From positions 1 to 64,000 of IMG/VR virus record IMGVR_UViG_2703718833_000007: 64,000 nt of DNA; one strand, written 5' to 3'. This DNA is from a virus (taxonomy: Duplodnaviria > Heunggongvirae > Uroviricota > Caudoviricetes). Position numbers and translations under genes: made by a program. The notes under the pieces were generated by a model. The model ran no database searches. It saw only the letters and a program-made list of their open reading frames with translations, and was not told where the DNA came from. How positions within the stretch are numbered: the first letter of the stretch is position 1; the number at the start of each line of letters is the position of its first letter. Of the stretch, positions 1-64,000 are shown piece by piece.

Positions 1-231
1 TTACGTCTTATCTCTGGCTGGCGTTAATCCGATCTTATCAAAGAACCGCATCACCTCCTGATAGCGATACATGACGCCACGCCCGGTCCCCAACACATCA
101 ACCGGGTCCGGGAATGGAGTCCCGTTCTCCTCCCACTTTTTACGCCATGAATAAAACGTTCCCCTGCTAATGCCGCCCAGCATCCGGCAGATGGCAGGGC
201 GACTAAGAAGAATTGTTGCCGTTTTATCCAT
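1..231 (-). CDS. AlpA/Xis-type small DNA-binding protein (putative excisionase or regulator)
   Basis: 76 aa; HTH-like segment followed by FPDP...GRG...Y motif pattern typical of AlpA-family proteins; position at distal end of leftward arm. Confidence 0.4.
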   Translation of the reverse strand: MDKTATILLSRPAICRMLGGISRGTFYSWRKKWEENGTPFPDPVDVLGTGRGVMYRYQEVMRFFDKIGLTPARDKT

Positions 232-890
232 TATCTTTTCCCCGTGTATTCAACGTGTCCGATACATCCATCAATAATAGCTTGCGCCATATTGCGATAA
301 TCGCACGAAAAATCATTGTCATGGTTAAAGTTAATCTCTTTTGCCGCGTCTTCACCCATAACATTGACAGCAAGTGCAAACGCGATTTCAGCAAGTGCCT
401 TTTCTTTCTGGTTAATGTGAATGCGATAAGAGTATTGTTTCCATGTAATTACCGTTTCCACATCTGATATTAATTTACTGTGAGCGATAGCCCAATTATC
501 ACCGAGATATAAAAACTTGACGACATCAAGAACCGTTCCGCTGGTCATACCTACACAATCAAGCCACACATTAACAGGAGGTTTATCACCTACGGCCCAT
601 TCCTTTTTTTCTGGTTGTGTTTCGCAACCATGCCGCTCATCTTCGATTAATTCATCAATGATCTCACTTTCTTTATTCATGCCGTCACCATCCTTATTAG
701 ATAAATTAGCGTATTTATCAAATTTCCAGCTTGCAGCCATAACCGAATAAGTGCCGCCATCCGCGCGAACACCCAATAAATAGTATGATCCAAAATTATA
801 TTCTGTGCGGCATGTTGTTACCTCAAACGATGGGTAACACTCAGGGTTAGTGCGATGGCTAATCACGCCAATTGCTTTAAGTTTATTCAT
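231..890 (-). CDS. hypothetical protein (219 aa)
   Basis: Long ORF in operon orientation; no recognisable motifs. Confidence 0.4.
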   Translation of the reverse strand: MNKLKAIGVISHRTNPECYPSFEVTTCRTEYNFGSYYLLGVRADGGTYSVMAASWKFDKYANLSNKDGDGMNKESEIIDELIEDERHGCETQPEKKEWAVGDKPPVNVWLDCVGMTSGTVLDVVKFLYLGDNWAIAHSKLISDVETVITWKQYSYRIHINQKEKALAEIAFALAVNVMGEDAAKEINFNHDNDFSCDYRNMAQAIIDGCIGHVEYTGKR

Positions 891-904
891 TTGCTTATCC
901 TCAA

Positions 905-1081
905 TTACGCCACAGTTACATTGTCAACTTTGATAAAATATTCAGGGTGATTTTCTATTTCGTGCTTAAAGTGCGCGTGACACAATCGCCAATCACGCGC
1001 CTGGTTGTGAAAGTAATAAACGTATTCGCCATCAATCTTATACAAAATGCCTGTAGGTTTAGCCATGTAATAACTAACCAT
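905..1081 (-). CDS. small hypothetical protein (58 aa)
   Basis: ORF below track cutoff; start overlaps NinB stop (TAATG). Confidence 0.25.
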   Translation of the reverse strand: MVSYYMAKPTGILYKIDGEYVYYFHNQARDWRLCHAHFKHEIENHPEYFIKVDNVTVA

Positions 1082-1512
1082 TATTGCCCCCAGCGTTTTA
1101 TAAATTCCTCGTTCAACTTAGTGTCACCAGACCATTGAACATTATGTTCAGCGCCGAACGAGTAGATCAGCTCAATTAATTCGCTAAATTCTGCTTTACT
1201 CATCCTGCTTGTAGATGTTCCCAATACAACGAATCCTGATTTATCCAGATTAGGGACAACGCCATATTTCTTAAGCCCGGCAGTAAATACCGCCTTCCAG
1301 TCTTCAGGTGACAGCTTCCTGCCGTACCAGTTAACTTGATCGCTAACGTCTGTCAGCAGCGCCCAAAGCAACGCGTTTTGACTCAGTGAGCGGGTTTTCT
1401 CCTGGATGGTGATTATCAGCGGGCTTTTGCTATCAGGCTGTATTTCCCTTATCTGCCTGATAGCATTTTCTTTCACGGCGTCGTTGACTATCTCAAATCT
1501 AATTTGCCTCAT
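1081..1512 (-). CDS. ninB: NinB-like recombination protein
   Basis: 143 aa; recalled similarity to lambda NinB (Orf-family) and position in nin-like region. Confidence 0.65.
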   Translation of the reverse strand: MRQIRFEIVNDAVKENAIRQIREIQPDSKSPLIITIQEKTRSLSQNALLWALLTDVSDQVNWYGRKLSPEDWKAVFTAGLKKYGVVPNLDKSGFVVLGTSTSRMSKAEFSELIELIYSFGAEHNVQWSGDTKLNEEFIKRWGQ

Positions 1513-1706
1513 AATACACCGTTGCTATTTTTCCATTGCGCCCGCGCATACATGATCGCCCATAAAGAAATGAGCCTTGAACTAGCCATATGGTCGTTTT
1601 TTAGTTTTTTCATATCAACGACGACAGGACGATCAGGATCATCGCCGCGCATGTATTCCGCAATCGTGCTCAGGTCTTCAACTGTTAAATCTAATTCCTT
1701 ATCCAT
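1509..1706 (-). CDS. hypothetical protein (65 aa)
   Basis: ORF with start/stop overlap to neighbours. Confidence 0.35.
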   Translation of the reverse strand: MDKELDLTVEDLSTIAEYMRGDDPDRPVVVDMKKLKNDHMASSRLISLWAIMYARAQWKNSNGVL

Positions 1707-1917
1707 AACGCCACCTCACACAATACGCATTGTGTTTCGTAATTCACCGCGCAGCGCCTGCAAAGCGTAACGAATCGGCACAAAAGCACGGTTAAATTTT
1801 ACGTGCCTGTACTTGCGCATTAGTGGAGGCGTATAACCATCGCGCCGCAAGAATTGCATGGAAATTTAAAGTGAGATTCGTCAATGAATGTTTCAACTGA
1901 ATAAAAAATTACACGTC

Positions 1918-2550
1918 TCATAATTCCAACCCCGTTTCACCGTTAAGTTTTTCGATCTCAAATACTGGTTTATCAGGTAGCAGGCCGTTATTTTTACGGT
2001 ATTCGTTCAGGCGACTATCAAAGTAAAACGCAAGATCATTAGCGTGACCGAATCGCCCAGGTTTAAACAGTGAGTAAAAGTTAACCCCGTGCCTATTTGG
2101 ATCAACGCAAAGCGTTTCATCAATCACCATTAAACGCAGAGTACGAGAGAGATAATTCCACGGGATTCCAGTCTCAGCGCTAATGTCGCGCATACGTTTT
2201 TTAACGCTGTAGTCACTAAATAACGACGCGACACGCTCACGACGTTCAGCATATAACTGTTTAATACGATAACCCAGCAGACGGCGGCGGCGTCCAAAAC
2301 ATGTATATACGCGCTCGACGATACCGTTTTTTATTAAGTGTTTAATTGCCTCAGGAAGTAACCCGTTTTTGTCATATCCAGCCAATAACCCCGTTTTATT
2401 GCGCAACTGGTGCATTGTTGCGATGCCATCAAGTTCAAGGATATTGATAACTTTTGTTTCAAGTTCAGCGCTCATTGTTTTTAGCCTCGTTTTTAAACGC
2501 GATAACAGCCACCAGAAAGCGGTAAACTTTCCGGTAAGCCGTTTGCTCAT
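1918..2550 (-). CDS. hypothetical protein downstream of helicase
   Basis: 210-aa ORF; start uncertain (internal Met possible). Confidence 0.4.
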   Translation of the reverse strand: MSKRLTGKFTAFWWLLSRLKTRLKTMSAELETKVINILELDGIATMHQLRNKTGLLAGYDKNGLLPEAIKHLIKNGIVERVYTCFGRRRRLLGYRIKQLYAERRERVASLFSDYSVKKRMRDISAETGIPWNYLSRTLRLMVIDETLCVDPNRHGVNFYSLFKPGRFGHANDLAFYFDSRLNEYRKNNGLLPDKPVFEIEKLNGETGLEL

Positions 2551-2555
2551 ATTGA

Positions 2556-3971
2556 TTAAAAAGATGCGTTATTCTGATTGTTTCGTTGGTTAAAACGGCT
2601 TGTGCGATGATTCATTGACTGAATACACGCTGCGGCTGCGCGCGCCTGGTCGCATGGCAAGATATTACCGTTGTCATCAAACCGCTGGTAAACAGTTCCA
2701 GACTTACCATGACGGTTTTTTGACACAATGATTTCCATGTATTCGCGGGCAACAGACTGCTCGTCGTAATACCCATCGCGGTAAACCATGATTATTCTGT
2801 CGGCATCTTGCTCAAGGTTGCCGGAATCACGAAGATCAGAATTATTAGGGCGCTTGTTTGGTCGTTCCTCAACTCGTCGTGATAATTGCGCCAGCGCTAA
2901 CACTGGAACGCGCAATTCTTTCGCCATCATCTTCAACGACCATGACAATTGCCCAACAGCGAGATCATGACGTTCTGCCTTAGCCAGCTTCATCAACCCT
3001 ATGTAGTCAATCATTACCATACCCAGGTTGGGATGTTCCTGTTTCATCCGTTCCGTGGTGGCGCGTATTTCCTCAACCGTTAACTGCGACGCGTCAACGA
3101 TCCACACATCAAGATTAGCAAGTGCGCTCATACCCTGGCCGACATGCGCCCAACCCTCATCATCAAGTTTTACAGGATTGCGCAGGCAGTCAGTTGATAA
3201 ATTACCAGCGCCAGCGATAGCGCGTTCAGTCATCTGATCGAGTGACATTTCAAGCGTGAATAACAAAACGCCAACCCGCTGATCCTTGCTGCCAGGGTAA
3301 GGGCGTTCAGCAGCAGCGCGGGCAATTGCCAGCGCCAACGCAGATTTACCAGACCCAGGGCGTCCGGCGAGAAGCACCAGATCAGTAGCGTTAATGCCGC
3401 CTAACATTTCGTCGAGTGGTTCTATCCCTGTTTTGATGTTGTCAGAATTGACACCGCATTCCATGCGCTTACTTAAAACTTCCGTGTATTCCTGGACAGC
3501 ATCGCGCAACAGAACAGGGATAATCTTGTCTTTCGTTACCTTTAATTTTGAATACCGGGAATCAAAATCTTTCATCGTCTCTTTGACGACCTCAAGCGTC
3601 CCCGTCTCCAGTTTGTAGCGCATATCGTCGATGAGTTCCAACATCTGCCGCCGCTGGTGCTCTTCACGTAGTAGCTGTGCGTATCCCTTCAGGTTGGCAG
3701 CAGACGGGCACGATCTCGCTGTTTGCATTAGCGGTACGAAATTTTCATTACCAATCTCATCACCGACCAGCAATGCATCGATGAGATTCCTGTTTCTGGC
3801 TTGTGCCCGGATAATTTCAAAAGCCCGCTTATACAGCGGAATAGTGAACACTTCAGGATCAAGCGTAGCGAGAACATCTTGCGCGTTAGGGGTTAGGCCA
3901 CCTAACAGCAGCCCGCCGATAACTGACGCCTCACGTTCCTGCCGTAGTGAGTTTATTTGCTCAGTTACCAT
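2556..3971 (-). CDS. DnaB-family replicative DNA helicase
   Basis: 471 aa; Walker A GRPGSGKSALAL and DnaB C-terminal RecA-like domain motifs. Confidence 0.85.
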   Translation of the reverse strand: MVTEQINSLRQEREASVIGGLLLGGLTPNAQDVLATLDPEVFTIPLYKRAFEIIRAQARNRNLIDALLVGDEIGNENFVPLMQTARSCPSAANLKGYAQLLREEHQRRQMLELIDDMRYKLETGTLEVVKETMKDFDSRYSKLKVTKDKIIPVLLRDAVQEYTEVLSKRMECGVNSDNIKTGIEPLDEMLGGINATDLVLLAGRPGSGKSALALAIARAAAERPYPGSKDQRVGVLLFTLEMSLDQMTERAIAGAGNLSTDCLRNPVKLDDEGWAHVGQGMSALANLDVWIVDASQLTVEEIRATTERMKQEHPNLGMVMIDYIGLMKLAKAERHDLAVGQLSWSLKMMAKELRVPVLALAQLSRRVEERPNKRPNNSDLRDSGNLEQDADRIIMVYRDGYYDEQSVAREYMEIIVSKNRHGKSGTVYQRFDDNGNILPCDQARAAAACIQSMNHRTSRFNQRNNQNNASF

Positions 3972-4510
3972 TATGTTATTGCCTCCGGTTTACAAAATGT
4001 ATTTTCATCTGGTGAAGAAATACCGTGGTTATGGTGATAGCCATATTTTATTTCAGCTTCACGCCGCGCCCTTACAGCATCATCATATGATTTCCCCCAG
4101 TACACGCTTATAGTTTTTCTTTTGCCATTTTTACTCCATACTACTATTCTTGATCTCCATACTTTTTTTATTTTATCCCAATAAACGCCAACGCAACCGC
4201 TAGTGTTATCTATTGGCTTCTTTGCGTTTCTTGCATTTTCCCACGCATAAACAAGTCTTAAATTTTCAATTCTATCGTCACCTGGCATGTGATTTATATG
4301 ATCAATCATCATTCCATCAGGGATAGGGCCATTAAACATTTCCCAAACAATTCTATGTCTAAGAAAATATTTTTTATTAATAACTATTTGCCAATAACCT
4401 ATGCTCCCCCTACATCCTGCCACATCACCGGGTTTTATTCTTGTTTTGTATCTGTGTTCTTTCCAGTACAAAACACCATTGCTATAAATAAATAATTTAC
4501 TCCATTCCAT
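3971..4510 (-). CDS. HNH endonuclease with AP2 domain (homing-endonuclease-like), copy 1
   Basis: HNH_3-like DHINH...N motif, AP2-like segment, C-terminal KYGYHHNHG; start taken at internal ATG 4510 to avoid 160-nt overlap. Confidence 0.75.
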   Translation of the reverse strand: MEWSKLFIYSNGVLYWKEHRYKTRIKPGDVAGCRGSIGYWQIVINKKYFLRHRIVWEMFNGPIPDGMMIDHINHMPGDDRIENLRLVYAWENARNAKKPIDNTSGCVGVYWDKIKKVWRSRIVVWSKNGKRKTISVYWGKSYDDAVRARREAEIKYGYHHNHGISSPDENTFCKPEAIT

Positions 4511-5624
4511 AATTAGACATCCCAGGTCTATACACAAAGCGCCCAATCTCGCCATATTCAGGACTGTAAATGATAACAGCAGCGCAACGTTGCGAACGCC
4601 ACCCACCACGGGCCGAATAAGCATCTTTAGCAGCCAATGTTCCGTGATGTTCGACAACGCCTAACGATGTTTCAATAACAGATTGATGGTGTAAATGGCC
4701 TACATGCGCGTAAACATATTTAGATTTACCGAAATCATCCCGCCAGTCAGAAACACAGGCAGCAAGTAAATTTTCTGGCTTTTTGATAGTGTGCCCGTGG
4801 TGGTAAGCAAGGAATGTTTTGCCGTACTGTGTGTGGTGGACGATGGCAGGGGACACGTCAACCTTTACGCGCGGTTCATCTTCGTAAAAAGCCGACAGCG
4901 CAGCACGTAGCCAGATCATTCCTGACTGGTCGTGATTGCCTTCAAGTACCTGTATTTCTACCTCCTTGTGATTCAGCAACATTTTCCCAACAGCACGCCT
5001 TACAGATCTGATAACCACATAAACAAGTTTTGCGTAGCGTGAATCGCAATCCAGGACGTGATTGCTTGATGGCGTAACTGGCAACAGCCCGTCAGAATGC
5101 GCCACATCACCGCCTAACAACAATACAGCTTTTTCAGACATCGGCGCAGCGCCTACCGCGTAGTCAAAGAAGTCATTTAACACGCGCTCAGCGATCCCAG
5201 TGTCGTAGCTCTCGCCGCATTCAGCTTTATGGGCAAGTGCCCCGATATGCAAATCAAATACCGGATAAAGGGCAAGACTTTTTTGAAAATCAATTTCAGG
5301 CACTGGCACGGCCTCCGCGCGTGGTATTTCCTCCGTGAATGCGTCGCGGGCAGCTTCCATTAGCCTTTCCATTTCATCACGGTCACGGGCAGTTTTAATC
5401 CAGCGCATGACCGTATTCCCAGCCTTATCGACAAGAACAGATTCACCAGTAACGCCAAAACCCGGCGCGCGGCGTGTTGATAACAAACCGCGTTTCGCCA
5501 GCTTTGCGCCCAGACGCTCGACGTTGCGTTTTGACATGCCGTATTTTTCAGCGATCTGCTTGTACGTTAAACCGTTGTTATATTCAGCGATCAATTGTTC
5601 ATCGCTGATTTTTCTTTGCGACAT
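4497..5624 (-). CDS. HTH domain fused to calcineurin-like metallophosphoesterase
   Basis: N-terminal HTH (LTYKQIAEKYGMSKRNVERL); phosphoesterase motifs DLHIG, GGDVAHSD, GNHD, GHLHH. Confidence 0.55.
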   Translation of the reverse strand: MSQRKISDEQLIAEYNNGLTYKQIAEKYGMSKRNVERLGAKLAKRGLLSTRRAPGFGVTGESVLVDKAGNTVMRWIKTARDRDEMERLMEAARDAFTEEIPRAEAVPVPEIDFQKSLALYPVFDLHIGALAHKAECGESYDTGIAERVLNDFFDYAVGAAPMSEKAVLLLGGDVAHSDGLLPVTPSSNHVLDCDSRYAKLVYVVIRSVRRAVGKMLLNHKEVEIQVLEGNHDQSGMIWLRAALSAFYEDEPRVKVDVSPAIVHHTQYGKTFLAYHHGHTIKKPENLLAACVSDWRDDFGKSKYVYAHVGHLHHQSVIETSLGVVEHHGTLAAKDAYSARGGWRSQRCAAVIIYSPEYGEIGRFVYRPGMSNYGME

Positions 5625-5655
5625 AATGTTACTTCCTCCGGTTTACTATATGTAT

Positions 5656-6426
5656 TTATTCAGAAAAAATAATATTTATCAGTTCATTAAATCTTGATTC
5701 GTAGAAATGAGGTTGAGTCTCTCGCGGATTAGTTGGATTGGTTACGTTTTTCGCGTACAAACGACCGTAAGCTGTGACGTTCCAAAATCTCTTTTCGCCG
5801 CAACGTGCTTTACGATACTTGCGTTCCACAATACCTTTGCGCTCAAGTATTGGATAAACTTCACGCGCATTCATGCCAACGTTATTTTCATCTAGCAATG
5901 CTGTAAGAGATTTTGTCACGCGGCTTGATCCATCCACCGCATCAGCAGGCGCATCAATAGCATAATGCGGAAGGATAGGAGGAATATTATATTCCTTTTC
6001 AATCTTCTGAAGCATTCCTAATTTTCCTGAATTACTCATATTCAGCATTCTACTCGCTGTTTCAGCGAAGGCTAGAACATTGCCGATCTGCGCGTTACCG
6101 TAATTTGGAACAGCATTTTGCCGTACTGCATTTTCAAGTTCCTGCCAGCGGTCAACGAGCCGCGCCGTAAATTCAGGGCAGTTTTGAGCCACGACAATGA
6201 TGCTATCTCGTTTGCCCTGTTCGCCTTCAAAAATATAGACATTAACAAACCTGTTAGGACTAAGTGATTGTTTATTCTCAACTTTCCCCATTGGGGGTAG
6301 TTGAATTATCCCCCTCTGTGCCATGCGTTCTATAGACTGTTTTACTTTATCGTGACGATTGCCTAGTAGTTCCGCAATTTCAAAACTATTCATCTTAACA
6401 GCATCAAAAACCATTAAGTCACTCAT
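5656..6426 (-). CDS. Rha-family phage regulatory protein / antirepressor-like
   Basis: N-terminal region resembles phage regulatory protein Rha; start set at ATG 6426 with GGAG RBS. Confidence 0.55.
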   Translation of the reverse strand: MSDLMVFDAVKMNSFEIAELLGNRHDKVKQSIERMAQRGIIQLPPMGKVENKQSLSPNRFVNVYIFEGEQGKRDSIIVVAQNCPEFTARLVDRWQELENAVRQNAVPNYGNAQIGNVLAFAETASRMLNMSNSGKLGMLQKIEKEYNIPPILPHYAIDAPADAVDGSSRVTKSLTALLDENNVGMNAREVYPILERKGIVERKYRKARCGEKRFWNVTAYGRLYAKNVTNPTNPRETQPHFYESRFNELINIIFSE

Positions 6427-6557
6427 TGTAATTTCTCCGTAAAACGCTCTACAACGCAAAATCCCACCGCGTAACCCATTTGCACAGGTTGCAGTGTCTT
6501 ATTGCGTCAGAGGCGCTTTCAGGTGGCTAATTTTTGATTTACAGACTGGTAGGTAGG

Positions 6558-6659
6558 TTATGGATTGACTAGAAGGAACAAACCGCCGAACAAAGCGACG
6601 TTAACAGCGATTGCCGCAGCGATGGCAAAAGCCAGGGCGAAAACGTGTTTACCGTCCAT
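6558..6659 (-). CDS. small hydrophobic peptide (33 aa)
   Basis: MDGKHVFALAFAIAAAIAVNVALFGGLFLLVNP; GAGAGG RBS 8 nt upstream; below track cutoff. Confidence 0.3.
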   Translation of the reverse strand: MDGKHVFALAFAIAAAIAVNVALFGGLFLLVNP

Positions 6660-6792
6660 TTTAAAATCCTCTCTAAAACGCTCTCTAACGAGCTAAACCG
6701 CTAAAGGTATGCAAGTGTAGCACCCAATGCTTTTTAGCTCGCTGGTGGGCTTGTTTTGTTGGTGATTTTTGATTTTTGCGTATTGTGGTTGG

Positions 6793-7845
6793 TCAAATAG
6801 CGCCTGCGCGTGTATCGCGTAGCGTTTTTGGTTTAAGCAGGAAATCAAGTGTCGCAGTGAAGCCATCGCCGAAGTAAAAGTCCGAAGCCTTGATCTTGAA
6901 CGCTTCAAAGTAGGCGATAAAGCCGTTAATGCTTTTGTCTTTCAGGTAGTCAGTGAACGCATAGATCTTACGTTCCAAATCCCGATCCAGTTCAGCAGGT
7001 GGCAACAGGCCATCAAACGTGATGTTAAACTCATTAACCACATCGGCAGCGTTTACAGTAGATGACAGCTTGCGCCATTGTTCAGCGTCAGCCAGATACC
7101 CATCGAATTTAGTTACCCGGCAAATGTTGATAGGCTTAGGTGTTCCGCCACGGCTACGCCATTGCGTTAAAGCCCACTCAATCACTAATGTGATCTCATC
7201 CTCCGTATACGCTTTGCGTGTTTTTGTTTCTGTCAGTAGTTCGATGAATGGCTTAGCATCACGACATTTGCATCCTGCCTTGTCGTTGTAGAATGCCAGG
7301 CAACGCAATGCAGCATCGCTTATCTGATAGTCACTATCCTGATTGACTTCTTTTCTTTTTATATTTTTCTTTTCTTCTTCTGTTTCTTTTTCTTCTTCTA
7401 ATTCTATTTCTAATTCATGACCCTTTCCTGACCCGGTCATGACCATATCATGACCTTTTGTTGTTGGATTGATTAACTTCTCTAATTTTAATTGCTCCTT
7501 AGCTGTGTTTATGGCTGCCCTGTATGCGCTTTTAGAAGTCATTGATTGGTCCAGCCTTTTCAATAACTTTAAACAAGTTATGTGGCCTTGAGAGCATTCG
7601 AATAAACCAATTTCGATAAAGTATTTCATCATTTCTTCTATGCGTTTTTCAGTCGATCCGACGTTTCGCGCGATGATTCTGGCGTCATGTCGTAGGTCAA
7701 ATGTAAGGTTGTGCTGATCTACGTCATAAGTTATCAGTTCTAGGCAATACCAATAAAGCCCGTAGCCTTCCAGGCCATAATCTAATAAAACGTTTTGAAG
7801 TTTTTCATCGCGGTTCGCATCGCTATCATGCTTAAACCACTTCAT
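6793..7845 (-). CDS. phage replication initiation / replisome organizer protein
   Basis: 350 aa; N-terminal replisome-organizer-like domain, acidic linker, conserved phage C-terminal domain; first large gene of rightward-type operon. Confidence 0.6.
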   Translation of the reverse strand: MKWFKHDSDANRDEKLQNVLLDYGLEGYGLYWYCLELITYDVDQHNLTFDLRHDARIIARNVGSTEKRIEEMMKYFIEIGLFECSQGHITCLKLLKRLDQSMTSKSAYRAAINTAKEQLKLEKLINPTTKGHDMVMTGSGKGHELEIELEEEKETEEEKKNIKRKEVNQDSDYQISDAALRCLAFYNDKAGCKCRDAKPFIELLTETKTRKAYTEDEITLVIEWALTQWRSRGGTPKPINICRVTKFDGYLADAEQWRKLSSTVNAADVVNEFNITFDGLLPPAELDRDLERKIYAFTDYLKDKSINGFIAYFEAFKIKASDFYFGDGFTATLDFLLKPKTLRDTRAGAI

Positions 7846-7848
7846 AGA

Positions 7849-8106
7849 TCATTCCTCCGGCAACATCACTACATAGACATCACTGAATGCATCAAGACGA
7901 CAAACAAATCCTTTATCCATTAATGCGGCGAATGCATCATGTACCGTATGAACAGGAAGTTCACACATTGCGGCTACTTCTTTGCGTGATGCATCATGTA
8001 CCCGTCCTTTGTTATCTGCCTTTTCAGCCAGAGCCATTAAGACAAGTTTTTGAATCGGGCTGTTAAGTTTTACGTTCCATGCTTTGCTAATAATGTTCAT
8101 GCTCAT
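7849..8106 (-). CDS. small DNA-binding protein in Cro/CII position
   Basis: 85 aa; divergent from repressor gene across a 306-bp regulatory region. Confidence 0.4.
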   Translation of the reverse strand: MSMNIISKAWNVKLNSPIQKLVLMALAEKADNKGRVHDASRKEVAAMCELPVHTVHDAFAALMDKGFVCRLDAFSDVYVVMLPEE

Positions 8107-8412
8107 TGTATTTTCTCCTATGGTTAAAATGAACGCGCTGGCGGGTATCCCATTAGCATTAGATAGCAGTGACTGACCGCTGAACAGATCCCGCCGTTGC
8201 GTGATATTTGTTTTTCGCTTCGCAGCGACACCGGATTTTTAAAGAGCTTTTAAGGTATGTGCCTTTTGTGCTTTCCATTATCTTTTTTCTTGCATCCTTG
8301 CAAGTATGGCCTTACCTTGTCTGCAAGTTTACAGAATGGCGTTAACAGGTCAAGGATTGAAAATTACATTTTGTGACTTGCATCAAATTTTTTTAGGTTA
8401 TAGGGTAGCGAC
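8107..8412. promoter_or_regulatory. divergent immunity-region promoter/operator region
   Basis: Intergenic between divergent repressor and cro-like genes; CTTGCA/TGCAAG repeats at 8289-8304, 8316-8327, 8377-8382. Confidence 0.5.
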
Positions 8413-9060
8413 ATGAAAACAAAATGGTATGACTTAGCGAAACAACTCATGCGGGCGCAGGGTATGAGTCAGGATTCATTGGCAGATCTCATGGGGATCA
8501 CAAAAGGCGGCTTGTCACACTGGCTTAACGGTCGCCGCGAGCCGAATCTTGAAGACATTGCGCGGATCATGCGGGCGCTTGGGCGTCGGCAATTCACTGT
8601 TACACATGATGGAATGGTCATTGATGATTCTGTTTCTAACACGTTGCCGGGAGCGCCACCGCGTGATTTAGGCAGTTACCCGGTTGTTGACTGGAAGGAT
8701 GTAGTAAACAATATGGAAGATGCAAGGCGATCAACATTACCACACGTTACGACTAGCGTTATTTGTTCAGATGATAGTTACTGGCTGGTAGCTAAAGGCG
8801 AATCAATGAACGCGCCGCAAGGATTGAGTATACCAGCGGGGACGATGATACTTGTCGATCCGCACGCGCCAGCTATTGATGGCAAACTGGTTATAGCCCA
8901 ATTGGAGGAGGGGCAGATACCGACGTTTAAACAGTTGATTATTGATGGAGGCAGAAAACTTTTGCGTTCACTGAATCCGTTGTATCCGCCAATCCCTATG
9001 AATCCAGAATCTAAAATCATAGGCGTGGTAGTGGATGCGAAGATCGTAAACCTGCCATAA
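8413..9060 (+). CDS. cI-like repressor (HTH-XRE plus S24 LexA-type peptidase domain)
   Basis: 215 aa; N-terminal HTH, C-terminal S24 peptidase with GESM serine motif and downstream lysine. Confidence 0.85.
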   Translation: MKTKWYDLAKQLMRAQGMSQDSLADLMGITKGGLSHWLNGRREPNLEDIARIMRALGRRQFTVTHDGMVIDDSVSNTLPGAPPRDLGSYPVVDWKDVVNNMEDARRSTLPHVTTSVICSDDSYWLVAKGESMNAPQGLSIPAGTMILVDPHAPAIDGKLVIAQLEEGQIPTFKQLIIDGGRKLLRSLNPLYPPIPMNPESKIIGVVVDAKIVNLP

Positions 9061-9066
9061 ACATTA

Positions 9067-9090
9067 GCCGCCTGGTGGCGGCTTTTCTTT
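9067..9090 (+). terminator. rho-independent terminator after repressor gene
   Basis: GCCGCC-TGGT-GGCGGC hairpin followed by TTTTCTTT. Confidence 0.5.
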
Positions 9091-9183
9091 GCCATAAAAA
9101 CACCAAAACGTAAACAGAAAACGTTATTTATTGTTTAAATATCAATGACATATAAAATATTTTAAAAAAGTATACAAAATGGA

Positions 9184-9212
9184 TTGACTCGGTGTTTTAC
9201 GTGGCGTATATT
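9184..9212 (+). promoter_or_regulatory. PL-like sigma70 promoter
   Basis: TTGACT, 17-bp spacer, TATATT. Confidence 0.5.
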
Positions 9213-9253
9213 GCGAGTCAAAGGAGGAAGCAAGGCAGGGAAAGAAGGTTACT

Positions 9254-9291
9254 TGCTCTTTAACAATCTGGTCAGCCGCTGGAAGTGCGGC
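9254..9291 (+). promoter_or_regulatory. nut-like site (boxA plus boxB hairpin)
   Basis: TGCTCTTTAACAA matches the boxA consensus; 8 nt downstream a GCCGC-TGGAAGT-GCGGC hairpin. Confidence 0.45.
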
Positions 9292-9346
9292 AATTAACGA
9301 AGATGATTTTTATTAAGTATCATCAAGGATATAAGGAGATCAGATC

Positions 9347-9637
9347 ATGACCGTTACAATCATGTATGGCAAATGTGATAGCAAAATAAACGCCAGGGAA
9401 CGCAGAAGAATAAAAAGAGAAAACGAAAGAAAATCATCACCTGCAATTAATAAAACAGACAATGTGGATAAAGCTATTCGCTTTGCAAACGAGGAAAGAT
9501 GCAAACCAAATAGCATTAAAGAACGTCGCAAAGGAGCAGTAAAATGGTATACGGAAAATGAAAGCGGCAACTACTACCACGCAACGCAACCACGCCAGTT
9601 AGGGGAAAAACCCCTTGATAAAGTCCGTTACCATTAA
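9347..9637 (+). CDS. N-like transcription antiterminator (arginine-rich motif protein)
   Basis: 96 aa, basic; N-proximal NARERRRIKRENERK resembles lambdoid N arginine-rich motif; first gene after promoter and nut-like site; AAGGAG RBS. Confidence 0.5.
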   Translation: MTVTIMYGKCDSKINARERRRIKRENERKSSPAINKTDNVDKAIRFANEERCKPNSIKERRKGAVKWYTENESGNYYHATQPRQLGEKPLDKVRYH

Positions 9638-9786
9638 TACAAAATGTAAATAATCGGAGGTGACATTATGGTTATTCAGGCGCTCCAATTCAAACTGGCG
9701 GTAGCGGAAATGCTTCATGATGCCGAAATGTGGAGCGCCGCGAATAAAGCCTTGTATGTAGTGTTAACAGCGAAGGAGATCAAAGA

Positions 9787-10440
9787 GTGAAAACAGAGTT
9801 ACACAAAAAACTGTGGACGATTCAGCAAACGCTGAACGCGCCTAAAAATCAGCGTAATAATTTCGGCGGGTATAATTACAGATCAGCGGAGGATATTTTA
9901 GAAGCGGTTAAACCACTGCTTCAAAATATCACGCTGACTGTTAGTGATGAAATTGTCCTGATCGGCAATCGCTATTACGTGAAAGCAACGGCGACGCTAA
10001 GCGACGGTGAAGATGAAATAGCGGTAACGGCTTACGCCAGGGAGGAAGAAAGCAAGAAGGGAATGGACGCAAGCCAGCTAACAGGAGCAACATCAAGTTA
10101 CGCGCGGAAATATGCTTTGAACGGATTGTTCTGCATTGACGACGCCCGCGATCCTGATACTGACGCATACGCGAAGCAGACAGGCCAGCAGCCACGCCAG
10201 CAGAAAAATACGCCAAAACAGCAACCTAATCAGAAACCACAGCAGCAGAAAGCGCCGCCAAATCCTGATGAGGTGTTAGCACGTTTTTGTGATGCGGCAG
10301 CGAAAGCGCAGGACGAAAAAACACTAAGGGAAATATTCGGTAAATGTTGGAAGCTGTTACCTGAAAATTCAGAGCAACGGCAGAAAGCGCAAGATTGTTA
10401 CCAGATCCGTAAGGATGAACTGAATGGAACAATTAACTAA
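9787..10440 (+). CDS. Erf-family single-strand annealing protein
   Basis: 217 aa; Erf-like N-terminal domain, Q/P-rich C-terminus; GTG start with AAGGAG RBS. Confidence 0.7.
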   Translation: MKTELHKKLWTIQQTLNAPKNQRNNFGGYNYRSAEDILEAVKPLLQNITLTVSDEIVLIGNRYYVKATATLSDGEDEIAVTAYAREEESKKGMDASQLTGATSSYARKYALNGLFCIDDARDPDTDAYAKQTGQQPRQQKNTPKQQPNQKPQQQKAPPNPDEVLARFCDAAAKAQDEKTLREIFGKCWKLLPENSEQRQKAQDCYQIRKDELNGTIN

Positions 10441-11020
10441 AAAATGCACAAAATGCGGCAGAATCCTGCCGCTTAACTCTTTCCTGAAGCACAAATCATG
10501 CAAATACGGCGTAGCTGGTACATGTAAGGATTGCGCAAAGGTATACAGGGAAGCCAATAAAGACAAAATAGCCGAGCAAAATAGAAGATGGAGGGAAAAA
10601 CACAAGGAAGAAATTCGAGAAAAGGATAGAAAATACTACGAAGAACACAAAGAAGAATGTAATAAGCGAGCGAAAGAGTATCGTAAAAATAACAAAGAAA
10701 AAATATTGGAAAAGAAAAATAATTGGGTAAGAAGAAACGAGGAAAGGTTAAAGGAGTATAGGAGACAATACCACGAAGATTATAAAGAAAGAAATAAGGC
10801 GGAACTAAAGGCAAGAACAAAACTAAGCAACGCCATTAGAGATGGTAAAGTATTAAGGCCAAATAAATGTGATAGGTGCGGGAAAAAGTGCACTCCTGAT
10901 GGGCATCATTGGAATTATGCATATCCGCTAAATGTTGTTTGGTTATGCCGTTCTTGTCATAAGATAGTGCATTTTAAGTTTGGGTGTATACACGAAAACA
11001 TTAACGGGGAGATCGGTTAA
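10424..11020 (+). CDS. zinc-ribbon / Lys-Glu-rich / HNH-like nuclease-motif protein
   Basis: N-terminal CxxC...CxxC, highly charged KE-rich middle, C-terminal CxxC...HH...CxxCH HNH-like motif; A-rich composition. Confidence 0.45.
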   Translation: MEQLTKKCTKCGRILPLNSFLKHKSCKYGVAGTCKDCAKVYREANKDKIAEQNRRWREKHKEEIREKDRKYYEEHKEECNKRAKEYRKNNKEKILEKKNNWVRRNEERLKEYRRQYHEDYKERNKAELKARTKLSNAIRDGKVLRPNKCDRCGKKCTPDGHHWNYAYPLNVVWLCRSCHKIVHFKFGCIHENINGEIG

Positions 11021-11424
11021 TGAGCTTAAATTTAATCACACTTGGCGGTAATATTGGGAATGATATGAAAGTTCGCTACACGCAAAACGGGAAGGCGATT
11101 GGTAGTTTTTCGTTAGCTGTAACGAATGGATACGGTGATAATAAACGGACAATGTGGATCACTTGTCTGGTATTTGGCGAGCGTGCGGAAAAATTAGCGC
11201 CACATATCCGCAAGGGCGGGAAAATAGTGGTAAGCGGTCGCCTGGACGTTCGGCAATATGACTGGAACGACGGCACGAAGGGGACTGCGGTAGAAGTGGC
11301 GGTTAATGAGTTCGAATTTTGCAGCAGAAACGATCAGCAACCACAGCAACAGCAGCAACAGCAGAATAATGGCGGTGGATATGAAGAGCCGCCAATGGAT
11401 TTTGATGATTCAATTCCTTTTTAA
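11020..11424 (+). CDS. ssb: single-stranded DNA-binding protein
   Basis: 134 aa; OB-fold SSB pattern, Q-rich linker, acidic C-terminal tail ending DDSIPF. Confidence 0.85.
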   Translation: MSLNLITLGGNIGNDMKVRYTQNGKAIGSFSLAVTNGYGDNKRTMWITCLVFGERAEKLAPHIRKGGKIVVSGRLDVRQYDWNDGTKGTAVEVAVNEFEFCSRNDQQPQQQQQQQNNGGGYEEPPMDFDDSIPF

Positions 11425-11439
11425 ATCAATAGGTTAGCG

Positions 11440-11718
11440 ATGGTCGATTATTTAAAACCGCCACCGCCACCGCGAACAAAAGAGCAAGTATTAAAAGAAG
11501 CCCGTGATCAAATCGATCATGGGCTTTTTTTATGTGGCACGGCAGCGGAACGGATGGCAAAAAGATTCAGTGACCTGTACGCAAAACAAATATGGTTCGA
11601 CAACTGGCAGGCAAGTTTTTATCCACTGCAAAGAAAACCGGATATGCACTGGCCTGAATATGTCGATCCGCGTATGCGCAAATATCGCGGGCGTATGGGC
11701 CAGGTCATTAACGATTAA
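11440..11718 (+). CDS. hypothetical protein (92 aa)
   Basis: Operon-context ORF. Confidence 0.4.
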   Translation: MVDYLKPPPPPRTKEQVLKEARDQIDHGLFLCGTAAERMAKRFSDLYAKQIWFDNWQASFYPLQRKPDMHWPEYVDPRMRKYRGRMGQVIND

Positions 11719-11957
11719 TGAGGTATCAAATCATGATCGAAGAAAAAGAAGTTGATAAGGAAATGCCTGACACAGCAGATGACTACGTTACTTTTGATGG
11801 CGGCCTGTATGAGTTCGATACGTCGGCTGGGTGGACGGATAAGTGGCCTCTTCCTACTCGCCAGGAATTAATGGCGCGCAAATCATTCGGCGAAGATGCG
11901 GAACGCCTTGCCAATAACAAATGGCTTGATAAGTTCATTGCGGAGGGTGGCAAATGA
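11718..11957 (+). CDS. hypothetical protein (79 aa)
   Basis: ATGA start/stop coupling. Confidence 0.4.
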   Translation: MRYQIMIEEKEVDKEMPDTADDYVTFDGGLYEFDTSAGWTDKWPLPTRQELMARKSFGEDAERLANNKWLDKFIAEGGK

Positions 11958-12067
11958 ACCTTGCAAAAATTGCCGCATTGCTTGCGGCTTTGTCTATCGC
12001 TGTGCTGTATCTCAGTGTATCGCTTTATATCACGGTAGCGATCATTAAACTCATTACTAACATGTGA
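11954..12067 (+). CDS. small membrane peptide (37 aa)
   Basis: Single hydrophobic helix; GGAGGG RBS; overlaps upstream stop. Confidence 0.35.
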   Translation: MNLAKIAALLAALSIAVLYLSVSLYITVAIIKLITNM

Positions 12068-12075
12068 GGTTAATC

Positions 12076-12195
12076 ATGAAAGTCGGTAAGGATATTGTAA
12101 CGGTCGCGTTTTGCATTATTTGCTTCCTGTTTGTGGTTGTGTTTTGTGGCGGATTTGCTGCGTTGGTTAGCCTTATTTTTAGGGGGTTGCTGTAA
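12076..12195 (+). CDS. small membrane peptide (39 aa)
   Basis: Hydrophobic helix; GAGGT RBS; stop overlaps next start. Confidence 0.35.
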   Translation: MKVGKDIVTVAFCIICFLFVVVFCGGFAALVSLIFRGLL

Positions 12196-12467
12196 TGAAA
12201 ACATGGGATGCAAAGGCTGGCGATCTTGTTGTATTGCCTGAATATCGTGATGACCCTGGCATGGTTGTGCTGAATAAGACGTATAACGATTTTGAGCGCC
12301 CACTATTGGTTAAATATCTGGACGGAGAAATCATAGAACCGCGCTACTTTGATGAGATTGAACTAAAGGCACGCAATGTCCGCGTTAAGCCGTTCCGGGC
12401 TTATGTTGAAGACCACTGGCGTAAATTGTTCGCCGGACTGAATGGGATGTACGGCGTATGGCTATAA
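12195..12467 (+). CDS. hypothetical protein (90 aa)
   Basis: Operon-context ORF. Confidence 0.4.
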   Translation: MKTWDAKAGDLVVLPEYRDDPGMVVLNKTYNDFERPLLVKYLDGEIIEPRYFDEIELKARNVRVKPFRAYVEDHWRKLFAGLNGMYGVWL

Positions 12468-12658
12468 AATTAGTGAAAGTTAAACACCTGAAAGGCGGTG
12501 AGACGATCCGCGCGTGGTATGGATACGAATTTACTGTATCTGCATTTTATTTCGGTCCTGGTGGTCAGGTGACACTATTTGACGAAGATTTATGCGAGGT
12601 TGGGCAATGGCATCTTGAACAATATGTTGAGGTGTTAAATGAAAATCAAGTTTTATAA
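12458..12658 (+). CDS. hypothetical protein (66 aa)
   Basis: Operon-context ORF. Confidence 0.35.
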   Translation: MAIKLVKVKHLKGGETIRAWYGYEFTVSAFYFGPGGQVTLFDEDLCEVGQWHLEQYVEVLNENQVL

Positions 12659-12971
12659 AAGTTATGATTCAGCTACTAACAAGCTATCACTATTTATTGA
12701 GTTCGAACGCCGGATCGTGGTTGTTCCTTATTCTCGGCGCTTTAATGATGCAGCAGGGCGGCGACAGTTCGCGTTAGATATGTTGTTACGCGGTTGCGGC
12801 CTTATGCGCCCGCTATCTGATTTAAAACGGATGATGCCTGGATCGTTCGGTCAGATTGATGAAATAGAAATAAGTCAGGAAGAACTAAAACGGGCGCGTG
12901 ATTTATTCCTTTCAAGCGAAGGAAACCAGTTTAATCCAGAAACTGAAATGAAATGGCATCACCCACTATAA
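12639..12971 (+). CDS. hypothetical protein (110 aa)
   Basis: Operon-context ORF. Confidence 0.4.
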   Translation: MKIKFYKSYDSATNKLSLFIEFERRIVVVPYSRRFNDAAGRRQFALDMLLRGCGLMRPLSDLKRMMPGSFGQIDEIEISQEELKRARDLFLSSEGNQFNPETEMKWHHPL

Positions 12972-12984
12972 AAGGATAAATATC

Positions 12985-13605
12985 ATGAACGACATCAAAA
13001 CAGCTTATTCACTCGGCAGCGAAGGCATGTTAATCACTCGCTACACTGAAGACGCAAGTTTTCATGAAGTAGAAATTAAAGATTATCACGAAGTATTGAA
13101 AGATATGGAAGCTGGCAAGTATGACGCTGATTTGAATCTGGCGTTACAGATTGTTGATATTGTGATGGATGCAAACATCCGCGATTATGTGTCTTTAAGT
13201 GCGGAAGAAAAAACATCGGTAGCTCGCTATGTCTTCTGTCTTGCTTTCGTAAAACGCATGGAAGAGGAATATGGGCGCGTACCAGTGCCGGAAGAGATTG
13301 ACCCGCTTGCGTTCGGAAGCGCTGTTATCTTCCCGCTTGATGAAAACCGTATGGGAAGCATTGCGCTGTATTCTATGCGTGGCATGATGAAAAAACTCTT
13401 TGAAGTTAAGGTGATGCAGAAATGTATTGATGAAGGCCACAAAGAGGAAGAAATAAAATTTTTCATGCCATTGTTTTACGGTGAAATGGTCGGAAATGAT
13501 ATGCGTGCAAATGATCTAGGTGTACAGGCGGCTATTGCGGTGCTTAATGATGCACGGAAAAATTCACAGCCAATGCCGGAACCGGAAAAACGTGTACTGC
13601 ATTAA
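12985..13605 (+). CDS. hypothetical protein (206 aa)
   Basis: Operon-context ORF. Confidence 0.45.
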   Translation: MNDIKTAYSLGSEGMLITRYTEDASFHEVEIKDYHEVLKDMEAGKYDADLNLALQIVDIVMDANIRDYVSLSAEEKTSVARYVFCLAFVKRMEEEYGRVPVPEEIDPLAFGSAVIFPLDENRMGSIALYSMRGMMKKLFEVKVMQKCIDEGHKEEEIKFFMPLFYGEMVGNDMRANDLGVQAAIAVLNDARKNSQPMPEPEKRVLH

Positions 13606-13703
13606 CAGCGTGATTGCGATCACATGAACATACATTTTGTGTTGTGATTGCATATCCGTTTTGTAAACTTAAATTAAAGGTTTACATCGCGGAGGAAAGT
13701 AAG

Positions 13704-13922
13704 ATGGAACGTGAATACATGCTTTATTGCGTTGAGGGTGGCGTAGGTAGCGATGCCTACGTCGCCGGGAAAAGCTATCCAGCAGATGAAGTGCTTTCTA
13801 ATATGCACTTCCGTGAAAATGAAAACCAGGTGTCTGTGTGGAAGCGATGCGTTGATGGTATTGAAGTCGTTAGCCTTGAAAGATATTTGGGTAAATTCGA
13901 CTACGGATTAATTGAGGCTTAA
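13704..13922 (+). CDS. hypothetical protein (72 aa)
   Basis: Start at ATG 13704 with GGAGGAAAG RBS. Confidence 0.4.
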   Translation: MEREYMLYCVEGGVGSDAYVAGKSYPADEVLSNMHFRENENQVSVWKRCVDGIEVVSLERYLGKFDYGLIEA

Positions 13923-14020
13923 CTATGGACGAATCATTGCTATTCATGTGCATTTGCTGGGGTTTTATTGCCTTATGCCTGTTTATCAGGTGGTTTATTG
14001 AATACCACATGAGGTGATAT

Positions 14021-14215
14021 ATGGAACAGAAAACTGATTATAGAATACCTGACAACCTGAAATTGGTTGGTATTGGTTTTGGTTGTCGTTTTGTATCTGA
14101 CGTAAACGGGGCTATTTATTTAGTGCGCATCATTGATGGCGTTCAGCATATAAGAAGGCTAGGACTTTATATCAAAGCATTCAGGAGAGGTTATTTGAAA
14201 ACTCATGAAATTTAA
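14021..14215 (+). CDS. hypothetical protein (64 aa)
   Basis: Operon-context ORF. Confidence 0.35.
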   Translation: MEQKTDYRIPDNLKLVGIGFGCRFVSDVNGAIYLVRIIDGVQHIRRLGLYIKAFRRGYLKTHEI

Positions 14216-14408
14216 ACAGTATAAAGAATGGAAGATTCCAGAAGAAGCAACAAAGGCAGCGCCAGGAAGTTTTTCTGGCGTTTACTTTTATATGGGTGGT
14301 AAATGGTATTTCGGCAGCAGGCCGGATCACTATTATCAAGAAGTATGCAAATCTCACACCTGGGATATTAATGAACGCGTGCAAGGTGGTGTAATAGACG
14401 AGGTTTAA
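14205..14408 (+). CDS. hypothetical protein (67 aa)
   Basis: Operon-context ORF. Confidence 0.35.
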   Translation: MKFKQYKEWKIPEEATKAAPGSFSGVYFYMGGKWYFGSRPDHYYQEVCKSHTWDINERVQGGVIDEV

Positions 14409-14409
14409 A

Positions 14410-14646
14410 ATGGTTAGGGCTTTTTTAAAGTGGTTAGGTGAGTGGCTTTTGGCTACGCTTTTCGTTTTTTTGACGTTCATTGCAGTAATGATCATCTTTC
14501 TTCTTTCCATGATGTTCCTTACATGGTCAGTACCAGAGTTTATGGATATTGGTAAGGTTCTTGATTTCGCTCGTGCTTTGTTGCTTTGTAGTGCATTTAT
14601 TGGTTTTTGCAGGACTGTTTCGCCTGATTGGGATGATGAATGGTGA
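14410..14646 (+). CDS. small membrane protein (78 aa, two predicted TM helices)
   Basis: Two hydrophobic segments. Confidence 0.4.
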   Translation: MVRAFLKWLGEWLLATLFVFLTFIAVMIIFLLSMMFLTWSVPEFMDIGKVLDFARALLLCSAFIGFCRTVSPDWDDEW

Positions 14647-14650
14647 TCCT

Positions 14651-14884
14651 ATGGCCTTGTTCAATATGTCAGAGCCGCAATTTAACGCCGTAAAGACTGC
14701 CGCCCGCGCAGCGCTTTCGGCCTGCAAAGCGGAAGTAGAGAAAAACGGCTACAGCGATAAAGCTACGCGGCTGATATTAGAAAAGCATTATCGCAAGGTC
14801 GCCCCACTAATCAGCATTGAGCGCTTTGTGTGGTTGGTGGGGTATTTAAACAACCGTTGGGGAACGGAACAGGATTATTTCTAA
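14651..14884 (+). CDS. hypothetical protein (77 aa)
   Basis: Start at ATG 14651 with GGTGA RBS. Confidence 0.4.
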   Translation: MALFNMSEPQFNAVKTAARAALSACKAEVEKNGYSDKATRLILEKHYRKVAPLISIERFVWLVGYLNNRWGTEQDYF

Positions 14885-14893
14885 GGGGGCGTA

Positions 14894-15433
14894 ATGAAAA
14901 ATGATTTTGGAGGCAGCCACACTCCTAAGGAAATTAAAGATCTATGGCAGACGCCTAAACCAGTTTTCAGAGGAATGGATCGGGAATTTGAATTCGTCGC
15001 GGATGTGGCGGCAAACAAGGCAAACGCGCTAGTTCCGCGATATATAACCGAAGAAATGGACACGTTGCATTATCCGTGGGGAGCGGTGGCAATGCCTGGC
15101 GAGTATGTCTGGCTTAATCCGCCATATTCTAAACCGGGGCCATTCGTTGAGAAGGCGGCATTAGAACATCAACGAAATCACATTGGCTGTGTAATGCTGT
15201 TGCCCGCTGACATTTCTGTTAGCTGGTTCATGAACGGCGTGGAGACGGCAAACGAATGCCGATTAATCACGCGCGGGCGTCTGGCGTTTATCAATGCTGA
15301 GACAGGGAAACCAGCAAGCGGAAACAACAAAGGCAGCTTGTTTTTGATCTGGCATCCACGGTGCAGACATGAATGTATTTTTACGCAGATAACACGTAAA
15401 GAGCTATATGCAAGAGGTGCAGATAATGACTAG
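14894..15433 (+). CDS. phage DNA N6-adenine methyltransferase (Dam-like)
   Basis: 179 aa; WLNPPYS matches the (D/N)PPY catalytic motif of N6-adenine methyltransferases; AAGGGGG RBS. Confidence 0.7.
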   Translation: MKNDFGGSHTPKEIKDLWQTPKPVFRGMDREFEFVADVAANKANALVPRYITEEMDTLHYPWGAVAMPGEYVWLNPPYSKPGPFVEKAALEHQRNHIGCVMLLPADISVSWFMNGVETANECRLITRGRLAFINAETGKPASGNNKGSLFLIWHPRCRHECIFTQITRKELYARGADND

Positions 15434-15854
15434 TGCGGCAGATTTACTACGAATCGCAGCGGAAACAATAGAGCAAAGGGGTAAACAAAACGGATACGAC
15501 AGAAAAGAGGAAAAATCAGCGCCAAAAATAGCCACTATTTACAACGCTAAGAAGGGTACAAATTTAACCCCGCTTGATGTATGGGATCTGTTGATTTGTC
15601 TCAAGGAGGCGCGTTTAGAGGCCATTTTGGTAAATGGTTCTGACCCTACTGATACTTTGGTTGACTTGATTAGCTACAGCGCACTAAAAGCTGAGCAGAT
15701 ATTAAGCGATCATGAGGAAGAGCAAAAGAAAAAACAGTTCACTGCTCTTAATCCTCAATGTGGTTGTATTTCAACTCGGCTTGATTTGAGTTTTGACAGA
15801 TCTGAAGCTATTCGCGATAAGAGGTATGACCCAAATGAAAAAGGTGGCAATTGA
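15426..15854 (+). CDS. hypothetical protein (142 aa)
   Basis: Start at ATG 15426 with AAGAGGTG RBS. Confidence 0.4.
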   Translation: MTSAADLLRIAAETIEQRGKQNGYDRKEEKSAPKIATIYNAKKGTNLTPLDVWDLLICLKEARLEAILVNGSDPTDTLVDLISYSALKAEQILSDHEEEQKKKQFTALNPQCGCISTRLDLSFDRSEAIRDKRYDPNEKGGN

Positions 15855-16338
15855 CAGGTTATTAGCCTGCGTTTATGTCGCCGTTTTCGTGATCATCAAC
15901 CTTATTGTTAACCATTGCGGCCCGTGGGTAATTCCGATCACCACGGTAGCCGCTGTGTGTGTCAATATGATGATCCGTGACTTCTTGCTGTATGACGGCG
16001 GCTTGAAATGGTCTGCTACAACATGCGCCGCCGCTGGCGCAATCACGGTAATGATAAATTACGATGCTGGAATGGTAGCGATCGCGTCATTCGTTGCGGT
16101 TGTTTCCGGTGCGCTTATATCTGGAGGTGTTTACCGGGTTTTGCCTGGTGATTTCGATTCTAAGCGCTGGCCTGCAAACATAGCTTCAGCCATCGGGGAT
16201 GCGTTAATTTTCCCGACGCTATCGTTTATGGCGTTTATGCCGGAAATATCAGCGATGCAGTTTATCTCAAAAATGGCAGCGGTAACGGTGATCACTATCA
16301 TCATGCGCCGCTATTTCACGTTTGAGGGTAGAAAATGA
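15835..16338 (+). CDS. integral membrane protein, possible YhhQ-like queuosine-precursor transporter family
   Basis: 167 aa, multiple TM helices; segment VYRVLPG..SKRWPANIASAIGDALIF resembles a conserved region of YhhQ-family transporters as recalled; tentative. Confidence 0.3.
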   Translation: MKKVAIDRLLACVYVAVFVIINLIVNHCGPWVIPITTVAAVCVNMMIRDFLLYDGGLKWSATTCAAAGAITVMINYDAGMVAIASFVAVVSGALISGGVYRVLPGDFDSKRWPANIASAIGDALIFPTLSFMAFMPEISAMQFISKMAAVTVITIIMRRYFTFEGRK

Positions 16339-16862
16339 ATTGGGATGATTATTTTATATACAATCCGGACACAGGTAAGTTGTACTGGAAATATAGAAAT
16401 GACATAGAAGAATCAAGGCGTAAACAATGGAATGCGTGTAATGCTGGTCATGAGGTTGGACATATTGGCGGAAGCGGTGGGTGTCTTAATACAGCGCTTA
16501 CCGTTGGCGGAAAGCGTTATAATTTAAAAGTACATAGAATATGTTACGAGATGTACTATGGGCCAATACCTGAAGGTAAGGAGGTTGATCATATAAATCA
16601 CGTTAAAACAGATAATCGAGCCGTCAATCTTGGATTAAAAGACCATAAAGATAATATGCGCAACATGTCTTTAATGGTAAACAATACCAGTGGGTGCGCT
16701 GGTATCCATAAAAATAAACATGGTAAATGGGTTGTTAGAATCGGTGGAGGCAAAAGAGGTAATAGAATTTATATAGGGTGTTTTTCTGATATCAATGACG
16801 CAATAAAAGCTAGGCGCGACGCTGAAAGAAAGTATGGCTATCATGAAAATCACGGCAAATAG
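16335..16862 (+). CDS. HNH endonuclease with AP2 domain, copy 2
   Basis: VDHINH...N HNH_3 motif, AP2-like segment, C-terminal KYGYHENHGK. Confidence 0.8.
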   Translation: MNWDDYFIYNPDTGKLYWKYRNDIEESRRKQWNACNAGHEVGHIGGSGGCLNTALTVGGKRYNLKVHRICYEMYYGPIPEGKEVDHINHVKTDNRAVNLGLKDHKDNMRNMSLMVNNTSGCAGIHKNKHGKWVVRIGGGKRGNRIYIGCFSDINDAIKARRDAERKYGYHENHGK

Positions 16863-17121
16863 AACAACCACGCCACCGCCGCGCGGCTTTGCCCGTGCTG
16901 TATTCCTGGCTAACGACCGGGCCATCAATCGTGCTACGCTCAACCGCGTTTTACCGGACTGAAATTTACAAAATGGCGTCATTGCGTGATGTGGATCACA
17001 TAATGGCGCTTTTCACCTTGTTCTGACGTATCCGTTTTGTATACTTCAAACAAGCAAAATGCTCTTTAAAAATCCGGCAGCGCTGAAATGCGTAGAAATC
17101 ACCTGAAAAGGAGAGAGCATT

Positions 17122-17298
17122 ATGCCTTTTGATAATTACCAATGGCATGACGACTATGAACGAGAAAGCGTCATGCGTGCAATGTGCAATGTATGCAGCA
17201 CGAAGAAAGGAGACTGCAACGAGTGCAACGAATGTTTAGATCATTGGCTAAGGGCCGGACACGCCGAAAGGCGGAGCGAAACAGAAAATCAAAAATAA
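17122..17298 (+). CDS. small Cys-rich protein (58 aa)
   Basis: CNVC...CNEC pattern; AAAAGGAGAG RBS; below track cutoff. Confidence 0.3.
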   Translation: MPFDNYQWHDDYERESVMRAMCNVCSTKKGDCNECNECLDHWLRAGHAERRSETENQK

Positions 17299-17312
17299 TC
17301 GGGGTGATTTTT

Positions 17313-17918
17313 ATGCAGAACCCTAAAAAACCCATAAGACGCCGTTGCAAATGCTGCGGCGTTTTTTTTGAACCTAAATATCACAATCAAACGTGGTGCA
17401 GCGATGAATGTCTGGAAGAACTGAAGTTTGATCAGCTATGCCGCGATCGTGAAAAGGCTATGAAGGCTATGGAGCGGAAGAAACGCCGCGATAGCCAGCG
17501 TGAGGAACGCAACCGGAAGCGGAAGCAGTTAAATCCGCGTAGTTATTGGTTAAAGCAGGCGCAAAACGTGTTTAACGCATATATTCGCGAACGTGACGCA
17601 GGACAGCCGTGTATATCTTGCGGGACTTATTATTATGAGCAATGCGGAGCAGATGCGGGGCATTACAGGACGGTAGCAGCAGCTGGACACCTTCGATTTA
17701 ACGAGGATAACGTAAACCTACAATGTCGACATTGCAATCAGGTATTAGACGGAAACATAGAGGCATATCGTCCGGCACTGATTCGAAAAATTGGCCTTGC
17801 CAGGGTGGAGGCGTTGGAGAACAACAACGAAACCCATAAATGGACGATCGAAGAATGCAAGGAGATCATTAAAGTTTACCAGGCGAAATTGGACGCCCTA
17901 AGGAGAAAGGCGGCATGA
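17313..17918 (+). CDS. ninG: NinG/Rap-family recombination-associated protein
   Basis: 201 aa; multiple Cys/His clusters; recalled similarity to lambda NinG; GGGGTGA RBS. Confidence 0.65.
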   Translation: MQNPKKPIRRRCKCCGVFFEPKYHNQTWCSDECLEELKFDQLCRDREKAMKAMERKKRRDSQREERNRKRKQLNPRSYWLKQAQNVFNAYIRERDAGQPCISCGTYYYEQCGADAGHYRTVAAAGHLRFNEDNVNLQCRHCNQVLDGNIEAYRPALIRKIGLARVEALENNNETHKWTIEECKEIIKVYQAKLDALRRKAA

Positions 17919-18322
17919 ATGAATATACATTTAGCCTACCTTACCCGCCATCGAATAATAGGTATTACCGGCATTCACGAGGTTTTCATTATATCAGTAA
18001 AGTGGGGAAAGAATACCGGGAACAGGTAAGAGACATCATCGAGCTATTAAATTTAAACATCAACCTATCTTGCCGACTGGCAATTACCATTCATGCCGCG
18101 CCGCCGGATAACCGGATAAGAGATCTGGATAATATCACCAAATGCCTTTTTGATAGCCTTACTTACGCCGGATTCTGGACCGACGACGGGCAGATCGATT
18201 CTATAAAAATTGTTCGCTGCCGGAAGGTAAAAGGCGGGCGCTTGTTTATTAAGATCCGCGAACGCGGCGACCTACTACCGGATATTGACGAATACGAGAC
18301 TAATATGTGGGGTGAGCAATGA
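17915..18322 (+). CDS. rusA: RusA-family Holliday junction resolvase
   Basis: 135 aa; RusA-like pattern; AAGGAG RBS. Confidence 0.7.
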   Translation: MNEYTFSLPYPPSNNRYYRHSRGFHYISKVGKEYREQVRDIIELLNLNINLSCRLAITIHAAPPDNRIRDLDNITKCLFDSLTYAGFWTDDGQIDSIKIVRCRKVKGGRLFIKIRERGDLLPDIDEYETNMWGEQ

Positions 18323-18501
18323 AAAACGAAGTTAAAGATCTGCAAATAGATATTCAGTGCGATGAGCATGATTTAGCTACAGTCAGAAAAATCCAGGCTT
18401 TTCATATGCGAGAATTGCTTGCATTGAAAGAGCTTGAGAGGAAGTTAGTCCAGTCTATTTCTGATCGTAAACGCCTTATTGCTCGTTACGGGGGCAAATA
18501 A
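18319..18501 (+). CDS. hypothetical protein (60 aa)
   Basis: Coupled ORF. Confidence 0.35.
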   Translation: MKNEVKDLQIDIQCDEHDLATVRKIQAFHMRELLALKELERKLVQSISDRKRLIARYGGK

Positions 18502-19223
18502 TGAATCTGGAGTCAATTCTTAAATTCCACTTCCCAAAATCACCGCATTTGTCAGATGAAAGTCGTGGCACGTCACCGGACGCGCTTAATACTACGGATG
18601 CGCTAACTGCCGCTGGTATGGCGCAATCGCGCGTAGAGCTTGGTTATAGCGCTTTTTTAGGGAAGATGGAACTATCACAAGCCGAAAAGCACAGGGCCGT
18701 AGTTTTGCTTACAGAGCGTTTAAGAGCTATGGCAAAAGATTATAAATACGTTATGGAACTGGACGAGGTGCGACGAAATGATCTCATTATTCTTGTTGCC
18801 GTTTTCGCATTTCGGGATTATTGCCAGAGTGCCGCGACGGAAAAAACTTGTATGGAGTGCGGCGGATATAAATTTACGTTTGACGAGTATGGGGAAAAAC
18901 ACCTTTGCAAAAAATGCAAGGGGCATGGGAAAGTTCTTAATCATTGCAAACAATGCAAGGGCCGTGGAGAAGTGCCTGATAAAGCAGCCAGCGAAGCGGC
19001 GGAAATGCCCGTGTTCAAAACGTGCCAGCATTGCGGCGGGCGCGGGTACTCGCGTTTCCCTGTAGATCTTGTCCGGCAGGCGGTTAATCAGCTTGTCTTT
19101 CCTGTAAGCCGATCAACATGGTGGAAGAAATACCGTGCTTTCTATGAAGACGCCATTGCTGAATTGTTCAAAGAAGAGGCGCGGGCTGATAACGAAATTA
19201 AACGAGTGACGCGGGGTGAATGA
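18501..19223 (+). CDS. DnaJ-type zinc-finger protein in late-antiterminator (Q) position
   Basis: 240 aa; four CxxCxGxG repeats; located after nin-like genes where lambdoid Q lies. Confidence 0.4.
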   Translation: MNLESILKFHFPKSPHLSDESRGTSPDALNTTDALTAAGMAQSRVELGYSAFLGKMELSQAEKHRAVVLLTERLRAMAKDYKYVMELDEVRRNDLIILVAVFAFRDYCQSAATEKTCMECGGYKFTFDEYGEKHLCKKCKGHGKVLNHCKQCKGRGEVPDKAASEAAEMPVFKTCQHCGGRGYSRFPVDLVRQAVNQLVFPVSRSTWWKKYRAFYEDAIAELFKEEARADNEIKRVTRGE

Positions 19224-19423
19224 TGGATAAGCTGGAAATAAACGATAAGTTTGCCGTTATCTTGTTCGAAGATAAAACGGGCGGTGCTTGGTGTAAGAAA
19301 GTTACTGGTGCTGAAGCGCGTTTAATATTGGGCATGGCAAGCGCATTAAACGAAGGTGAATTGCCAGCCGTGCCAGTTAAGCCAGTACATATTTACGGAC
19401 GGAGCAAAGACAATGAAGCCTAA
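19220..19423 (+). CDS. hypothetical protein (67 aa)
   Basis: ATGA overlap with upstream gene. Confidence 0.35.
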   Translation: MMDKLEINDKFAVILFEDKTGGAWCKKVTGAEARLILGMASALNEGELPAVPVKPVHIYGRSKDNEA

Positions 19424-19682
19424 ATTAAAAGAACATCTATTTGCAAAGCTGGTTAATGACCTGACGTTATCAGCGCGGTTGTGCGGTGATACGCAACAAT
19501 TGAGGGCATGGATAGCAAGGGATTTAAAAAAATATATTGAGCCTGGCGGGCCTGGTGACGAAATGACTATGGACAAGGCCATCAATCGCCGTTCGGCTGA
19601 ATGGTCAGTGAGTAACACCGGATTAACCGGATACATTGAAGGCTATAACGACTGTTTACAGGATCATAGCGATGGCAAATAA
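19413..19682 (+). CDS. hypothetical protein (89 aa)
   Basis: Start at ATG 19413 with GGAG RBS. Confidence 0.35.
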   Translation: MKPKLKEHLFAKLVNDLTLSARLCGDTQQLRAWIARDLKKYIEPGGPGDEMTMDKAINRRSAEWSVSNTGLTGYIEGYNDCLQDHSDGK

Positions 19683-19971
19683 ACACTTACATTTGAATTT
19701 AAAAGGAGAATACTTCCACGCTATCAGGGCGGGGAAGAAGGTCGAGGAATACCGGCTTTATAATGACTATTGGCGCAAACGCCTTGAGGGGCGCGACTAT
19801 ACAAGATTGATTCTTAAATGGGGATACCCTGCAAACGACGATAAGGAAAGAATCCTTGTTCTCCCTTACATGGGGTACAAGATAAAGACTATTCAGCATC
19901 CTTTGTTCGGTGATGAACCTGTTAAGGTTTTTGCTATCCACTGCGATATTTATTGGCAATATAGGTTTTAG
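19672..19971 (+). CDS. ASCH-domain-like protein
   Basis: IRAGKKVEEYR matches ASCH GxKxxExR-type motif; start ATG overlaps upstream stop. Confidence 0.45.
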   Translation: MANKHLHLNLKGEYFHAIRAGKKVEEYRLYNDYWRKRLEGRDYTRLILKWGYPANDDKERILVLPYMGYKIKTIQHPLFGDEPVKVFAIHCDIYWQYRF

Positions 19972-19974
19972 AAT

Positions 19975-20187
19975 ATGAAAAGTAACCGCAAGCGCCTTGT
20001 AAGGGCATACGACAAAGCATTAAAGGCTTTTGATGATCTGCGACGCAATAAGCGCCAGCGCCGTAAAGTTGCGCGCATGTTTGTAAGGTGGTTGCATAAT
20101 GAGGATTATTTCCTTAATGCTAGGCACATGACGCAGGATGTAGCAGACGCATTGGCTGACGAGAACGTTTATTATATGATGTGGTGA
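19975..20187 (+). CDS. hypothetical basic protein (70 aa)
   Basis: Operon-context ORF. Confidence 0.35.
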   Translation: MKSNRKRLVRAYDKALKAFDDLRRNKRQRRKVARMFVRWLHNEDYFLNARHMTQDVADALADENVYYMMW

Positions 20188-20191
20188 TAAT

Positions 20192-20557
20192 ATGCAAATA
20201 ATCATTGATTATCTTTGCCATGCTGCAAATACAATTTTTGGCATGTATCAACAACCATTCCTTCAGGAATGGGATGATATGCTAAACGACATCCTCGACA
20301 AAGGATTAATAATGGATGTTGACGAGCTTACAATCAGATTTAATTATGAGGGTGAAGAATATCTAATTTGGGTTGGTAATAGATGGTATTCATACGGTCA
20401 TATTTATTCAATTGGTGGTAAGTTCATTAAAAGAAACCAGGAATTTAGACCGCGCTTCCGCACAATGCGCCGCCTGCATGATCTGCATATGAAATTATTC
20501 GAAGATCAGGAAGCACGGGAATTATTCAAAATTTACGGGGATAAATCATGGAGCTAA
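20192..20557 (+). CDS. hypothetical protein (121 aa)
   Basis: Operon-context ORF. Confidence 0.4.
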   Translation: MQIIIDYLCHAANTIFGMYQQPFLQEWDDMLNDILDKGLIMDVDELTIRFNYEGEEYLIWVGNRWYSYGHIYSIGGKFIKRNQEFRPRFRTMRRLHDLHMKLFEDQEARELFKIYGDKSWS

Positions 20558-20778
20558 AAATCTGGCAGGCTATCGACGTGGTTGATAACGAATTATCTAT
20601 GTTTGCCACTGACGGGAAACGCGTGGTGATCGCTACATGGACACGCAACCACGATGATATTGCTTTTCGTCGCAAGGCGGCGGAATGGCTTTTCTCTGAT
20701 GGCGGCTACACGATGAACATCGCACAGCTTGCCAGAATGAAAGATGAAAAGCTGGTGGACAGCTACACAACTGCGTAA
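20548..20778 (+). CDS. hypothetical protein (76 aa)
   Basis: Operon-context ORF. Confidence 0.35.
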   Translation: MELKIWQAIDVVDNELSMFATDGKRVVIATWTRNHDDIAFRRKAAEWLFSDGGYTMNIAQLARMKDEKLVDSYTTA

Positions 20779-20788
20779 TGGGGTAAAT

Positions 20789-21019
20789 ATGCGTATCTAT
20801 GAGCACAAGCGGGATAAAACCCGCTTTTTTGTTCGTGCTGGCGTGGCGTACCAGTATCACGAATGCGGTTACATTGAGGCGCTTGCTTACGATCTGGACT
20901 TCGAGCAAGAAAAGGCATGGTTCGATTTTAAAATTTACCGTAAGCGCAAACCTACGCGCGACGAGCGCCACGCTATCCGGGACTTTTTAATCAGCATTGA
21001 GCGTTGGGAGTCAGATTAA
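20789..21019 (+). CDS. hypothetical protein (76 aa)
   Basis: Start at ATG 20789. Confidence 0.35.
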   Translation: MRIYEHKRDKTRFFVRAGVAYQYHECGYIEALAYDLDFEQEKAWFDFKIYRKRKPTRDERHAIRDFLISIERWESD

Positions 21020-21246
21020 TGAAAGTCAAATTCTTGCACGATCACGGTTATCCATCACTGAAACAGGTTGTTGGTAAGGTTGTTGATGTAGTTCATAGCG
21101 ATAATGTCACTTGCATGATTAACGGTGCTGACCTAATTGCCGCTGGCGCTGATGACCATTACATAAATCCGGCATGGTCGTATACGTTCAGCCTGGGCGA
21201 CTTCGTTGGCGACAAGGGGCGCGGGCTGGAAGTAGTCGAGGGTTAA
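21019..21246 (+). CDS. hypothetical protein (75 aa)
   Basis: TAATG overlap; GGGAG RBS. Confidence 0.35.
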   Translation: MKVKFLHDHGYPSLKQVVGKVVDVVHSDNVTCMINGADLIAAGADDHYINPAWSYTFSLGDFVGDKGRGLEVVEG

Positions 21247-21250
21247 CATC

Positions 21251-21499
21251 ATGGACGTTTACGAAGATCTATACCTCCAGACAGACACCAACACTTTTTA
21301 TTTTCTTAAAAACGGCGTCGTGTATCGCAGTGACGACGGGGTGATAATGAAAGAGTGGTTATTTAAGCGTGAAGACCTACTCGACGATCTGGTTTTTGCC
21401 GGGGTATTTCGTAAACGTCCGGCTAACATGAAAGAAGAGATGTTGATTGAGGTTATTAAAAATGAAAATCAGGGTAAGTTATTTCCGGGCGAAAGATAA
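21251..21499 (+). CDS. hypothetical protein (82 aa)
   Basis: Operon-context ORF. Confidence 0.35.
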   Translation: MDVYEDLYLQTDTNTFYFLKNGVVYRSDDGVIMKEWLFKREDLLDDLVFAGVFRKRPANMKEEMLIEVIKNENQGKLFPGER

Positions 21500-21713
21500 G
21501 GCAACAGGAAAGCAGGTGGCGATCCTGGTTAACGAGGCGCAGTACATGTTTGTCCTTCAACCGTGGTGTATAGCTGACTATAACGATGATTATCGCCGTC
21601 ACGCTGCGCGGAGTGCTGTAGGAATGAAAGGATGGCAGCCGCGCGACATGGAAAACTATTGTGATTGGAAATTGGTGGCAAAATACACGGTAGACTATAA
21701 AGGGGTTTTCTGA
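21462..21713 (+). CDS. hypothetical protein (83 aa)
   Basis: Start at ATG 21462 with GAGGT RBS; overlaps upstream ORF by 38 nt. Confidence 0.3.
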   Translation: MKIRVSYFRAKDKATGKQVAILVNEAQYMFVLQPWCIADYNDDYRRHAARSAVGMKGWQPRDMENYCDWKLVAKYTVDYKGVF

Positions 21714-21715
21714 TT

Positions 21716-21931
21716 ATGTTTGCAAGATGCGTTTACTCTGACACTGCGTGCTTTACTGTTGGTGAATTATATAGCGTTGATCTTCTTAACGGGTGCAAGC
21801 GCGGCGCTGGCGGCATTCATTATGTAAAGGATAATGATGGCGATGCGTGGCAAATTTACGGCGATCATGCAAAGTGGGCTGTTAAGGGAAGTTTTGACAA
21901 TCGCGTGATGGCGCGTTTTGTTAAGTGGTAA
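21716..21931 (+). CDS. hypothetical protein (71 aa)
   Basis: Operon-context ORF. Confidence 0.35.
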   Translation: MFARCVYSDTACFTVGELYSVDLLNGCKRGAGGIHYVKDNDGDAWQIYGDHAKWAVKGSFDNRVMARFVKW

Positions 21932-21977
21932 TGTCGTTTACATCAATAAATGTGATCTACCACGCAAAGTTTACGAA

Positions 21978-22343
21978 ATGGCATTGTTTCGGCAGTGCCA
22001 TTTTGTTATATATAAGCCACTGAAAGACGGATGGTGCAAAATCATGAAAAGCGACAAATTCATTGCGTGCTGTTTTGTTGAAGTGCCTAAAGGTGATTTT
22101 TTCTTCAATTATGAATTTAAAGATAGTTTAGGAAGATCTCATGTTGTCGCTGGTAAGCGTGGAGACTGGTTGTATATCACTGATGGGGACAGGATCTTCA
22201 CTAAAAACCAGTTATTCAGAATAAAGGCAGAAAATAATGAAATACCAGTAGGCAATATGGGGATTATGAATTATCACGCTGGTTTATCGTTAAAGCACGA
22301 TGCGGTAAATAAAGCGCGTAGCTTACCTGGTGCGGAGTTTTAA
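21978..22343 (+). CDS. hypothetical protein (start ambiguous: 21978 or 22044)
   Basis: Track ORF begins with non-ATG codon; first ATGs at 21978 and 22044. Confidence 0.3.
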   Translation: MALFRQCHFVIYKPLKDGWCKIMKSDKFIACCFVEVPKGDFFFNYEFKDSLGRSHVVAGKRGDWLYITDGDRIFTKNQLFRIKAENNEIPVGNMGIMNYHAGLSLKHDAVNKARSLPGAEF

Positions 22344-22345
22344 TT

Positions 22346-22600
22346 ATGGTTGTGATCAGACTATGGCGCGGCAATAGCCGATTTGATGGTGAGTACGTCC
22401 GCGTGATTGAAGATGTTAATCGTGGTCGGTTTTATGAATTGGTATACAGCGAAAAAAGGGAGAAAGAATATCTGAACGAATCGACCCCTATGTGGCGTAA
22501 AGTGGCTGGCCTTGCCTTAATTCTGCGCCGCGGGTTTTATACAGATCACAACACACTAACAGATGCGGAACTAGTGACAATTCTTTACAAAGGAGAATAA
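22346..22600 (+). CDS. hypothetical protein (84 aa)
   Basis: Operon-context ORF. Confidence 0.35.
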   Translation: MVVIRLWRGNSRFDGEYVRVIEDVNRGRFYELVYSEKREKEYLNESTPMWRKVAGLALILRRGFYTDHNTLTDAELVTILYKGE

Positions 22601-22603
22601 CAA

Positions 22604-22927
22604 ATGTCTAAATTTATCAGCGTTAATGTTTTCCGTGGCAATTTTCCAGAAGATAAAGAAATTGGACAATTCGCAGGTGAACGTGGCGTATGTTTCCGTG
22701 TAGCTACTGAAGACGATGCGCACGTTAAATGCTTTCACGTATCTGAACCGCCTTTTAATGCAGACCATCTTGAAGACCTGAATAGAATTAAAAGCCTTAT
22801 TTTTGCTTATCTGGCGTTCCCTGGTATTGGTGATACTGATGTCGAATTACTTGGCGCTGAACTGTTTGCGGAATACAAAATGACTGAAGGGGTAGAAGGG
22901 GGAATTGAAATTGAGCGCATCAAATAA
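22604..22927 (+). CDS. hypothetical protein (107 aa)
   Basis: Operon-context ORF. Confidence 0.4.
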   Translation: MSKFISVNVFRGNFPEDKEIGQFAGERGVCFRVATEDDAHVKCFHVSEPPFNADHLEDLNRIKSLIFAYLAFPGIGDTDVELLGAELFAEYKMTEGVEGGIEIERIK

Positions 22928-23162
22928 GCTGTATAAAGTCATGTGTAAAGGTGAATATCATGGCTTTACGGTTGGTTGCGAATACCTGGGCCACATTGGG
23001 TACGGCCCTTTCGGTGAACTGGGAATGAATACGATGGACGACGATGGAGACAGCAGGACGCTTGATCTTGATTCTGATGATTTCGAATACATCCCGCCGG
23101 TAACTTACCGCGACGTTGATGATTTCCTGGCTGAACATGAAGACGAGGACGATGATGATTGA
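22905..23162 (+). CDS. hypothetical protein with acidic C-terminal tail
   Basis: C-terminus EHEDEDDDD; start uncertain. Confidence 0.35.
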   Translation: MKLSASNKLYKVMCKGEYHGFTVGCEYLGHIGYGPFGELGMNTMDDDGDSRTLDLDSDDFEYIPPVTYRDVDDFLAEHEDEDDDD

Positions 23163-23352
23163 ATGCCTTATTGCTGTGATTGTTTTGCTTTATATCGCTG
23201 GCGCGATCCTGATGTCATGTTTTATTAAGGTTAGCGGCGCTGAACATGGTGGCCTTGAGATTCCCTTCTGGCCTGTATTGGTTTTTCTCGCTTTCTTTGA
23301 TGCTACGGTAGTGCAGATCAAGCGAGCCATTAAGGAGCGCAAGAATGATTGA
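23152..23352 (+). CDS. small membrane protein (two TM helices)
   Basis: Hydrophobic segments; start overlaps upstream stop. Confidence 0.35.
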   Translation: MMIECLIAVIVLLYIAGAILMSCFIKVSGAEHGGLEIPFWPVLVFLAFFDATVVQIKRAIKERKND

Positions 23353-23527
23353 AGATGGCATCTATGGTGTAAACCTTATTGAAAACGTATTTTACATGGT
23401 TGATGGCGATACCGTGACAATCAGCGTAAACGGTGGTGAATATGTAGAGCCATTCTTCAAAACAACAAAGGAAGACATTAAGCGAAGCGTTGATAAAGGC
23501 GTACTATTTAAGGTTGGCGAACTATGA
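23345..23527 (+). CDS. hypothetical protein (60 aa)
   Basis: Operon-context ORF. Confidence 0.35.
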   Translation: MIEDGIYGVNLIENVFYMVDGDTVTISVNGGEYVEPFFKTTKEDIKRSVDKGVLFKVGEL

Positions 23528-23700
23528 GCGAGATAGAAGACGGTATCTATTTTCACAAGGTATTTAACATCGTCTATTTACTTAGAGGTGAATCGGTGAT
23601 GATAAAACCTGATGATGATCCGCATTGGGAATCAAGCGACATGGATCGGTGGCATATGCAAACATTGCTAGATAATGGCCTGATATACAGAAAGCAGTAA
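23524..23700 (+). CDS. hypothetical protein (58 aa)
   Basis: ATGA overlap; below track cutoff. Confidence 0.3.
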   Translation: MSEIEDGIYFHKVFNIVYLLRGESVMIKPDDDPHWESSDMDRWHMQTLLDNGLIYRKQ

Positions 23701-23765
23701 AGCCGTATTTGTGGAGCGAAAACAAACAGATTAAAATATTCTCTAACAATGCGAAACTGTAACTA

Positions 23766-23787
23766 CCCGGCCCCGCGCCGGGTTTTT
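23766..23787 (+). terminator. rho-independent terminator immediately upstream of lysis cassette (tR-prime-like)
   Basis: CCCGGC-CCCGC-GCCGGG hairpin followed by TTTTT, about 20 nt before holin RBS. Confidence 0.5.
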
Positions 23788-23807
23788 GCTTTGTTGGAGG
23801 TAAATCT

Positions 23808-24008
23808 ATGTTCGAAAGAATACGGGAGGCGTGTGCGTATGTGGCTGGTGCAGTAACCGCTTTTTTCGGCGCGATAACCATCAATGACGTTGCCGTCTTT
23901 GTGGGTATCTTATCAACCATTGGCACATTTGCCGTTAACTATTACTTCAAATCACAGGAGAACAAGAGGGCGCAAGAGGAACACGACGCACGAATGGGGA
24001 ATAAGTAA
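23808..24008 (+). CDS. pinholin (phage 21 S-like class II holin)
   Basis: 66 aa, two TM helices, charged C-terminus; precedes SAR endolysin; GGAGG RBS. Confidence 0.65.
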   Translation: MFERIREACAYVAGAVTAFFGAITINDVAVFVGILSTIGTFAVNYYFKSQENKRAQEEHDARMGNK

Positions 24009-24009
24009 C

Positions 24010-24501
24010 ATGATTAGCCAATCGCTGAAAAACCGACTAACTAAGGCGGCGGCTGGTGGAACGTTAGCCATTGCATCTGTTTTGCTTGTATGGGTTGAGG
24101 GTACGGCTTACGAGCCTTATTACGATACCGGAGGCGTGCTAACTGTATGCAATGGCATAACCGGCCATGATGTTGTCCCTGGTAAGAGATATACACCGGA
24201 TGAATGCGAGAGACTTTTGCAAAAGCATTTAACCGTTCACAAAAAGGCGGTTGATCGTTATGTAAAAGTTGACATGAATGATTATCAACGCGCAGCGCTA
24301 ATTAGCTTTTCATACAATATCGGGGTTGACGCTTTCAAAAAATCAACCTTGTTAAAAAAAATAAACAAAGGCGACTTTAAGGGAGCGTGTAAGGAGATGG
24401 ATCGCTGGGTGTATGACAATGGGAGATATATACAAGGCTTAAAGAATCGTCGCGATATTGAACGTGCTATATGTGAATGGGGCGTAACCAATGGAAAGTG
24501 A
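24010..24501 (+). CDS. SAR endolysin (GH24 phage lysozyme with N-terminal signal-anchor-release helix)
   Basis: 163 aa from ATG 24010; weakly hydrophobic Gly/Ala-rich N-terminal helix; lysozyme motifs recalled as similar to phage 21 R. Confidence 0.8.
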   Translation: MISQSLKNRLTKAAAGGTLAIASVLLVWVEGTAYEPYYDTGGVLTVCNGITGHDVVPGKRYTPDECERLLQKHLTVHKKAVDRYVKVDMNDYQRAALISFSYNIGVDAFKKSTLLKKINKGDFKGACKEMDRWVYDNGRYIQGLKNRRDIERAICEWGVTNGK

Positions 24502-25012
24502 TGATGAACTAAAACGAAAGCTACACTACGATCCAGCGACAGGTATTTTCACCTATAAGATTAGTCCTCACGGGAGAATCAAGGCCGGAAGCGTAGCCGG
24601 GTGTAAGCATAAAAGCGGATACATACACATAGGAAGATATAAAGCGCATCGCCTTGCGTGGTTTTTCCATTATGGAGTGTGGCCCGAAAAGGACATTGAC
24701 CATATTAATGGAATAAAAACCGACAACAGGATAGTAAACCTGCGAGAAACAGATGATGCGCATAACTGCAGAAACAAGAAACATATTGCCACTCACACAT
24801 TGTCTGCATTCAGGGGTGTTAGCTACCACAAAACAGAGAGAAGCAAGCCTAAATGGCGAGTAAGAATTACCGACAATGAAGGTAAGCGTATATCTATTGG
24901 TTTATTTGACTCACTAGACGAAGCGATCGCCGCTCGCATTTTGGCGGAAAACTTTTTCTATGGTGAATATGCACCTTCGATGGGTTGCGAGGGTGAAACA
25001 TGGACAAGGTGA
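24491..25012 (+). CDS. HNH endonuclease with AP2 domain, copy 3 (divergent), inserted between endolysin and Rz
   Basis: IDHINGIKTDNRIVNL HNH_3 motif and AP2-like RGV...W segment. Confidence 0.7.
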   Translation: MESDDELKRKLHYDPATGIFTYKISPHGRIKAGSVAGCKHKSGYIHIGRYKAHRLAWFFHYGVWPEKDIDHINGIKTDNRIVNLRETDDAHNCRNKKHIATHTLSAFRGVSYHKTERSKPKWRVRITDNEGKRISIGLFDSLDEAIAARILAENFFYGEYAPSMGCEGETWTR

Positions 25013-25470
25013 AGACGTTAATCATCGCCGCTGTTGTTTGCATCATTGCCGGGCTTGCTGCCGTAACGTGCTATTACCAGGGTGAAACGGCAAGGTTGCA
25101 GGAAGAAGTCACGGTGACGAAAGGCGCGCTAAAAACAGCAAGTAACACTATTCAGCAGATGAAGGAGCGAAACGCAGAACTGTCAAAACTTGATAAGAGG
25201 TATCACGATGAGATTAAAGCTATCAGATCTGACATTGCCGATCTGCGCACTGGCATTGATAACGGCACTATCAGGCTGCGCGTCAACGCAATACCAGTGC
25301 GAGTGTCCGACTCCACCGGAACCGCCAGCCGCATTGATGGAGCCTCCTGTAGACTCACTCCCGACGCTGAATCGGCTTATCTATCCCTCAGAGAACAACT
25401 AAAAGAGAAAGATGCGAAGATAACCGCGCTTCAGGGCTACATCAAAACGCAGTGCTTACGCAAAGAATAA
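25000..25470 (+). CDS. Rz-like i-spanin
   Basis: 156 aa; N-terminal TM helix, coiled-coil periplasmic domain; contains embedded Rz1 frame. Confidence 0.7.
   Translation: MDKVKTLIIAAVVCIIAGLAAVTCYYQGETARLQEEVTVTKGALKTASNTIQQMKERNAELSKLDKRYHDEIKAIRSDIADLRTGIDNGTIRLRVNAIPVRVSDSTGTASRIDGASCRLTPDAESAYLSLREQLKEKDAKITALQGYIKTQCLRKE
25208..25402 (+). CDS. Rz1-like o-spanin (lipoprotein embedded in Rz, alternate frame)
   Basis: 64 aa; signal peptide with LSGC lipobox, proline-rich mature region. Confidence 0.7.
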   Translation: MRLKLSDLTLPICALALITALSGCASTQYQCECPTPPEPPAALMEPPVDSLPTLNRLIYPSENN

Positions 25471-25750
25471 CAGCGCGTGGACGTGTCGCCGTTTCTGCCA
25501 GCCAGCCATAACCGGGCCAATCCTTCCCGCGAGCGACGGCGGAAAAGTCAAAAACACGTAATACCGGATGCACGTCATCCCATTAACAGGTCAGGCGCTA
25601 CCTGGGTAGAAGAAAGCGCCACCCACCAGTTTATAAAATTCTGCAAACGTTACTCACACAGCGCCGTTTTCAGTGTTTTATAGCTGTTTTCACTCCCTGC
25701 TGTGTCCAGTTTTGCGGGGGTTATATTTTTCAGGATAGAGGAATATTCTG

Positions 25751-26335
25751 ATGGCTAAGGCTAAAGGCATTAAGTTGCCTCAATTCAAAGTCCCGCTCTT
25801 TGAGCATACAACAGTTTTCTTTTGCCCGACCCGCGACATGTTCTATGAATTTTGCGAAAAGGCAGGGATCCCAATCGAACCTGATTTCGAACTGGCAGGA
25901 GGATTAACACTTACTTGCACTGGCGAGAAAGGCGGTAACTTCTACGTGATCGCAGTATTCGACAATGAGTTAGGAACTCTGGTGCATGAAGCGGCCCACA
26001 CTACGTTTCACGTATTAAGTGATGTAGGCGTAGTGGCGACCACTGATCCCAGCCATCCGGCAAACGAGACTTATGCTTACATGGTAGGCCGCATCTTTGA
26101 TGCTTTCTTCCCCATCCTGGCGGAATCAAATGAAGCACAGGTGGCAGCAATGCAGGCAGCTGAAGTCGTAGAGAAGGCATTAGAACAGGCAGAAAAGGCG
26201 ACTGATGCAGCAGAGCAGGCAGTAGAGCAGGCAGAGGAGCCGAAAGAAGAGAAAAAACCAGCTAAGAAAGGCAAACGTAAGCCTAAAGCAAAAGAGGCGC
26301 TTGTACCGCGTATTATGAGCTTTAAACGAGGCTGA
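25751..26335 (+). CDS. hypothetical protein with HExxH motif and Lys/Ala/Glu-rich C-terminal tail
   Basis: 194 aa; LVHEAAHTTFH contains HEAAH; basic low-complexity tail. Confidence 0.4.
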   Translation: MAKAKGIKLPQFKVPLFEHTTVFFCPTRDMFYEFCEKAGIPIEPDFELAGGLTLTCTGEKGGNFYVIAVFDNELGTLVHEAAHTTFHVLSDVGVVATTDPSHPANETYAYMVGRIFDAFFPILAESNEAQVAAMQAAEVVEKALEQAEKATDAAEQAVEQAEEPKEEKKPAKKGKRKPKAKEALVPRIMSFKRG

Positions 26336-26337
26336 TT

Positions 26338-26412
26338 ATGATTGACCCGCTCATTATCCTTTCTTCCTGCGTCGCTGTATGGCTGGCGATCATGATATTC
26401 ATTGAAAGCTGA
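26338..26412 (+). CDS. micro-ORF 1 of tandem array: 24-aa single-TM peptide
   Basis: MIDPLIILSSCVAVWLAIMIFIES; GAGG RBS; starts 3 nt after upstream stop. Confidence 0.35.
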   Translation: MIDPLIILSSCVAVWLAIMIFIES

Positions 26413-26422
26413 AGGTGTTCAC

Positions 26423-26497
26423 ATGAATATTTACGATCTCATCTGGTGGTCGTTGGTCGCCGTCATTATCTATTTATGGTGGAAGAATGTTGTATAG
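26423..26497 (+). CDS. micro-ORF 2: 24-aa single-TM peptide
   Basis: MNIYDLIWWSLVAVIIYLWWKNVV; AAGGTG RBS. Confidence 0.35.
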   Translation: MNIYDLIWWSLVAVIIYLWWKNVV

Positions 26498-26505
26498 GTG
26501 ACGGC

Positions 26506-26604
26506 ATGGATATATTCGAATTACTGGCGATTATGTGCGGAATGATGTTAGGCACTGTCGCCATAATCATCATCATCGGCCTTGTTATGGGTAGCATCAA
26601 ATGA
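26506..26604 (+). CDS. micro-ORF 3: 32-aa single-TM peptide
   Basis: MDIFELLAIMCGMMLGTVAIIIIIGLVMGSIK; AGGTGA RBS. Confidence 0.35.
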   Translation: MDIFELLAIMCGMMLGTVAIIIIIGLVMGSIK

Positions 26605-26681
26605 ACGCATACGAAATGCTATTGCTGGTGGCTGTTATTACAGTTATCGCCGTTGATTTTTATCGAGGGTTGAAAAGATGA
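26601..26681 (+). CDS. micro-ORF 4: 26-aa single-TM peptide
   Basis: MNAYEMLLLVAVITVIAVDFYRGLKR; ATGA overlap with ORF 3. Confidence 0.35.
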   Translation: MNAYEMLLLVAVITVIAVDFYRGLKR

Positions 26682-26749
26682 GAGAAGCAGACTTCTTTTG
26701 CATGATTATGGTGATCGTCATCGTTGCCGTGCTTTTAAGCGTTAACTGA
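26678..26749 (+). CDS. micro-ORF 5: 23-aa single-TM peptide
   Basis: MREADFFCMIMVIVIVAVLLSVN; ATGA overlap with ORF 4. Confidence 0.35.
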   Translation: MREADFFCMIMVIVIVAVLLSVN

Positions 26750-26767
26750 ATCGCAGGGGGGTTAAAA

Positions 26768-26836
26768 ATGAAATGGCTTGATTTCTTTTTCCTGATCGTT
26801 GCGATTGTTCTTACCATGACCGCGCTGACTCAATAG
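26768..26836 (+). CDS. micro-ORF 6: 22-aa single-TM peptide
   Basis: MKWLDFFFLIVAIVLTMTALTQ; GGGGGG RBS. Confidence 0.35.
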   Translation: MKWLDFFFLIVAIVLTMTALTQ

Positions 26837-26905
26837 GTTATGGCTTGGACGCGCATTTTATGCGCTTCCTAAACTTAGTAAGCCAAAGAAAGAGAATGGC
26901 AAGCA

Positions 26906-26989
26906 ATGAAATATCTATCAAGTTGGTTGGGTGTATCAATATACTTCGCAACATTAATCGAGTGTTTATATATAGTGAATAAATTTTAA
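26906..26989 (+). CDS. micro-ORF 7: 27-aa hydrophobic peptide (weaker RBS)
   Basis: MKYLSSWLGVSIYFATLIECLYIVNKF; ends 10 nt before terminase small subunit start. Confidence 0.25.
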   Translation: MKYLSSWLGVSIYFATLIECLYIVNKF

Positions 26990-26999
26990 GAGGTGAATT

Positions 27000-27485
27000 A
27001 TGGCCCGCACTAAAAAGGCAAAGGCTGACGATAAAAAGCCAGCAGCTAAAAAGGTGGGCCGTCCGCATGGTTATACCGAAGAAAAGGCATTAGAGATCTG
27101 TGAGCTGGTGGCGGACGGTCAGAGCGTTAACAAAATTTCAAAAATGCCAGGTATGCCAACACGTTCGACAATCCTTAAGTGGTTCCGTGATGTGCCTGAA
27201 TTTTCGGACATGTACGTGAGAGCGAAGGAGATCGGTTTTGAGGTATTAGCTGATGAGATCATCGATATAGCTGACGCAGCTGAGAATATTGATAAGGATG
27301 AATTGCGCCGCCATCAATTAATGATTGAAACCCGTAAATGGCTATTGGCAAAACTGCAACCGCGTAAATATGGTGAACGCGTCACGCAGGAAATCGTTGG
27401 TAACAGGGAGGAATCACCCGTCCAGGTTGAAGTCACGAAAGAAGAGATCGCCCGCATCGTCCAGGAAGTAGAAGACGAGGTGTGA
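27000..27485 (+). CDS. terminase small subunit
   Basis: 161 aa; basic N-terminus, HTH-like segment, directly upstream of large terminase; GAGGTGA RBS. Confidence 0.65.
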   Translation: MARTKKAKADDKKPAAKKVGRPHGYTEEKALEICELVADGQSVNKISKMPGMPTRSTILKWFRDVPEFSDMYVRAKEIGFEVLADEIIDIADAAENIDKDELRRHQLMIETRKWLLAKLQPRKYGERVTQEIVGNREESPVQVEVTKEEIARIVQEVEDEV

Positions 27486-28966
27486 TTATGTTGACAATCA
27501 AAGAACGAGTTATTCAGTCCAAATGTGAAAACGATGGCCTGTTTTTCAATCGCTATTTCTATAAACAAGCGAACGGAACGAAGATGTTAATCTCAGGCCA
27601 TCATTTAGCTATCCGTGATGCACTGCAACGCGTTATTAATGGTGAGATCACCCGCCTCATCATTAACATCCCCCCAGGGTACGGCAAAACCATGATCGCA
27701 ACTATCAACATGATGGCGCGGTCACTCGCAATAAATCCCCGCACAAGATTCCTTCACGTTTCCTATTCCAACAACCTGGCATTACTCAATTCCTCGACTG
27801 TAAGAAACATGATCTGTACGCCTGAATATCAGGCAATGTGGCCCATGAAGATCCGCAACGATGCCAACAGTAAATCGATGTGGTGGACTGAATACGGTGG
27901 CGGCGTGTATGCAACGTCATCGCTTGGCCAGGTAACTGGGTTCCGTGCAGGGTATATGGAACCGGGATTTAACGGCGCGTTAATCATCGACGACCCATTA
28001 AAACCGGCTGACGCTTACTCTGACGTGGTGAGAAAGCAGGTAAACACCAACTATAACGACACACTTGCTTCACGTCTGGCAGTGCAAACAACGCCTGTCA
28101 TCGTCATCATGCAGCGCATCCACTACGATGATTTGTCCGGCTACTTGCTACGCGGTGGGAGCGGTGAAAAGTGGTATCACCTTAACCTGCCAGTGAAGAT
28201 CGACAATAGCGTTGACTATCGGGATTTGTACCCTGAAAACGAGTTCGCAATCCCTATCGCTCACAACCTGCCTGATGGCTGGCTGTGGCCTAAAAAGCAC
28301 AATGACGCCCATGAAGCTGGACTGAAAGCACACAGGCGGTCATTTGAAGCCCAGTACATGCAGCGCCCGCGTAAATTCGACGAAGAGGGTGCATTGTGGA
28401 CTGAAGCCATGATAACCGCAGCGCACCGGATGCAGATAACGCAGGATAAGGTTCGCACGGTGATAGCCATAGACCCGGCGACAACGTCATCTGACGAATC
28501 GGACGAAACGGGGATCGTGGCATGTTCCGCCTATGGTGGCGGCAAGAATGCTCAGTATTCTGTTGATGGCGACTACTCAGGCCGCATGTCTCCTAACGAC
28601 TGGGCGCAAGCCTCAATGAACGCCTACAACATCCATGAAGCTGACGCGATAGTTATCGAAACCAACCAGGGCGGCGAAATGGCAGAGGCCACGTTGCGTA
28701 ATGCCGGATTCAAGGGCCGCATTGTTAAGGTGCACGCAAGCAAAGGTAAGTTCGCCCGTGCTGAACCAATATCCGCACTATATGCGCAGGGAAGGGTAGC
28801 CCACACTGGCAGCCTGTACACGCTGGAGAATCAAATGATGGAATACGTGCCAGCCACCGCAAAAAAATCCCCTGACCGTATGGACGCTATGGTATGGGGA
28901 ATCACTGAATTAAGCCAACCGCAGGCAATGGGCCTCATGTTACCGAAGCGCCTGCGCGGATTTTAA
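27482..28966 (+). CDS. terminase large subunit (likely ATG start at 27488)
   Basis: 494 aa; P-loop-like PPGYGKT, ATPase plus nuclease arrangement. Confidence 0.8.
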   Translation: MIMLTIKERVIQSKCENDGLFFNRYFYKQANGTKMLISGHHLAIRDALQRVINGEITRLIINIPPGYGKTMIATINMMARSLAINPRTRFLHVSYSNNLALLNSSTVRNMICTPEYQAMWPMKIRNDANSKSMWWTEYGGGVYATSSLGQVTGFRAGYMEPGFNGALIIDDPLKPADAYSDVVRKQVNTNYNDTLASRLAVQTTPVIVIMQRIHYDDLSGYLLRGGSGEKWYHLNLPVKIDNSVDYRDLYPENEFAIPIAHNLPDGWLWPKKHNDAHEAGLKAHRRSFEAQYMQRPRKFDEEGALWTEAMITAAHRMQITQDKVRTVIAIDPATTSSDESDETGIVACSAYGGGKNAQYSVDGDYSGRMSPNDWAQASMNAYNIHEADAIVIETNQGGEMAEATLRNAGFKGRIVKVHASKGKFARAEPISALYAQGRVAHTGSLYTLENQMMEYVPATAKKSPDRMDAMVWGITELSQPQAMGLMLPKRLRGF

Positions 28967-29044
28967 AATCTGACTCACAATCCCCCACAAGTTTTTCTAT
29001 TTTTCGCGTAGCAACGCGTAAACATGTATTCAGGAGTAAACATT

Positions 29045-30415
29045 ATGCCATCAAATTTAGATTTGGCGGTTAATGCTGCCTTGTCACAACGCCAGGCGGC
29101 CTATGCCCGCTATACCGCAGCACACCCATTCACGATGGGGATAGATGCCAAACGCGATGCTGCGTGGAGTGAATACGGATTCAAAGAAGAGATCACGTAT
29201 GAAGACCTGTACAAACTGTACAGACGCGGTGGTATCGCTCACGGTGCTGTAGAGAAGATTGTTACTACGTGCTGGCGCACCATGCCGATGCTGATAGAAG
29301 GCACGGAAGACGAGAAAGCAGAAAAGGAAACACCGTGGGAAAGGGAAATCAAAAAGCAATTCGATAACAGATTTTGGCGTGTTATTGCCGAATGTGATCG
29401 CCGCCGCCTCATTGGTCGTTACGCTGGCCTGTTGATTCATGCCAGAGATAACCAGCCGTGGGAAAAGCCAGTCACAAAAGGCGTAGGTATTGCCAAATTT
29501 ACCCCGGTATGGGCTGGTGCTCTTACGCCGAAGGAGTTCGAAGAAGACCCGAACAGTGAAAATTATGGCCTGCCTACATGGTGGGAATACAAAGAACGCA
29601 TTAACAGTAAGACCATTGCCAGAAGAATCCACCCTGATCGCATATTCATCTTTGGCGACTATTCCGATGATGCCATCGCTTTCCTTGAACCTTCCTATAA
29701 CGCCTTTGTGTCACTGGAGAAGGTGGAAGGTGGTAGCGGTGAATCATTCCTGAAAAACGCCGCCCGTCAGCTTGCTATCTCATTCGATAAGGAAATTGAT
29801 TTCCGTTCCCTGGCCGCTACATACGATTGCGACGTTACAGAGTTACGCGAAAGATTCAATGAGGCTGCGGCTGAAATGAATAAGGGTAACGATGTGATGA
29901 TGGCATTACAAGGGGCGACAGTAAGCCCGCTGGTGACTGCCGTATCTGATCCGTCAGCAACCTATGACGTCAACCTGCAAACCGCCGCCGCTGGCATTGA
30001 TATTCCAACCCGCATCCTGGTTGGGAACCAGCAGGGCGAACGCGCATCAACCGAAGATCTGCGTTACTTCAACAGCCGCTGTATGACCCGCAGGGAAGAG
30101 ATTGGCGGTGAGCTTGAGGATTTATTCAGCAAGATGGCAGATCTGCGCCTTATCAGTATGCCAGTAGATATATCAGTGATATGGGACGACCTGAACGCCA
30201 TGACCAAAGCCGAACTACTGGAAGCTGCACACAAGATGGCGCAAATCAATCAGGCTTGCCTTGCTACTGGTGAAGAAATATTTAGCGGTGATGAGATCCG
30301 CGAGGCTGCCGGATACGATGGCCCTGCCAGTGTAGTAGAAATGGAAGAGGAAAACGATGATGAAGGTGAAGAAGATAATCAGGCGAATACCTCCAGCCGC
30401 GATAATGCCATCTAA
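29045..30415 (+). CDS. portal protein
   Basis: About 456 aa, follows terminase, acidic C-terminus. Confidence 0.65.
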   Translation: MPSNLDLAVNAALSQRQAAYARYTAAHPFTMGIDAKRDAAWSEYGFKEEITYEDLYKLYRRGGIAHGAVEKIVTTCWRTMPMLIEGTEDEKAEKETPWEREIKKQFDNRFWRVIAECDRRRLIGRYAGLLIHARDNQPWEKPVTKGVGIAKFTPVWAGALTPKEFEEDPNSENYGLPTWWEYKERINSKTIARRIHPDRIFIFGDYSDDAIAFLEPSYNAFVSLEKVEGGSGESFLKNAARQLAISFDKEIDFRSLAATYDCDVTELRERFNEAAAEMNKGNDVMMALQGATVSPLVTAVSDPSATYDVNLQTAAAGIDIPTRILVGNQQGERASTEDLRYFNSRCMTRREEIGGELEDLFSKMADLRLISMPVDISVIWDDLNAMTKAELLEAAHKMAQINQACLATGEEIFSGDEIREAAGYDGPASVVEMEEENDDEGEEDNQANTSSRDNAI

Positions 30416-31301
30416 CACCGAAGACCCGACCATGACAGGGAAGTTAAGGTCTGGTGCTATCAAGCGTTTTAAATCCTGCCTGAAGAAAGTTGCGGATCCG
30501 TATATTGCCATACTGGACAGGATGCAATATAGCCTTGCTGTTAATAAAAAATACACCTTTCAGATCTACATTGACGAATTACATGACTTGCTGGAAGACG
30601 CCAGCGACATGATTGATGAGATATTCGAGTTAACAGACCCGGAAAACTTCTGGTTCTGGCAGGAATACGTGAAAGTGGCATATCAGCGCGGCACTTCCCA
30701 GGAATACGCTAACCTCGCTAACCAGTCAGTCACATATTCCAGGGCTTACCCTGAAGTGTCGGCGGTATTAACCAGTCAGACCTATCGAACGCGCCTTGCT
30801 CTGGTGCGTACCCGCGTATTTGAAGAGATGCGCGGGCTGACAGCACAGATCAAGAAGGATATGGCACGCCGATTAACTGAAGGCATGGCCCGTGGTTTAA
30901 ATCCACTTGAAATAGCGCGCACATTGCAGCAGGAAACGCAATTACCGCTATACCGGTGCAAACGTATTGCCCGCACTGAAATATGCACAGCGTTGCGCAC
31001 AGCGCGTATGGATGAGGCTGAAGCGGCGACGGAAGAGCTTAATCTGCGCACTATGCAGATGCACATTTCGGCATTGTCGCCGACTACCAGGTTGTCACAC
31101 GCACAGCGGCACGGGAAAACTTACACCATAGAAGAGCAGCGCGAATGGTGGAGCAGATCCCCAAATTCAATTAACTGCAAATGTAGCACTATTACCGTGA
31201 TGGTCGATGAATCTGGTAACATATTAAACAAACGAATATTAGAGCGGGCGCAAGAAAATTATAAGGTTGCGCACGCTAAATATGGCGAAGATTGGGAGTG
31301 A
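30405..31301 (+). CDS. head morphogenesis protein (Mu gpF / SPP1 gp7-like)
   Basis: About 298 aa following portal; start ATG 30405 overlaps portal stop. Confidence 0.55.
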   Translation: MPSNTEDPTMTGKLRSGAIKRFKSCLKKVADPYIAILDRMQYSLAVNKKYTFQIYIDELHDLLEDASDMIDEIFELTDPENFWFWQEYVKVAYQRGTSQEYANLANQSVTYSRAYPEVSAVLTSQTYRTRLALVRTRVFEEMRGLTAQIKKDMARRLTEGMARGLNPLEIARTLQQETQLPLYRCKRIARTEICTALRTARMDEAEAATEELNLRTMQMHISALSPTTRLSHAQRHGKTYTIEEQREWWSRSPNSINCKCSTITVMVDESGNILNKRILERAQENYKVAHAKYGEDWE

Positions 31302-31305
31302 TATC

Positions 31306-31797
31306 GTGAATGAAGTGATTAATTGGCATGATTATTTCACGTATAAATCAGGCCATATTTACTGGAAAATATCACCAACTAACGGCGTTCATATTGGCGA
31401 CCATGCGGGGAATGACAGCGGGTTGGGCTACTTGCGTGTTCGTGTCAATTATAGGTTATATCTTGTTAGTAGAATCATATGGGAAATGCACAACGGCCCG
31501 ATCCCGGAAGGGTACGAGATAGACCACATTGACCATAACACACTAAATAACGATATAACGAACCTAAGGATGGTAAGTCATTACGAAAATACACTAAATG
31601 CGCCAATGAGAAAGGATAATAAAAGCGGTTATGTCGGTGTTATTTGGCATAAGGCGTCCCGTAAATGGATGGCGTATGTACAAGTGAATAAGAAGCGCAA
31701 ACATTTAGGTTTATTTGACAGCATAGATAAGGCCGTAGCTGCCCGCCGACAGGCTGAAAAAGAGAACAATTATCACCCAAATCACGGGAGTGTTTAA
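31306..31797 (+). CDS. HNH endonuclease with AP2 domain, copy 4
   Basis: GTG start 31306 with GGAG RBS; IDHIDHN HNH_3 motif; AP2-like segment; C-terminal NYHPNHG. Confidence 0.75.
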   Translation: MNEVINWHDYFTYKSGHIYWKISPTNGVHIGDHAGNDSGLGYLRVRVNYRLYLVSRIIWEMHNGPIPEGYEIDHIDHNTLNNDITNLRMVSHYENTLNAPMRKDNKSGYVGVIWHKASRKWMAYVQVNKKRKHLGLFDSIDKAVAARRQAEKENNYHPNHGSV

Positions 31798-31798
31798 G

Positions 31799-33064
31799 AT
31801 GTCAGATTTAATTCAAGTAAACACAAAAATTTCATGTAATAAAATCCGCAGGGAGACGTACAACGGGAGGGAGCATCTCGTAGTTCCTTCGTATACACTC
31901 CCATTTGGTATCGTTATGAATCGGGAATATTACCCAGAAGCTGAAATCATTGCTAATTATCAATCTCTGGAAGGAACACTCGCACCGTTGGGCCATCCTA
32001 CGGTTGACGGTGAATTTGTTTCCGCATTTAGCCCGGAAGGTCTGAATATTGGCTTTTGTGGAGCGTGGAACAGGAATGTTGAATTGCGCGGGAACCGTGT
32101 TTATGTGGAGAAATGGGTGGATGTTGAAACTGCCAGTCATTCAGAACAAGGACGCGAATTATTAAGCCGACTGGAAGCACTGGAAAAAGGCGAAAGCAAA
32201 GATCCGATCTGGTCATCTGTTGCCGTATATCGTCAGCGTATGCCAGCTACTGAAGAGATGAAAGCCCAGGGTGCTGATAGCGTTGTCAAAATCATGTCAA
32301 TTGACCATGACGCCATCTTACTGCATGAACCGCCAGCCGCATCGCCTGAACAGGGCGTTGGCCTGATGGTTAACACTGACCAGGCGAAGCCGTTAATGGC
32401 TGTGGCAATGAAAGAAAACAGCTATCGCACGCTTGAAAGACAATTGGAAGAAGCTGCGCGTGAACTGTTCCACGATGCAGATTATGTATATGTTGTGGAC
32501 TTCACTGATAAAGAAGTGACGATTGCCACTAATACCGAAAGTGCTCAAGTTTGCACATATGAAAAACAGGCTGATAAAATTATTCTCAATAATGGCGAGC
32601 TTGCAACCAATGAGGAAAGTAAATCCTGGTTCGCTCAGTTCGCTGAACACTTATCTAATCTTTTCTCCCTGAATGAAAAAATTAAGGCCAATAAATCGGA
32701 GGGTGAACCCATGCCTTTGACCAAAGAAGAACGCGCCGAACTGGTGAAAGAAATTAACGAAAGCATCACCGCTAATATGGCTAATGCAATCGCTGAAGCA
32801 CTTAAACCAGTACAGGCAAGCGTTGAAGAATTACAGACCAATCAAAAAGCGATTAAAGAAGAGATCGCAGCAAACGCAGATAAAGAAGTAGCAGAAAAAC
32901 GCGCCGCAGTAGCAAAAGTACACGGCGAAATTGTTGCTAACGCATTAAATGGTGAAGCGTTAGAAGCAATGTTTAAATCCCTGGGCAAAGCCGCGCCGAT
33001 GGCAACCAACGCAGCAAGCGAAGGTAAAAAAGGCGAAGTCCCGGACTTTAACACTTATTTCTAA
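31799..33064 (+). CDS. putative capsid scaffolding / prohead-protease-like protein
   Basis: About 420 aa with coiled-coil C-terminal half, between morphogenesis protein and capsid gene. Confidence 0.45.
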   Translation: MSDLIQVNTKISCNKIRRETYNGREHLVVPSYTLPFGIVMNREYYPEAEIIANYQSLEGTLAPLGHPTVDGEFVSAFSPEGLNIGFCGAWNRNVELRGNRVYVEKWVDVETASHSEQGRELLSRLEALEKGESKDPIWSSVAVYRQRMPATEEMKAQGADSVVKIMSIDHDAILLHEPPAASPEQGVGLMVNTDQAKPLMAVAMKENSYRTLERQLEEAARELFHDADYVYVVDFTDKEVTIATNTESAQVCTYEKQADKIILNNGELATNEESKSWFAQFAEHLSNLFSLNEKIKANKSEGEPMPLTKEERAELVKEINESITANMANAIAEALKPVQASVEELQTNQKAIKEEIAANADKEVAEKRAAVAKVHGEIVANALNGEALEAMFKSLGKAAPMATNAASEGKKGEVPDFNTYF

Positions 33065-33080
33065 TTAAAAGGGGATCACA

Positions 33081-33509
33081 ATGTTTCGTTTTCGTCGTGT
33101 AAATATTGATGGTAAATCCATCACCGAAACCCGCCTCGCTGGTGCTGAATTAAAACCGGGTGAACTGGTTAAACTGGCTGAAGGTAAATTCGCTAAAGCA
33201 GCCCTTGCAGATGTTGGCAAGGCCCAACTTTTCATCGTTAACCCGGCATTCCATGAAGGCAAAACCATTGCTGATGCAATCGCTGCAAATGAAACCGTTG
33301 TAGCCGATTATGTGGAACAGGGGCGTGAATTTGCTCTTCGTGTTCCTGCTGCAACCTACACCAAAGGCGCAGCTATTGCTCTCTCTGCCACTGGCATCAA
33401 GCTGTTTACCGCGCCTAGTGGTGATGATGCTGCGGACCCAATCATCGCATACTGCCAGGAAGACGTAAAACTGGAAGCGGAAGACTTCGTCCGCGTTCGC
33501 GTCGCTTAA
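33081..33509 (+). CDS. putative head structural / decoration protein
   Basis: 142 aa, immediately upstream of major capsid gene. Confidence 0.4.
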   Translation: MFRFRRVNIDGKSITETRLAGAELKPGELVKLAEGKFAKAALADVGKAQLFIVNPAFHEGKTIADAIAANETVVADYVEQGREFALRVPAATYTKGAAIALSATGIKLFTAPSGDDAADPIIAYCQEDVKLEAEDFVRVRVA

Positions 33510-33526
33510 TTTAAAAGGGGAAAAAC

Positions 33527-34579
33527 ATGTACTTTACTAAAGAAAACCTTGCTACCAACGCCCGTATGCAGGGTCATTGGAGCGAACTGTGGGCGCAGCG
33601 CAATATCTTCAACGCTCAACATGACGCCATGATTGCAGCAAACAAGGCGAACATGACTTCCGAAATGTTGGCCTGCAACGCTGTTGGTGGCTTCGCAAAA
33701 GAGTTCTGGAAAGAAATTGATAACCAGATCATCGAACTGAACACCGAGGAAATCGGTATTGAAATCGTCAACGACCTGATGGGTGTGCAAACCGTACTGC
33801 CTATCGGTAAAACGCTGAAAATGTACAGCGTATCCGGCGACATCAACGATGAAGTCGTAATGTCTATGGATGGTCAGGCGCCACACGGCTTTGATCACAC
33901 CGAATACGGCAGCGATGGCGACCCGATCCCGATGTTCGCAGCGGGTTACGGTGTTAACTGGCGTTTAGCTCAGGGCTTAAATACTGTAGGCATTGACCTT
34001 GCCCTGGACAGCCAGCGCCTGAAACTGAAAAAATTCAACAAAGCCCGCGTTAAATTCTACCTTGATGGTAACGAAAACATGGTTGTTGATGGTCATAAAG
34101 CTATGGGTATTAAAAACCACAAAAACACCCAACAACTGACCCTAACCACTAACCTGACCACTGCAAAATTTGACGCACTGATCGACTTCTTCACCATTGG
34201 TGAATTTGGTGTTCTGGCCCGCAATAACTTCGTTGCTAAATATGATGTTATGTGGGTATCACCTGAAATCATGGCTAACCTGGCCCGCCCGCACATCGTT
34301 AACGGTGCTGTAGTTGGCAGCGTGCTCAATACGGTTATGCCGTTCGCACCGGTTGGTGAAATCCGCCAGACCTTTGCACTGAAAGGCAACGAAATCATTG
34401 CTTATCAGCGCCGTCGTGACGTTATCACCCCGCTGATCGGTATGACTACTGGCGTAGTACCTGTGCCGCGCACCATGCCTACCGATAACTACAATTTCAA
34501 AATCATGTCTGCCGAAGGTTTACAAATCACCTGCGACATGCTGGGCCGTTCCGGAGTCGTTTACGGCAAAAATTCCTAA
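33527..34579 (+). CDS. major capsid protein
   Basis: 350 aa, position in head module, followed by strong terminator. Confidence 0.65.
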   Translation: MYFTKENLATNARMQGHWSELWAQRNIFNAQHDAMIAANKANMTSEMLACNAVGGFAKEFWKEIDNQIIELNTEEIGIEIVNDLMGVQTVLPIGKTLKMYSVSGDINDEVVMSMDGQAPHGFDHTEYGSDGDPIPMFAAGYGVNWRLAQGLNTVGIDLALDSQRLKLKKFNKARVKFYLDGNENMVVDGHKAMGIKNHKNTQQLTLTTNLTTAKFDALIDFFTIGEFGVLARNNFVAKYDVMWVSPEIMANLARPHIVNGAVVGSVLNTVMPFAPVGEIRQTFALKGNEIIAYQRRRDVITPLIGMTTGVVPVPRTMPTDNYNFKIMSAEGLQITCDMLGRSGVVYGKNS

Positions 34580-34598
34580 TATAACGTTTCCTGTAACT

Positions 34599-34627
34599 CC
34601 CCGGCGCAATGCCGGGGATTTTTTTTG
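34599..34627 (+). terminator. rho-independent terminator after capsid gene
   Basis: CCCCGGC-GCAAT-GCCGGGG hairpin plus T8. Confidence 0.6.
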
Positions 34628-34644
34628 TATGTGGAGCAAACAAA

Positions 34645-35031
34645 ATGGTAACTACAGAACAGGCGCGGGAATATCTTGAAAGCCAGGGTATTGACCTGCC
34701 AGACGTTATCTTATCTTTGCTGGTGGAGCAGGCAAATAGCGTTAATGAATGCCTTGATGCTAACTATCAGGCCTCCACTGCAACATTAATTCAGCTTTAT
34801 CTGATTGGCCTGTTGGGACTCACCCAGGCTAACAAATACGTTTCCTCGCATACTGGTACGAACGGCGCGAGCCAGTCATATCGCTATGTCGATTTTAATA
34901 AAAAATGGAAGGCGGCCTATTCGTTGCTTTACTCACTGGACAAACACCATTGCACAGCAGAACTGATTCCACCGGCTCCAGAAAACACCGCGCACGCCGG
35001 GCTGTGGATAGGTAAAAGCGGGAGGATGTAA
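34645..35031 (+). CDS. putative head-tail connector / head completion protein
   Basis: Start ATG 34645 with GGAG RBS; position. Confidence 0.4.
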   Translation: MVTTEQAREYLESQGIDLPDVILSLLVEQANSVNECLDANYQASTATLIQLYLIGLLGLTQANKYVSSHTGTNGASQSYRYVDFNKKWKAAYSLLYSLDKHHCTAELIPPAPENTAHAGLWIGKSGRM

Positions 35032-35033
35032 CA

Positions 35034-35219
35034 ATGTGGAATGACCTGACATTACCGGATCCGCTATTACCGAAACCGTTTACCCGCGTATGGGTGCAGA
35101 CTGATACCGGGCGGCAGGTGGCGGCATATCTCAATGACGCTGGCGAATGGGTGATTCTATGCCCGCGCGTGGCGGAAACCTATCCGAAAATCATCAAATG
35201 GAGTTGCGGATATGAGTAA
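35034..35219 (+). CDS. hypothetical protein (61 aa)
   Basis: Operon-context ORF. Confidence 0.35.
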   Translation: MWNDLTLPDPLLPKPFTRVWVQTDTGRQVAAYLNDAGEWVILCPRVAETYPKIIKWSCGYE

Positions 35220-35580
35220 GATCGCGAGATTCAGCTATAAGGCATTAGCCACCATTTACCCCGTGACGCGTGACGACTGGACAAACTCCGACGTATACGG
35301 AACGCCATATCTGATTGATTGTTCATGGGAACGCACTGACGGAACCGCAACAGACGCAAACGGGAATGAGGTTAGCAACACGATAACCGTATATACCGAA
35401 CTGCTTCACAAGATGCAGCCAGTGCAGCGCCCTGAAAAAGGGTGGATGCTTGCCACTGGTGACACTACTGCTATTTCTGACCCGCTGGCGGCTGGGGCCA
35501 ACTTTATAACCGGGATCGTTGAATGGGACATGAGCATGTTTAACGACACGCCGGACTATAAGATCGTGACAGGAGGTTAA
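35212..35580 (+). CDS. putative head-tail joining protein
   Basis: 122 aa; position. Confidence 0.35.
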   Translation: MSKIARFSYKALATIYPVTRDDWTNSDVYGTPYLIDCSWERTDGTATDANGNEVSNTITVYTELLHKMQPVQRPEKGWMLATGDTTAISDPLAAGANFITGIVEWDMSMFNDTPDYKIVTGG

Positions 35581-35582
35581 TC

Positions 35583-36056
35583 ATGCCACTGAAAGGCGTC
35601 AGGCGTGTCCGTATGAAAATGACGGAAGAAATCAGGAATATAGCAGACAAAAAGACTTATGAAGTGCTATGGATTGTTGGCAATGTCGCGTCCGGCCTTG
35701 CATCTGGAATGACGCCAGTTGATACGGGTTTTTTAATTAACAGCATGTATCAGACAGTTGAGAAAAACGGTAACGGACTTTGCCTCAGGGTTGGATATAC
35801 CGCCCGCTATGCTGAATGGGTGCATGACATGCCAGGTACATTAATGGGACAGCCTCGCGAGCATTTCGGGAAAACCAATAACCTTTCGGATTTCGGCCCG
35901 AAACAGGTAATTGAGTTCGGCGGCGGTACTGGCAAGGGTGATTACTGGGATCCAAACGCAGAACCTGAATTTTTGCGCAAGGCGTTCGAGGAACCAGATA
36001 ACTTCAATGAAATCTGGAACACGATCAAACTTGGATACTGGACGAAACAATCATGA
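35583..36056 (+). CDS. putative tail completion / adaptor protein
   Basis: 157 aa; position. Confidence 0.35.
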   Translation: MPLKGVRRVRMKMTEEIRNIADKKTYEVLWIVGNVASGLASGMTPVDTGFLINSMYQTVEKNGNGLCLRVGYTARYAEWVHDMPGTLMGQPREHFGKTNNLSDFGPKQVIEFGGGTGKGDYWDPNAEPEFLRKAFEEPDNFNEIWNTIKLGYWTKQS

Positions 36057-36439
36057 AACGCAGCGAAGTATACGATGAAATAAGGGATTGGATTAAATCC
36101 CACGGGTACGACGAAGGTTATATTTTGCAGGCCCGTTTCTGGAATGAGCGATCCAATTCTAATAAAGACAGATACATTGTCATACAGCAAAACGGCGGCG
36201 CGGCTGGAGAAGAAGCAATAACCCGTGACTATTTCCGCATCCTGGTTATTTCAGCGCGCAATGACGCAAATATCAGCGAAGTGGAAGACCTCGCCGATGC
36301 AATACGGCAAAGTATGATAACCGAATATAAAACTGATAAAATTACACACATGAAGCCAGTTGGCGCTATTCCTGCAATGCAGACAAGAGAAGGGCGCTTT
36401 ATTTTTACCGTAGCTTTTCAAACCATCATATCAAGATAA
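36053..36439 (+). CDS. putative tail terminator protein
   Basis: 128 aa; position before tail tube gene. Confidence 0.35.
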   Translation: MKRSEVYDEIRDWIKSHGYDEGYILQARFWNERSNSNKDRYIVIQQNGGAAGEEAITRDYFRILVISARNDANISEVEDLADAIRQSMITEYKTDKITHMKPVGAIPAMQTREGRFIFTVAFQTIISR

Positions 36440-36452
36440 GAGGTAACTAAAC

Positions 36453-36929
36453 ATGTCTCAGACTTGTGATAAAGGTTCGTTCTTAGGCCGCGACGTTGCC
36501 GTATTTTACGCTATCGCTTGCCCTAATGCGAAACCTAATGACGAAGCATATAAAGCGTTAGGCATGATGCGTGGTAAATCGCTTTCCGTAGAATGGGAAA
36601 CCGCAGACGCCACCGCTGATAAATCAGCAGACTACACGAAAGAATCATTGGTAACTTACAAATCTGTTGCCTTCTCAGGTGACGGCGTATCACGCACCGA
36701 AGAAATCCACAACCAGAAGGCACTTAAACGCCACGTTATTAACCCTGGCGAAACAACAGGTGCGCAGCCTTACGTCTGGTTGAAACTCGTTTCCCCGCTC
36801 GATGTAACCGAAGGTCCGTTTCTTTGCACCTCATTCAAAGAGGAGGATCCGCACGATGATGTGTCCACCTGGTCCATTGAATGCGAAAGCGCTGGCAAAG
36901 TCACGGTAGGTGACGTTCCGTCAGTGTAA
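36453..36929 (+). CDS. putative major tail (tube) protein
   Basis: 158 aa; position upstream of chaperone and tape measure. Confidence 0.45.
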   Translation: MSQTCDKGSFLGRDVAVFYAIACPNAKPNDEAYKALGMMRGKSLSVEWETADATADKSADYTKESLVTYKSVAFSGDGVSRTEEIHNQKALKRHVINPGETTGAQPYVWLKLVSPLDVTEGPFLCTSFKEEDPHDDVSTWSIECESAGKVTVGDVPSV

Positions 36930-36954
36930 CAGCAAATATTAACATCGGGGCCAT

Positions 36955-37665
36955 TTGGCCCCTTTATTTTTTATGGTGACAGTTATGATCCATGTTCGAA
37001 CAGGACAATTTGCGGTTGTTGTTGATGGCAGGCGTTACGAGTTTAACCCCTGCTTTGCTGCAATGGCTAAAATAGGCAGTGACAGAGAACTGGTCGAATA
37101 CTTCGCAACGGTGCACGGTGGCAAATATCCATCACGATTGCCAACGGATACAGACCTACGCAATCGCATTCTGGCGCGTTGTTATGGTGAACTGGTGCAA
37201 ACGTCCATCCACATACTTAAATGTTGCTCAGAATGCGAAATAGGCCCGTTATTGGGCGAATGTAGCTTTACTCCTTCTGGTAAGTTGAGACTTAAACCTG
37301 GATTGATGCCCACCAGCGACGTTATCACGCTTGCGCAGCACTGCATGTTCCACGGTTTAATTGGTGACGGACCGGAGGAAGACGTTGGCGATGAGCAGGA
37401 AGGCGACTATAAACAGACTTTTGACATCCTTGAATACGTTTACTCTGCCGTTGCTCACCTGGGATTGTCTGAATCTGAAGCATGGGGCATGACAATGACC
37501 GGATACAGGGCCGCTGTACGCGCTAAAACGCCACCAGACGAAAGAAACGAGAAACGTAAGCCAAACGTTCATATAAATAAACGTGATTATGATGAGCAAA
37601 TGGAGGCCGCTAAAAGGGTGCTGGAATTGATGAAAAAACGCGAGCAAGAAAAAGCCCGGAATTAA
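36955..37665 (+). CDS. putative tail assembly chaperone
   Basis: Position between tail tube and tape measure; basic C-terminus; start uncertain. Confidence 0.4.
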   Translation: MAPLFFMVTVMIHVRTGQFAVVVDGRRYEFNPCFAAMAKIGSDRELVEYFATVHGGKYPSRLPTDTDLRNRILARCYGELVQTSIHILKCCSECEIGPLLGECSFTPSGKLRLKPGLMPTSDVITLAQHCMFHGLIGDGPEEDVGDEQEGDYKQTFDILEYVYSAVAHLGLSESEAWGMTMTGYRAAVRAKTPPDERNEKRKPNVHINKRDYDEQMEAAKRVLELMKKREQEKARN

Positions 37666-37679
37666 CCGGGCCTTTATCT

Positions 37680-37982
37680 TTATTTGTATGCTGCAAATCT
37701 GCATCTTGCCTCATCCAGATCGTGAATATCGTACACGTTATCGTAAATGTAAGTTGCAACCTGTGCTTTCTGTACGTCAGTTGCGTTAGGGAACTCCATG
37801 CTTACAAAAGTCACTGCATCAACGTAGTTCTTAAACATTTTTTTGTTAACGCACAGTGCGTAAATCAATACACCAGGCCAGAAAATCAGCGCGCCAATGA
37901 ATGCCATGAGCATATTCAGATGTTTTTTCTGCGCTACAGCCATAGTTACTACGAAGCCGATGAGTGCAATTACCAGTTCCAT
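37680..37982 (-). CDS. reverse-oriented membrane protein (100 aa, two TM helices)
   Basis: Two hydrophobic helices then soluble C-terminal domain; opposite strand inside tail module. Confidence 0.45.
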   Translation of the reverse strand: MELVIALIGFVVTMAVAQKKHLNMLMAFIGALIFWPGVLIYALCVNKKMFKNYVDAVTFVSMEFPNATDVQKAQVATYIYDNVYDIHDLDEARCRFAAYK

Positions 37983-37992
37983 GATACACCTC

Positions 37993-38100
37993 TCATTTAC
38001 GTTTATCTTCGGTTGTCATTGCCAGCACTAGCACAGCCATCACATTAAATGCTAACCATTCTGTAATATATACATCTATAACCGTTTTGATTGCGTCCAT
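37993..38100 (-). CDS. reverse-oriented small TM peptide (35 aa)
   Basis: MDAIKTVIDVYITEWLAFNVMAVLVLAMTTEDKRK; below track cutoff. Confidence 0.3.
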   Translation of the reverse strand: MDAIKTVIDVYITEWLAFNVMAVLVLAMTTEDKRK

Positions 38101-38113
38101 TTACCCGCCCCGC

Positions 38114-38200
38114 TTATTTCTTGTTTTTAAGTGCTTTCAGCATTTCTTCGATAAAGTCGGCATAGTGCTCATGCTCGTTGGGTCGGTAGTAGTTTTTCAT
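38114..38200 (-). CDS. reverse-oriented small peptide (28 aa)
   Basis: MKNYYRPNEHEHYADFIEEMLKALKNKK; AAGAGGA RBS 7 nt upstream. Confidence 0.25.
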   Translation of the reverse strand: MKNYYRPNEHEHYADFIEEMLKALKNKK

Positions 38201-38276
38201 TTTCTTATCCTCTTTTGCTTCCTCCGGTTAATCCGGCCTTCTAAATCCCTTTACTCTATCCCTTTCCTTTAGCCTC

Positions 38277-38320
38277 TTTATACAAAATGTATTCGTTGAA
38301 GTGAAGCCATTTTGTATAAA
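38277..38320. promoter_or_regulatory. 13-bp perfect inverted repeat (operator-like) between reverse mini-operon and tape measure gene
   Basis: TTTATACAAAATG at 38277-38289 and CATTTTGTATAAA at 38308-38320, 18-bp spacer. Confidence 0.45.
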
Positions 38321-38357
38321 ATAGAGATCAGGATCACACTTTTTACGAGGTTAAATC

Positions 38358-40703
38358 ATGGCTACCAGTTTAGGTACAATTTATTACGAAGTTGATGCAA
38401 AAACTGGTCAACTTCTAGTCGCTCAGAGACAGGCTGATCAGGCTTTTGACAGTATAGAGCGCGGCGCAAAACGTGCCGACCGCCAGGTGAACACGCTTAA
38501 GACTTCAATCAAAGCACTATCCAGGGTCATCCATCTGTTACTTGCTGCGGAGGCTGTGCGCCAGTTTATTGACATGGCGGAGCAAGCAAAAATGCTTCGT
38601 GTCAAAATTAAAATGCTCACAGGTGACGCAGAGGCTGCAGGACGTGTTTTTGACGGCCTGAAAAAAATATCAAAGGAAACCGGGCAAAGCCTTAAAGACA
38701 CTGGCGAATTGTGGCAGGGCCTGGCTATTTCACTAAAGAACACTTCCGCTACGGAAGGCCAATTGCTCAACCTGGTTGGCACTATTCAGAAGATGGGTGC
38801 GTTAGGAGGCGCGTCAGCGGAACAGATGTCTAATTCTATGCGCCAGTTCCGCCAGTCTATAGACGGCGGCGTGCTGCGTGCTGAAGAGTTTAACAGCCTG
38901 TTAGAGAACACGCCGACCATCGTACAGACAATGGCCCGCCATATGGGGTTGTCAATGGGCCAGTTCCGCGCCGAAATGCTGGACGGCAAGATCACGGCTG
39001 AAAGGATGGTTAACGCGATTCAGGCAGCTACACAGGAAACAAACGAGAAGTTTGCACAGTTGCCGCGCACGTCCGGCAAGGCTATCAATGAGCTTAAAGT
39101 TGAGGTGATGGGACTTGTCGAACAGTTAGACGATCTTTTCGGCATATCAGATGGCGTTGTGTCGGCAATAGACTTAATCACTGGTGGCGTTGAGGGATTA
39201 GGTAAAGGCGCAAAATTCGCCGCAACATGTTTCAATACACTAAAAACGGCTGGCAGTGAGTTCATAGACATGTTTGACGACGTGGCTGTTAAGGCTGGCG
39301 AGGTGGCGGAAGAAATCATTAGAATGGTAACGCCAATCAAGGCGCTAATGGATGGCTACAAATGGATGAAGGAGATTGTAGGAAAGCAAACAGAAGAATA
39401 TAACACCAATTATGAGAAGAAATACGGTAAAAGACTTGGTAAGGGAATGCAATTTTGGGATGATTGGCAGGCCGTACTTAACCAAACAAAAGAAAACAAA
39501 GGAACCGACACCGCTAACGACGGCAAGATCACCGGATTCGAGCCGCCAGTAGATAAGCCAGGAAAACCGAAAAAAGGCAAAAAAGACAAGAAATCTGAAG
39601 CTGATCGGCTTGGTGATGAAGGTGTAAGTGTCTCCGACCAGTACAACAAAGACGCCGCCGCTATGCGTAAAGCACTGGAGAACGGCAAGGCCATTGACGC
39701 TGCGTTTGCTCAGGGCAAAATAACCCTCCTTGAGTACAAGGCAGCGCAAAAGGGGATAGGCAAGGAACTGAAGGACGAATTGGCACAAATCCCGGTAGAA
39801 GAATTGCAGGACAAATGGGCGCACATAGTAAGCCCGATGGATCAGCTTAAGGGCGAAATTGACCCAATCAAACAGGCGCAGAATGAATGGGCAGTAAGAA
39901 AGCAAATGTTATTAGACCTGGGCGCTACAGAGGCGCAACAGAGACAGGCGCAGTTAGAATATGAACAACAGATCCGCGATCTGAAGTGGGAGCAGTGGCA
40001 GGCGCAAAGCGACACAAACAGCCTGATCGGTGCTTGTGTTAGCGGCCTCAAAGGTGGCATGGGTAATGCTCTTACCGGCCTGCTAAACGGCACTCAATCA
40101 TTAAGCGAGGTTTTCGCCAACCTGGGAAGCAGCATACTTAACACCGTTGGCAACAAACTCTCAGAAATAGCCGCTAACTGGATAGCAGATCAGTTAATGA
40201 TGGAAACGCAAAGCAAGGCTACCCAGGCAAGCACTGCGGCTGGCGCTGTGGCTGCCCAGGGTGAGATCGCGGCAGCGGCGGCCCCGGCAGCGGCGGCTAC
40301 GGCTGCATCAACTGGCGGTAGTTGGGCTATGGCTGGTGCTGCGGCGCTTTCTGCGATCATGTCGCTGGCAACGTCAATTTTTGGCGGCGGGCGTTATAAT
40401 GGTGGTTCTGTGAATGGTGGTAGTCTGTATCGCGTAGGGGAACACGGAATACCTGAGCTATTCCAGACGAGCAACGGGCGTCAGTATATGATCCCTGGGG
40501 AAAATGGCAGGGTTATTCCTGGCCGCGATCTTTTCAGTGGTGGCGGCATTAATATGCCTGTTAACATCACTGTTCAGACCACAAACGGGTTTAGCGACGA
40601 GGACAGTCGCAGACTTGAGCAGACAATGGAACGTGTAGCGATGAAAATGATGGCAAGGGAATCGCAACGACCGGGCGGAATGTTGCAACCTCGCCGCAAA
40701 TAA
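38358..40703 (+). CDS. tail tape measure protein
   Basis: 781 aa; coiled-coil-rich with Gly-rich C-terminal region; position. Confidence 0.85.
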   Translation: MATSLGTIYYEVDAKTGQLLVAQRQADQAFDSIERGAKRADRQVNTLKTSIKALSRVIHLLLAAEAVRQFIDMAEQAKMLRVKIKMLTGDAEAAGRVFDGLKKISKETGQSLKDTGELWQGLAISLKNTSATEGQLLNLVGTIQKMGALGGASAEQMSNSMRQFRQSIDGGVLRAEEFNSLLENTPTIVQTMARHMGLSMGQFRAEMLDGKITAERMVNAIQAATQETNEKFAQLPRTSGKAINELKVEVMGLVEQLDDLFGISDGVVSAIDLITGGVEGLGKGAKFAATCFNTLKTAGSEFIDMFDDVAVKAGEVAEEIIRMVTPIKALMDGYKWMKEIVGKQTEEYNTNYEKKYGKRLGKGMQFWDDWQAVLNQTKENKGTDTANDGKITGFEPPVDKPGKPKKGKKDKKSEADRLGDEGVSVSDQYNKDAAAMRKALENGKAIDAAFAQGKITLLEYKAAQKGIGKELKDELAQIPVEELQDKWAHIVSPMDQLKGEIDPIKQAQNEWAVRKQMLLDLGATEAQQRQAQLEYEQQIRDLKWEQWQAQSDTNSLIGACVSGLKGGMGNALTGLLNGTQSLSEVFANLGSSILNTVGNKLSEIAANWIADQLMMETQSKATQASTAAGAVAAQGEIAAAAAPAAAATAASTGGSWAMAGAAALSAIMSLATSIFGGGRYNGGSVNGGSLYRVGEHGIPELFQTSNGRQYMIPGENGRVIPGRDLFSGGGINMPVNITVQTTNGFSDEDSRRLEQTMERVAMKMMARESQRPGGMLQPRRK

Positions 40704-40709
40704 ACAAAA

Positions 40710-40736
40710 CCCCGGTACAATGCCGGGGCTATTTTT
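40710..40736. terminator. bidirectional rho-independent terminator
   Basis: CCCCGG-TACAATG-CCGGGG hairpin flanked by A-run and T-run. Confidence 0.55.
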
Positions 40737-40929
40737 AGTTGTTCTCAAAACTTGTATATCCTCTTTCAATTTTTCCACCGTGTACGCTTCTGGCAAATAC
40801 CGCGTCAGTATACCTGAAAAATGGGCATGTATATGTATCCCCTTTACTATCCATATATTTTAGCACCCATGCTATGCGTTTTACGTTGCTTTTATTTGCC
40901 GGATTTTTCATTTTATTTTTCCTCCGCAA
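40735..40929 (-). CDS. hypothetical protein, last gene of reverse cassette
   Basis: 64-aa track ORF; two further micro-ORFs possible between it and HNH gene, including 41013-41162. Confidence 0.3.
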   Translation of the reverse strand: MRRKNKMKNPANKSNVKRIAWVLKYMDSKGDTYTCPFFRYTDAVFARSVHGGKIERGYTSFENN

Positions 40930-41174
40930 ATCACAATCTTCCGTTTCTTGCTATATAGCTGCGAGCAAACATCACCTGCCAGATGTTCCAAATCTCACGC
41001 CACGTAAATTCATCATCTTCCATATCTCACACCATCGCGCTTGTATGGTTCGCCATCAGCAAACGGGATTAACTCATCGTTTGCCACCATTCGATTAAAC
41101 CAGTCTTTCAGAACAACCAGGGAGAACCGGATCCCGTAACTGTGCAATTCGCGCCACCTCATTTATGTGCCACC

Positions 41175-41681
41175 CTATTTACCGTGATTTGGATGAAAAC
41201 CGTATTTAATTTCGGATTCTTGCCTTGCCTTGATTGCATCATCTTTGCTTTTGAATACCCCTAAATGTTTTAATTTTCCGTTGATTCTGATAACTGCGCA
41301 CCATTTACGCAATCTTTCAAGCCAATAAACACCAGCACAGCCGGATTTATTATTATGGTTGCGACTTCTGTTGTGGTTATTGTCTTGGCAGGTAACTAGC
41401 CGCAAATTTTCTATATGGTTGTTTACCTTATTGTGATCGATATGATCTATTTCCATTCCTTCCGGGATTGGTCCGTTGTGCATTTCCCATATAATTCTAT
41501 GCTCTTGGTATATCCTCCTGTTAAACCCTACATGTATATACCCACTTCGTTTATGAAGGCACCCGGCTCGCTTTCCCGCATATCTTGAATTCCAGGTTTT
41601 GGAAACGCCATTTCTTGGCTTCCATAATATAGCGCCGTCACTGTATATAAAATAATCATTCCAGTTAATTACTTGTGACAT
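41175..41681 (-). CDS. HNH endonuclease with AP2 domain, copy 5
   Basis: IDHIDHN HNH_3 motif, AP2-like segment, C-terminal KYGFHPNHGK. Confidence 0.8.
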   Translation of the reverse strand: MSQVINWNDYFIYSDGAILWKPRNGVSKTWNSRYAGKRAGCLHKRSGYIHVGFNRRIYQEHRIIWEMHNGPIPEGMEIDHIDHNKVNNHIENLRLVTCQDNNHNRSRNHNNKSGCAGVYWLERLRKWCAVIRINGKLKHLGVFKSKDDAIKARQESEIKYGFHPNHGK

Positions 41682-41923
41682 CCGCGCACCCCTGACAATT
41701 CATTAAATTTGTGATGCTCGACGATTACCCATGCTTTCAAGTCCTGGCTATAAACACGCCAATCTAAATTGGCGCGGAAGGCGTAGCCGTAGCCGTCCTT
41801 TAATTTTTTGGGTGCAACATCCTTGTTTAAAAACGCGTTCAGAAGTGCTTTTGCTTTTTTGATTACGTGTCCAGGTGCGTTTTTCTGTGCTTTAAGATTT
41901 TTGTCAATCATTACCAATTTCAT
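41669..41923 (-). CDS. RelE/ParE-superfamily-like small protein (putative toxin)
   Basis: 84 aa; pattern LKDGYGYAFRANLDWRVYSQ...WVIVEHHK resembles RelE/YoeB-type fold; tentative. Confidence 0.35.
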   Translation of the reverse strand: MKLVMIDKNLKAQKNAPGHVIKKAKALLNAFLNKDVAPKKLKDGYGYAFRANLDWRVYSQDLKAWVIVEHHKFNELSGVRGCHK

Positions 41924-41943
41924 AACTCACCCCACGCAATCCA

Positions 41944-42150
41944 TTAGTTGACCACTTTCAGGAAGAAATCACGGTATTCATCTTCTTTTGCGTTCATCAT
42001 GAATTGACCGTATTTGAATGCGTCATCAAAGCCTTTTACAATCGCCACTTCCACCTGTTCGAATGCTTTGTTTAGCATTACCACTACATAGCGTTTCATG
42101 ATGCCCCCCCTTTGTTGGTACTTCTTTCTCTTCTTGCTTTCTATATACAT
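41944..42150 (-). CDS. small hypothetical protein upstream of RelE-like gene
   Basis: 68-aa track ORF; internal Met gives 51 aa; first gene of reverse cassette. Confidence 0.35.
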   Translation of the reverse strand: MYIESKKRKKYQQRGGIMKRYVVVMLNKAFEQVEVAIVKGFDDAFKYGQFMMNAKEDEYRDFFLKVVN

Positions 42151-42269
42151 CTTGTTATGTCCTGTGTGAAGCCATTTTGTAAACTGGGTATAATTCTTGT
42201 GACGAAGTTCTCATTTTTCGCGTAGAAGCGCGTAAAGATGTATGCAATATGTAACTTATAGGGGGAATC

Positions 42270-42623
42270 ATGCCGGAAGTTTTCAGATGGACGCCACAAA
42301 GAAGCTACAGCGTGACCAGGGAACCAAATGTGTCGGTCGTTAAACTTGGTGATGGTTATGAACAGCGCCAGGCGAAAGGGATTAACACGTTGCTTGATAG
42401 CTACACCCTGGTTTTTAAAGGCAGTAGCGCAGGATGCGGTGATGGTGGGAACGTGGCGATCCAGGCAGAAGCATTCTTGAGGGCGCGCGGCGCTGTCGAG
42501 GCTTTTTACTGGTCGCCGTCTATGGATGGCGTGCAAAGGCTTTTTGTTTGCCGTAGCTGGAGTATGACAAAAGACGGGCCTGTATACACGCTAAACGCAA
42601 CATTTGAGCAAGTTGTCAGCTAG
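42270..42623 (+). CDS. minor tail protein M (lambda gpM-like)
   Basis: 117 aa; recalled similarity and position before L/K/I/J. Confidence 0.75.
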   Translation: MPEVFRWTPQRSYSVTREPNVSVVKLGDGYEQRQAKGINTLLDSYTLVFKGSSAGCGDGGNVAIQAEAFLRARGAVEAFYWSPSMDGVQRLFVCRSWSMTKDGPVYTLNATFEQVVS

Positions 42624-42820
42624 TGGGGGTTAATATGTACGGGACTTGTGTAGTTGACAAAACTGACGCATTTACATTATTTGACGACTATGAGATCAAC
42701 GACCTTACTGTAAAGGCTGACAATGGCGATACATGGTATCTTCATGATGTTGGTGACGGGTATGTGGGGTGCAGATCCAGAGAAGGCAAGGAGGTTTTAT
42801 TTTTGGTTGATGGCGTATAA
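42623..42820 (+). CDS. hypothetical protein (65 aa)
   Basis: Coupled to M (ATGA-type overlap). Confidence 0.4.
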   Translation: MGVNMYGTCVVDKTDAFTLFDDYEINDLTVKADNGDTWYLHDVGDGYVGCRSREGKEVLFLVDGV

Positions 42821-42826
42821 TAACAA

Positions 42827-42850
42827 CCCCGCTTCGCGCGGGGTTTTCTT
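42827..42850. terminator. rho-independent terminator
   Basis: CCCCGC-TTCGC-GCGGGG hairpin plus TTTT. Confidence 0.5.
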
Positions 42851-42851
42851 G

Positions 42852-42989
42852 TCAGTAGTGAATGTACATCAAACTCATTGGGTGAGCGTGCGCCATATTA
42901 TTGGCTATCGCCGCCCAGTCCCAATCGGCAGCATGAACGCCAAATACTATCAGTCCCATTATTATTAGCGCCAAAACTTCTATTTTCAT
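42852..42989 (-). CDS. reverse-oriented small membrane peptide (45 aa)
   Basis: MKIEVLALIIMGLIVFGVHAADWDWAAIANNMAHAHPMSLMYIHY; AGGTGA RBS 6 nt upstream. Confidence 0.3.
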   Translation of the reverse strand: MKIEVLALIIMGLIVFGVHAADWDWAAIANNMAHAHPMSLMYIHY

Positions 42990-42999
42990 AATCTGTCAC

Positions 43000-43248
43000 C
43001 TATAAGTTATCACGCAGGTAATTAACGCCCTTATCAGTGACGAATGAATGGTTGACCTGGTTTTCATCCGTCATAATGATGAATAACTTTTCTTGTAGGT
43101 ACTTAGCTTTCGGGTACAGCGTTAAACAGACCTGGTACAGTATCCCGCGCTCAATCAGCAAATCAATAAATTCGTGCTCATGATAACCGATGATGCGAGC
43201 GGCCTGTTTCAACGTGTACACATAATCGCCGTGATTGCGCCGCGCCAT
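43000..43248 (-). CDS. hypothetical protein (82 aa), reverse cassette
   Basis: Operon-context ORF on opposite strand within tail module. Confidence 0.4.
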   Translation of the reverse strand: MARRNHGDYVYTLKQAARIIGYHEHEFIDLLIERGILYQVCLTLYPKAKYLQEKLFIIMTDENQVNHSFVTDKGVNYLRDNL

Positions 43249-43257
43249 ATTGCCGCC

Positions 43258-43608
43258 TTATTTATCGAACGCAGACAAATTATCGATACAGAAATCTTTT
43301 GCCGCTTTTTCGTATTCGCGTTTTGCTTCTGGAACGTCAACCGGAAAACCTTTTGCGTGTATTTCACCAGGGCAAGACTGATCCATAGAATCCGCAAAAT
43401 TAACATTGAAGCTAACATCAATATCTTTAGGGTTCATCTCTTCCACCATATCAGGTACTTGGACCGGAGTAATATCAAAATCACGAGCGTTAGACCAACA
43501 GCGAAGTAATTCGCGACCTTCATCACGCGCCGCAGCATATGTGTCAAATAGGCCCATGCGTTCCCATTCACATTTATCAGTCCAAATTTCTAAACTATAT
43601 TTTTGCAT
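43258..43608 (-). CDS. hypothetical protein (116 aa), reverse cassette
   Basis: Operon-context ORF. Confidence 0.4.
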   Translation of the reverse strand: MQKYSLEIWTDKCEWERMGLFDTYAAARDEGRELLRCWSNARDFDITPVQVPDMVEEMNPKDIDVSFNVNFADSMDQSCPGEIHAKGFPVDVPEAKREYEKAAKDFCIDNLSAFDK

Positions 43609-43621
43609 TTTTGTTAACCTC

Positions 43622-43795
43622 TCATTTGACAGGTTCTATCCTGTACCCCAAAACGCGGTCATCCTCAGCAAGTAAAAGCGCGTCAGTAAGTGCCTCGCCT
43701 TCATCCTTATACAGAGCTACAGTCATTTCCCTGCCATCCGCTAGGAATACCTTCAATCTCCACACCTTATCAACCATCTCACACCTCCGCGCCAT
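43622..43795 (-). CDS. hypothetical protein (57 aa), first gene of reverse cassette
   Basis: Start at ATG 43795 with AGGG RBS; track gives longer 43852 start that would include the palindrome. Confidence 0.35.
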   Translation of the reverse strand: MARRCEMVDKVWRLKVFLADGREMTVALYKDEGEALTDALLLAEDDRVLGYRIEPVK

Positions 43796-43820
43796 TTTGT
43801 TAACCCTGCTTTCTTTTGAG

Positions 43821-43838
43821 TACAATATACATATTGTA
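43821..43838. promoter_or_regulatory. operator-like palindrome upstream of reverse cassette
   Basis: TACAATAT-AC-ATATTGTA, 8-bp inverted arms. Confidence 0.4.
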
Positions 43839-43905
43839 AAAAGCGCTATCAACCGTTTTGGTATGATTTAGCGTGACGGCGATCACAAAATGACAAGGTG
43901 ATAAA

Positions 43906-44610
43906 ATGCGCAGCATACCTACAGAAATGATTATTGATTCCGTGGATTCCGGAGTCGGCGCGGTAATTGACTTGTTTGAATTGGACCTCACGCCCCTGGG
44001 TGGCGAGGTTATCCGCTTCCATTCCGGCGCGAATGGCTATTACGGCCCGGTTATCTGGAAGGGAGTGGCTTACAACAGCTACCCAATCGAGGTAACTGGC
44101 TTCGAAATGAAAAACGAAGGCGTTTACTCACGCCCACAAATGGTAGTAGCTAACATTGGCGGGCTAATCACTGGGATGAATAACGATTTTAACGACCTTC
44201 GAGGAATGAAGGTTACGCGCCGCCAGGTGGAAGTAAAATACCTTGACGCTATCAACTTCCCCAACGGCAACCCAGATGCAGATCCATCTATTGAGGCTGT
44301 ATCTTTTTACGTCGTTGAGGCGATGAGCGAAGAAACAGCCGACCAGGTGCAATATGAACTATCAACGCCAATTGATGCTGATAAAGCTGTTATCCCTGGG
44401 CGCACAATTCTCGCTGACGTTTGCCAATGGCAGTATCGCGGAGACGGTTGCGGATATAGTGGCGGCCCTGTAGCTACTGATAAAGACGAATCGACCAGCG
44501 ATCCAAAGATGGACAAATGCAGCCACCGCCTAAGCGGTTGCCGTTTGCGTTTCCCGCGCCCGAATCCGTTACCAATTTCATGTTTCCCTGGATCGAGCAA
44601 GGTGGGTTGA
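43906..44610 (+). CDS. minor tail protein L (lambda gpL-like)
   Basis: 234 aa; recalled lambda L similarity including C-terminal Cys cluster. Confidence 0.8.
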   Translation: MRSIPTEMIIDSVDSGVGAVIDLFELDLTPLGGEVIRFHSGANGYYGPVIWKGVAYNSYPIEVTGFEMKNEGVYSRPQMVVANIGGLITGMNNDFNDLRGMKVTRRQVEVKYLDAINFPNGNPDADPSIEAVSFYVVEAMSEETADQVQYELSTPIDADKAVIPGRTILADVCQWQYRGDGCGYSGGPVATDKDESTSDPKMDKCSHRLSGCRLRFPRPNPLPISCFPGSSKVG

Positions 44611-44612
44611 TT

Positions 44613-45344
44613 ATGACGCTTGAAGATAAAATGATTCGCTATGCAGCAGCCCACCCAGAAGAGGAGGTGTGCGGGCTGGTGATAGATAACGATTATTTTT
44701 ACCCATGCTTAAACGTATCTGAAGCGCCGCACAACAGCTTTAAAATCTCGCCTGACGATTATATCAAAGCTGACGAATTAGGCGTTATAACAGCCGTTTT
44801 CCACTCACATACTAATGATTCATTGGTATTGTCAGCACGGGATCGACAACAGCAGGTTATTTCCGGCCTGCCGTGGTTTTTGTGTTCCGGTGGCAGGGTG
44901 AGAAAATTCCGCCCGGTGGCGCACCTGTTAGGCCGTAAATTTGAGCACGGGAAAACGGATTGTTACTCGCTTTTCCGTGACGCCTATCACCTTTGCGGCG
45001 TGGATCTGCCGGACTTTGAGCGCCACGATGGGTGGTGGCTGCGTGGGGAAAACCTGTACATAAAAAACCTGCCATTGAACGGTTTTTACATGGTTGACGC
45101 GCAAAGCATTCAGCCCGGTGACGTGATTATCCGCCAGCCGTTTAAAGGCGCTGACCCATGTCACGCGATGATTTACCTGGGCGACAACACTGTTTTGCAT
45201 CATGACAATGCCGGACTGTTAAGCCGCCGCGAGCAAATGCGGCCAGCTTATGTTAGGCAGACTAATTCAATATGGAGATCTGACAAATGCTCAAATTTAG
45301 ATTTACGGGCAATCTTCGAAGATATTACGGCAAGGTGTGTTTAA
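44613..45344 (+). CDS. tail assembly protein K (MPN/JAB plus NlpC/P60-like)
   Basis: Start ATG 44613; JAMM-like HSHT motif; lambda gpK-like. Confidence 0.75.
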   Translation: MTLEDKMIRYAAAHPEEEVCGLVIDNDYFYPCLNVSEAPHNSFKISPDDYIKADELGVITAVFHSHTNDSLVLSARDRQQQVISGLPWFLCSGGRVRKFRPVAHLLGRKFEHGKTDCYSLFRDAYHLCGVDLPDFERHDGWWLRGENLYIKNLPLNGFYMVDAQSIQPGDVIIRQPFKGADPCHAMIYLGDNTVLHHDNAGLLSRREQMRPAYVRQTNSIWRSDKCSNLDLRAIFEDITARCV

Positions 45345-45817
45345 ACGTTGACACGCCAGCGCAGGGACTTGGCTTGCTGGTTGCGCAGAATCATGAGTTC
45401 AAAAAGGCGTTTTTAAGTACCCCATTGCGCTTGCGGATTGCCGGAAAAGATTATGACGAAAAGACCGCGCCAGCAGCGGTTAATAGTAAATACCCTGACG
45501 GGACTACCGTCATTGTTGCGCCAGTGGTGGAAGGCGGTATTGCAGGAATTGGCGTTGTAGGCTGGATTTTGATCGGTGTTTCGGTTGTTAGCGTTGCGTT
45601 CTCGATCTTTATGTCTCGCAACATGAAGATAAAAACATCAGCAGAAAGTGCACAAGATAACACCATATCTAACAACACATACACCAGCGTTGAAAACAAA
45701 GTGGGCCAGGGTAGACCAGTGCCGATCCTGTTGGGTGAAATGAAAATAGGTTCAAACGTCGGATCGTTAGGCATAGACACAAGTAACAACAAAGACGCCC
45801 TAGACGTTGTAAGTTAA
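45287..45817 (+). CDS. tail assembly protein I (lambda gpI-like)
   Basis: 176 aa with hydrophobic stretch; position before J. Confidence 0.7.
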   Translation: MLKFRFTGNLRRYYGKVCLNVDTPAQGLGLLVAQNHEFKKAFLSTPLRLRIAGKDYDEKTAPAAVNSKYPDGTTVIVAPVVEGGIAGIGVVGWILIGVSVVSVAFSIFMSRNMKIKTSAESAQDNTISNNTYTSVENKVGQGRPVPILLGEMKIGSNVGSLGIDTSNNKDALDVVS

Positions 45818-45830
45818 CAGGAGAAAAGCC

Positions 45831-48800
45831 ATGAGTAGCGGCGGCGGCAAAGCCAAAACACCAACATTATTAAACGATAACCTGTATCATAAACAGTTTT
45901 ATCGTGTTTTAGACATTCTCAGCGAGGGGCCGATATACGGTCCGGTAAACCAGAATGCGCCATTAAACAACGTAATGCTTAATGACACGCCTATCACTGA
46001 CGCAAACGGAAACACATCAATCCCGGGGATTAGTATAGCCTGGCGCAACGGCACGGCTGACCAGTCGCCGATTAATGGTTTTAATGCTATCGAATCAACC
46101 GTTATTGTTAACGCAAAGGTAACTCACGATACACCAATAATCAGGACTGTTTCAGATCCAAACGTTAACCGCGTAAGGCTGAATCTTGGCGTTGATTCTC
46201 TGGTTCAGTCAGATGATAAGGGCAATCAATATAATACATCCGTTATGTTGATGGTTGATGTTAAACCGTCATCATCTTCTACGTGGTCGCAAATTAAAAT
46301 CATTACCATCGGACCAGGTAAACAGAGTGGTGAGTATCTTGAAGCTCATATCATAGATGCACCCAATGAAAAACCGTTTGATATTCGCGTGCGCCGCATA
46401 ACAGCAGATAGCAACAGCGATCTATTGCAGAATGATACGCGATGGAGTAGCTACAGCGAAATCATAGACGATAATCTGTCTTACCCTCACACCGCTGTAG
46501 CTGGCGCCGTAATTGACCATGATCAGTATACTGATACGCCTACCCGTAACTATCACCTTCGCGGGCTGATTGTTGATGTGCCGGACAACTATAACCCTGA
46601 AACGCGCACGTATTCCGGTTTATGGCTTGGTGGATTTAAAAAAGCGTACACCAATAACCCTGCGTGGCTTTTCCGGTATCTGGTTAAAAATGAACGTTTC
46701 GGGCTTGCCCGTCACGCTGGTTACATTGACGTTGATGACGGCGCATTGTATACGCTTTCTCAATACTGTGACCAGTTGGTTAGCGACGGTTACGGCGGCT
46801 TTGAACCTCGCATGACGCTTAATGCTTACATCACGGAGCAAATGAGCGCACGCGACTTGCTGGATAATATTGCTGGCATGTTCCGTGGTATCGCGTTATG
46901 GGATGGGCAACGCCTTACCGTGATGATTGATGCGCCACAGGATCCAATTGCCACCATCACAAACGCAAACGTCGTTGATGGTGTGTTTACTCGCTCAAGT
47001 CTTCCGCTTGCAGAGTGTTACAACGCCGTGATCGTATCATGGACTGACCCGGAAAACGGCTGGGAGCAATCAAAAGAATACGTGGCAGATGATGAATTGA
47101 TCGCCCGCGATGGTTATAACGAAACCACGTTGGAGGCGTTCGGTTGCACGTCACGCGGTCAGGCGTACCGCGCTGGCAAATGGCTGATAGAAACAGCAAA
47201 ACGCGAACCGTCAAAATTCACGTTTAAAATGGCCCGTGACGCAATTCACTTCACCCCCGGGGATATTATCGAGATACTCGACAATAACCGCGCTGGCGCA
47301 CGTTTAGGCGGTCGTATCGTGTCAAACACTGGCAGGGTTATCACTGTCGATAAGGTTGATTCTGAATACATCGCCCCAGGTGACACCATTAGCCTGCTTG
47401 ATAGTGATGGCAAGTTTAAAAAACACCAGATCACTGGGGTTAACGGAAACAAAATCACCCTTGCATCCGCCCCGTCATGGATTCGCAACGGGACTGTTTT
47501 CGCTGTATCAACCAACGCGGCAAAACCCGTATTGTGTCGAATCATCAGCGTAGCAGAAACAGAAAATAACAGCGTGTACACCATCGAGGCTGCGCAGCAT
47601 GATCCGCACAAACAGGCCGTAGTTGATGAAGGCGCGATCTTCGAGGTAAACAACGACACCCTTAATCACTTCCGCGTGCCTAACATTGAAAACCTGAAGG
47701 TGTTAAATGTTGGTTCTGAGACAGTTCAATGCCGCGCGACATGGGAAACACAGACGACAACGCATCGCCTGACCTTTGAGATCCGCGTATATAACGCCGA
47801 AGGCCGCGTGGTGGAAACTTATGAAACCACGAATTACCGCTATGAATTTTATGGCCTCGACGCTGGCAGTTACACGCTTGGTATTCGCGGGCGTAATGAC
47901 ACTGGCATGAAGGGTGCGGAAAGTATTGTGGACCTGGTTATTGGTGTACCATTGGCCCCTGTCGGCGTTAATTGGGTTCCTGGTGTTTTCCAGGCAACAG
48001 TATACCCGATCAGCAAAACAACCATGACCACTGATACAGCATATGAGTTCTATTTCTCAGGTGAAAATCAGATCACAGACCCATCAAAAGTAACCACATT
48101 AGCGCAGTTCACCGGGCGTGGCTACCAATGGACTTTTGGCGGCATGAACACGGGCCATACCTATTACGTTTATGTCCGCACACGTAACGCTTTTGGTGTG
48201 TCAGATTTCGTTGAGGCATCAGGAAAACCAACTGAAAACTTCGATGAAATCAGCGACTACGTGACGAAGGATGTTATGGGGTCAGAACAGTTTAAGGACA
48301 TGATTGGCGACATTAAAGATCTTGGCGACCGCACAGATGTTATTGAAAATGCTACAAATGAACTAAAAACAGCGACCGGCAACCTCAAAACTGCAACTGA
48401 TAATCTGACAAACATAACTGACGATTTAAGAACTGAAACCGACAACCTGACCAACATAACCGAAGATTTAAGAACTGACACTGACAACCTGATCACAGAA
48501 ACAGGATCAATAAAAGCTGATACCGATACGCTAAAAAAAGAAACAGAAGATCTTTATAAAAAAGTTAAGGAAAACGCCGATGATATTGGTCAGCATGAGT
48601 CAAGAATTGACTCATTAGAAGTGTCCAGCGAAAAAGTTGGCAGCGAACTGGCGCAAGCAAAAGCAAGCCTGCAAAACGCGTCACTTGCTCTTATTAATAA
48701 CTCACTTGCACAGACAAACACGCGCGTAACTCTTACCGCTCAGTACAATAAAGGCAGGGCAGAGACCAAAGCGCAAATTGACCGCATTGACAACGTTATC

Positions 48801-51170
48801 GCTGAAGAGAAAAAAGCGACAGCGGAATCACTGGAAACCATCACGGCAGAAATGAACACGATGGATTCTAACCTTAAAGGTCAGATTTCTAACGTGCAGC
48901 GCGCAGTAGCTGACGAGGCCAGCGCCCGCGCTGAAGCTATTAACGGTGTAAATGCCTCAATAAGCAATCTTGATAAGAAAACTGACTCCAGCGTTAACCG
49001 CATTGATCAAGCGATCGCTGACGAGACGAGCGCACGGACTCAAGCCATCAGCGACGTAAATGCAAGTATCTCAACGCTAGACAAGAAAACTGACGCCAGC
49101 GTTAAACGCTTGGATCAGGCAATTGCAGATGAAACCAGTGCAAGAACTGAAGCCATCAGCGGCGTGAATGCCTCAATTTCCACGCTTGATGGCAAAGTTA
49201 CAAGCAATATTAACCGCATTGATAAAGCGATTGCAGACGAAACGAAAGCACGCACCGACGCGATCAGTAGCGTGAATGCAAGTATTAGCACACTTGAAAA
49301 CAATACAGAATCAGAAGTAAGCAGACTGGATCAAGCGGTTGCAGATGAAACCAGTGCCCGCACCCAGGCCATTAGCGACGTTAACGCCTCAATAAGCAAT
49401 CTTGAAAGCAAAACTGACGCGAGCGTTTCCCGTCTTGATAAAGCAATATCAGATGAAACGCAGGCAAGAAGCGACGCAGTAACAGAGGTTAAAGCTAATT
49501 TAACGACGCTTGAAAATAGCACAAACTCCAGTGTTAAGCGCCTTGATCAAGCCATCGCCGACGAATCAAGCGCCAGGGCGCAGGCAATATCAGGCATCAG
49601 CGCTGAACTTGGTATAGTTGAAAAAGATGTTGACAAAAACAGCGACGAAATAAATCAGACTAAAGCAAGTCTGCAAAACGCCTCAATCGCACTTATCAAC
49701 AACTCTATCGCTCAGACCAACACGCGGGTTACTCTTACTGCCCAATATAAGAAAGGTCGCAGAGAAACCAACGCGCAAATTGACCGTATTGACAATGTTG
49801 TAGCAGAGGAGAAAAAAGCCACTGCAGAAGCCATTAGCTCTGTAAACGCATCGATAACCGAACTTGATAAGAAGACAGAAGCAAGCGTTAGCCGCCTTGA
49901 TAGAGCGATTGCAGACGAAACGAGCGCCCGCAGCGAGGCCATCAGCGGTGTGAATGCCTCAATTTCCACGCTTGATGGCAAGGTGACAAGCAACGTAACC
50001 AGGATGGATAAGGCGATTGCAGACGAAACGAAGGCCCGTACTGACGCAATAAGTAGTCTTAACTCATCGCTTACCAGTACGATTAATTCTAAGGTATCAG
50101 AGGCGTCAACGGCACTTTCTACGCATGAAGCATCAAGCGCAGAAAAATTTAGCCAGATCTCTGCGTCTTTCGAATCTGTAAACTCAAGTATTACAGAATG
50201 GTCGCAGGCAATGGCAACGGCTGACGAGGCATTATCAAGCAAAATTGATCAGTTGACAGTAACAGTTAACGGGAACAAAACGGCGATAGAGACGACATCG
50301 AAAGCGTTAACCGACTTCAAAGGTAATGTTGATGCGTCGTACTCTATCAAGCTGGCGACCGACAACAACGGAATGAAATACGCAACAGGTATGTCGCTTG
50401 GCCTCACTGGTGACGGCACTAACTTTCAGTCGCAGTGTATTTTCCTTGTTGACCGTTTCGTGTTAATGACCGCAGCAAACGGCACATATACAACGCCTTT
50501 CTATGTCACCAATGGCGCAATGTATGTAAGAGAAGCGTTTATTAAGGACGGCACTATCAACTCCGCCAAAATAGCTGATCTAATACAGTCAGTTAATTAC
50601 AGCTGGGAAAACGGTACAGGATGGGCGATAAATAAAGACGGTAACGCAGTATTTAACCAGGTAACAGTAAGGGGTACGGTATACGCCACAAACGGTAAAT
50701 TTACTGGTGAGATTCAGGCCACAAGCGGGACGTTTAAAGGGACTGTACAGGCTAACAAATTTGTCGGTGATATTGTGGCTATTCACACTTTCCCTGATTC
50801 CAGCACTGTCTATAACTCAAGCCAGCGTGTAGCGCGTTTCTGTTATCGCTATGTGGACTCAACATCCGAAGAGACTTATAAAAACGTTATGTTCCAGGCA
50901 AGGTTATCAGGGGCTACCAACACATCACAGATCAATGCCTGGATAGCTGGTTCTCAGGTATTGGTTGGTAAGAAATACGGTAACGAAAACTCAAACGGCA
51001 TGTTCTGTTTCGGTATGGATGGTGTAACAAATCAGATTGTCGATGTTGTTATCGAGATCTACACTCCGTGGTCAACAGGTAACAACACTGGGATTACGTT
51101 AAGTTGTCCGACCATGTTTATAGGTCGCAGTAACGGCACATGGTCGAAATGGGAAGAATCACACGACTAA
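45831..51170 (+). CDS. host specificity protein J (central tail fiber), expanded to 1779 aa
   Basis: N-terminal 800 aa collinear with recalled lambda J (e.g. YHLRGLIVDVPDNYNPETRTYSG); large internal coiled-coil repeat insertion; distinct C-terminal domain. Confidence 0.9.
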   Translation: MSSGGGKAKTPTLLNDNLYHKQFYRVLDILSEGPIYGPVNQNAPLNNVMLNDTPITDANGNTSIPGISIAWRNGTADQSPINGFNAIESTVIVNAKVTHDTPIIRTVSDPNVNRVRLNLGVDSLVQSDDKGNQYNTSVMLMVDVKPSSSSTWSQIKIITIGPGKQSGEYLEAHIIDAPNEKPFDIRVRRITADSNSDLLQNDTRWSSYSEIIDDNLSYPHTAVAGAVIDHDQYTDTPTRNYHLRGLIVDVPDNYNPETRTYSGLWLGGFKKAYTNNPAWLFRYLVKNERFGLARHAGYIDVDDGALYTLSQYCDQLVSDGYGGFEPRMTLNAYITEQMSARDLLDNIAGMFRGIALWDGQRLTVMIDAPQDPIATITNANVVDGVFTRSSLPLAECYNAVIVSWTDPENGWEQSKEYVADDELIARDGYNETTLEAFGCTSRGQAYRAGKWLIETAKREPSKFTFKMARDAIHFTPGDIIEILDNNRAGARLGGRIVSNTGRVITVDKVDSEYIAPGDTISLLDSDGKFKKHQITGVNGNKITLASAPSWIRNGTVFAVSTNAAKPVLCRIISVAETENNSVYTIEAAQHDPHKQAVVDEGAIFEVNNDTLNHFRVPNIENLKVLNVGSETVQCRATWETQTTTHRLTFEIRVYNAEGRVVETYETTNYRYEFYGLDAGSYTLGIRGRNDTGMKGAESIVDLVIGVPLAPVGVNWVPGVFQATVYPISKTTMTTDTAYEFYFSGENQITDPSKVTTLAQFTGRGYQWTFGGMNTGHTYYVYVRTRNAFGVSDFVEASGKPTENFDEISDYVTKDVMGSEQFKDMIGDIKDLGDRTDVIENATNELKTATGNLKTATDNLTNITDDLRTETDNLTNITEDLRTDTDNLITETGSIKADTDTLKKETEDLYKKVKENADDIGQHESRIDSLEVSSEKVGSELAQAKASLQNASLALINNSLAQTNTRVTLTAQYNKGRAETKAQIDRIDNVIAEEKKATAESLETITAEMNTMDSNLKGQISNVQRAVADEASARAEAINGVNASISNLDKKTDSSVNRIDQAIADETSARTQAISDVNASISTLDKKTDASVKRLDQAIADETSARTEAISGVNASISTLDGKVTSNINRIDKAIADETKARTDAISSVNASISTLENNTESEVSRLDQAVADETSARTQAISDVNASISNLESKTDASVSRLDKAISDETQARSDAVTEVKANLTTLENSTNSSVKRLDQAIADESSARAQAISGISAELGIVEKDVDKNSDEINQTKASLQNASIALINNSIAQTNTRVTLTAQYKKGRRETNAQIDRIDNVVAEEKKATAEAISSVNASITELDKKTEASVSRLDRAIADETSARSEAISGVNASISTLDGKVTSNVTRMDKAIADETKARTDAISSLNSSLTSTINSKVSEASTALSTHEASSAEKFSQISASFESVNSSITEWSQAMATADEALSSKIDQLTVTVNGNKTAIETTSKALTDFKGNVDASYSIKLATDNNGMKYATGMSLGLTGDGTNFQSQCIFLVDRFVLMTAANGTYTTPFYVTNGAMYVREAFIKDGTINSAKIADLIQSVNYSWENGTGWAINKDGNAVFNQVTVRGTVYATNGKFTGEIQATSGTFKGTVQANKFVGDIVAIHTFPDSSTVYNSSQRVARFCYRYVDSTSEETYKNVMFQARLSGATNTSQINAWIAGSQVLVGKKYGNENSNGMFCFGMDGVTNQIVDVVIEIYTPWSTGNNTGITLSCPTMFIGRSNGTWSKWEESHD
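48350..50160 (+). repeat. in-frame tandem repeat region within J (short heptad-like repeats, then ~9 copies of a 36-aa / 108-bp unit, with an internal diverged duplication)
   Basis: Repeating units VNASIS.LD.KT..SV.R.D.AIADETSAR..AIS; block starting QAKASLQNASLALINNSLAQTNTRVTLTAQY recurs at about 49.65 kb. Confidence 0.7.
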
Positions 51171-51278
51171 TACTAACCCCGCTACGGCGGGGTTTATACA
51201 TATAGTAAACACATATTCGTCTGCGTAATGATAAGGCGTTAAAATAGTATGGTTAATTAACATAATGGAGTCATTGCG

Positions 51279-53216
51279 ATGATTTACACAACTGGAACAA
51301 TTGCCATCAATGGCAACACCGTTACAGGTACGGGAACAGATTTTTCCGCGCCGCTTTCTCTCATCCGTGTAGGTTGCACGCTCATTGCCATCGGCAATCC
51401 GGTGCAGATCTTTACCATTACGGAAATCAAAAACGGTACTGAACTGTCAGTTACGCCAGCGGCTAACCCTGCAATCCCTGCGGGAACAAAATTTAGTATT
51501 CTGCTTTCTGATTCGATCTCAGTTGATGGGCTTGCCCAGGACGTAGCTGAAACGTTGCGCTACTATCAGAGTAAAGAAACAGAAGTAGCGGAAGCGCTTG
51601 AATGGAGTCAGAACCATATAGCAGACAAGATCGGGCTTGGTGCAGATCACCGCGACTGGCCTGATTGCAACGATCCTACTGGTTATATAGGTTTTTGCCG
51701 TGCTGTAGAAGCTGAATCACGTAACTTTCCGTCAATCGCATCTGGCGAAATTTACTTGGTTGGTTGGCTTGCGCGTGGTGACAATGCCGTTATTAACGGC
51801 TGTTTCGTTGGTACAATTAGCCTTTCACTGTACACATACAGATATAACCCAACAGATGGTACGAAAGTATGGACACGACACGCAAGAAAAGATGAGGTAA
51901 GCAGATTGGCCCAGGGTTCTGACGAATCAGCTTTATGGGCCGCAGGAGGGAAGCAAAAATTTGTTCTGTTGGATGGAGGTGATGGGAATACTCTATCTTG
52001 GGGTGTTTGGGATGATGCTGTTAGTCAATGGAGTCCATTAGCAATAGCTCAGGGCGGTACTGGTGCGCTTGATGCTTTAACTGCTAGGAACAATCTAGGG
52101 GTGGGTGTAGGTGACAGTCCTCAATTCAGGGATGTGAATCTATCACGCTCAACAGATGAATCATCTGGCTTGGTATCTGGTGGTATACAAAGTTCCATAC
52201 TTCTGGGATCTGATGGTACTAAGCGTGCAGAAGGTTTATTTTATGTAGAACACCAACAAGATAAACCAACACAAGTAACGCTTTCTGTAAATGGAGCTAA
52301 CGAAGGTTATAAATATTTATGCTTTAATACAATGGGGCAGATTTTAGTAGATACAGCCATTTTCAGATCAAACGGCACTAATCCACTTATTATTAAAAGC
52401 AACACACCAACAATCTTATTCGTTGAAGAGGATCGCCCAAACGGATCACCTTATTACAGCTTAAATTTTGATGATGGTAACTGGCGCATTCAGAAAAGTG
52501 GCAATGGGTATAATGGTGAATATGTAATAAACTACGACTATCAAAAAAATGAAATAGAGGTTCCAAAACTCAAAGCATCAAGAATGAGTATTCTTGGGAC
52601 AGGCAGTAGTTTAGAAATAAATAGCGCTGGAACAGCAGATGAAACGACGTCTATTCAATCATGGGGTAATAGATCTGATCGCTTGTCTGTTTTTGAGGTA
52701 AGTTTAGATACAGGCTATTTATTTTACGCGCAGAAAAATGCTGATAAAAGCATGGTTTTATCAGTCAACGGGAAGATAGAATGCGTGTCATTATCCCAAT
52801 CATCTGACAGGGATCTGAAGGATAACATCAAGATTATCAGTGACGCCACTGAAGCCATCCGTAAAATGAACGGGTACACCTACACGCTTAAAGAAAACGG
52901 CCTGCCTTACGCTGGCGTTATCGCTCAGGAGGTCATGGAGGCAATACCGGAAGCAATAGGGTCGTTCACAAAGTACGGTGAAGAACTGGCAGGCCCGACA
53001 CAAAGCGGTCATGAACTGCGAGAAGAAACCCGTTTCCTTAGCGTTGACTACGCAGCAGTCACTGGTTTACTTGTCCAGGTGGCACGCGAAACAGATAACC
53101 GCGTCACCGAACTTGAAGAGGAAAACGCCAGCCTGCGAGATAACATTGCCGCAATGGATGAGCGTATCGCAAAACTTGAAGCGCTTGTCAGCAAGTTGAC
53201 TGGAAGCGAAAAATAA
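51279..53216 (+). CDS. tail fiber protein with C-terminal intramolecular chaperone (S74-type) domain
   Basis: 645 aa; C-terminal segment DLKDNIKII...GYTYTLKENG...AGVIAQEV typical of self-cleaving chaperone domain; AT-rich middle segment. Confidence 0.7.
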   Translation: MIYTTGTIAINGNTVTGTGTDFSAPLSLIRVGCTLIAIGNPVQIFTITEIKNGTELSVTPAANPAIPAGTKFSILLSDSISVDGLAQDVAETLRYYQSKETEVAEALEWSQNHIADKIGLGADHRDWPDCNDPTGYIGFCRAVEAESRNFPSIASGEIYLVGWLARGDNAVINGCFVGTISLSLYTYRYNPTDGTKVWTRHARKDEVSRLAQGSDESALWAAGGKQKFVLLDGGDGNTLSWGVWDDAVSQWSPLAIAQGGTGALDALTARNNLGVGVGDSPQFRDVNLSRSTDESSGLVSGGIQSSILLGSDGTKRAEGLFYVEHQQDKPTQVTLSVNGANEGYKYLCFNTMGQILVDTAIFRSNGTNPLIIKSNTPTILFVEEDRPNGSPYYSLNFDDGNWRIQKSGNGYNGEYVINYDYQKNEIEVPKLKASRMSILGTGSSLEINSAGTADETTSIQSWGNRSDRLSVFEVSLDTGYLFYAQKNADKSMVLSVNGKIECVSLSQSSDRDLKDNIKIISDATEAIRKMNGYTYTLKENGLPYAGVIAQEVMEAIPEAIGSFTKYGEELAGPTQSGHELREETRFLSVDYAAVTGLLVQVARETDNRVTELEEENASLRDNIAAMDERIAKLEALVSKLTGSEK

Positions 53217-53245
53217 GAGGTGATGTGCGAAGAACATCGCCGCGC

Positions 53246-53275
53246 GAAACGAGGCTCACGCCTCGTTTCTTTTTG
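53246..53275 (+). terminator. rho-independent terminator at end of prophage late operon
   Basis: 10-bp perfect stem GAAACGAGGC/GCCTCGTTTC, loop TCAC, then TTTTTG. Confidence 0.65.
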
Positions 53276-53649
53276 TGTACCAAATAGTGACCAAATTTTA
53301 AAAAACAAAACTAAATCATACATAACACACTGTTTTTAAAGAGATAATATTTAACATTAACCATTCCAGACAGGACTGGTGAGTAAGTCCAGGGTATTGA
53401 AGTTGTGCGTAATCATTGAGATCCCGTTATTTTTATCAATTTTTGTTGCTATCCGATCGCAAAAAAGCCACGTCATATGATCAGATAATTCTGATAATGA
53501 TAGACGCTATTTAACACTTCACACGGTTTGTATACGGATAAGCATTTTGCTTTTTGTATTCAATTTAGACAGAATTTTATTAATCATTTCAGGGTAATGG
53601 GGTGATGAGATGTTGCGTAACAGGGCCAGAAGGCTAGACTACAAAATAA

Positions 53650-54654
<1,005 letters not shown>

Positions 54655-54700
54655 CAAAAGCAATTTTTCCGGCTGTCTGTATACAAAAACGCCGCAAAGT

Positions 54701-54714
54701 TTGAGCGAAGTCAA
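54701..54714 (+). promoter_or_regulatory. FNR-box upstream of fnrS
   Basis: TTGAGCGAAGTCAA matches TTGAT-N4-ATCAA consensus, centred about 42 bp upstream of predicted sRNA 5-prime end. Confidence 0.5.
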
Positions 54715-54749
54715 TAAACTCTCTACCCATTCAGGGCAATATCTCTCTT

Positions 54750-54871
54750 GCAGGTGAATGCAACGTCAAGCGATGGGCGTTGCGCTCCATATTGTCTTAC
54801 TTCCTTTTTTGAATTACTGCATAGCACAATTGATTCGTACGACGCCGACTTTGATGAGTCGGCTTTTTTTT
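54750..54871 (+). ncRNA. fnrS: FnrS small regulatory RNA
   Basis: Between zntB and dbpA; begins GCAGGTGAATGCAACGTC and ends with GCCGACT...AGTCGGC hairpin plus T8; matches recalled FnrS locus. Confidence 0.6.
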
Positions 54872-54928
54872 GCCTGTTATTTATCAGCGTCTACCCTTTA
54901 AGAGTCCACCCAATGACCAGAGGGAAAT

Positions 54929-55102
54929 ATGACGACACTTATTTATTTGCAAATTCCTGTCCCTGAACCGATTCCTGGCGATCCTGTTCCAGTGCCCGAT
55001 CCGATCCCTCGCCCGCAACCCATGCCTGACCCACCACCCGATGAAGAACCGATTAAATTGTCGCATCGTGAGCGTAGATCTGCGAGGATACGCGCCTGCT
55101 AA
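54929..55102 (+). CDS. small proline-rich ORF (57 aa)
   Basis: AGAGGG RBS; MTTLIYLQIPVPEPIPGDPVPVPDPIPRPQPMPDPPPDEEPIKLSHRERRSARIRAC; coding status unverified. Confidence 0.3.
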   Translation: MTTLIYLQIPVPEPIPGDPVPVPDPIPRPQPMPDPPPDEEPIKLSHRERRSARIRAC

Positions 55103-55131
55103 CTTTGCGTCGATGACCACGAGAATAGATT

Positions 55132-56505
55132 GTGACCGCTTTTTCTACCCTGAATGTTTTGCCTCCCGCCCAACTCACGAACCTTAATGAGTTGGGTTAT
55201 TTAACCATGACGCCGGTGCAGGCCGCCGCGCTTCCGGCGATCCTTGCCGGAAAAGATGTTCGCGTGCAGGCGAAAACCGGCAGCGGCAAAACGGCGGCTT
55301 TTGGCCTCGGCTTGTTACAGCAAATTGATGCGTCGCTATTTCAAACCCAGGCTTTAGTGCTGTGTCCTACGCGTGAACTGGCGGATCAGGTGGCAGGTGA
55401 ATTGCGTCGGCTGGCGCGTTTTCTGCCAAATACCAAAATTTTGACGTTGTGCGGTGGTCAACCGTTCGGTATGCAGCGTGATTCGTTGCAACATGCGCCG
55501 CATATTATCGTGGCAACGCCGGGGCGTTTGCTGGATCACCTGCAAAAAGGCACGGTATCACTGGATGCGTTGAATACGCTGGTGATGGATGAGGCCGACC
55601 GCATGCTGGATATGGGATTTAGCGATGCCATTGATGATGTCATCCGTTTTGCGCCTGCATCTCGACAGACGCTTCTGTTTTCGGCAACCTGGCCGGAAGC
55701 CATCGCTGCAATCAGCGGACGAGTGCAACGCGATCCTTTGGCGATTGAAATTGACTCAACAGATGCTTTGCCACCCATTGAACAACAATTTTATGAGACA
55801 TCCAGCAAAGGCAAAATTCCTCTGTTGCAACGGTTATTAAGCTTGCATCAGCCATCCTCTTGCGTGGTGTTTTGCAATACCAAAAAAGATTGCCAGGCTG
55901 TCTGCGACGCGCTGAATGAAGTAGGGCAAAGTGCATTGTCATTACACGGCGATTTGGAGCAACGCGATCGCGATCAGACCCTGGTACGTTTTGCTAACGG
56001 TAGCGCCCGTGTACTGGTCGCGACTGATGTTGCTGCGCGTGGTCTGGATATTAAATCGCTTGAGCTGGTGGTGAACTTTGAGCTGGCGTGGGACCCTGAA
56101 GTTCATGTACATCGCATCGGTCGTACAGCTCGTGCAGGAAATAGCGGTCTGGCGATCAGTTTCTGTGCTCCGGAAGAAGCACAGCGGGCCAATATCATTT
56201 CTGACATGTTGCAGATAAAACTTAACTGGCAAACGCCGCCAGCTAATAGTTCCATTGCGACGCTGGAAGCAGAAATGGCAACGTTGTGTATCGATGGCGG
56301 GAAAAAAGCCAAAATGCGCCCGGGTGATGTATTAGGTGCACTGACAGGAGATATCGGGCTTGATGGCGCAGATATTGGCAAAATCGCCGTGCATCCGGCG
56401 CATGTCTATGTCGCGGTCCGTCAGGCTGTTGCTCATAAAGCATGGAAACAGTTACAGGGCGGGAAGATTAAAGGAAAAACGTGCCGGGTGCGGTTATTAA
56501 AATAA
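55132..56505 (+). CDS. dbpA: ATP-dependent RNA helicase DbpA
   Basis: 457 aa; DEAD-box motifs (GSGKT, DEAD, SAT, HRIGRTAR) and C-terminal RNA-binding domain; GTG start. Confidence 0.9.
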   Translation: MTAFSTLNVLPPAQLTNLNELGYLTMTPVQAAALPAILAGKDVRVQAKTGSGKTAAFGLGLLQQIDASLFQTQALVLCPTRELADQVAGELRRLARFLPNTKILTLCGGQPFGMQRDSLQHAPHIIVATPGRLLDHLQKGTVSLDALNTLVMDEADRMLDMGFSDAIDDVIRFAPASRQTLLFSATWPEAIAAISGRVQRDPLAIEIDSTDALPPIEQQFYETSSKGKIPLLQRLLSLHQPSSCVVFCNTKKDCQAVCDALNEVGQSALSLHGDLEQRDRDQTLVRFANGSARVLVATDVAARGLDIKSLELVVNFELAWDPEVHVHRIGRTARAGNSGLAISFCAPEEAQRANIISDMLQIKLNWQTPPANSSIATLEAEMATLCIDGGKKAKMRPGDVLGALTGDIGLDGADIGKIAVHPAHVYVAVRQAVAHKAWKQLQGGKIKGKTCRVRLLK

Positions 56506-56633
56506 TGAAATGTTGAATTGCCGGGTGCAAGAGTAAACATCTTATTCGGGATTGCCGGATGCGACGCTGGCCGCGTCTTATCCGGCCTCCATAAGAGTAG
56601 CCCGATACGCTTGCGCATCGGGCGCTATCCTGG

Positions 56634-57569
56634 TTATTTCACTTCAACCACATTCAGCCGTAACTCATCCAACTGATTTTCATCTTCTTCTGGCTGCCAG
56701 CACGCCGGTTGTAGTGGGATCTCTTCGCGATCAAACGCCAGATCACCCCCGTTAACCACTTCAGAACCGTGGGTGATGCCTTTGAAATCGAACAGGTTGG
56801 TATCGCACAGATGCGACGGCACCACATTCTGCATCGCGCTGAACATCGTCTCGATACGCCCTGGATAACGTTTATCCCAGTCACGCAACATGTCAGCAAT
56901 CACCTGACGTTGCAGGTTAGGCTGTGAACCGCACAGGTTGCACGGAATAATCGGGAACGCTTTTGCATCGGCAAATCGCTGAATATCTTTCTCGCGGCAG
57001 TAGGCCAGCGGACGAATAACGATATGTTTGCCATCATCGCTCATCAGTTTCGGAGGCATACCTTTCATCTTACCGCCGTAGAACATATTTAAGAACAACG
57101 TTTGCAGGATATCGTCACGATGGTGACCCAACGCGATCTTCGTCGCCCCCAGTTCCGTTGCGGTACGATAAAGGATACCGCGACGAAGGCGAGAACACAG
57201 TGAGCAAGTGGTTTTGCCCTCTGGAATCTTCTCTTTCACGATACCGTAAGTATTCTCTTCAACAATCTTGTACTCAACGCCCAGCTTTTCAAGATACTCG
57301 GGCAGAACGTGTTCCGGGAAGCCCGGTTGCTTTTGATCGAGGTTAACAGCCACCAGCGAAAAATTGATTGGCGCGCTTTGCTGCAAATTGCGCAGAATCT
57401 CCAGCATGGTATAGCTGTCTTTACCCCCGGAGAGGCAAACCATGATGCGATCGCCTTCTTCAATCATATTGAAGTCAGCAATGGCTTCGCCCACGTTACG
57501 ACGCAGACGTTTTTGTAATTTGTTCAGATTGTATTGTTCTTTCTTTGTAATTTGTTGATTTTCTTGCAT
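56634..57569 (-). CDS. ttcA: tRNA 2-thiocytidine biosynthesis protein TtcA
   Basis: 311 aa; PP-loop SGGKDS motif and Cys clusters. Confidence 0.9.
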
Positions 57570-57620
57570 TATTTCAGTTCTCTGGTACTAAATGGGGCAA
57601 ATTGGGGGCAAACTTTGCAA

Positions 57621-58856
57621 CTACGATAACCGCGCATTCAACATGGCTATCTGTTCGTCGTTCATGTCATCAATCCACATACCGTAAATTTCATACACCA
57701 TCTGCGCAGTTTCATGCCCCATTTGGCTGGCTATAAATGCCGGGTTCGCTCCTGCCGTCAACAGCCAGCAGGCAAAAGTATGCCGCGTATGGTACGGATT
57801 ACGGCGGCGAATACCAGCACGTTTTACTGCTGCATTCCACCTTGCCCCCAAACTGCTTACCGAGTAATAAGGTTTTTGTTTTCCGTTACACACCCTGGGC
57901 ATGAAAACAAAATGCAGTTTTTGCTTTTCGGTTCTGCCGTACTCCCGATGATAAAAGGTGATTTCGCTTTTGCGATGATGCCCGGTCAGTTTGTATTGCT
58001 CCTTCAGTGCTTCAAGAGCAGGCTGCAGTAGTGTTACTGTTCGGATCCCGGCATTTGTTTTTGGGGGACCGAACATATCAAGTATCGTCAGGTTTCTTCT
58101 GACATTCACTATTCCCTTTTCGAGATCCACATCCTCCCACGCCAGAGCTGCCAGTTCCCCGTGACGAAGTCCTGAGTAAACGGCAAATTTCCACAAGTTC
58201 TGGCTCTGTCCTTTTTCACTTTCCATTAATGCATTGAATTCTGTTTTAGATAACGGATCAGGCTTTATTCTGTTTCGCTGTAATTTTTTTACTCCTTCAA
58301 ATGGTTTGGTTGATATAAATCCCGACTGATACGCAAAACGCAACAGCGAACAGAGCAGGGCGATATAGTTATCAACTGTGCGCACGGTTCTTCCTTTTTT
58401 GTTGGATCTTGGATTATCCAGGTAAAGCGTTTCTCCATGCAGCAGTTCATTCCGGTAGTTTAAGATATCGCTATAACGAATATGTGATATCGGGGTACTT
58501 TCACAAATTATTATTCTGAGTGTTTTTAATTGTGATTTTGTTTTCTTCATTGTGTATGTTGTTAACTCTGTCTCTTTAATTTTTGTCCAGATATCACAAA
58601 GCTCTCCGAACGTTTTTATGACTCTCGTTGTCACCATTTTTGCCCCAGTGCTGGACTGGGGAAAACGTCTTAAATACTCAAATTCACCGGAGTTTATTTC
58701 ATGAACTATCAGCGCTCTTAAATTTCCGGCCTTTTTAATATTACTGTTTGTAATCTCCCAGCCTTTTAATGTTTCCCGACATCGTTTTCCTCGAAACATG
58801 AACCAGATGCGAATGTATCTACCTCTAATCTCGACACCTGTTGGTAATTTAGACAT
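57621..58856 (-). CDS. intR: Rac prophage tyrosine integrase
   Basis: 411 aa; tyrosine recombinase C-terminal motifs (R...HxxR...Y). Confidence 0.9.
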   Translation of the reverse strand: MSKLPTGVEIRGRYIRIWFMFRGKRCRETLKGWEITNSNIKKAGNLRALIVHEINSGEFEYLRRFPQSSTGAKMVTTRVIKTFGELCDIWTKIKETELTTYTMKKTKSQLKTLRIIICESTPISHIRYSDILNYRNELLHGETLYLDNPRSNKKGRTVRTVDNYIALLCSLLRFAYQSGFISTKPFEGVKKLQRNRIKPDPLSKTEFNALMESEKGQSQNLWKFAVYSGLRHGELAALAWEDVDLEKGIVNVRRNLTILDMFGPPKTNAGIRTVTLLQPALEALKEQYKLTGHHRKSEITFYHREYGRTEKQKLHFVFMPRVCNGKQKPYYSVSSLGARWNAAVKRAGIRRRNPYHTRHTFACWLLTAGANPAFIASQMGHETAQMVYEIYGMWIDDMNDEQIAMLNARLS

Positions 58857-58857
58857 A

Positions 58858-59073
58858 TCATGAGTCTTTGATAAACTGATTTATCTTTGGATAGTTGTAC
58901 CAGATAATCCCTCGTTTGCTGTCTGGCTTACCTAAAGGAGATACTCGTTTGAAGTGGAAGCCCTCCACCCAACAGTTCTGGCGGTATGCTTCAATTTGTC
59001 TGGCCCCCAGACCAGTGCGAAGCATCAGGCCGTATTCAACCATCCACTCTTCATTAAAGATTACTTGTGCCAT
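58858..59073 (-). CDS. xisR: Rac excisionase
   Basis: 71 aa from internal Met [10 protein letters not shown]; directly upstream of intR. Confidence 0.75.
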
Positions 59074-59151
59074 CGCATCACCTCTGGCAGGCGCCAATGT
59101 TAGACTGAAATTGACGCCCGATGTTGATTATTAATAATAAGCTATGAAGTT

Positions 59152-59361
59152 TTAATTTGAATACAATGCAATTCTCGAGGACTGAAGTTTCTCGCAATTA
59201 AAATTTATCAGTTTTACTTTCTGCTCTCTGGAAACGCCTGCTTCTTTTTTACCTGAGAGCATTTTTTCGCATTCTGATTTCGTTAGTTTAGATTTTGAAT
59301 ATCTTGTCCAGTTAGTAGGAGTGCCACCTTCCTTTTCAATAGTGGCGGTAATTTTATACAT
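59152..59361 (-). CDS. rcbA: Rac small protein RcbA-like
   Basis: Track ORF 93 aa; likely 69 aa from MYKITATIEK; assignment from recalled Rac gene order. Confidence 0.5.
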   Translation of the reverse strand: MYKITATIEKEGGTPTNWTRYSKSKLTKSECEKMLSGKKEAGVSREQKVKLINFNCEKLQSSRIALYSN

Positions 59362-59548
59362 GAACACCTCCATTATTATTTCCAGTGGTTCGTTTATTCC
59401 ATCTTTCGAGTGCTTCTTTTTCACCTCCACCATAACCGGTTCGGGATTCGCATCCGTTACACTTCGCTCGGTAATATCCTGAAATGGCTTTCACCGTTAC
59501 TGATGGACAACCACAAAATGGACATGGTTTAACATTGTCATATCTCAT
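59354..59548 (-). CDS. ralR: RalR / Lar (restriction alleviation protein; type I toxin)
   Basis: 64 aa from MRYDNVKPCPFCGC; CxxC...CxxC zinc-ribbon. Confidence 0.7.
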   Translation of the reverse strand: MRYDNVKPCPFCGCPSVTVKAISGYYRAKCNGCESRTGYGGGEKEALERWNKRTTGNNNGGVHV

Positions 59549-59604
59549 AATTTTTCTCATAAAAAATATTTCAAGTTGGCGGTGCATTACACCGCCAGGC
59601 TGAA

Positions 59605-60414
59605 TTATTCCTCTGAATTATCGATTACACTGTATTCCCCGGTTAATACAGAGGAATCTGCAGGATCGATTGTCAGTGGTTCCTTTTCATCCATTGATAC
59701 TGCACGCTGGATCTCAATTGATACGGGCAGATATTTGAACAGGCGACGAATAGCCGTTTTCTTTGCCATTTCTTCCCAGTGAGTTACCCACGGCCCGTTA
59801 TTACCAGCTTTACTCAGGCTGCGCACCAGCTCAATCTGTTTGCGCGTCATAACTTCAAACTGAGTACCTCCGTCTTTCAGTCTTGCGACAGCATAGACGT
59901 GGGTAACCGGGGCATCTTCGTTTTCTCCCGGGCGGTGTATTAACTTTTCATCAAGGCCAAATTCGAAGCTAAACTCGTCACCTTCACGGACAACACGGGC
60001 TGACAGGCTGGCGATTTGACCAGAACGGCGAGCCAGATCAATCATGCCGCGATAGCCAATGATTAGCTGAACGTTCTTTTTACCGCTCTTTTCGTTTTTA
60101 TTACCAAAAGGCAGTAAATATGCATGACCGAGGGCGCTACCTGGCTCAAGTCCGAGCTGTGAACACTGTACGATCGCACTGACAAAACTCATAGTGTCAC
60201 AGTTTCCTAACGCCGGAACTTTACGAATTTCTGTGGTGGCGATACGGATCATACGTTCAGCCGTCATATGGCGTGGAAGAGCTGCTGCCAGTTGCTCTTT
60301 CATTGATGGCTGGTTAATAAAACTAATCACGTCGCTATTTTTAACTGCTGCTGGTGCACGGTTTCCCTGAGTTTTTTGCAGATCGGTTTTTGCGATTGGT
60401 GGTTGCTTAGTCAT
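59605..60414 (-). CDS. recT: RecT single-strand annealing protein
   Basis: 269 aa from MTKQPPIAK; start overlaps recE stop. Confidence 0.9.
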
Positions 60415-63007
60415 TTGCATATTCCTTAGCCCAGCGGGGCAGTGATAATGTCTTAATAGCTGGCCATTCATCGGTATTCAGGCAGTCAGACAGGGTTCGC
60501 AGATTGCGGTGATATTCCTGTTGACCTGCCAGTTTTGCTTCTTCGCCCATCATGAAAATTTCAACCGGATAACGTCCGCATTCAATAGTTGTGCTGGCAA
60601 CCAGAAAAACGAAAGTTGGCTGCACTCCAAACTGTGCTTCATAACCGTCACTGTAGAATGCATCCTGAACGTGATAGCGGTAGTCGTAATAAGCGGTTTT
60701 GAATCGTTGAATATCCGCCGTAGTTTTCACGTCCATGATCCAGTGAAATTCAGGGATAATTTTGTCCGGACGGCACCGACACAAAATTCCTGTTTCAGGA
60801 TCTTCCCAGTAAATTGATGATTCAGCGTGTCCGGCGCTTTCAACAAGCCATTGCCCCAGCGGCAAAGCCATAACGCTTTGATACATGAGTTCAATTTTCC
60901 GGCCTTCTTCCGCAGTGATAACCGTTTTTCCTGTGCTTGCGCATTCCATCAGAAACGCTTTCTCTTCTTCTTTTCCGGCGTTTGTACGGCGGTTAAATTC
61001 AGGTGCTACGATAAAGCGGTTACTGAATTCCTCCGGTTCAAGTACCCGGCAGTGGAAAGCGGTTCCTAAATCGAGCGTTTTTGTCTTTGTGGTGTCCACG
61101 GGGGCATTTTTACGCCACAAATATAGTGCCGGAGTATCAGCAATGTCATCGAGCTGAGACTTACTGACACCGGGACCCGCGTGGTAATTCTCATTCGAAA
61201 TTCCGTAATAAATACCTGGCTCTATGTCTTCTACGATTACGGGATCTGCGACTTCGCCAGTTTCATCACTGCAATCGCGATGCGGATCGCTGCCAGCATT
61301 CTCATTGTGCGGATGTTCAGCGCCTTCCATTTCCTCCGGATCATTTTCCTTAGCTTCAACCTGACTCTCTTCATCGAATGTTTCCTGGTATGTTGCGTCG
61401 CCCATCACCGCACCACAGTCAGGGCAGTTATCCCCGCCAGTCTGGCCGCAGGCATTGCAGGCTATTTCCGGTTCCTGTTGCACTACTGGCTCAGGTTGAT
61501 TCATATCCGGGCTGGTTTTTTCCGTTTCTGGCTGGTTCTGGTACACACAATCGCGAGTCTGGATCCCCTTTACCCATTTCGGATCGTTCGGGTCGCTAAT
61601 TCCGTCAACAAATTCACCACGTGATGCAGCAAGCAATTTATCGGCATCGACAGGATTTTTTGATGGAATGTTTTTCCGGGCTTCATGGAGTTCTGCCCGC
61701 AGTTCCTGATATTTCGCATCAACAGAATTTACCTGTGACTGAGCATCCAGCGGCTGCGTGTCCTGATGATGTTCAGTTGCGTCCGGTTCCATTGTTTCAG
61801 CCTCTCCCTGTTCAACTGCCGTTGTTCCAGATGGTTGCGGTTTTTCTTCATCATCCTGTTTTCCTTCTTCTGTTACTCGCTGCGGCATCGGGGCAGAGGA
61901 GCGACCGCAGGCAATATCCACGATTTCCGGATCAGGGTTGGCATGATCGGTTTCAGTCAGTACTTTGTTCAGATATTCAGTGACGTGCGCGGGGATGACC
62001 TCGATCCCAATTGGTGCTTCTTTTACGGACGCAACCACGATGGCGCGGGAATAATCCAGCCCGCCAGGCATGGTGATGAATTTGTCGCGGAAAACAGAAA
62101 AGGGCGGTTTATTTTCAGCGATAATTTCCTCAATGCGTTTAGCGTGTGCCGGATGAAGGTTATAGATGTCCAGATCCATTGAACGGGCCAGTACGCCAGT
62201 GGCTACGTCGCGCGCCAGTGACGTCAGATCGTGTACGAAACCTTCGCCGCGATCGGTGAGGTTTCCGCCGCCAGCATTAGCACCGGAAGCCGTGCGAGTG
62301 ATGTGTGAAACACGATTACCCTTCATCCACTCTTTTGTCAGCAGTCCTCGATCGGTGTAGTCAGCGTTCAGGTATGCTTCGAAAAAAGCAGTTATCAGTC
62401 CCAGGTTTGAATTACCAGGATTAGGGAAAACTTTGTCAGTGTCACGAACCAGTTTGTGGAGTTCGCGAATTTCCAGCGGGTCGAGCAGGCTGGTTTTGTG
62501 GGAAACAGCCAGGGCAGTAACAGCCGGTAGTTCTTCAGCCCGAGCAATGTGTAATGCCTGGAGTCCGTCGCGTGAAACGTGCGTTACCGGTTTTTCGCTG
62601 CCGTGTTGAGCAAGCCAACGAATGGGCAGTTCCTGGCCAGAAATTGGGAGTAGCATATTCTCCTCAATCTCAGTCATGTCTTCGCCGTTGACGTTGGTAT
62701 TGCCTTGATAGTGAGCGTTGTCTGGTGCTGCTCCCGGTTTTAGTTCCCATGTCATGGAGTCTTTGCTGAGTTGATAGCGTTCACTCCAGGTAAAATCGAT
62801 CTCACCTTCAGCGGGCAGGTCATTAACGACAGGAAAATTCGTGGCAACAGCTTTAAAATAGCTGCTCAGTTTTTTACCTGACTTAACGATCAGGTAGTCC
62901 AGAGTGGCACAGGTCGATTCAAAATCGTTGCTTGCCCACAGGACGACGTCAGGTTCACCGGATGATTTTTTCGCTTTCCGTAACAGGAAGAGTGGTTTTG
63001 TGCTCAT
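60407..63007 (-). CDS. recE: RecE exonuclease VIII
   Basis: 866 aa; followed by recT. Confidence 0.9.
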
Positions 63008-63108
63008 TGTTTTTTAACCTCAACTCAGATTAAAATTCGTTTTGTTCAGTGAATGATCTTGCCGGATACACACTGTTCATAGCCTGCGCCATACGCAGGC
63101 TATTTCTT

Positions 63109-63384
63109 TCAGATTTCACCTTTTAATTTCATTGCAATTAGAGTTGCCAGAAATTCGGCTTTTTTTTCTGCGGGCAGATTCTTTCCGATATGCACCAGGC
63201 ACATTTTTTTGACACCTTCATCAAGTGTTTTTACGTTGCCTGATGGACCATCGATATCAACCACAGTGAATGGGGTTTCTTTATTTTCTGTTTTAATTAC
63301 GTAGCCAATGCGCTTTCCTTCCAGATTCACCTCGTGAACAATGTCATCGGTAGTTACAACAGTGGCTTCATAATTGGTAATCAT
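63109..63384 (-). CDS. racC: RacC
   Basis: 91 aa from MITNYEATVV. Confidence 0.7.
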   Translation of the reverse strand: MITNYEATVVTTDDIVHEVNLEGKRIGYVIKTENKETPFTVVDIDGPSGNVKTLDEGVKKMCLVHIGKNLPAEKKAEFLATLIAMKLKGEI

Positions 63385-63458
63385 GTTTTTCTCCTTAATT
63401 AAGGTTGAGCGAATACCTGCCATTTCTGGCATAAATTCAGTTTCGAATAGTCAATTAA

Positions 63459-63629
63459 TTAAAGTTCATGTGCCATCTGGTCTTTTTCGGCACAAGCTTC
63501 ACTGCAATATTTTCTCGGTTCGTCTTTTGATAAAATCCCGTGCATGAAGTGAAGCATTCTTTCAATAGCTTTGCTTTCTTCAACGTCTTTTTTGCAAAGG
63601 TGGTAAGCACATTTTATTTTCTTAGTCAT
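63459..63629 (-). CDS. ydaE: YdaE-like small Cys-rich protein (56 aa)
   Basis: [56 protein letters not shown]; below track cutoff. Confidence 0.55.
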   Translation of the reverse strand: MTKKIKCAYHLCKKDVEESKAIERMLHFMHGILSKDEPRKYCSEACAEKDQMAHEL

Positions 63630-63850
63630 CACCATGACTCCGCCTTTACAGGTAAACCATCACGACCGAGGAAGACTTTAATCATGCGGTCAGTAATGCA
63701 TGTTTTTGTGGTCAGGTTACGAATATATAGTTTTCGCTTTTTAATATTGTTTGCCGAGGCAATATATGTCCGGCCTTCATGAAGAACATAATCGCCAGGA
63801 GTCACACACTGACGTGGTATTTCATCAGTTCCGAAGTGATGTGCAATCAT
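63629..63850 (-). CDS. kilR: KilR (Rac killing protein, cell-division inhibitor)
   Basis: 73 aa from [10 protein letters not shown]. Confidence 0.7.
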
Positions 63851-64000
63851 AATTATCTCCATTTTTACAAATGAACTTTGTTGATGCGGTGCCTGGTGCC
63901 TCCAGGTGACTGCAACCAGTTAACAATTACAGTCGGCTTTCCCACCCAAACCAATAAGGACTAACATGACTTTTAACTGTGCCACGTGCGCTTAGCCGCA

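Follow-up and report, generated by a model that had tools for sequence, protein, structure and literature searches.

The DNA analysed here, referred to throughout as the window, is a 64,000-nt stretch of viral sequence (IMGVR_UViG_2703718833_000007:1-64000). On its plus strand, a prophage repressor gene is followed by a terminator, a promoter, a site composed of boxA and boxB (nutR1), and a gene encoding a small basic protein:

8413-9060, plus strand: prophage repressor with HTH and S24 peptidase domains, homolog of mEp021 gp15/Rep021 (Pfam, PHROG)
9066-9083, plus strand: intrinsic terminator of the repressor transcript, AGCCGCC-TGGT-GGCGGCT followed by TTTTCTTT
9173-9182, plus strand: TACAAAATGG motif adjoining the -35 hexamer, candidate operator or upstream promoter element
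9184-9212, plus strand: early promoter TTGACT-17-TATATT, matching 10 of 12 consensus positions
9254-9266, plus strand: boxA of nutR1, the sole exact match to TGCTCTTTAACAA in 64 kb
9275-9291, plus strand: boxB of nutR1, GCCGC-UGGAAGU-GCGGC, a predicted hairpin with stem covariation
9347-9637, plus strand: Gp17 homolog, 96-aa N-like antiterminator with an arginine-rich motif at about residues 13-30 (98% identity to mEp021 gp17; phrog_271)

Repressor, terminator and early promoter

The repressor gene, located on the same strand as the module and upstream of it, was assigned from matches to Pfam (HTH_3, 4.9e-13; Peptidase_S24, 1.4e-18) and PHROG (phrog_4, 1.1e-41) families, and its counterparts in mEp013 and mEp021 are annotated as cI repressor or putative repressor. 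A sequence-only reading of this DNA had placed a terminator hairpin directly after the repressor gene, and such a hairpin is indeed found six bases past the stop codon (9060). It comprises a stem of seven pairs, six of them G-C, followed by TTTTCTTT, and folds at -14.4 kcal/mol (z = -2.4). A terminator is annotated at the matching place in both mEp021 and mEp013, and among relatives sequence variation is confined to the loop.

Approximately 100 bases of A+T-rich DNA separate this terminator from the early promoter, which had also been recognized as near-consensus from the sequence and represents the top sigma-70 match in the 10.7 kb scanned (7800-18500), a span across which promoter-like matches are not enriched (15 found vs 22.9 expected). 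The promoter is conserved in mEpimmI relatives, and more distant relatives possess TTGCAT, a 17-nt spacer and either TATAGT or TATATT. The adjoining TACAAAATGG motif belongs to a pattern, TACARAATGG, present in seven copies in the window compared with 0.32 expected. Several of these copies lie 1-2 nt upstream of -35-like hexamers, and the motif also precedes the promoter of the N-like gene in two distantly related loci (L047 and L049). From its sequence and placement, the motif may be considered a candidate operator or upstream promoter element.

The Gp17 homolog

The first gene past the promoter, preceded by an AAGGAG Shine-Dalgarno sequence 8 nt upstream of its ATG, encodes the 96-aa protein that had been described as basic and arginine-rich. 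Both properties are borne out by a pI of 9.96, a net charge of +11, and nine Lys/Arg among the 18 residues of the motif KINARERRRIKRENERKS (residues 13-30). The protein is 98% identical to Gp17 of phage mEp021 and shares its conserved arginines, as an ortholog would: within the mEpimmI family (17-19 members) there is no variation at A16, R17, R20 or R24 and hardly any at R19 or R21. AF2 places helices at residues 16-30 and 36-51, with low confidence for the remainder (pLDDT 56); this model fits an N-type protein that is largely disordered, and proves nothing. The product may be described as a small basic protein with an N-terminal arginine-rich helix, the helix being an AF2 prediction.

Residues 2-95 of the Gp17 homolog match phrog_271, 'anti-termination protein N-like' (5.9e-11), a family that may itself include mEp021-like sequences and that is also matched by lambda N (9.2e-24). 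As judged from profile searches, the Gp17 family is very narrow, since an exhaustive search of 1.84 billion representatives yielded one real distant relative (P0053). Two long proteins also returned by this search were taken for low-complexity matches. Searched against PDB sequences, neither the single protein nor the family profile gave more than chance matches. A scan of genome contigs of species representatives found no relatives; these representatives probably lack this prophage.

Three nut sites

In nutR1, the exact boxA proposed from the sequence is present in a single copy in the 64 kb, where base composition predicts approximately 0.003. It is followed, after a spacer of 8 nt (9267-9274), by the proposed boxB-like hairpin, the RNA fold of which is both the minimum-energy and the centroid structure. 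As with the other nut hairpins, which have z-scores of about 0 in context, the energy of this hairpin is not distinctive (z = -0.26 in a 51-nt context), and its support derives from covariation. The 7-nt loop, UGGAAGU, is neither a clean GNRA tetraloop nor a lambda-type pentaloop, and would fit a GNRA-like loop only with one base looped out.

The sequence-only reading had described a single nut site. While nutR1 was upheld, the number was not, as two further sites were identified in the window, one of them on the opposite strand:

8215-8228, minus strand: boxB of nutL, UCGCU-GCGA-AGCGA, minimum-energy hairpin
8236-8248, minus strand: boxA of nutL, AGCTCTTTAAAAA, two mismatches to boxA, position conserved in 43 loci
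8326-8353, minus strand: candidate promoter of the opposite (replication) operon, TTGACC-16-TAAACT, predicted from 9 of 12 consensus positions
17060-17072, plus strand: boxA of nutR2, TGCTCTTTAAAAA, one mismatch
17080-17093, plus strand: boxB of nutR2, GCGC-UGAAAU-GCGU, minimum-energy hairpin

NutL, with a spacer of 8 nt, lies directly ahead of the replication genes, and the candidate promoter (8353-8326, minus strand) stands upstream of it; in relatives its loop varies to GUGA and GCAA, both of which remain GNRA. A search for repeated operators common to both promoter regions revealed nothing convincing except the ACAAAATGG motif. NutR2, with a spacer of 7 nt, is conserved in related loci, in which it follows gp17 by approximately 7.0-8.1 kb and its outermost pair is G-U, A-U or C-G. 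The unit of boxA, short spacer and boxB is found at all three sites, with GNRA loops represented by GAAA, GCGA, GUGA and GCAA.

Comparative analysis of the boxB stem

Nut sites were compared across 46 loci: the window, mEp021 and 44 IMG/VR loci that carry a gene for a relative of the protein. Both nutL and nutR2 were found in essentially every locus covering their positions, and the loop-closing C-G pair was invariant across the 46 loci. Loops were of the form U-GAAA-U at nutR2 and at nutR1 of three divergent loci, U-GCGA-A, U-GUGA-A or U-GCAA-U at nutL, and U-GGAAG-U at nutR1 sites of the window type. These sequences give a boxB consensus in which a GNRA tetraloop has U on its 5' side and U or A on its 3' side; the common nutR1 carries one extra G.

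Compensatory changes were observed in the stems, which include GCCGC/GCGGC, GCUAC/GUAGC, UGCAC/GUGCA and (G/A/C)CGC/GCG(U/U/G). In an alignment of 20 sequences (A3), which mixes paralogous sites with close orthologs and uses a structure derived from one member sequence, boxB stem pairing held in 86% of cells, with changes on both sides in four of the five boxB pairs. The observed covariation score was matched by none of 500 shuffles, and sliding the 3' partner by 1-3 columns reduced pairing from 86% to 17-55%. Pair counts were taken from A3; an alignment to which distant relatives had been added (A4) was left unused, its 6-nt and 7-nt loops being out of register. An Rfam scan of the mEp021 locus, covering the nut sites and the extra insert of that phage, gave no meaningful match.

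The exhaustive profile search also defined a single distant branch (P0053 and P0056), encoding a protein 38-42% identical to that of the window. Contigs of this branch carry an S24 repressor, terminator, promoter, nut site, N-like gene, 39-aa (kil-like) gene, Erf and SSB, with the nut site consisting of GCTCTTTAACAA, 6 nt and (A)CGCU-GAAA-AGCG. On one contig, a cro-like gene is followed by a second nut site (CGCTCTTTAACAA, 6 nt, UUGCU-GAAA-AGCAA), corresponding to the classical two-site arrangement of lambda or P22; the two stems around the GAAA loop, CGCU/AGCG and UUGCU/AGCAA, again represent a compensatory change. Given that the N-like protein and the nut site are co-conserved in these distant relatives, the comparative data support, independently of the literature, the view that protein and RNA site form a functional pair.

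Relation to the mEpimmI phages

Between 8100 and 9800, the window DNA is 92-97% identical to that of phages mEp013, mEp554, mEp044, mEp021, mEp515 and mEp010, and the gene order of the window is common to the annotations of mEp021 and mEp013. Of 5426 complete E. coli genomes, 35 contain similar prophages. By these sequence comparisons, the genome context of the window is that of mEpimmI, and 9066-9637 is the early regulatory module of a prophage belonging to the mEpimmI (mEp021) group of E. coli phages.

Experiments on Gp17 were performed in mEp021, and their results are taken here from the summary of Valencia-Toxqui et al. 2023 (Arch Virol 168:92) given in PMC11893012. This source attributes early antitermination in mEp021 to Gp17, which it calls N-lambda-like and in which arginines 17, 19, 20 and 24 are conserved in all 48 genomes studied. 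It lists three target sites, with nutR1 ahead of gp17, nutR2 past gp32 and nutL upstream of the repressor gene. It further reports, for mEp021 and the mEp collection, binding of Gp17 to boxB RNA and read-through dependent on Gp17 and on host NusA, NusB, NusE and NusG, and states that the mEpimmI group, though classed as non-lambdoid, needs host Nus factors (PMC11893012). In a second paper from the same laboratory, Gp17 serves solely as a His-tag control. The system is already known, its experimental description for phage mEp021 dating from 2023.

The three sites in the window (9254-9291, plus strand; 17060-17093, plus strand; 8248-8215, minus strand) agree with the published positions, which are given verbally only, and sites at matching positions occur in 43-46 related loci. 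In view of the 98% identity of the proteins and the published position upstream of gp17, the boxA/boxB at 9254-9291 is the published nutR1. The protein itself is labelled "hypothetical" in the records of mEp021 and mEp013, in the RefSeq prophages of the 35 of 5426 E. coli genomes, and in all named entries among 52 protein clusters.

The downstream operon and a model of antitermination

Between nutR1 and nutR2 lie genes for a kil-like peptide, Erf, an HNH protein, SSB and others. Past nutR2, a ninG-like gene and a rusA-like gene precede a Q-like gene. Elements relevant to antitermination within this operon are:

11972-11988, plus strand: intrinsic terminator in the early operon, 2.7 kb downstream of nutR1, -12.4 kcal/mol
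14258-14282, plus strand: predicted strong terminator-like hairpin in the early operon, 11-bp stem, -17.5 kcal/mol, z = -4.6
17343-17361, plus strand: predicted terminator-like hairpin with a T8 tail within the start of the ninG-like ORF, -17.2 kcal/mol, z = -4.0
18501-19223, plus strand: Q-like late antiterminator (phrog_127, 'anti-termination protein Q-like', 1.5e-78)

The terminator at 11972-11988 matches the TERM_2 annotated in mEp021 base for base and is a likely target of antitermination. Together with the hairpins at 14258-14282 and 17343-17361, the latter located 270 nt after the boxA of nutR2, it provides predicted intrinsic terminators downstream of the nut sites. The label "PL" previously attached to the module does not fit this operon, because it runs on past nutR2, ninG and rusA as far as the Q-like gene and is described in the literature as the right operon. 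The start of the operon resembles lambda PL in its content of N, kil-like, erf and ssb genes.

In lambda and P22, N-mediated antitermination involves an arginine-rich helix bound to boxB, a boxA that engages NusB and NusE, and the factors NusA and NusG. In the window, sequence and comparison show that the repressor transcript ends at the intrinsic terminator at 9066-9083, and that the transcript from the promoter at 9184-9212 starts with nutR1 and has the Gp17 homolog as its first gene. By analogy with lambda and P22, and from the published account of mEp021, the arginine-rich helix of Gp17 (residues ~13-30) would bind the GNRA-type boxB loop on the nascent RNA, NusB and NusE would be recruited by boxA, and the tethered complex, with NusA and NusG, would render RNA polymerase resistant to terminators. 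Transcription could then pass 11972-11988, be re-modified at nutR2 (17060-17093) and reach the Q-like gene, and nutL (8248-8215, minus strand) may act likewise for the opposite replication operon.

We consider it very probable that Gp17/nut antitermination is the best explanation of the module. All five elements named in the sequence-only reading are confirmed at their given positions, and its proposal that the plus-strand early operon is under N-type antitermination is supported by the 98% identity to Gp17, the three nut sites, the covariation, and the conservation in distant relatives.

Relationship to lambda N and P22 gp24

The Gp17 homolog works like an N protein. From sequence comparison, it is probably a remote relative of N proteins with an N-terminus closest to that of P22 gp24, and at the applied profile thresholds it is not a member of PF11438 or PF25694. 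Neither the window protein nor any of 19 family members matched PF11438 (N36), a profile against which lambda N scores 91 bits. Against PF25694 (N_peptide), the window protein scored 16.9 bits (E 0.0096), below the 27.9-bit gathering threshold; with a limit of E = 1, 17 of 19 family members gave a match (best 4.8e-4), none of them above threshold, and P22 gp24 scores 152 bits. In hhalign comparisons with lambda N, 16-17 residues of the arginine-rich motif aligned (INARERRRIKRENERK vs MDAQTRRRERRAEKQA) at a probability of 1.5-15%, with the comparison of family profile against family profile covering 17 columns at 15%.

The N-terminal 20 residues are clearly similar to those of P22 gp24 (MTVTIMYGK...NARERRR here vs MTVITYGK...NAKTRRH), and the likeness of N-terminus and arginine-rich motif is seen in MTVITYGKSTFAGNAKTRRHERRRK of P22 vs MTVTIMYGKCDSKINARERRRIKRENERK here, with similarity limited to approximately 20 to 55 N-terminal residues. 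The earlier description of the protein as "like lambdoid N proteins" is consequently apt for its arginine-rich motif and its P22 gp24-like N-terminus, but does not extend to membership of either Pfam family, nor to the group, which is non-lambdoid. The suggested alignment with the N proteins of lambda and P22 recovered the arginine-rich motif for the former and the N-terminus for the latter. A central (D-x-V-x-K-A-I) and a C-terminal (W-Y...G-E-x-P-L) motif that appeared common with P22/lambda N in MAFFT alignments were rejected, as profile comparison gave no support.

The RNA sites and gene arrangement bear further likeness to P22. P22 nutL consists of boxA GCTCTTTAAC, 9 nt, and boxB GCGCU-GACAA-AGCGC, which is close to the nutR2 and nutL boxB elements found here and forms a nearly identical hairpin with one extra loop base. 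The P22 gp24 gene likewise follows a repressor gene, promoter and nut site, and precedes kil and erf. However, the loops described here are GNRA tetraloops (with U-U or U-A flanks) or 7-nt loops, whereas that of P22 is a pentaloop, and, unlike in P22, there are three nut sites and the operon runs on to Q.

Lambda N, too, is small and basic, is disordered over most of its length and has its arginine-rich motif at the N-terminus; it is encoded by the first gene past an early promoter, acts through boxA and boxB sites and depends on Nus factors. Differences include Trp18 of lambda N, which has no counterpart at the aligned position in the window protein, and the lambda sites, which combine a degenerate boxA (CGCTCTTA), a spacer, and boxB GCCCU-GAAAA/GAAGA-AGGGC. 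Furthermore, lambda has two nut sites and an N operon that does not lead to Q, in contrast to the three sites and the operon reaching Q in the window.

Variation at nutR1 and alternative explanations

The nutR1 boxB, nutL and nutR2 sequences of mEp021 and the window are identical, and the terminators after the repressor gene and at TERM_2 match; both carry one and the same system. Nevertheless, mEp021 carries an insert of approximately 215 nt (annotated gp16) between promoter and nutR1 that is absent from the window, mEp013 and mEp554, and its nutR1 boxA is degenerate (CGCTCATTAACAA) where that of the window is exact (TGCTCTTTAACAA). It is possible, if rather unlikely, that the short nutR1 variant behaves unlike the mEp021 site, through autoregulation of gp17 by Gp17 or through partial Gp17-independent read-through, and that the clade shows minimal boxB recognition. 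In the first case, translation of gp17 might be controlled, as it is for lambda N, by Gp17 bound at nutR1, whose heptaloop boxB is preceded by a spacer able to pair with the region from the Shine-Dalgarno sequence to the AUG; in the second, partial read-through without Gp17 might result from the perfect boxA. Minimal recognition would mean that a plain U-U/U-A-closed GNRA tetraloop is read by a P22-like arginine-rich motif with no base looped out.

The lambda N leader is subject to autoregulation or RNase III processing, and the leader hairpin(s) of the window could in a similar manner mainly control gp17 translation or stability (by autoregulation or RNase III), with antitermination secondary, a role that could coexist with Gp17/nut antitermination. 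The 131-nt leader folds better than shuffled sequences (-32.3 kcal/mol, z = -3.0), and the fold predicts that the spacer segment AUCUGGUC (9266-9273) pairs with GAUCAGAU (9338-9345), a stretch flanked by the Shine-Dalgarno sequence and the start codon. This long-range pairing is nevertheless predicted from a single sequence, at an ensemble frequency of 0.03; it is absent in three loci whose leader differs (L043-L045), and close relatives, in which both segments hardly vary, are uninformative about it. The boxA and boxB unit also recurs at nutL and nutR2, far from gp17, and we regard a mainly leader-based role as very unlikely. Antitermination by host factors of the rrn type, in which boxA recruits NusB/NusE and other host factors and neither the hairpin nor the 96-aa protein is involved, is suggested by the 13-mer TGCTCTTTAACAA, which is the boxA (consensus) of E. 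coli rrn operons, and by its exact occurrence in the window where the mEp021 boxA is degenerate. Yet the NusB/NusE-dependent rrn system operates without a phage protein or a boxB-binding arginine-rich motif, whereas here a covarying boxB is accompanied by a dedicated protein with a conserved arginine-rich motif. Since all three sites, and distant relatives too, keep the hairpin and show covariation in it, and most relatives combine a degenerate nutR1 boxA with an unchanged boxB, a host-only mechanism appears highly improbable; PMC11893012 likewise attributes antitermination to Gp17.

Promoter-like matches that are not enriched, the commonness of short hairpins, and the lack of a significant match of the protein to curated N families might together be taken to indicate that an unrelated promoter, boxA-like string, hairpin and basic ORF, the last encoding some other nucleic-acid-binding protein, were assembled by chance. 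Against this stand the approximately 0.003 exact boxA copies expected, the threefold occurrence of the unit with conserved layout and covariation, the synteny and nut architecture kept in distant relatives, and the functional work published on a 98% identical protein. The probability of a chance assembly is negligible, and the comparative data effectively refute it.

Significance

With the system already published together with an antiterminator 98% identical to the window protein, the value of these results for discovery is small, and their chief value lies in correct annotation. The present analysis adds an explicit boxB consensus with covariation, an N-terminal link to P22 gp24, and a distant sister clade with two nut sites. 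These additions could guide structural and binding work on how RNA is recognized by N-type arginine-rich motifs.

Leader of the antiterminator gene and downstream elements

Secondary structure prediction for the leader of gp17, the N-like antiterminator gene, yielded a fold (z = -3.0) in which the spacer of the first rightward nut site (nutR1), AUCUGGUC (9266-9273), is paired with GAUCAGAU (9338-9345), the latter situated between the gp17 Shine-Dalgarno sequence and the AUG. Both boxB and an A+U-rich hairpin (9302-9325) would be enclosed by this predicted pairing, an arrangement reminiscent of how translation is controlled in the lambda N leader.

In most mEpimmI phages, additional G+C-rich DNA of about 215 nt is inserted between the early promoter and nutR1:

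about 4130-4360 of the mEp021 locus (L001): insert, also present in most IMG/VR relatives

This insert begins with a boxA-like GCACTTTAAAAATCAGG, is annotated in mEp021 as gp16 (37 aa), and looks structured, and an Rfam scan of the mEp021 locus returned no match to it. Among phages possessing the insert the nutR1 boxA is degenerate; a perfect nutR1 boxA and no insert characterize mEp013, mEp554, and the window (between 9212 and 9254).

Two further elements were identified downstream of the nut sites:

9668-9790: 40-aa ORF directly after the N-like gene, with a weak match to lambda Kil
17343-17361 (+): strong hairpin resembling a terminator and ending in a T8 tail (-17.2 kcal/mol; z = -4.0)

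The match of the 40-aa ORF to lambda Kil (PF06301) is sub-threshold (E 2.2e-4), with a further match to phrog_2055 at 1.3e-3, and distant relatives carry a 39-aa ORF at the same position. The hairpin falls within the first 50 nt of a ninG-like ORF, 270 nt downstream of the boxA of the second rightward nut site (nutR2), and may represent the terminator that nutR2 serves.

Leftward operon and chromosomal context

Examination of the region between the divergent promoters and the replication genes (8107-8412) revealed no cro-like gene. The minus-strand transcript comprises nutL followed directly by a gene for an 85-aa winged-helix protein related to the N-termini of replication initiators; a distant relative (L047) does possess a cro-like HTH gene, of 75 aa, with a nut site after it. 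Downstream of the replication genes, the leftward operon includes a candidate regulator:

5656-6459 (-): 267-aa protein with matches to PHROGs of anti-repressors (Ant) and of transcriptional regulators

At its right end (58800-64000), the window consists of Rac prophage DNA with xisR, recT, recE, racC, and kilR, and this DNA shows 100% identity to E. coli strain HSP425. It follows that the window is chromosomal and that the mEpimmI prophage adjoins Rac. An integrase gene lies near this end:

57621-58856: integrase gene, 411 aa

A repeated motif next to promoter-like sites

The motif TACARAATGG occurs seven times in the window, compared with an expected 0.32:

8330, 9173, 16967, 50192 (+): TACARAATGG
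38065, 38316, 42181 (-): TACARAATGG

At least four of these copies are followed, after 1-2 nt, by a -35-like hexamer that is itself spaced 17 nt from a -10. They belong to the early promoter, a candidate promoter of the repressor gene, and two sites on the minus strand among the tail genes. Distant relatives likewise carry the motif upstream of the N-like gene. TACARAATGG may function as an upstream promoter element or as one half-site of an operator.

Follow-up and report, generated by a model that had tools for sequence, protein, structure and literature searches.

The window examined here (the whole 64,000-nucleotide stretch of virus DNA) includes an early recombination operon of an mEpimmI-type E. 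coli prophage, in which an open reading frame (ORF) of 198 codons occupies positions 10424..11020 on the plus strand. This ORF is present, with its ATG start, exactly as the original prediction gave it, and it is accompanied by erf (9787..10440; Pfam ERF, 4.9e-42) and ssb (11020..11424; Pfam SSB, 8.9e-23). The identity of these neighbours was confirmed, but the ORF does not lie strictly between them: it is inserted in the last erf codons, its start overlapping the 3' end of erf by 17 nt, and its stop is the TAA of a TAATG that overlaps the ATG of ssb. We regard it as a real gene and not a chance ORF because homologs of 64-97% identity, all of which occupy the same erf-ssb slot, keep the frame with dN/dS ratios of 0.04-0.14. 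The literature on mEpimmI phages does not mention this gene, whose product is an HNH-type endonuclease according to a full-length match to PHROG 2340 and its same-slot homologs.

The protein starts with a four-cysteine zinc ribbon (10445..10534, plus strand; C8-x2-C11...C34-x2-C37, with an invariant F20), in which the AF2 model places beta strands at residues 5-34. Residues 1-44 alone match phrog_1035 (2.2e-10), a Lar-like family (6e-8) and phrog_2340 (3e-7), and the same ribbon module also heads phage 'endonuclease VII' and HNH families. It is followed by six tandem, K/E/R-rich helical repeats of 15 residues (residues 41-130; 10544..10813, plus strand) with the consensus [YW][RY]xx[NH]K[ED]x[IL]x6, located within a stretch modelled as helical (AF2, residues 35-139). 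Copy number of this repeat varies among relatives from roughly 0 to 12, possibly more, and the ribbon plus repeats are found as a shared module fused to HNH, HNH_4, HNH_5 or GIY-YIG domains in other proteins, which agrees with the domain shuffling described for phage homing endonuclease genes (HEGs; PMC10448857). It is also known that DNA-binding modules and internal repeats of phage HEGs are prone to recombination (PMC2790892, PMC10448857). A role of the repeats in determining target specificity is unlikely, given that they are strongly diverged and shorter in the L009 and E. coli E21845 alleles (187 aa, 56% nucleotide identity in the repeat region), yet the slot is identical.

The C-terminal nuclease module (residues 131-186; 10814..10981, plus strand) consists of an 'SNAIRDGK' helix and a beta-beta-alpha unit carrying the motif C149-x2-C152...H161-H162...N170...C175-x2-C178-H179...H183, in which C149, C152, C175 and C178 are the zinc residues. 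In alignments of 15, 48 and 60 members H161-H162 and H179 are invariant, position 170 is N, D or Q, and H183 is at least 90% conserved; the register corresponds to D53-H54, N68 and N77 of Gme HNHE. The module thus has the beta-beta-alpha-metal fold of the HNH superfamily, with the catalytic His on strand 1, a structural Asn and a helical metal-binding His/Asn, and the product would be expected to cleave DNA in a metal-dependent manner. All the protein features that had been predicted were recovered: the columns of the N-terminal CxxC...CxxC ribbon and of the C-terminal motif are invariant or near-invariant in homologs, the charged middle is a true tandem repeat of six 15-residue units (lag-15 autocorrelation z = 6.2 versus shuffles, z = 10-14 in relatives), and the HNH-like C-terminus aligns with HNH residues, its catalytic and zinc residues being intact.

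The product is a member of the I-KsaII-like zinc-ribbon HNH family (PHROG 2340), with which it shares its architecture of ribbon, helical linker, SNAIRDGK helix and HNH module. The phrog_2340 'endonuclease' profile matches at 1e-33 (protein residues 2-187, profile positions 5-164 of 171), the C-terminal module alone matches at 2.8e-19, and a paralog in mEp554, 33% identical, is recovered at E = 3e-24. A search with the C-terminal module revealed 18,322 cluster representatives at E <= 1e-3. Curated HNH sequence profiles, by contrast, do not recognise the protein: Pfam-A gave no HNH-family match at E < 1, only one of 60 relatives touched HNH_5 (0.0019), and an NCBIfam scan of the protein and 60 family members returned no HNH match. 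The copies of Pfam-A and NCBIfam used fail to detect a nuclease family of more than 18,000 cluster representatives, I-KsaII included. Matches to PHROG 'HNH endonuclease' families are weak (3e-5 to 7e-3), as are those to PDB sequences in phmmer and profile searches (IscB HNH, E = 0.097; 9qgx, E = 0.19), and a 48-sequence profile retrieved only C2H2 zinc-finger noise from PDB sequences. With the full-length model, dominated as it is by the long helical stalk, Foldseek produced no PDB hit below E = 0.5, and an AF2 model of the C-terminal domain only, made without an alignment, was discarded (pLDDT 59.6). Comparison by hhalign of the C-terminal profile with nine HNH, HNH_4 and HNH_5 domains of repeat-sharing proteins gave a probability of 2%, a value of little weight since the templates were few and of another subtype. 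No close relative was found by a GTDB scan with one genome per species, which returned repeat-region look-alikes only. A precomputed PF27269.1 label is attached to two relatives, and some relatives are annotated as 'endonuclease VII'. Membership in the T4 endonuclease VII family was ruled out, since there is no Pfam Endonuclease_7 match and the ribbon alone matches 'endonuclease VII' PHROGs. Likewise, a packaging-type HNH protein (HK97 gp74-like) is ruled out by position, since the gene belongs to the early recombination operon and the terminase genes (small subunit 27000-27485, large subunit 27482-28966) lie about 16 kb away.

Comparison of six occupied with four empty loci delimits an insert of about 580 bp (10421..11000, plus strand), with boundaries that are uncertain by a few nucleotides owing to microhomology at ..GA(A/G)CT(G/T)AA(T/C)GG... 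In related phages with an empty site erf abuts ssb directly (TAATG) and the sequence reads ..AAAGAGC / TTAACGGGGAGATCGGTTAATG; for example, the empty junction of mEp044 and E. coli strain 190 includes ..AAAGAGCTTAACGGGGAGATCGGTTAATGAGC.., and the HK446-type junction includes ..GACGAATTAGAAGGAGCGGCTGCTTAATGG... Occupied sites carry a recoded erf tail at the left of the inserted DNA and the original tail at the right. The cassette-linked erf 3' end (10381..10440, plus strand; ..YQIRKDELNGTIN and stop) differs from the empty allele in that the ELNG codons are synonymously recoded (GAGCTTAACGGG to GAACTGAATGGA), which creates both the nuclease ATG at 10424 and a Shine-Dalgarno-like AAGGA (10411-10415). 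All occupied alleles share YQ(I/L)R and ELNG..N before the stop, versus YDIR and a terminal ELNGEIG in empty alleles. The original erf terminus is retained at the right-hand side (11001..11020, plus strand; TTAACGGGGAGATCGGTTAA, i.e. ..(L/I)NGEIG and stop), where it now encodes the last nuclease codons and the stop, and the TAATG overlap with ssb is kept.

The predicted insertion is therefore upheld, relatives being mostly devoid of the insert and the site base-precise, and a survey of these relatives, as had been proposed, demonstrates that the gene is far from universal. The insert is present in two of 5,426 complete E. coli genomes, in one of seven related phage records and in two of 35 mEpimmI-type erf-ssb sites (about 94% empty), and it is absent from all HK446-type erf modules surveyed (0/597 genomes and 0/52 phages, 649 modules). 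Close relatives are thus polymorphic for presence or absence of the insert at a single, precise site. In a further carrier, L010, the cassette occupies the homologous position of a lambdoid cIII-kil-erf-X-abc2 backbone. The erf gene of L010 is nearly 100% HK446-type for about 420 nt and then switches abruptly to donor type for the last ~200 nt, which are 87-100% identical to erf of mEpimmI carriers; judged from the sequence, this tract most probably arose by co-conversion, on the 5' side only. The logic of the terminus is the same in this second backbone, since the L010 nuclease ends in ..NIEGAA and HK446 erf in ..ELEGAAA. Such a configuration is that of lateral transfer into a cognate site with co-conversion of a flanking marker, and it shows that the cassette has moved between phage lineages unrelated to each other, mEpimmI phages and HK446-type lambdoids.

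The gene is compositionally foreign and uses foreign codons. Its fraction of A (0.432 versus 0.27-0.35 in most neighbours) bears out the predicted A-richness, its GC content is 0.37 versus 0.46, and the comparison of codon usage with flanking genes points the same way. This A-richness is not an amino-acid effect alone, because GC3 is lower (0.374 versus ~0.46 in erf and ssb) and AGA/AGG codons are favoured for arginine (16 of 20, versus 22 of 114 in 12 neighbouring genes; Fisher p = 2.4e-7). The original prediction had further described the gene as recently acquired, and this does not hold: synonymous sites are near-saturated among alleles of the erf-ssb slot (pS 0.45-0.8) and purifying selection is strong (dN/dS of 0.04-0.14 across homologs, 0.04-0.06 in the nuclease module), which indicates a lineage long resident in this slot. 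On the same two grounds the nuclease gene is functional but not recent.

We interpret the ORF as a free-standing HEG of the I-KsaII-like zinc-ribbon HNH family, a reading to which we assign a probability of roughly 0.78; HNH homing endonuclease would be a suitable annotation. The gene is labelled 'hypothetical' in mEp013 and RM9245. In the mechanism that we propose, the zinc ribbon and the helical basic/acidic repeats would bind DNA, and the C-terminal module would nick or cut the intact erf-ssb junction in relatives, phages or prophages, that lack the gene. Repair of the break on the carrier template would then transfer the nuclease gene, along with the neighbouring 3' part of erf, to the recipient. 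The carrier itself would be immune, since its target is split by the insertion and the erf codons next to it are recoded. The cassette would at the same time spare the host operon by supplying a substitute erf C-terminus and stop, with its own ATG placed inside the replacement tail, and by ending on the recipient's original erf stop, so that TAATG coupling to ssb would be retained. Cleavage of the empty allele and resistance of the carrier allele are predictions from these junctions; nuclease activity, its form (a nick or a double-strand cut), the exact recognition site and continuing homing are likewise inferred. A HEG invading the erf-ssb boundary is a well-documented example of a known phenomenon, and the locus offers, at the level of sequence, an unusually clean view of how such an element can enter a tightly coupled operon of a temperate coliphage without breaking it. 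The empty-site sequence is, moreover, a putative substrate on which a new enzyme might nick or cut site-specifically.

The original prediction of an accessory nuclease is supported with respect to the HNH-type motif, but not with respect to a helper of Erf and SSB: the precise junctions, the co-converted erf in a second backbone and the homology to I-KsaII speak for a selfish HEG instead. We consider it unlikely that the gene is a domesticated component of the Erf/SSB module, kept for the benefit of the phage and producing, for example, nicks or ends for Erf annealing. In favour of such a role, translation of the gene is chained to that of erf and ssb, in which it is embedded, purifying selection on it is strong, Gme HNHE, the closest solved fold, has a suggested role in repair or recombination, and family members recur beside ssb and Erf in unrelated phages. 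These include members in a second slot beside ssb/Erf in mEp554, mEp515 and mEp021, the exoVIII-erf-ssb-endonuclease arrangement of Drexlerviridae, Phapecoctavirus, and a podovirus with exo-ssb-HNH. In the mEpimmI-type and HK446-type lambdoid prophages, the erf-ssb-abc2 module is a hotspot with at least three nuclease-gene slots, and one HNH family may have specialised on ssb-flanking sites across unrelated phage groups. However, adjoining conserved essential genes is a general rule for phage HEGs (PMC10448857), and the gene is dispensable, as it is absent from ~94% of mEpimmI-type and all 649 surveyed HK446-type modules. The same family also occurs in a polA intron (I-KsaII), between the two halves of a split DNA polymerase gene (Bacillus phage JBP901) and elsewhere next to primase/helicase, ATPase or baseplate genes, locations that fit selfish elements associated with target genes rather than a recombination cofactor. 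Hallmarks of invasion are, in addition, seen in the base-precise cassette, whose erf tail is duplicated and recoded, and in the chimeric erf.

Quite improbable, in our view, is a weapon against other phages or prophages that cuts the erf-ssb junction of competitors, with gene conversion as a mere by-product. The evidence for a HEG would support this equally, for the mechanisms overlap; phage HEGs have been framed in the literature as agents of marker exclusion and competition, and low occupancy in so old a lineage could indicate selection mainly for a trait other than spread. On the other hand, sequence data do not separate a weapon from homing, and the co-converted erf tract of L010 shows that a foreign genome has indeed received a copy. 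A decaying or inactive remnant, formerly a HEG but no longer cutting and carried passively, is very improbable. Occupancy is very low indeed, and the in-slot copy of E. coli E21845, which lacks a gene annotation, has a +1 frameshift in an A7 run, but an error in sequencing this homopolymer may account for it. No catalytic or zinc residue, moreover, is lost in the window copy or in seven other clusters, all of them full length, and dN/dS in the nuclease module is only 0.04-0.06.

As a free-standing HEG, the gene can be compared with several known systems. I-KsaII, an ORF in the polA group I intron of the Staphylococcus Kayvirus phages K, P4W, Staph1N and 812, with matches of this type in 132 Staphylococcus phage records (tblastn), resembles the present protein in the second half of the ribbon, a helical K/R/E-rich linker, an 'ALRNG.LIRP' helix and the pattern C-x2-C..HH.DY..PL.(I/V).WLC.SCH...H. 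Identity is 35-40% (35% over residues 68-185; pairwise E = 7e-23). I-KsaII is, however, shorter (170 aa), has no regular array of six 15-residue units and is intron-borne inside an essential gene, whereas the gene studied here is free-standing at a gene boundary; a biochemical characterisation was found for neither protein in the literature searched. Free-standing HNH HEGs of T4-like phages such as MobE (PMC2790892) and HEGs of ICP1 and other phages (PMC10448857) are likewise located between conserved genes or at their edges, sporadic among close relatives, modular in build and accompanied by co-converted flanks. Differences from these HEGs concern the HNH subfamily, the domain order (nuclease C-terminal) and the host, a temperate Nus-dependent siphovirus prophage versus a virulent myovirus. 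The cassette is also unusually tidy in using the recipient's erf stop and a substitute erf tail, and homing is here an inferred property. Gme HNHE (Gmet_0936, PDB 4h9d; PMC3765158, PMC3592412) is a small, stand-alone protein of bacterial origin, and its Mn-dependent nicking is weak and non-specific; phage zinc-ribbon HNHEs of the HK97 gp74 type (PMC3765158, PMC3592412) adjoin terminase and act in packaging; compared with both, the present protein carries an extra ribbon and the repeat array. T4 endonuclease VII-type proteins (PHROG 1035/2633) have the N-terminal CxxC..F..G..CxxC ribbon in common with it, but only this ribbon matches convincingly, the catalytic module being I-KsaII-like.

Finally, the 5' coding region harbours a terminator-like, GC-rich hairpin (GCGGCAG-aatc-CTGCCGC; 10455..10472, plus strand) with a T-rich tail, located inside the codons C11-G-R-I-L-P16. 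All six carriers retain it; in mEp013 and RM9245 a compensatory, synonymous change replaces one C:G pair by T:A. Its stability exceeds that of 97-99% of synonymous recodings. The annotation of mEp013 labels it a terminator, and a scan of the window flags it on the minus strand only. We tentatively suggest, as a rather unlikely possibility, that the hairpin could be a conserved cis-regulator throttling expression of the endonuclease and that homing endonucleases could use the 15-residue helical array as a separate, portable module for DNA binding or as a 'ruler'. At these codons the mEp554 paralog and morffagbaw have an analogous hairpin built on another stem; such recurrence is seen in Drexlerviridae and Vibrio phage members.

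The nuclease gene lies at window 10424-11020 on the plus strand, starts with ATG and encodes 198 aa, with erf (9787-10440; Pfam ERF, 4.9e-42) upstream and ssb (11020-11424; Pfam SSB, 8.9e-23) downstream, exactly where the original prediction had placed it. The erf-nuclease-ssb operon starts after a cI-like repressor gene (8413-9060). Its prophage falls into the 'mEpimmI' group of Nus-dependent coliphages, with mEp013, mEp044, mEp010, mEp554 and mEp021 as the closest records, and is integrated in an E. coli chromosome adjoining dbpA-ttcA-intR (99.9% identity to K-12). The gene is annotated as 'hypothetical' in mEp013 and RM9245 and is not mentioned in the paper describing the group. Our results confirm the original prediction as an observation and support its interpretation in part.

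The protein possesses all the features predicted for it, i.e. an N-terminal CxxC...CxxC ribbon (C8-x2-C11...C34-x2-C37), a charged, K/E/R-rich repetitive middle and a C-terminal CxxC...HH...CxxCH motif (C149-x2-C152..H161-H162..N170..C175-x2-C178-H179..H183). A PHROGs search matched its full length to phrog_2340, 'endonuclease' (1e-33); the C-terminal 74 residues alone matched the same family (2.8e-19), and the ribbon alone matched phage 'endonuclease VII' and HNH families (phrog_1035 at 2.2e-10). An exhaustive HMMER search with the C-terminal 74 residues yielded 18,322 cluster representatives at E <= 1e-3, and C149, C152, H161, H162, Y165, C175, C178 and H179 are invariant in a 60-member sample of the family. 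The suggested HNH-like C-terminus therefore holds with regard to fold and catalytic-type residues, but Pfam-A and NCBIfam scans did not recognize the protein; of the 60 sampled members, only one hits a Pfam HNH model and not one hits an NCBIfam model. Foldseek against the PDB, PDB sequence profiles and a small hhalign test failed or were marginal. That so large a family was missed by the Pfam-A and NCBIfam copies searched is mildly new; two short members (P0014, P0019) come with PF27269.1, a precomputed Pfam label that the scanned Pfam-A copy lacks, and the family may already be covered by this newer entry.

Annotated relatives are the most telling, and they reside at homing-type locations. 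The 132 Staphylococcus phage matches represent I-KsaII, an ORF inside a polA intron of phage K-like viruses, which is 40% identical to our protein in the nuclease module and 35% over residues 68-185 (E = 7e-23). Bacillus phage JBP901 harbours a member between the two halves of its split DNA polymerase gene. Both the polA intron and the gap of a split polymerase gene are classic locations of homing endonucleases. The nuclease gene is best read, functionally and by descent, as that of an I-KsaII-like zinc-ribbon HNH endonuclease serving as a free-standing homing endonuclease gene (HEG), and thus adds a member to a known class.

Empty erf-ssb junctions are found in mEp044, mEp010, mEp554, MagusPhagus, mEp021, mEp515 and about 30 E. 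coli prophages, where erf ends in ..AAA GAG CTT AAC GGG GAG ATC GGT TAA TG and its stop overlaps the ssb ATG. In the window and every close homolog examined (mEp013, E. coli RM9245, three assembly contigs and E21845, whose copy is frameshifted), an insert of about 580 bp (window 10421-11000) follows the Leu codon. On its left, erf continues into a cassette-specific tail (..YQIRKDELNGTIN*), in which synonymous recoding of the ELNG codons (GAGCTTAACGGG to GAACTGAATGGA) makes the nuclease ATG (AATGGA), which precedes the new erf stop by 17 nt. A few bases upstream of this ATG, the window and mEp013 have an SD-like AAGGA or GAGGAG; the motif is not conserved in some alleles. On its right, the nuclease ORF enters the intact original erf terminus (..ATT AAC GGG GAG ATC GGT TAA TG) and terminates on the old erf stop, so that the TAATG coupling of erf to ssb turns into one of nuclease to ssb. 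The gene, described earlier as wedged between erf and ssb, is indeed flanked by both, but the element is placed within the end of erf and mends the gene that it disrupts. This tidy cassette logic of substitute erf tail, embedded start codon and borrowed stop is mildly new.

The cassette is also documented in a second, unrelated temperate-phage backbone, again a mildly new finding. A 76% identical homolog (P0007) is encoded on a 55-kb contig of lambdoid type in the order cIII, kil, erf, nuclease, a 127-aa gene unrelated to ssb, abc2 and ead. Empty counterparts occur in HK446, HK544, mEp213 and CUS-3 type phages, and no occupied HK446-type site was found among 52 phage records and 597 E. coli genomes. 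Comparison of the HK446-type empty erf end (..GAA TTA GAA GGA GCG GCT GCT TAA TGG; ELEGAAA*) with the P0007 nuclease end (..AAC ATT GAA GGA GCT GCT TAA TGG) places the insertion at the homologous codon of a diverged erf. The erf of this contig bears the cassette tail ELNGATN*; its first ~420 nt are about 100% identical to HK446, after which the sequence abruptly becomes that of mEpimmI carrier erf (87-100% identity over the last ~200 nt). This donor-type end is a co-conversion tract on the 5' side; the 3' side shows none.

We regard homing as the probable mechanism (probability about 0.78). The protein would be an HNH nuclease with site specificity and may act as a nickase, as do many phage HNH homing enzymes and the closest solved fold. 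After it had cleaved the uninterrupted erf-ssb junction in a co-resident relative, carrier-templated recombinational repair would copy both the cassette and the erf sequence upstream of it; the carrier itself would be immune because its site is split and recoded. The location of the gene and the repeated ssb adjacency of its relatives could also be expected of a domesticated helper of Erf/SSB, which we consider unlikely given that the gene is dispensable and has intron-borne relatives. Slightly less likely still is a weapon of competition with conversion as a by-product; sequence data alone give no separation of this from homing.

An inactive remnant is highly improbable, as it conflicts with the purifying selection on the gene (dN/dS 0.04-0.14 overall, 0.04-0.06 for the nuclease module). 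Together with near-saturated synonymous sites between alleles (pS 0.45-0.8), these values indicate that the gene is functional and old in its slot, and the proposed recent acquisition gives way to long residence. The site is seldom occupied: among 5,426 complete E. coli genomes, 2 match the insert DNA, and most relatives have empty sites. The unannotated insert of E. coli E21845/O/A has a +1 frameshift in an A7 run, which reflects decay of the copy or an error in the homopolymer. At the same locus (L022, features at 446-913 and 1566-2112), a further HNH endonuclease gene, this one annotated, lies directly upstream of erf and constitutes a third nuclease slot of the module.

The predicted A-richness relative to the neighbours is evident (A fraction 0.432; GC 0.370 versus 0.46 for erf and ssb), and much of it is accounted for by Lys, Glu and Asn content. 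Synonymous usage is foreign too, judging from GC3 (0.374 versus about 0.46 in erf and ssb) and from an excess of AGA/AGG among Arg codons (16/20, versus 22/114 in twelve neighbouring genes; Fisher p = 2.4e-7). A 96-aa ORF upstream of erf (window 9347-9637, plus strand), whose MagusPhagus homolog is annotated as an N-like antitermination protein, is similarly A-rich (A = 0.436, GC 0.395); A-richness alone is thus no marker of foreign genes in this operon.

The K/E/R-rich middle is more than low complexity: it comprises six tandem 15-residue units (consensus [YW][RY]xx[NH]K[ED]x[IL]x6; lag-15 autocorrelation z = 6.2 versus shuffles). Relatives matching ribbon and repeats alone carry other C-terminal nuclease domains (HNH_4, HNH, HNH_5 or GIY-YIG) and show stronger periodicity (z = 10-14), and repeats are nearly absent from the short members of the family (135-146 aa); the array is apparently a portable module. 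Other phage HEG families have modular zinc-finger DNA-binding regions, internal repeats and domain swapping (PMC10448857). Within the erf-ssb clade the repeats change fastest (56% nucleotide identity and a different length between the window and L009, a contig with an in-slot homolog) while the slot stays identical, which makes an affinity or spacer element more likely than a determinant of target specificity.

Members of the I-KsaII-like family often flank ssb. A full-length paralog (33% identity, E = 3e-24) directly follows ssb and overlaps its 3' end in several mEpimmI phages, namely mEp554 (L003, 2548-3111), RM9245 (L012, 4655-5185), mEp021 and mEp515. The window has no gene in this second slot, as ssb ends in ..IPF* at 11424 and is followed by a gene starting at 11440. 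Members directly 3' of ssb, often overlapping its end, recur in four unrelated phage groups (Drexlerviridae, L015 and L018; Phapecoctavirus, L016; podovirus ctDrO704, L017), two of them within exonuclease-erf-ssb modules; a sub-lineage may thus have specialised on ssb-flanking targets. In mEp013, mEp554 and RM9245 (L001, L003, L012) the ssb ORF extends 15-16 codons beyond the canonical C-terminal ..IPF (e.g. ..IPFSPVGLQYGRHRIYAL*). The extension may be a consequence or scar of second-slot insertion, and could affect partner binding by the SSB tip; mEp013 has the extension and lacks the second-slot nuclease gene.

A GC-rich, terminator-like hairpin (window 10455-10472, plus strand, tail to ~10484; counterparts at L001 2143-2185 and L003 2615-2653) lies within the first 20 nuclease codons, in the first zinc knuckle. 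All six carriers retain it, one synonymous pair being compensatory, and its stability exceeds that of 97-99% of synonymous recodings. The paralog of mEp554 and RM9245 (33% identical) forms an analogous hairpin from a different stem (GGGGCG/TGCCCC, then TTTCTTCTTTCT) at the same C-G-x-x-L-P-L-x-x-F codons. Hairpins of this kind are also present in morffagbaw and Vibrio phage 1220 g2; JBP901 and ctDrO704 have none. Elsewhere in the window, a 175-aa ORF (16335-16862, plus strand; Pfam HNH_3 at 3.2e-16) without megablast match in the phage collection is an unrelated, putative second homing-type nuclease gene, and HNH_3 genes are likewise present elsewhere in the related contigs L009 and L010, the latter encoding P0007.

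Follow-up and report, generated by a model that had tools for sequence, protein, structure and literature searches.

Does a phage that encodes a DNA adenine methyltransferase together with a protein resembling a queuosine-precursor transporter also manage a supply of 7-deazaguanine bases for the modification of its own DNA? The question arises from a short block of early genes within a 64,000-nucleotide stretch of DNA (hereafter, the window), for which the original prediction proposed that precursor supply and DNA methylation might be combined as a strategy against restriction. The window contains a mEp021-like (mEpimmI group) temperate prophage within a segment of the E. coli chromosome. Bases 14400-17000 are 88-91% identical to the corresponding DNA of phages mEp554, mEp010, mEp515, mEp021, mEp044, mEp013 and MagusPhagus, and a 6-kb query (bases 13000-19000) found matches in 35 of 5,426 complete E. 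coli genomes. Ordinary E. coli chromosome and the Rac prophage occupy positions 53,500-64,000 (zntB, FnrS, dbpA, ttcA, intR, RalA, recE), and the integrase of the prophage under study lies beyond the window's left end. Coliphages of the mEp021 type are reported to be common in the human gut.

The methyltransferase gene and its overlapping neighbours

The first gene of the block (14894..15433, plus strand) encodes a 179-aa phage N6-adenine DNA methyltransferase of the Dam family. The protein matched PF05869 over residues 7-175 with an E-value of 6.7e-52 and a score of 176 bits (cut-off 28.1), the NCBIfam model TIGR01712, "phage N-6-adenine-methyltransferase", with 142.1 bits (cut-off 97.05), and phrog_111 with an E-value of 1.5e-63. 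Motif IV, WLNPPYS, occupies residues 73-79 (bases 15110-15130), and the NPPY at residues 75-78 conforms to the (D/N)PP(Y/F) catalytic motif. The identification of a clear N6-adenine methyltransferase carrying WLNPPYS is thus borne out by both curated models and by the catalytic motif. The protein is 97% identical to mEp021_30, and, judged from its sequence, it is an ordinary, already known phage orphan adenine methylase. As with other phage orphan Dam enzymes (PF05869/TIGR01712), the match is full-length and above the curated thresholds, the NPPY motif is present, and the gene resides in a nin-like early region of a temperate coliphage; nothing notable sets it apart from them.

The second gene (15408..15854, plus strand) encodes a DUF6378 protein of 148 aa (PF19905, E = 5.8e-8, 33.3 bits; phrog_9871/474). 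It overlaps both the stop of dam and the start of the transporter gene (15835..16338, plus strand). We found no solved structure of a relative of the DUF6378 protein, and the literature on DUF6378 gave no informative lead to a function. The transporter gene is in turn joined through an ATGA start/stop overlap to an HNH_3 endonuclease gene (16335..16862, plus strand; PF13392, E = 3.2e-16; phrog_99), so that overlapping start and stop codons link dam, the DUF6378 gene, the membrane protein gene and the gene that follows. In most relatives, the slot occupied here by HNH_3 holds a Dcm-type C5-cytosine methyltransferase gene; tblastn found no Dcm in the window, and an N4/N6 methyltransferase was likewise absent.

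The arrangement is conserved among relatives of the prophage. The order ipe-like gene, dam, DUF6378 gene and VUT-type transporter gene was found in all 45 of the mEp021-like contigs, with the DUF6378 gene always between the other two. Downstream of the transporter gene, approximately 40 of them carry Dcm, 5 have no gene in this slot, and one contig has an HNH endonuclease, as does the window. A distant relative of the same lineage (L054) has kept Dam, DUF6378, VUT and a Dcm-like protein, with an identity of about 45-60% for all genes. Dam and the transporter are syntenic within one phage lineage.

A terminator-like hairpin (14258..14282, plus strand), composed of an 11-bp stem and a T run, lies at the upstream boundary of the early transcribed segment in which dam, the DUF6378 gene and the transporter gene are located. 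After an offset of 2911 nt, its position is that of the predicted TERM_3 (t3) of mEp021 (17171-17191), and the three-gene block falls between the equivalents of the predicted terminators t3 and t4/nutR2 on the mEp021 nut/terminator map (PMC11893012). Its position suggests that the block is likely part of an N-like-antiterminated rightward early operon, and expression during the lytic phase would therefore be likely.

A divergent membrane protein of the YhhQ family

The mechanical open reading frame of the transporter gene extends from 15793 to 16338 on the plus strand. The likely true start is the ATG at 15835, which has the sequence AAGAGG 10 nt upstream and encodes the residue at which the match to phrog_4899 begins. 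The resulting protein of 167 aa was modelled by AF2 as an all-helical protein of six transmembrane helices, with a pLDDT of 93.2 and a pTM of 0.86 (an earlier model from 6 sequences was poor, with a pLDDT of 64.5, and was set aside). The homologue in mEp021 is annotated as "putative membrane protein, 6 TM", and the PGAP label of the orthologue in a related prophage is "hypothetical".

Direct comparisons of the single protein did not place it in a family. A Pfam scan showed no family at E <= 0.1, the Vut_1 gathering score of 27.2 bits not being reached, and the NCBIfam scan gave no match. BLASTP against CAjan gp41, phmmer against E. coli YhhQ (E = 0.18), and hhalign of a shallow alignment of 6 sequences against YhhQ were all without significance. 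A tblastn search did identify proteins with 27-35% identity in T1-like coliphages, Pectobacterium phage PEAT2, Acinetobacter phage AB3P2 and others, several of them annotated as "VUT family protein", and the PEAT2 and AB3P2 proteins lie above the Pfam Vut_1 threshold with 38-39 bits. Among 1.84 billion representative proteins, HMMER found 259 matches to the membrane protein, and PF02592 (Vut_1) was matched by 66 of the 72 full-length homologues that were aligned. When an HMM was built from 74 family members outside the clade of the window protein, this protein was recovered over its full length with 117.7 bits (E = 1.3e-35), as compared with 55.0 bits for CAjan gp41 and 31.2 bits for E. coli YhhQ. 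Finally, hhalign of the deep family alignment against E. coli YhhQ gave a probability of 94% and an E-value of 1.2e-7 over 141 columns. The segment SAIGDALIFPTLSF, which was probably the cue for the resemblance seen originally, was aligned to GNVSDTLAFFFIAF of YhhQ and holds D122, a residue that is invariant in the family.

Comparison of predicted structures was less specific. Foldseek retrieved nothing from the PDB at E <= 0.001 and weak matches from BFVD to viral "vitamin uptake transporter"-like models (E-values of 0.008-0.07); no solved structure of any YhhQ relative was found. The six-helix, S-component-like predicted fold agrees with the placement of YhhQ in TCDB 2.A.88 as a solitary S-component-like transporter (PMC5372724).

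The assignment has to be based on profile and transitive evidence, since a Pfam scan of the protein alone is negative. This evidence places the membrane protein, as a divergent representative, in the short phage-type branch (~155-175 aa) of the QPTR/YhhQ family (VUT, PF02592, COG1738). The YhhQ-like resemblance that had been noted for it therefore reflects a real, remote homology, whereas a direct match to the Vut_1 profile was not obtained.

The phage protein shares with E. coli YhhQ (COG1738, PF02592, TCDB 2.A.88), an importer of preQ0 and preQ1, the six transmembrane segments, the inner-membrane location and the predicted S-component-like architecture, as well as the R-D, A-x-A-S, N, D and K positions over the 141 aligned columns. 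It differs in being shorter (167 aa versus 221 aa), with loops and extensions of YhhQ missing, and in being encoded by a prophage without Q-pathway neighbours. Its closer counterparts are CAjan gp41 ("YhhQ", a putative preQ0 transporter of 159 aa) and the VUT proteins of PEAT2, AB3P2 and the T1-like phages, which belong to the same short phage-type branch and have a similar length and six helices. Unlike these relatives, the solitary ECF S-components RibU, FolT, ThiT, BioY and BtuM have 7-15% identity to the protein, with no relationship detected at the sequence level. The window has no ECF module genes, and E. coli K-12 is itself without ECF modules (PMC5372724).

DpdA adjoins the transporter gene in other phages and is not found in the window

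Every QPTR characterised so far transports preQ0, preQ1 or q (PMC11130926), and Cui et al. 2023 (PMC10516641) take the presence of DpdA as the hallmark of DNA modified with 7-deazaguanine. Of the 12 distinct non-mEp phages that gave a match, at least 10 (PEAT2, AB3P2, Opt-719, Opt-79, Phleasolo, Sadiya, RCIP0319, ECO111 5-P, Tbat1_6 and LHE71) encode a homologue of DpdA directly beside the short VUT gene, and the same adjacency was seen in two of the three metagenome representatives examined. These DpdA homologues are 243-275 aa long, match one another with E-values of 1e-39 to 1e-105 and CAjan DpdA with 1e-5 to 1e-8, and include in their family the DpdA of Salmonella phage 7-11. In addition, one metagenomic protein is a fusion of QueF and VUT, encoded on a contig too short for gene context, as were the contigs of the long VUT proteins. 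The adjacency to DpdA and the QueF-VUT fusion indicate that the short branch in general is connected with 7-deazaguanine metabolism.

The clade of the window protein does not follow this pattern: its genes were never found beside DpdA, and they reside beside genes for SAM-dependent DNA methyltransferases. In an unrelated phage background (P0013, L052), where the transporter is 46-47% identical to that of the window, there was again no DpdA neighbour, and an N6_N4 methyltransferase gene was located two genes away. The homologues of CAjan, PEAT2, AB3P2 and the T1-like phages are encoded in or beside dpdA/preQ0 clusters, whereas the window gene is not.

Searches of the window, which covered all 494 six-frame open reading frames of at least 50 aa, did not uncover a distant partner either. 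DpdA was not found by phmmer with five sequences (best E = 0.19) or with the HMM made from them (best E = 1.9), and phmmer with the CAjan proteins did not find FolE, QueC, QueD or QueE (best E = 0.036, which is noise). The latter four are also missing from the genes that PGAP annotated in a related prophage. When the early proteins without an assignment were scanned with Pfam and PHROGs, nothing TGT-like was matched, and no preQ1 riboswitch or other Rfam family was detected near the genes. No DpdA or Que genes were found within 6 kb of the gene in 46 related viral contigs, or within 6-8 kb when five metagenome loci (P0009 and P0013, L054-L058) were included. When 50,697 phage records were searched by tblastn with DpdA, no mEp phage was among the matches listed, and the organism counts allow at most two. 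Given that DpdA is regarded as the signature of the modification and that none was found in the window, the proposed use of 7-deazaguanine in phage DNA as an anti-restriction measure is unsupported. The codon usage of the phage genes, with an uninformative NAU fraction of 0.52, showed no bias that would argue for a benefit from Q-tRNA.

Residue replacements and purifying selection in the clade

We compared the clade of the window protein (the mEp group, P0009, P0013 and L052) with the DpdA-linked members of the branch. The clade has kept N22, G29, R48, D49, A82, A84, S85, N115, D122, F131 and K146, and the invariant core of the family (N22, R48, D49, S85, N115, D122 and K146) is therefore intact. 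It carries the replacements D44N, H52L/F, D96S, S114A, S123A, G149A/S/T and W153I/L/Y, and G150 is also replaced. In the DpdA-linked relatives, these positions are conserved to 76-97%. Loss of D44, H52, D96, S114, S123 and W153 distinguishes the clade from the CAjan, PEAT2, AB3P2 and T1-like proteins. Because the replaced positions are polar or aromatic and could bind substrate, the substrate of the clade may differ from that of its relatives.

The replacements have not accompanied a decay of the gene. Over 38 alleles, dN/dS of the transporter gene was 0.044, which indicates strong purifying selection, as against 0.055 for dam and 0.05-0.08 for Dam, NinG and RusA as a group. The low ratio and the presence of the gene in 45 of 45 relatives argue that it is functional and not a decaying relic.

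Discussion

The explanation that we favour, and consider moderately probable, is that the membrane protein works by itself as an inner-membrane importer of 7-deazaguanine bases, outside any phage DNA-modification system and independently of Dam. The rightward early operon carries a conserved block of overlapping genes consisting of dam, the DUF6378 gene, the gene for the six-helix membrane protein and a variable slot. According to this model, the transporter would, while the phage grows lytically, bring preQ0, preQ1 or queuine through the inner membrane into the cell, and Dam would separately methylate phage DNA, plausibly as a protection against restriction. Since the phage has neither DpdA nor genes for preQ0 synthesis, the imported precursor could be used only by the host Tgt/Q-tRNA pathway, which it would feed. 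E. coli makes preQ0 and preQ1 and owns YhhQ, so that the gain from an extra importer is unclear. Further points against the importer model are the negative Pfam scan, the PGAP label "hypothetical", the residue changes of the clade, the lack of DpdA beside its genes, which adjoin those of DNA methyltransferases, the absence of an NAU bias, and the finding that deletion of yhhQ from CAjan left DNA modification unchanged (PMC7544227).

One alternative hypothesis, which is possible but which we think unlikely, is that the mEp021-type clade descends from 7-deazaguanine transporters and now moves another small molecule, such as a purine-like base or a cofactor, or performs another function in the membrane, alongside Dam, DUF6378 and Dcm. 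The clade-specific loss of conserved polar residues and of the Pfam signal would be accounted for in this way, as would the absence of DpdA and the nearness of methyltransferases in two unrelated backgrounds (mEp-like/L054 and L052/L055-L058); the strong purifying selection implies that some function is retained, and sub-families of differing specificity have already been proposed (PMC5372724). Nevertheless, every characterised member of the family transports a 7-deazaguanine base, the core formed by N22, R48-D49, S85, N115, D122 and K146 is unaltered, and none of our data point to an alternative substrate. The proximity of methyltransferase genes within the mEp lineage, moreover, reflects shared descent. 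A more specific proposal, which we regard as doubtful, is that of a re-purposed QPTR that has lost its DpdA partner and several conserved polar residues, remains under strong selection inside the Dam-DUF6378-VUT-Dcm block, and either imports another substrate for DNA or nucleotide modification, perhaps with DUF6378, or serves a cryptic transglycosylase other than DpdA.

It is also conceivable, if very improbable, that the protein provides a precursor for the insertion of 7-deazaguanine into phage DNA by an unrecognised phage transglycosylase or a Dpd system of the host, and that this acts with Dam against restriction. Such a role would be in keeping with the tight association between DpdA and the wider gene family and with the location of the gene in a block devoted to DNA modification. 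New DpdA subfamilies went unnoticed until 2023 (PMC10516641), and the prophage encodes unassigned proteins of ~200 aa at 231-890, 12985-13605 and 25751-26335. These proteins are, however, shorter than the DpdA homologues encountered in this analysis (243-306 aa), and the proposal runs against the outcome of every search described above, namely, that of the 494 reading frames for DpdA, FolE, QueC, QueD and QueE, the Pfam and PHROGs scans for a TGT-like protein, and the tblastn search, with no mEp phage among the matches listed. An about equally improbable reading is a small membrane protein that does not transport and retains an S-component-like helical bundle, for example for superinfection exclusion or the timing of lysis. 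The CAjan yhhQ deletion is without phenotype, and matches of helical-bundle folds are only moderately specific, both of which would be compatible with such a protein. Against it are the full-length homology to a transporter family, the invariant polar residues within the membrane that are maintained under a dN/dS of 0.044, and the location of the gene in an early operon for DNA metabolism, outside the lysis and immunity regions.

Phage-encoded homologues of YhhQ/QPTR are already known (CAjan; Hutinet 2019), and the CAjan gene has been the subject of genetic work (PMC7544227). What is new here is an unusually divergent and previously unannotated YhhQ-family protein in a context that lacks DpdA. 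A clade of mEp021-like coliphage proteins, so far labelled "hypothetical" or "membrane protein" and nothing more, can be placed in the YhhQ/QPTR family. One consequence is that a YhhQ homologue alone provides no basis for predicting 7-deazaguanine modification of DNA. The clade represents a natural case in which a transporter of the Q-precursor type is under selection without a DpdA or Que partner, and its specific residue changes are candidate positions for the determination of substrate specificity in the QPTR family.

Genes around Dam and the transporter

The gene directly upstream of that for Dam, the phage N6-adenine methyltransferase, is orthologous to ipe of mEp021 ("inducer of pleiotropic effects"; 14549-14884, + strand, phrog_303); it has a dN/dS of 0.055 and is as well conserved as Dam itself. 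The small ORF that precedes it (14410-14646) has the appearance of a two-transmembrane membrane peptide. Between Dam and the transporter, the divergent short VUT membrane protein, there is invariably a gene for a DUF6378 protein (15408-15854, + strand), the coding ends of which overlap both neighbours. This protein shows 64-80% amino-acid identity among its relatives, a conservation below that of the neighbouring genes, and no relative with a solved structure was found. The PHROGs label "phosphofructokinase" carried by its families is probably a propagated misannotation.

In about 40 of 46 related phages, a Dcm C5-cytosine methyltransferase gene occupies the slot that is taken here by an HNH_3 endonuclease gene (16335-16862, + strand; phrog_99 match). 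The exchange looks like a replacement of the homing-endonuclease type, and it leaves a prophage in which Dam is present and neither Dcm nor an N4/N6 methyltransferase is found. The prophage carries two mutually related HNH_3 endonuclease genes; the other (3971-4657, − strand) likewise matches phrog_99, and its AP2 match of 27.7 bits is below the cut-off of 33.3.

Integration site

The host flank (53671-64000) contains zntB, the FnrS sRNA (54750-54867, 134.8 bits), dbpA, ttcA, intR of the Rac prophage, the RalA antitoxin sRNA (59177-59355, 225 bits) and recE. From this gene content, it follows that dgcM and zntB flank the integrated mEp021-like prophage and that Rac lies about 4 kb away from it.

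Metagenomic homologues of the transporter

Several metagenome proteins combine the short VUT domain with additional sequence. In P0101, a protein of 278 aa (contig L064, 121-957), its fusion partner is a QueF-like domain, which scores 30.5 bits against a cut-off of 27.3; because the fusion is known from one 1-kb contig, it could be an artefact of assembly or of a frameshift. In six longer proteins of 295-340 aa (P0038, P0040, P0042, P0049, P0087 and P0089), the short VUT domain is N-terminal and is followed by an extension of about 140 aa, which has no Pfam match except for DUF5020 in P0087. Genomic context was taken from the contig of P0038, which is too short to show informative neighbours.

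A further short VUT homologue, P0018, is encoded on a 128-kb phage-like contig (L062, 6001-6495), where no gene for the DNA transglycosylase DpdA was found within 6 kb. A DNA ligase gene lies just before it, and genes for a SIR2-domain protein and an RNA ligase lie 3-5 kb upstream. The transporter family has a further DpdA-less setting at this locus, beyond the clade of mEp021-like phages.

Follow-up and report, generated by a model that had tools for sequence, protein, structure and literature searches.

The window, the whole 64-kb stretch of DNA that was analysed, is an E. coli prophage of the mEpimmI type, a group of temperate coliphages common in the human gut. Between positions 17000 and 25500 it is 86–91% identical, over 58–81% of the length, to the phages mEp554, mEp044, mEp010, mEp013, mEp515, mEp021 and MagusPhagus. 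To our knowledge, early (N-like) antitermination is the only form of antitermination that has been studied in mEpimmI phages, which have been labelled 'Nus-dependent non-lambdoid'. The genes ninG (17184–17918; PF05766) and rusA (17915–18322; PF05866) are followed on the plus strand by a conserved ORF of 60 amino acids (18319–18501), which matches phrog_18514 with E=1e-25 and keeps its position in a distant relative, L052. The stop codon of this ORF overlaps the start codon of the next (TAATG), which encodes a protein of 240 amino acids and runs from the ATG at 18501 to the TGA at 19221–19223. The original prediction had described this protein as a DnaJ-type zinc-finger protein that follows rusA and occupies the place of a Q antiterminator; the ORF is real and lies on the plus strand, but the 60-aa ORF stands between it and rusA.

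Downstream of this gene, referred to below as the Q gene, about 18 small, tightly packed ORFs on the plus strand occupy positions 19220–23700, in agreement with the ~4.5 kb of small ORFs that had been noted earlier. The first of them begins within the Q stop codon (ATGA, 19220–19223), and the array continues without gaps to 23700. None of the array ORFs matches a family in Pfam, and all but one of their PHROG matches carry the description 'unknown function'. The lysis genes that had been placed after the array are confirmed by Pfam (PF16080, PF00959, PF13392, PF03245 and PF06085 across the region). They comprise, all on the plus strand, a holin as the first late gene (23808–24008), an endolysin of the lysozyme type (24010–24501), an inserted HNH endonuclease ORF (24491–25012) and Rz (25000–25470), with Rz1 embedded at 25190–25402. 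The holin gene has a ribosome-binding site, GGAGG, at 23796–23800 and starts with the ATG at 23808. As the Q stop codon and the next ORF overlap, the Q gene is followed by no promoter gap; from Q to the lysis genes, non-coding sequence of any size is confined to 23701–23807. Rfam and tRNA scans returned nothing in this region.

Upstream of Q, the plus strand at 17060–17093 carries a boxA-like sequence, TGCTCTTTAA, followed by a small hairpin (GCGC-TGAAAT-GCGT), and the whole segment is nearly identical in mEp021. The nutR2 site of mEp021 lies between an upstream gene and a ninF-like ORF, a position that agrees with 17060–17093, and an N-like antiterminator and three nut sites have been described for the mEpimmI group (PMC11893012). 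The segment is thus probably nutR2, the site at which the N-like protein would act upstream of Q.

The 240-aa protein scores 100 bits against Pfam PF03589 (cut-off 26.7; E=8e-29) and matches PHROG 127 ('anti-termination protein Q-like') over its full length with E=1.5e-78. Its best match in the PDB is lambda Q (7UBM chain Q, E=9.4e-39), and lambda Q is also the only clear structural match to the predicted fold. The two proteins are collinear: residues 1–114 align to residues 1–114 of lambda Q at 87.5 bits, and residues 148–238 to residues 117–207 (HMMER). The alignment takes in the N-terminal residues 1–60, which antitermination requires. The body of lambda Q is helical and contains a helix-turn-helix (HTH) motif (PMC9388147); the same helical body fold with an HTH, which defines membership of the Q-lambda family, is found here, and the AF2 model has helices at 188–198 and 204–237. 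The Pfam scan at E<=0.01 gave no match to the Q21 (PF06530) or Q82 (PF06323) families. The protein thus almost certainly belongs to the Q-lambda family, and the sequence comparisons bear out the earlier suspicion that it is the late antiterminator, a role that is well supported by its homology to lambda Q over the full length (PF03589, phrog_127, 7UBM_Q). It is an ordinary member of the family and its identity is not new: public records already name it 'putative late gene regulator Q' (mEp021 gp37) or 'antitermination protein (Q)' (NCBI).

In lambda Q, the N-terminal 44 residues form, together with NusA, a ring that narrows the RNA-exit channel and is supported by C-terminal residues, while the zinc-ribbon arm (residues 114–152) touches the Q-binding element and the zinc-binding domain of the β' subunit of RNA polymerase (PMC9388147). 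Every working part of lambda Q has an equivalent in the 240-aa protein. Codons 1–44 (18501–18632) correspond to the segment that refolds with NusA into the torus, or nozzle, at the RNA-exit channel, and this is the best conserved part of the protein. Residues 149–183 (18945–19049) are equivalent to the lambda zinc ribbon, with C149, C152, C175 and C178 in the places of lambda C118, C121, C144 and C147. Residues 184–238 (19050–19214) are C-terminal helices of the Q body and align to lambda Q 153–207, the part that holds the HTH. In a set of 25 long-form homologues with 31–96% identity, eight cysteines, the equivalent of G39 and T237 (lambda T206) are invariant; V6 of lambda is replaced by isoleucine, a conservative change. 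Among 45 relatives, dN/dS is 0.04–0.07, a sign of strong purifying selection on the gene. It was found in 35 of 5,426 complete E. coli genomes, and 250 of 50,697 phage records hold a relative (tblastn). These include a short form of 207 residues (lambda, P22, HK022, HK620) and longer forms of 250–275 residues (phi80, ES18, SfV, Fels-1 and Stx2c phages).

Since residues 1–114 and 148–238 are collinear with lambda Q, the 33 residues between them, 115–147 (18843–18941), are an insertion. It carries two additional cysteine knuckles, C117xxC120 and C136xxC139, at the base of the zinc-ribbon arm. This insertion is missing from the Q proteins of lambda and P22 and is present in a longer version in phi80 Q and ES18 gp73; 33 residues is the shortest length among the long forms seen. 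The four motifs that had been read as CxxCxGxG repeats are where they had been placed (C117MECGG, C136KKCKGHG, C149KQCKGRG and C175QHCGGRG), but only the last three are of that form, the first being CxxCGG. Because the eight cysteines are invariant in the 25 homologues, the knuckle pattern is not due to chance. The knuckles are separated by 19, 13 and 26 residues; the last distance, between knuckles 3 and 4, is identical to that in lambda Q, the length varies between knuckles 1 and 2, and it is constant between knuckles 2 and 3. The insertion segment has two alleles within the phage group, and the protein accordingly has 240 or 242 residues. The cysteine pattern fits that of the zinc ribbon in the Q-lambda family and predicts a metal site; the two zinc sites may be nested (knuckles 1+4 and 2+3) or placed side by side.

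The label 'DnaJ-type' does not hold as a family assignment. The matches to DnaJ_CXXCXGXG (PF00684; 26.7 bits against a Pfam cut-off of 32.7) and to the NCBIfam model DnaJ_bact (23.6 bits against a cut-off of 377) both fall short, and neither a J domain nor the DnaJ C-terminal domains are matched in Pfam at E<=0.01. The zinc ribbon of lambda Q, which consists of two CxxCxGxG knuckles, gives the same weak DnaJ match, and the resemblance is therefore a property of the Q-lambda family. The likeness is at the level of the motif only, the 240-aa protein having two pairs of knuckles instead of one. Like the cysteine-rich domain of DnaJ (PF00684), it has four knuckles of the CxxCxGxG type, which presumably bind two zinc ions; unlike in DnaJ, the knuckles are set in a Q-lambda body that has neither a J domain nor C-terminal substrate-binding domains.

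In the gap before the holin gene, the plus strand contains a series of elements that together resemble a Q-dependent late promoter, PR'. A predicted −35 hexamer, TTGTGG (23709–23714), which is weak, is separated by a 17-nt spacer, AGCGAAAACAAACAGAT (23715–23731), from a predicted −10 hexamer, TAAAAT (23732–23737). The spacer, which contains AAACAAAC, is the place where a Q-binding element is expected; its likeness to the annotated phi80 site TCGCGGA is loose (GCG, an A run and a C) and to the lambda site there is none. After a discriminator, ATTCTCT (23738–23744), a second −10-like hexamer, AACAAT (23745–23750), occupies the positions +1 to +6 and is predicted to be a sigma-dependent pause element. 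By analogy with the P22 annotation, we infer that transcription starts near 23745 and that the polymerase pauses near 23760–23761. A 14-nt linker, GCGAAACTGTAACT (23751–23764), leads to an intrinsic terminator, tR' (23765–23792), which has the stem ACCCGGC/GCCGGGT and the loop CCCGC. The terminator that had been reported before the lysis genes at 23766–23787 is thus present, but its hairpin spans 23765–23783 and its T run extends to about 23792. It corresponds to the annotated TERM_5 of mEp021. Its hairpin begins ~20 nt after the predicted start, and it ends 16 nt before the holin gene.

The arrangement was expressed as a composite signature, TANNNT, 6–7 nt and AAYNNT, with a strong intrinsic terminator 25–120 nt further on. 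In both strands of the 64-kb window this signature occurs a single time, at 23732; the hexamer pattern alone is expected by chance about 0.02–0.03 times per 100 nt before a given terminator. The late promoter is most probably located at 23709–23750, with its terminator at 23765–23792. Inspection of 19.2–23.8 kb, proposed earlier as the region in which to look for the late promoter, gave a promoter and pause signature directly upstream of the terminator already noted, but no Q-binding element that could be named. Provisionally, the late promoter would lie upstream of this terminator and not beside Q. A generic promoter match at 23649 (GTGGCA-16-GATAAT) was rejected because several relatives have unrelated DNA upstream of 23700. 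The accessible literature on the mEpimmI group mentions a Q-lambda-like protein (PMC11893012) but not its target.

The block before the holin gene was compared in 47 mEpimmI-type loci, two from phage records and 45 from IMG/VR contigs, whose Q proteins are 82–97% identical. It is conserved in 45 of them, always once and directly before the holin gene; the other two contigs have no match. Among the relatives, the block lies between 1.9 kb (mEp021) and 6.7 kb from the Q stop codon; in the window the distance is 4.5 kb. The 47 loci yield 30 distinct versions of the block, in all of which the −10 hexamer, TAACAATGCGAAA (with the pause hexamer), the hairpin stem and the spacer sequence AAACAAA..GAT are invariant. 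The 7 nt before TAACAATGCGAAA vary, as do the hairpin loop, the upstream flank and the −35 half; the discriminator occurs as ATTCTC, ATTACC, ATTTCC or ACTTCC. About a quarter of the relatives have an almost non-matching sequence in place of the −35, and so does L052. The arm alleles of Q (240 and 242 residues) showed no association with the two −35-half variants. In L052, whose Q is 49% identical, the order is ninG, rusA, an ORF of 61 amino acids, Q, ~3 kb of small ORFs beginning at the Q stop codon, a gap of 110 nt and the holin gene. The gap has a different sequence and the same form: TATAAT-TCCCTC-AATAAT, a hairpin 23 nt further on, and a T run.

The signature was also applied to 74 loci encoding long-form Q proteins in other Enterobacterales genomes, which are 29–40% identical to the Q of the window and had not been used in defining it. 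It is found within 200 nt of the Q stop codon in 48 of the 74, typically 25–76 nt after the stop. At the background rate of 0.014 per 230 nt, about one of the 74 loci would be expected to carry the signature by chance; it accompanies Q genes 46 times above background. A Citrobacter prophage whose Q is 40% identical shows the classical arrangement: TTTACA-17-TAATCT-GAAACC-AATGAT and a terminator come directly after Q. The −10, linker and pause sequences are TAAATT, TGACTC and AACGAT in the PR' of lambda and P22, TAGATT, CATCTCT and AACGCT in phi80, TAATAT, CGTTTCT and AACAGT in ES18, and TAAAAT, ATTCTCT and AACAAT in the window. The second hexamer of lambda and P22, which covers +1 to +6, acts as a sigma-dependent pause element, and the layout of the block in the window agrees with that of these other PR' promoters. 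The Q gene and its target have been drawn side by side as a 'Q-dependent regulatory cassette' (PMC9388147, Fig. 1A); in the window they lie 4.5 kb apart, which is a trait of the gene layout and not of the protein. The two-hexamer-plus-terminator signature could be reused for the annotation of late promoters.

By analogy with lambda Q, the gene is in all likelihood the late antiterminator of the mEpimmI-type coliphage and would act at the promoter block before the holin gene. In the proposed mechanism, the early rightward transcript would be kept terminator-resistant by the N-like protein Gp17, acting at the nut site ~1.4 kb upstream of Q, and terminator-resistant transcription would pass through ninG, rusA, Q and the ORF array. 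As early transcription would run through the array, its ORFs would be co-transcribed with Q as delayed-early genes, independent of Q action. Q would bind the spacer of the late promoter (23709–23737) and capture the polymerase held by sigma70 at AACAAT (23745–23750), paused ~16–17 nt after the start near 23745. [quoted passage not shown] The sequences themselves show the family membership, the conservation of the functional parts, and where the promoter, pause and terminator signature lies and how well it is conserved; for binding, pausing, read-through, the point at which transcription starts and the time at which the array is expressed, we infer by analogy with lambda Q and mEp021.

The late promoter might instead lie right after Q, where GTGACG, 16 nt, TAAGCT, GGAAATA and AACGAT are found at 19206–19246; the array and the lysis genes would then form one Q-dependent operon, and the terminator at 23765 would be one of several that are read through. 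The hexamer pair of this look-alike (19228–19246) begins 5 nt after the Q stop codon, near the place where the signature is found in 48 of the 74 other loci, and AACGAT is exactly the lambda pause hexamer. Its GGAAATAAACGAT is unchanged in all relatives with the same downstream ORF, though nearby synonymous sites vary, and with a lax definition of the terminator 11 of 48 relatives score the composite there. The look-alike is, however, wholly contained in the next ORF, so that a transcript starting there would begin downstream of that ORF's start codon, and the window has no strong terminator after it. Synonymous changes alter its −10 (TAAGAT, TAAGTT, TAAACT, CAAGTT). As a conserved element it failed across the 47 relatives: it is missing in mEp021, where another ORF follows Q, destroyed (AACATG) in L029, L033, L034 and L047, and absent from the distant relatives L052–L055 and L059. 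With 38 matches in 128 kb, the expectation for the hexamer pattern alone in the window is about 0.07 per 230 nt. A late promoter directly after Q is therefore improbable. The constancy of GGAAATAAACGAT in the loci that carry the downstream ORF is a small point in its favour.

Slightly less improbable, but still unlikely, is a reading in which the block before the holin gene is an ordinary promoter with an attenuator-like leader terminator, or simply the end of the early operon, and Q acts elsewhere. In favour of this reading, some relatives have a weak −35 or none, no Q-binding element can be recognised by sequence, and the terminator at 23765 would by itself make a suitable end for early transcription on which the N-like protein has not acted. 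A plain promoter, on the other hand, gives no reason for an invariant TAACAAT at the spacing of a sigma-dependent pause element; the two-hexamer-plus-terminator form is enriched 46-fold beside Q genes elsewhere, and no other promoter candidate is conserved across the phage group. Least probable of all, and already contradicted by the family comparisons, is that the protein is a DnaJ-like chaperone, another zinc protein or an inactive relic, and that the late genes are reached by read-through of N-modified early transcription. The presence of the N-like antiterminator with its three nut sites in the group (PMC11893012) would accommodate such a scheme, and the weak DnaJ_CXXCXGXG and DnaJ_bact matches speak for it; both are below their cut-offs, without a J domain and shared with lambda Q. 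The agreement with lambda Q extends to the whole length and the fold, and a relic would not be expected to show strong purifying selection and invariant functional residues.

With Q acting at the promoter block before the holin gene, the layout, in which Q and its predicted target are kilobases apart, is the one departure from the textbook picture. It needs no new mechanism, because Q acts in trans. A more far-reaching interpretation, which we put forward tentatively and consider less probable than its opposite, is that the Q cassette has been split. In this arrangement, Q would be part of the early operon and translationally coupled to a highly variable array of 2–7 kb, while its target would have stayed with the lysis genes. 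The array would be a dedicated delayed-early accessory compartment, its expression tied to Q and independent of Q action, and the terminator would serve both as the target of Q and as a barrier between early transcription and the late genes. If the cassette is indeed split in this way, the array may be devoted to host takeover or anti-defence. The split layout would extend over the mEpimmI phages and the relative with a 49% identical Q, and offers a natural case in which Q and its predicted target are kilobases apart, as opposed to the adjacency seen in most other members examined. The analysis also provides a concrete predicted position for the mEpimmI late promoter, pause site and terminator. 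Its main result, that the 'DnaJ-like' protein is a lambda-type Q, clarifies more than it surprises.

Compared with lambda Q (PF03589; PDB 4MO1 and 7UBJ–7UBN), the protein is collinear over its whole length at ~34–40% identity and has the same N-terminal exit-channel ring segment, helical body with an HTH region and four-cysteine zinc ribbon. It differs in the 33-residue insertion, with its two extra CxxC knuckles at the base of the arm. The target has the same form in both phages, a promoter, a −10-like pause hexamer at +1 to +6 and a terminator, but the TTGACT element that lies between the −10 and the pause hexamer in lambda is missing in the window. The distances also differ: the Q gene and the promoter are 4.5 kb apart in the window and ~80 nt apart in lambda, and the terminator follows the start by ~20 nt in the window and by ~170 nt in lambda.

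The Q proteins of phi80 (gp17) and ES18 (gp73), which are ~37–40% identical to that of the window in a MAFFT alignment and 31–36% by tblastn, also have four cysteine knuckles, owing to an insertion at the same place that brings in the same additional cysteines. Their insertions are longer, ~47–62 residues compared with 33, and the third knuckle is CxC instead of CxxC. The hexamer layout of their PR' is very like TAAAAT-ATTCTCT-AACAAT, but it is found 40–80 nt after the Q stop codon. The phi80 record annotates both pR' and a Q-binding site, and DNA binding by phi80 Q was reportedly studied by Guo and Roberts in 2004. A short distance between start and terminator is also found in P22, where the annotated terminator, t-late, follows the start of the late RNA at P-late by ~30 nt; a terminator so near the pause site is therefore workable in the Q-lambda family. 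The P22 antiterminator, gp23, differs from the protein described here in being a short, 207-aa form with a single zinc site, and its gene adjoins its promoter. The terminator of the window, at ~20 nt, is closer to the start than that of either P22 or lambda.

The late antiterminator gene Q (18501-19223), a member of the Q-lambda family, occurs as two alleles in the phage group (loci L007-L051), which differ in the inserted zinc-knuckle segment (window 18849-18941, codons 117-147). The allele CGGYKFTFDEYGEKHLCKKCKGHG gives a 240-aa protein and the allele CGGHGHLPNPYCEYTSTICARCGGKG a 242-aa protein, while outside the inserted segment the two are near-identical. The -35 half of the predicted late promoter likewise has two variants, but across these loci they show no linkage to the 240- and 242-aa alleles.

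The first ORF past Q contains the sequence GGAAATAAACGAT (window 19228-19246), which is similar to the lambda-type pause element and is invariant in all relatives that have this ORF; synonymous sites near it do vary among the relatives. This invariance could be due to chance, to a constraint imposed by translation start, or to the element being a vestige. A second sequence resembling a lambda-type late promoter, with a -10-like hexamer followed by a pause-like hexamer (TAAAAT-TCTGCA-AACGTT, 25634-25651), is found downstream of Rz, in the space before a 194-aa ORF that starts at 25751. It is found again in many relatives, approximately 1.4 kb past the main block of predicted promoter, pause element and terminator, and is followed there by a terminator.

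Within the array of small ORFs that separates Q from the predicted late promoter, the 82-aa ORF at 21251-21499 is 96% identical to gp41 of the related phage mEp021, which is annotated in the mEp021 record as a virion structural protein; a position outside the late operon would be odd for a virion protein gene. In the middle of the array, the ORF at 20744-21019 contains a strong hairpin, AAGCGGG-ATAAAA-CCCGCTT, that runs into a stretch of T residues (TTTTG; 20807-20826 for the whole element); in mEp554, another related phage, the predicted terminator T9 occupies a comparable place within the array.

At the right end of the window, Rfam matches were obtained to the host sRNA FnrS (54750-54867) and to RalA, the antitoxin sRNA of the Rac prophage (59177-59355). 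This end is therefore E. coli chromosome adjoining Rac, and the mEpimmI-type prophage stops before approximately 54.7 kb, in agreement with reports that phages of the group integrate at ydaM.

Upstream of the ninF-like ORF, a boxA-like sequence, TGCTCTTTAA, is followed by a small hairpin (GCGC-TGAAAT-GCGT; 17060-17093 for the whole element). The mEp021 counterpart is nearly identical. The element probably corresponds to nutR2, a site known from the description of that phage.

Two ORFs of the window encode HNH_3 endonucleases, and both look like homing-endonuclease insertions. One (24491-25012, also with a weak AP2 domain) is located between the endolysin and Rz genes, an interval that is empty of genes in mEp554 and mEp021; the other (16335-16862) stands where mEp021 carries its cytosine methyltransferase gene.
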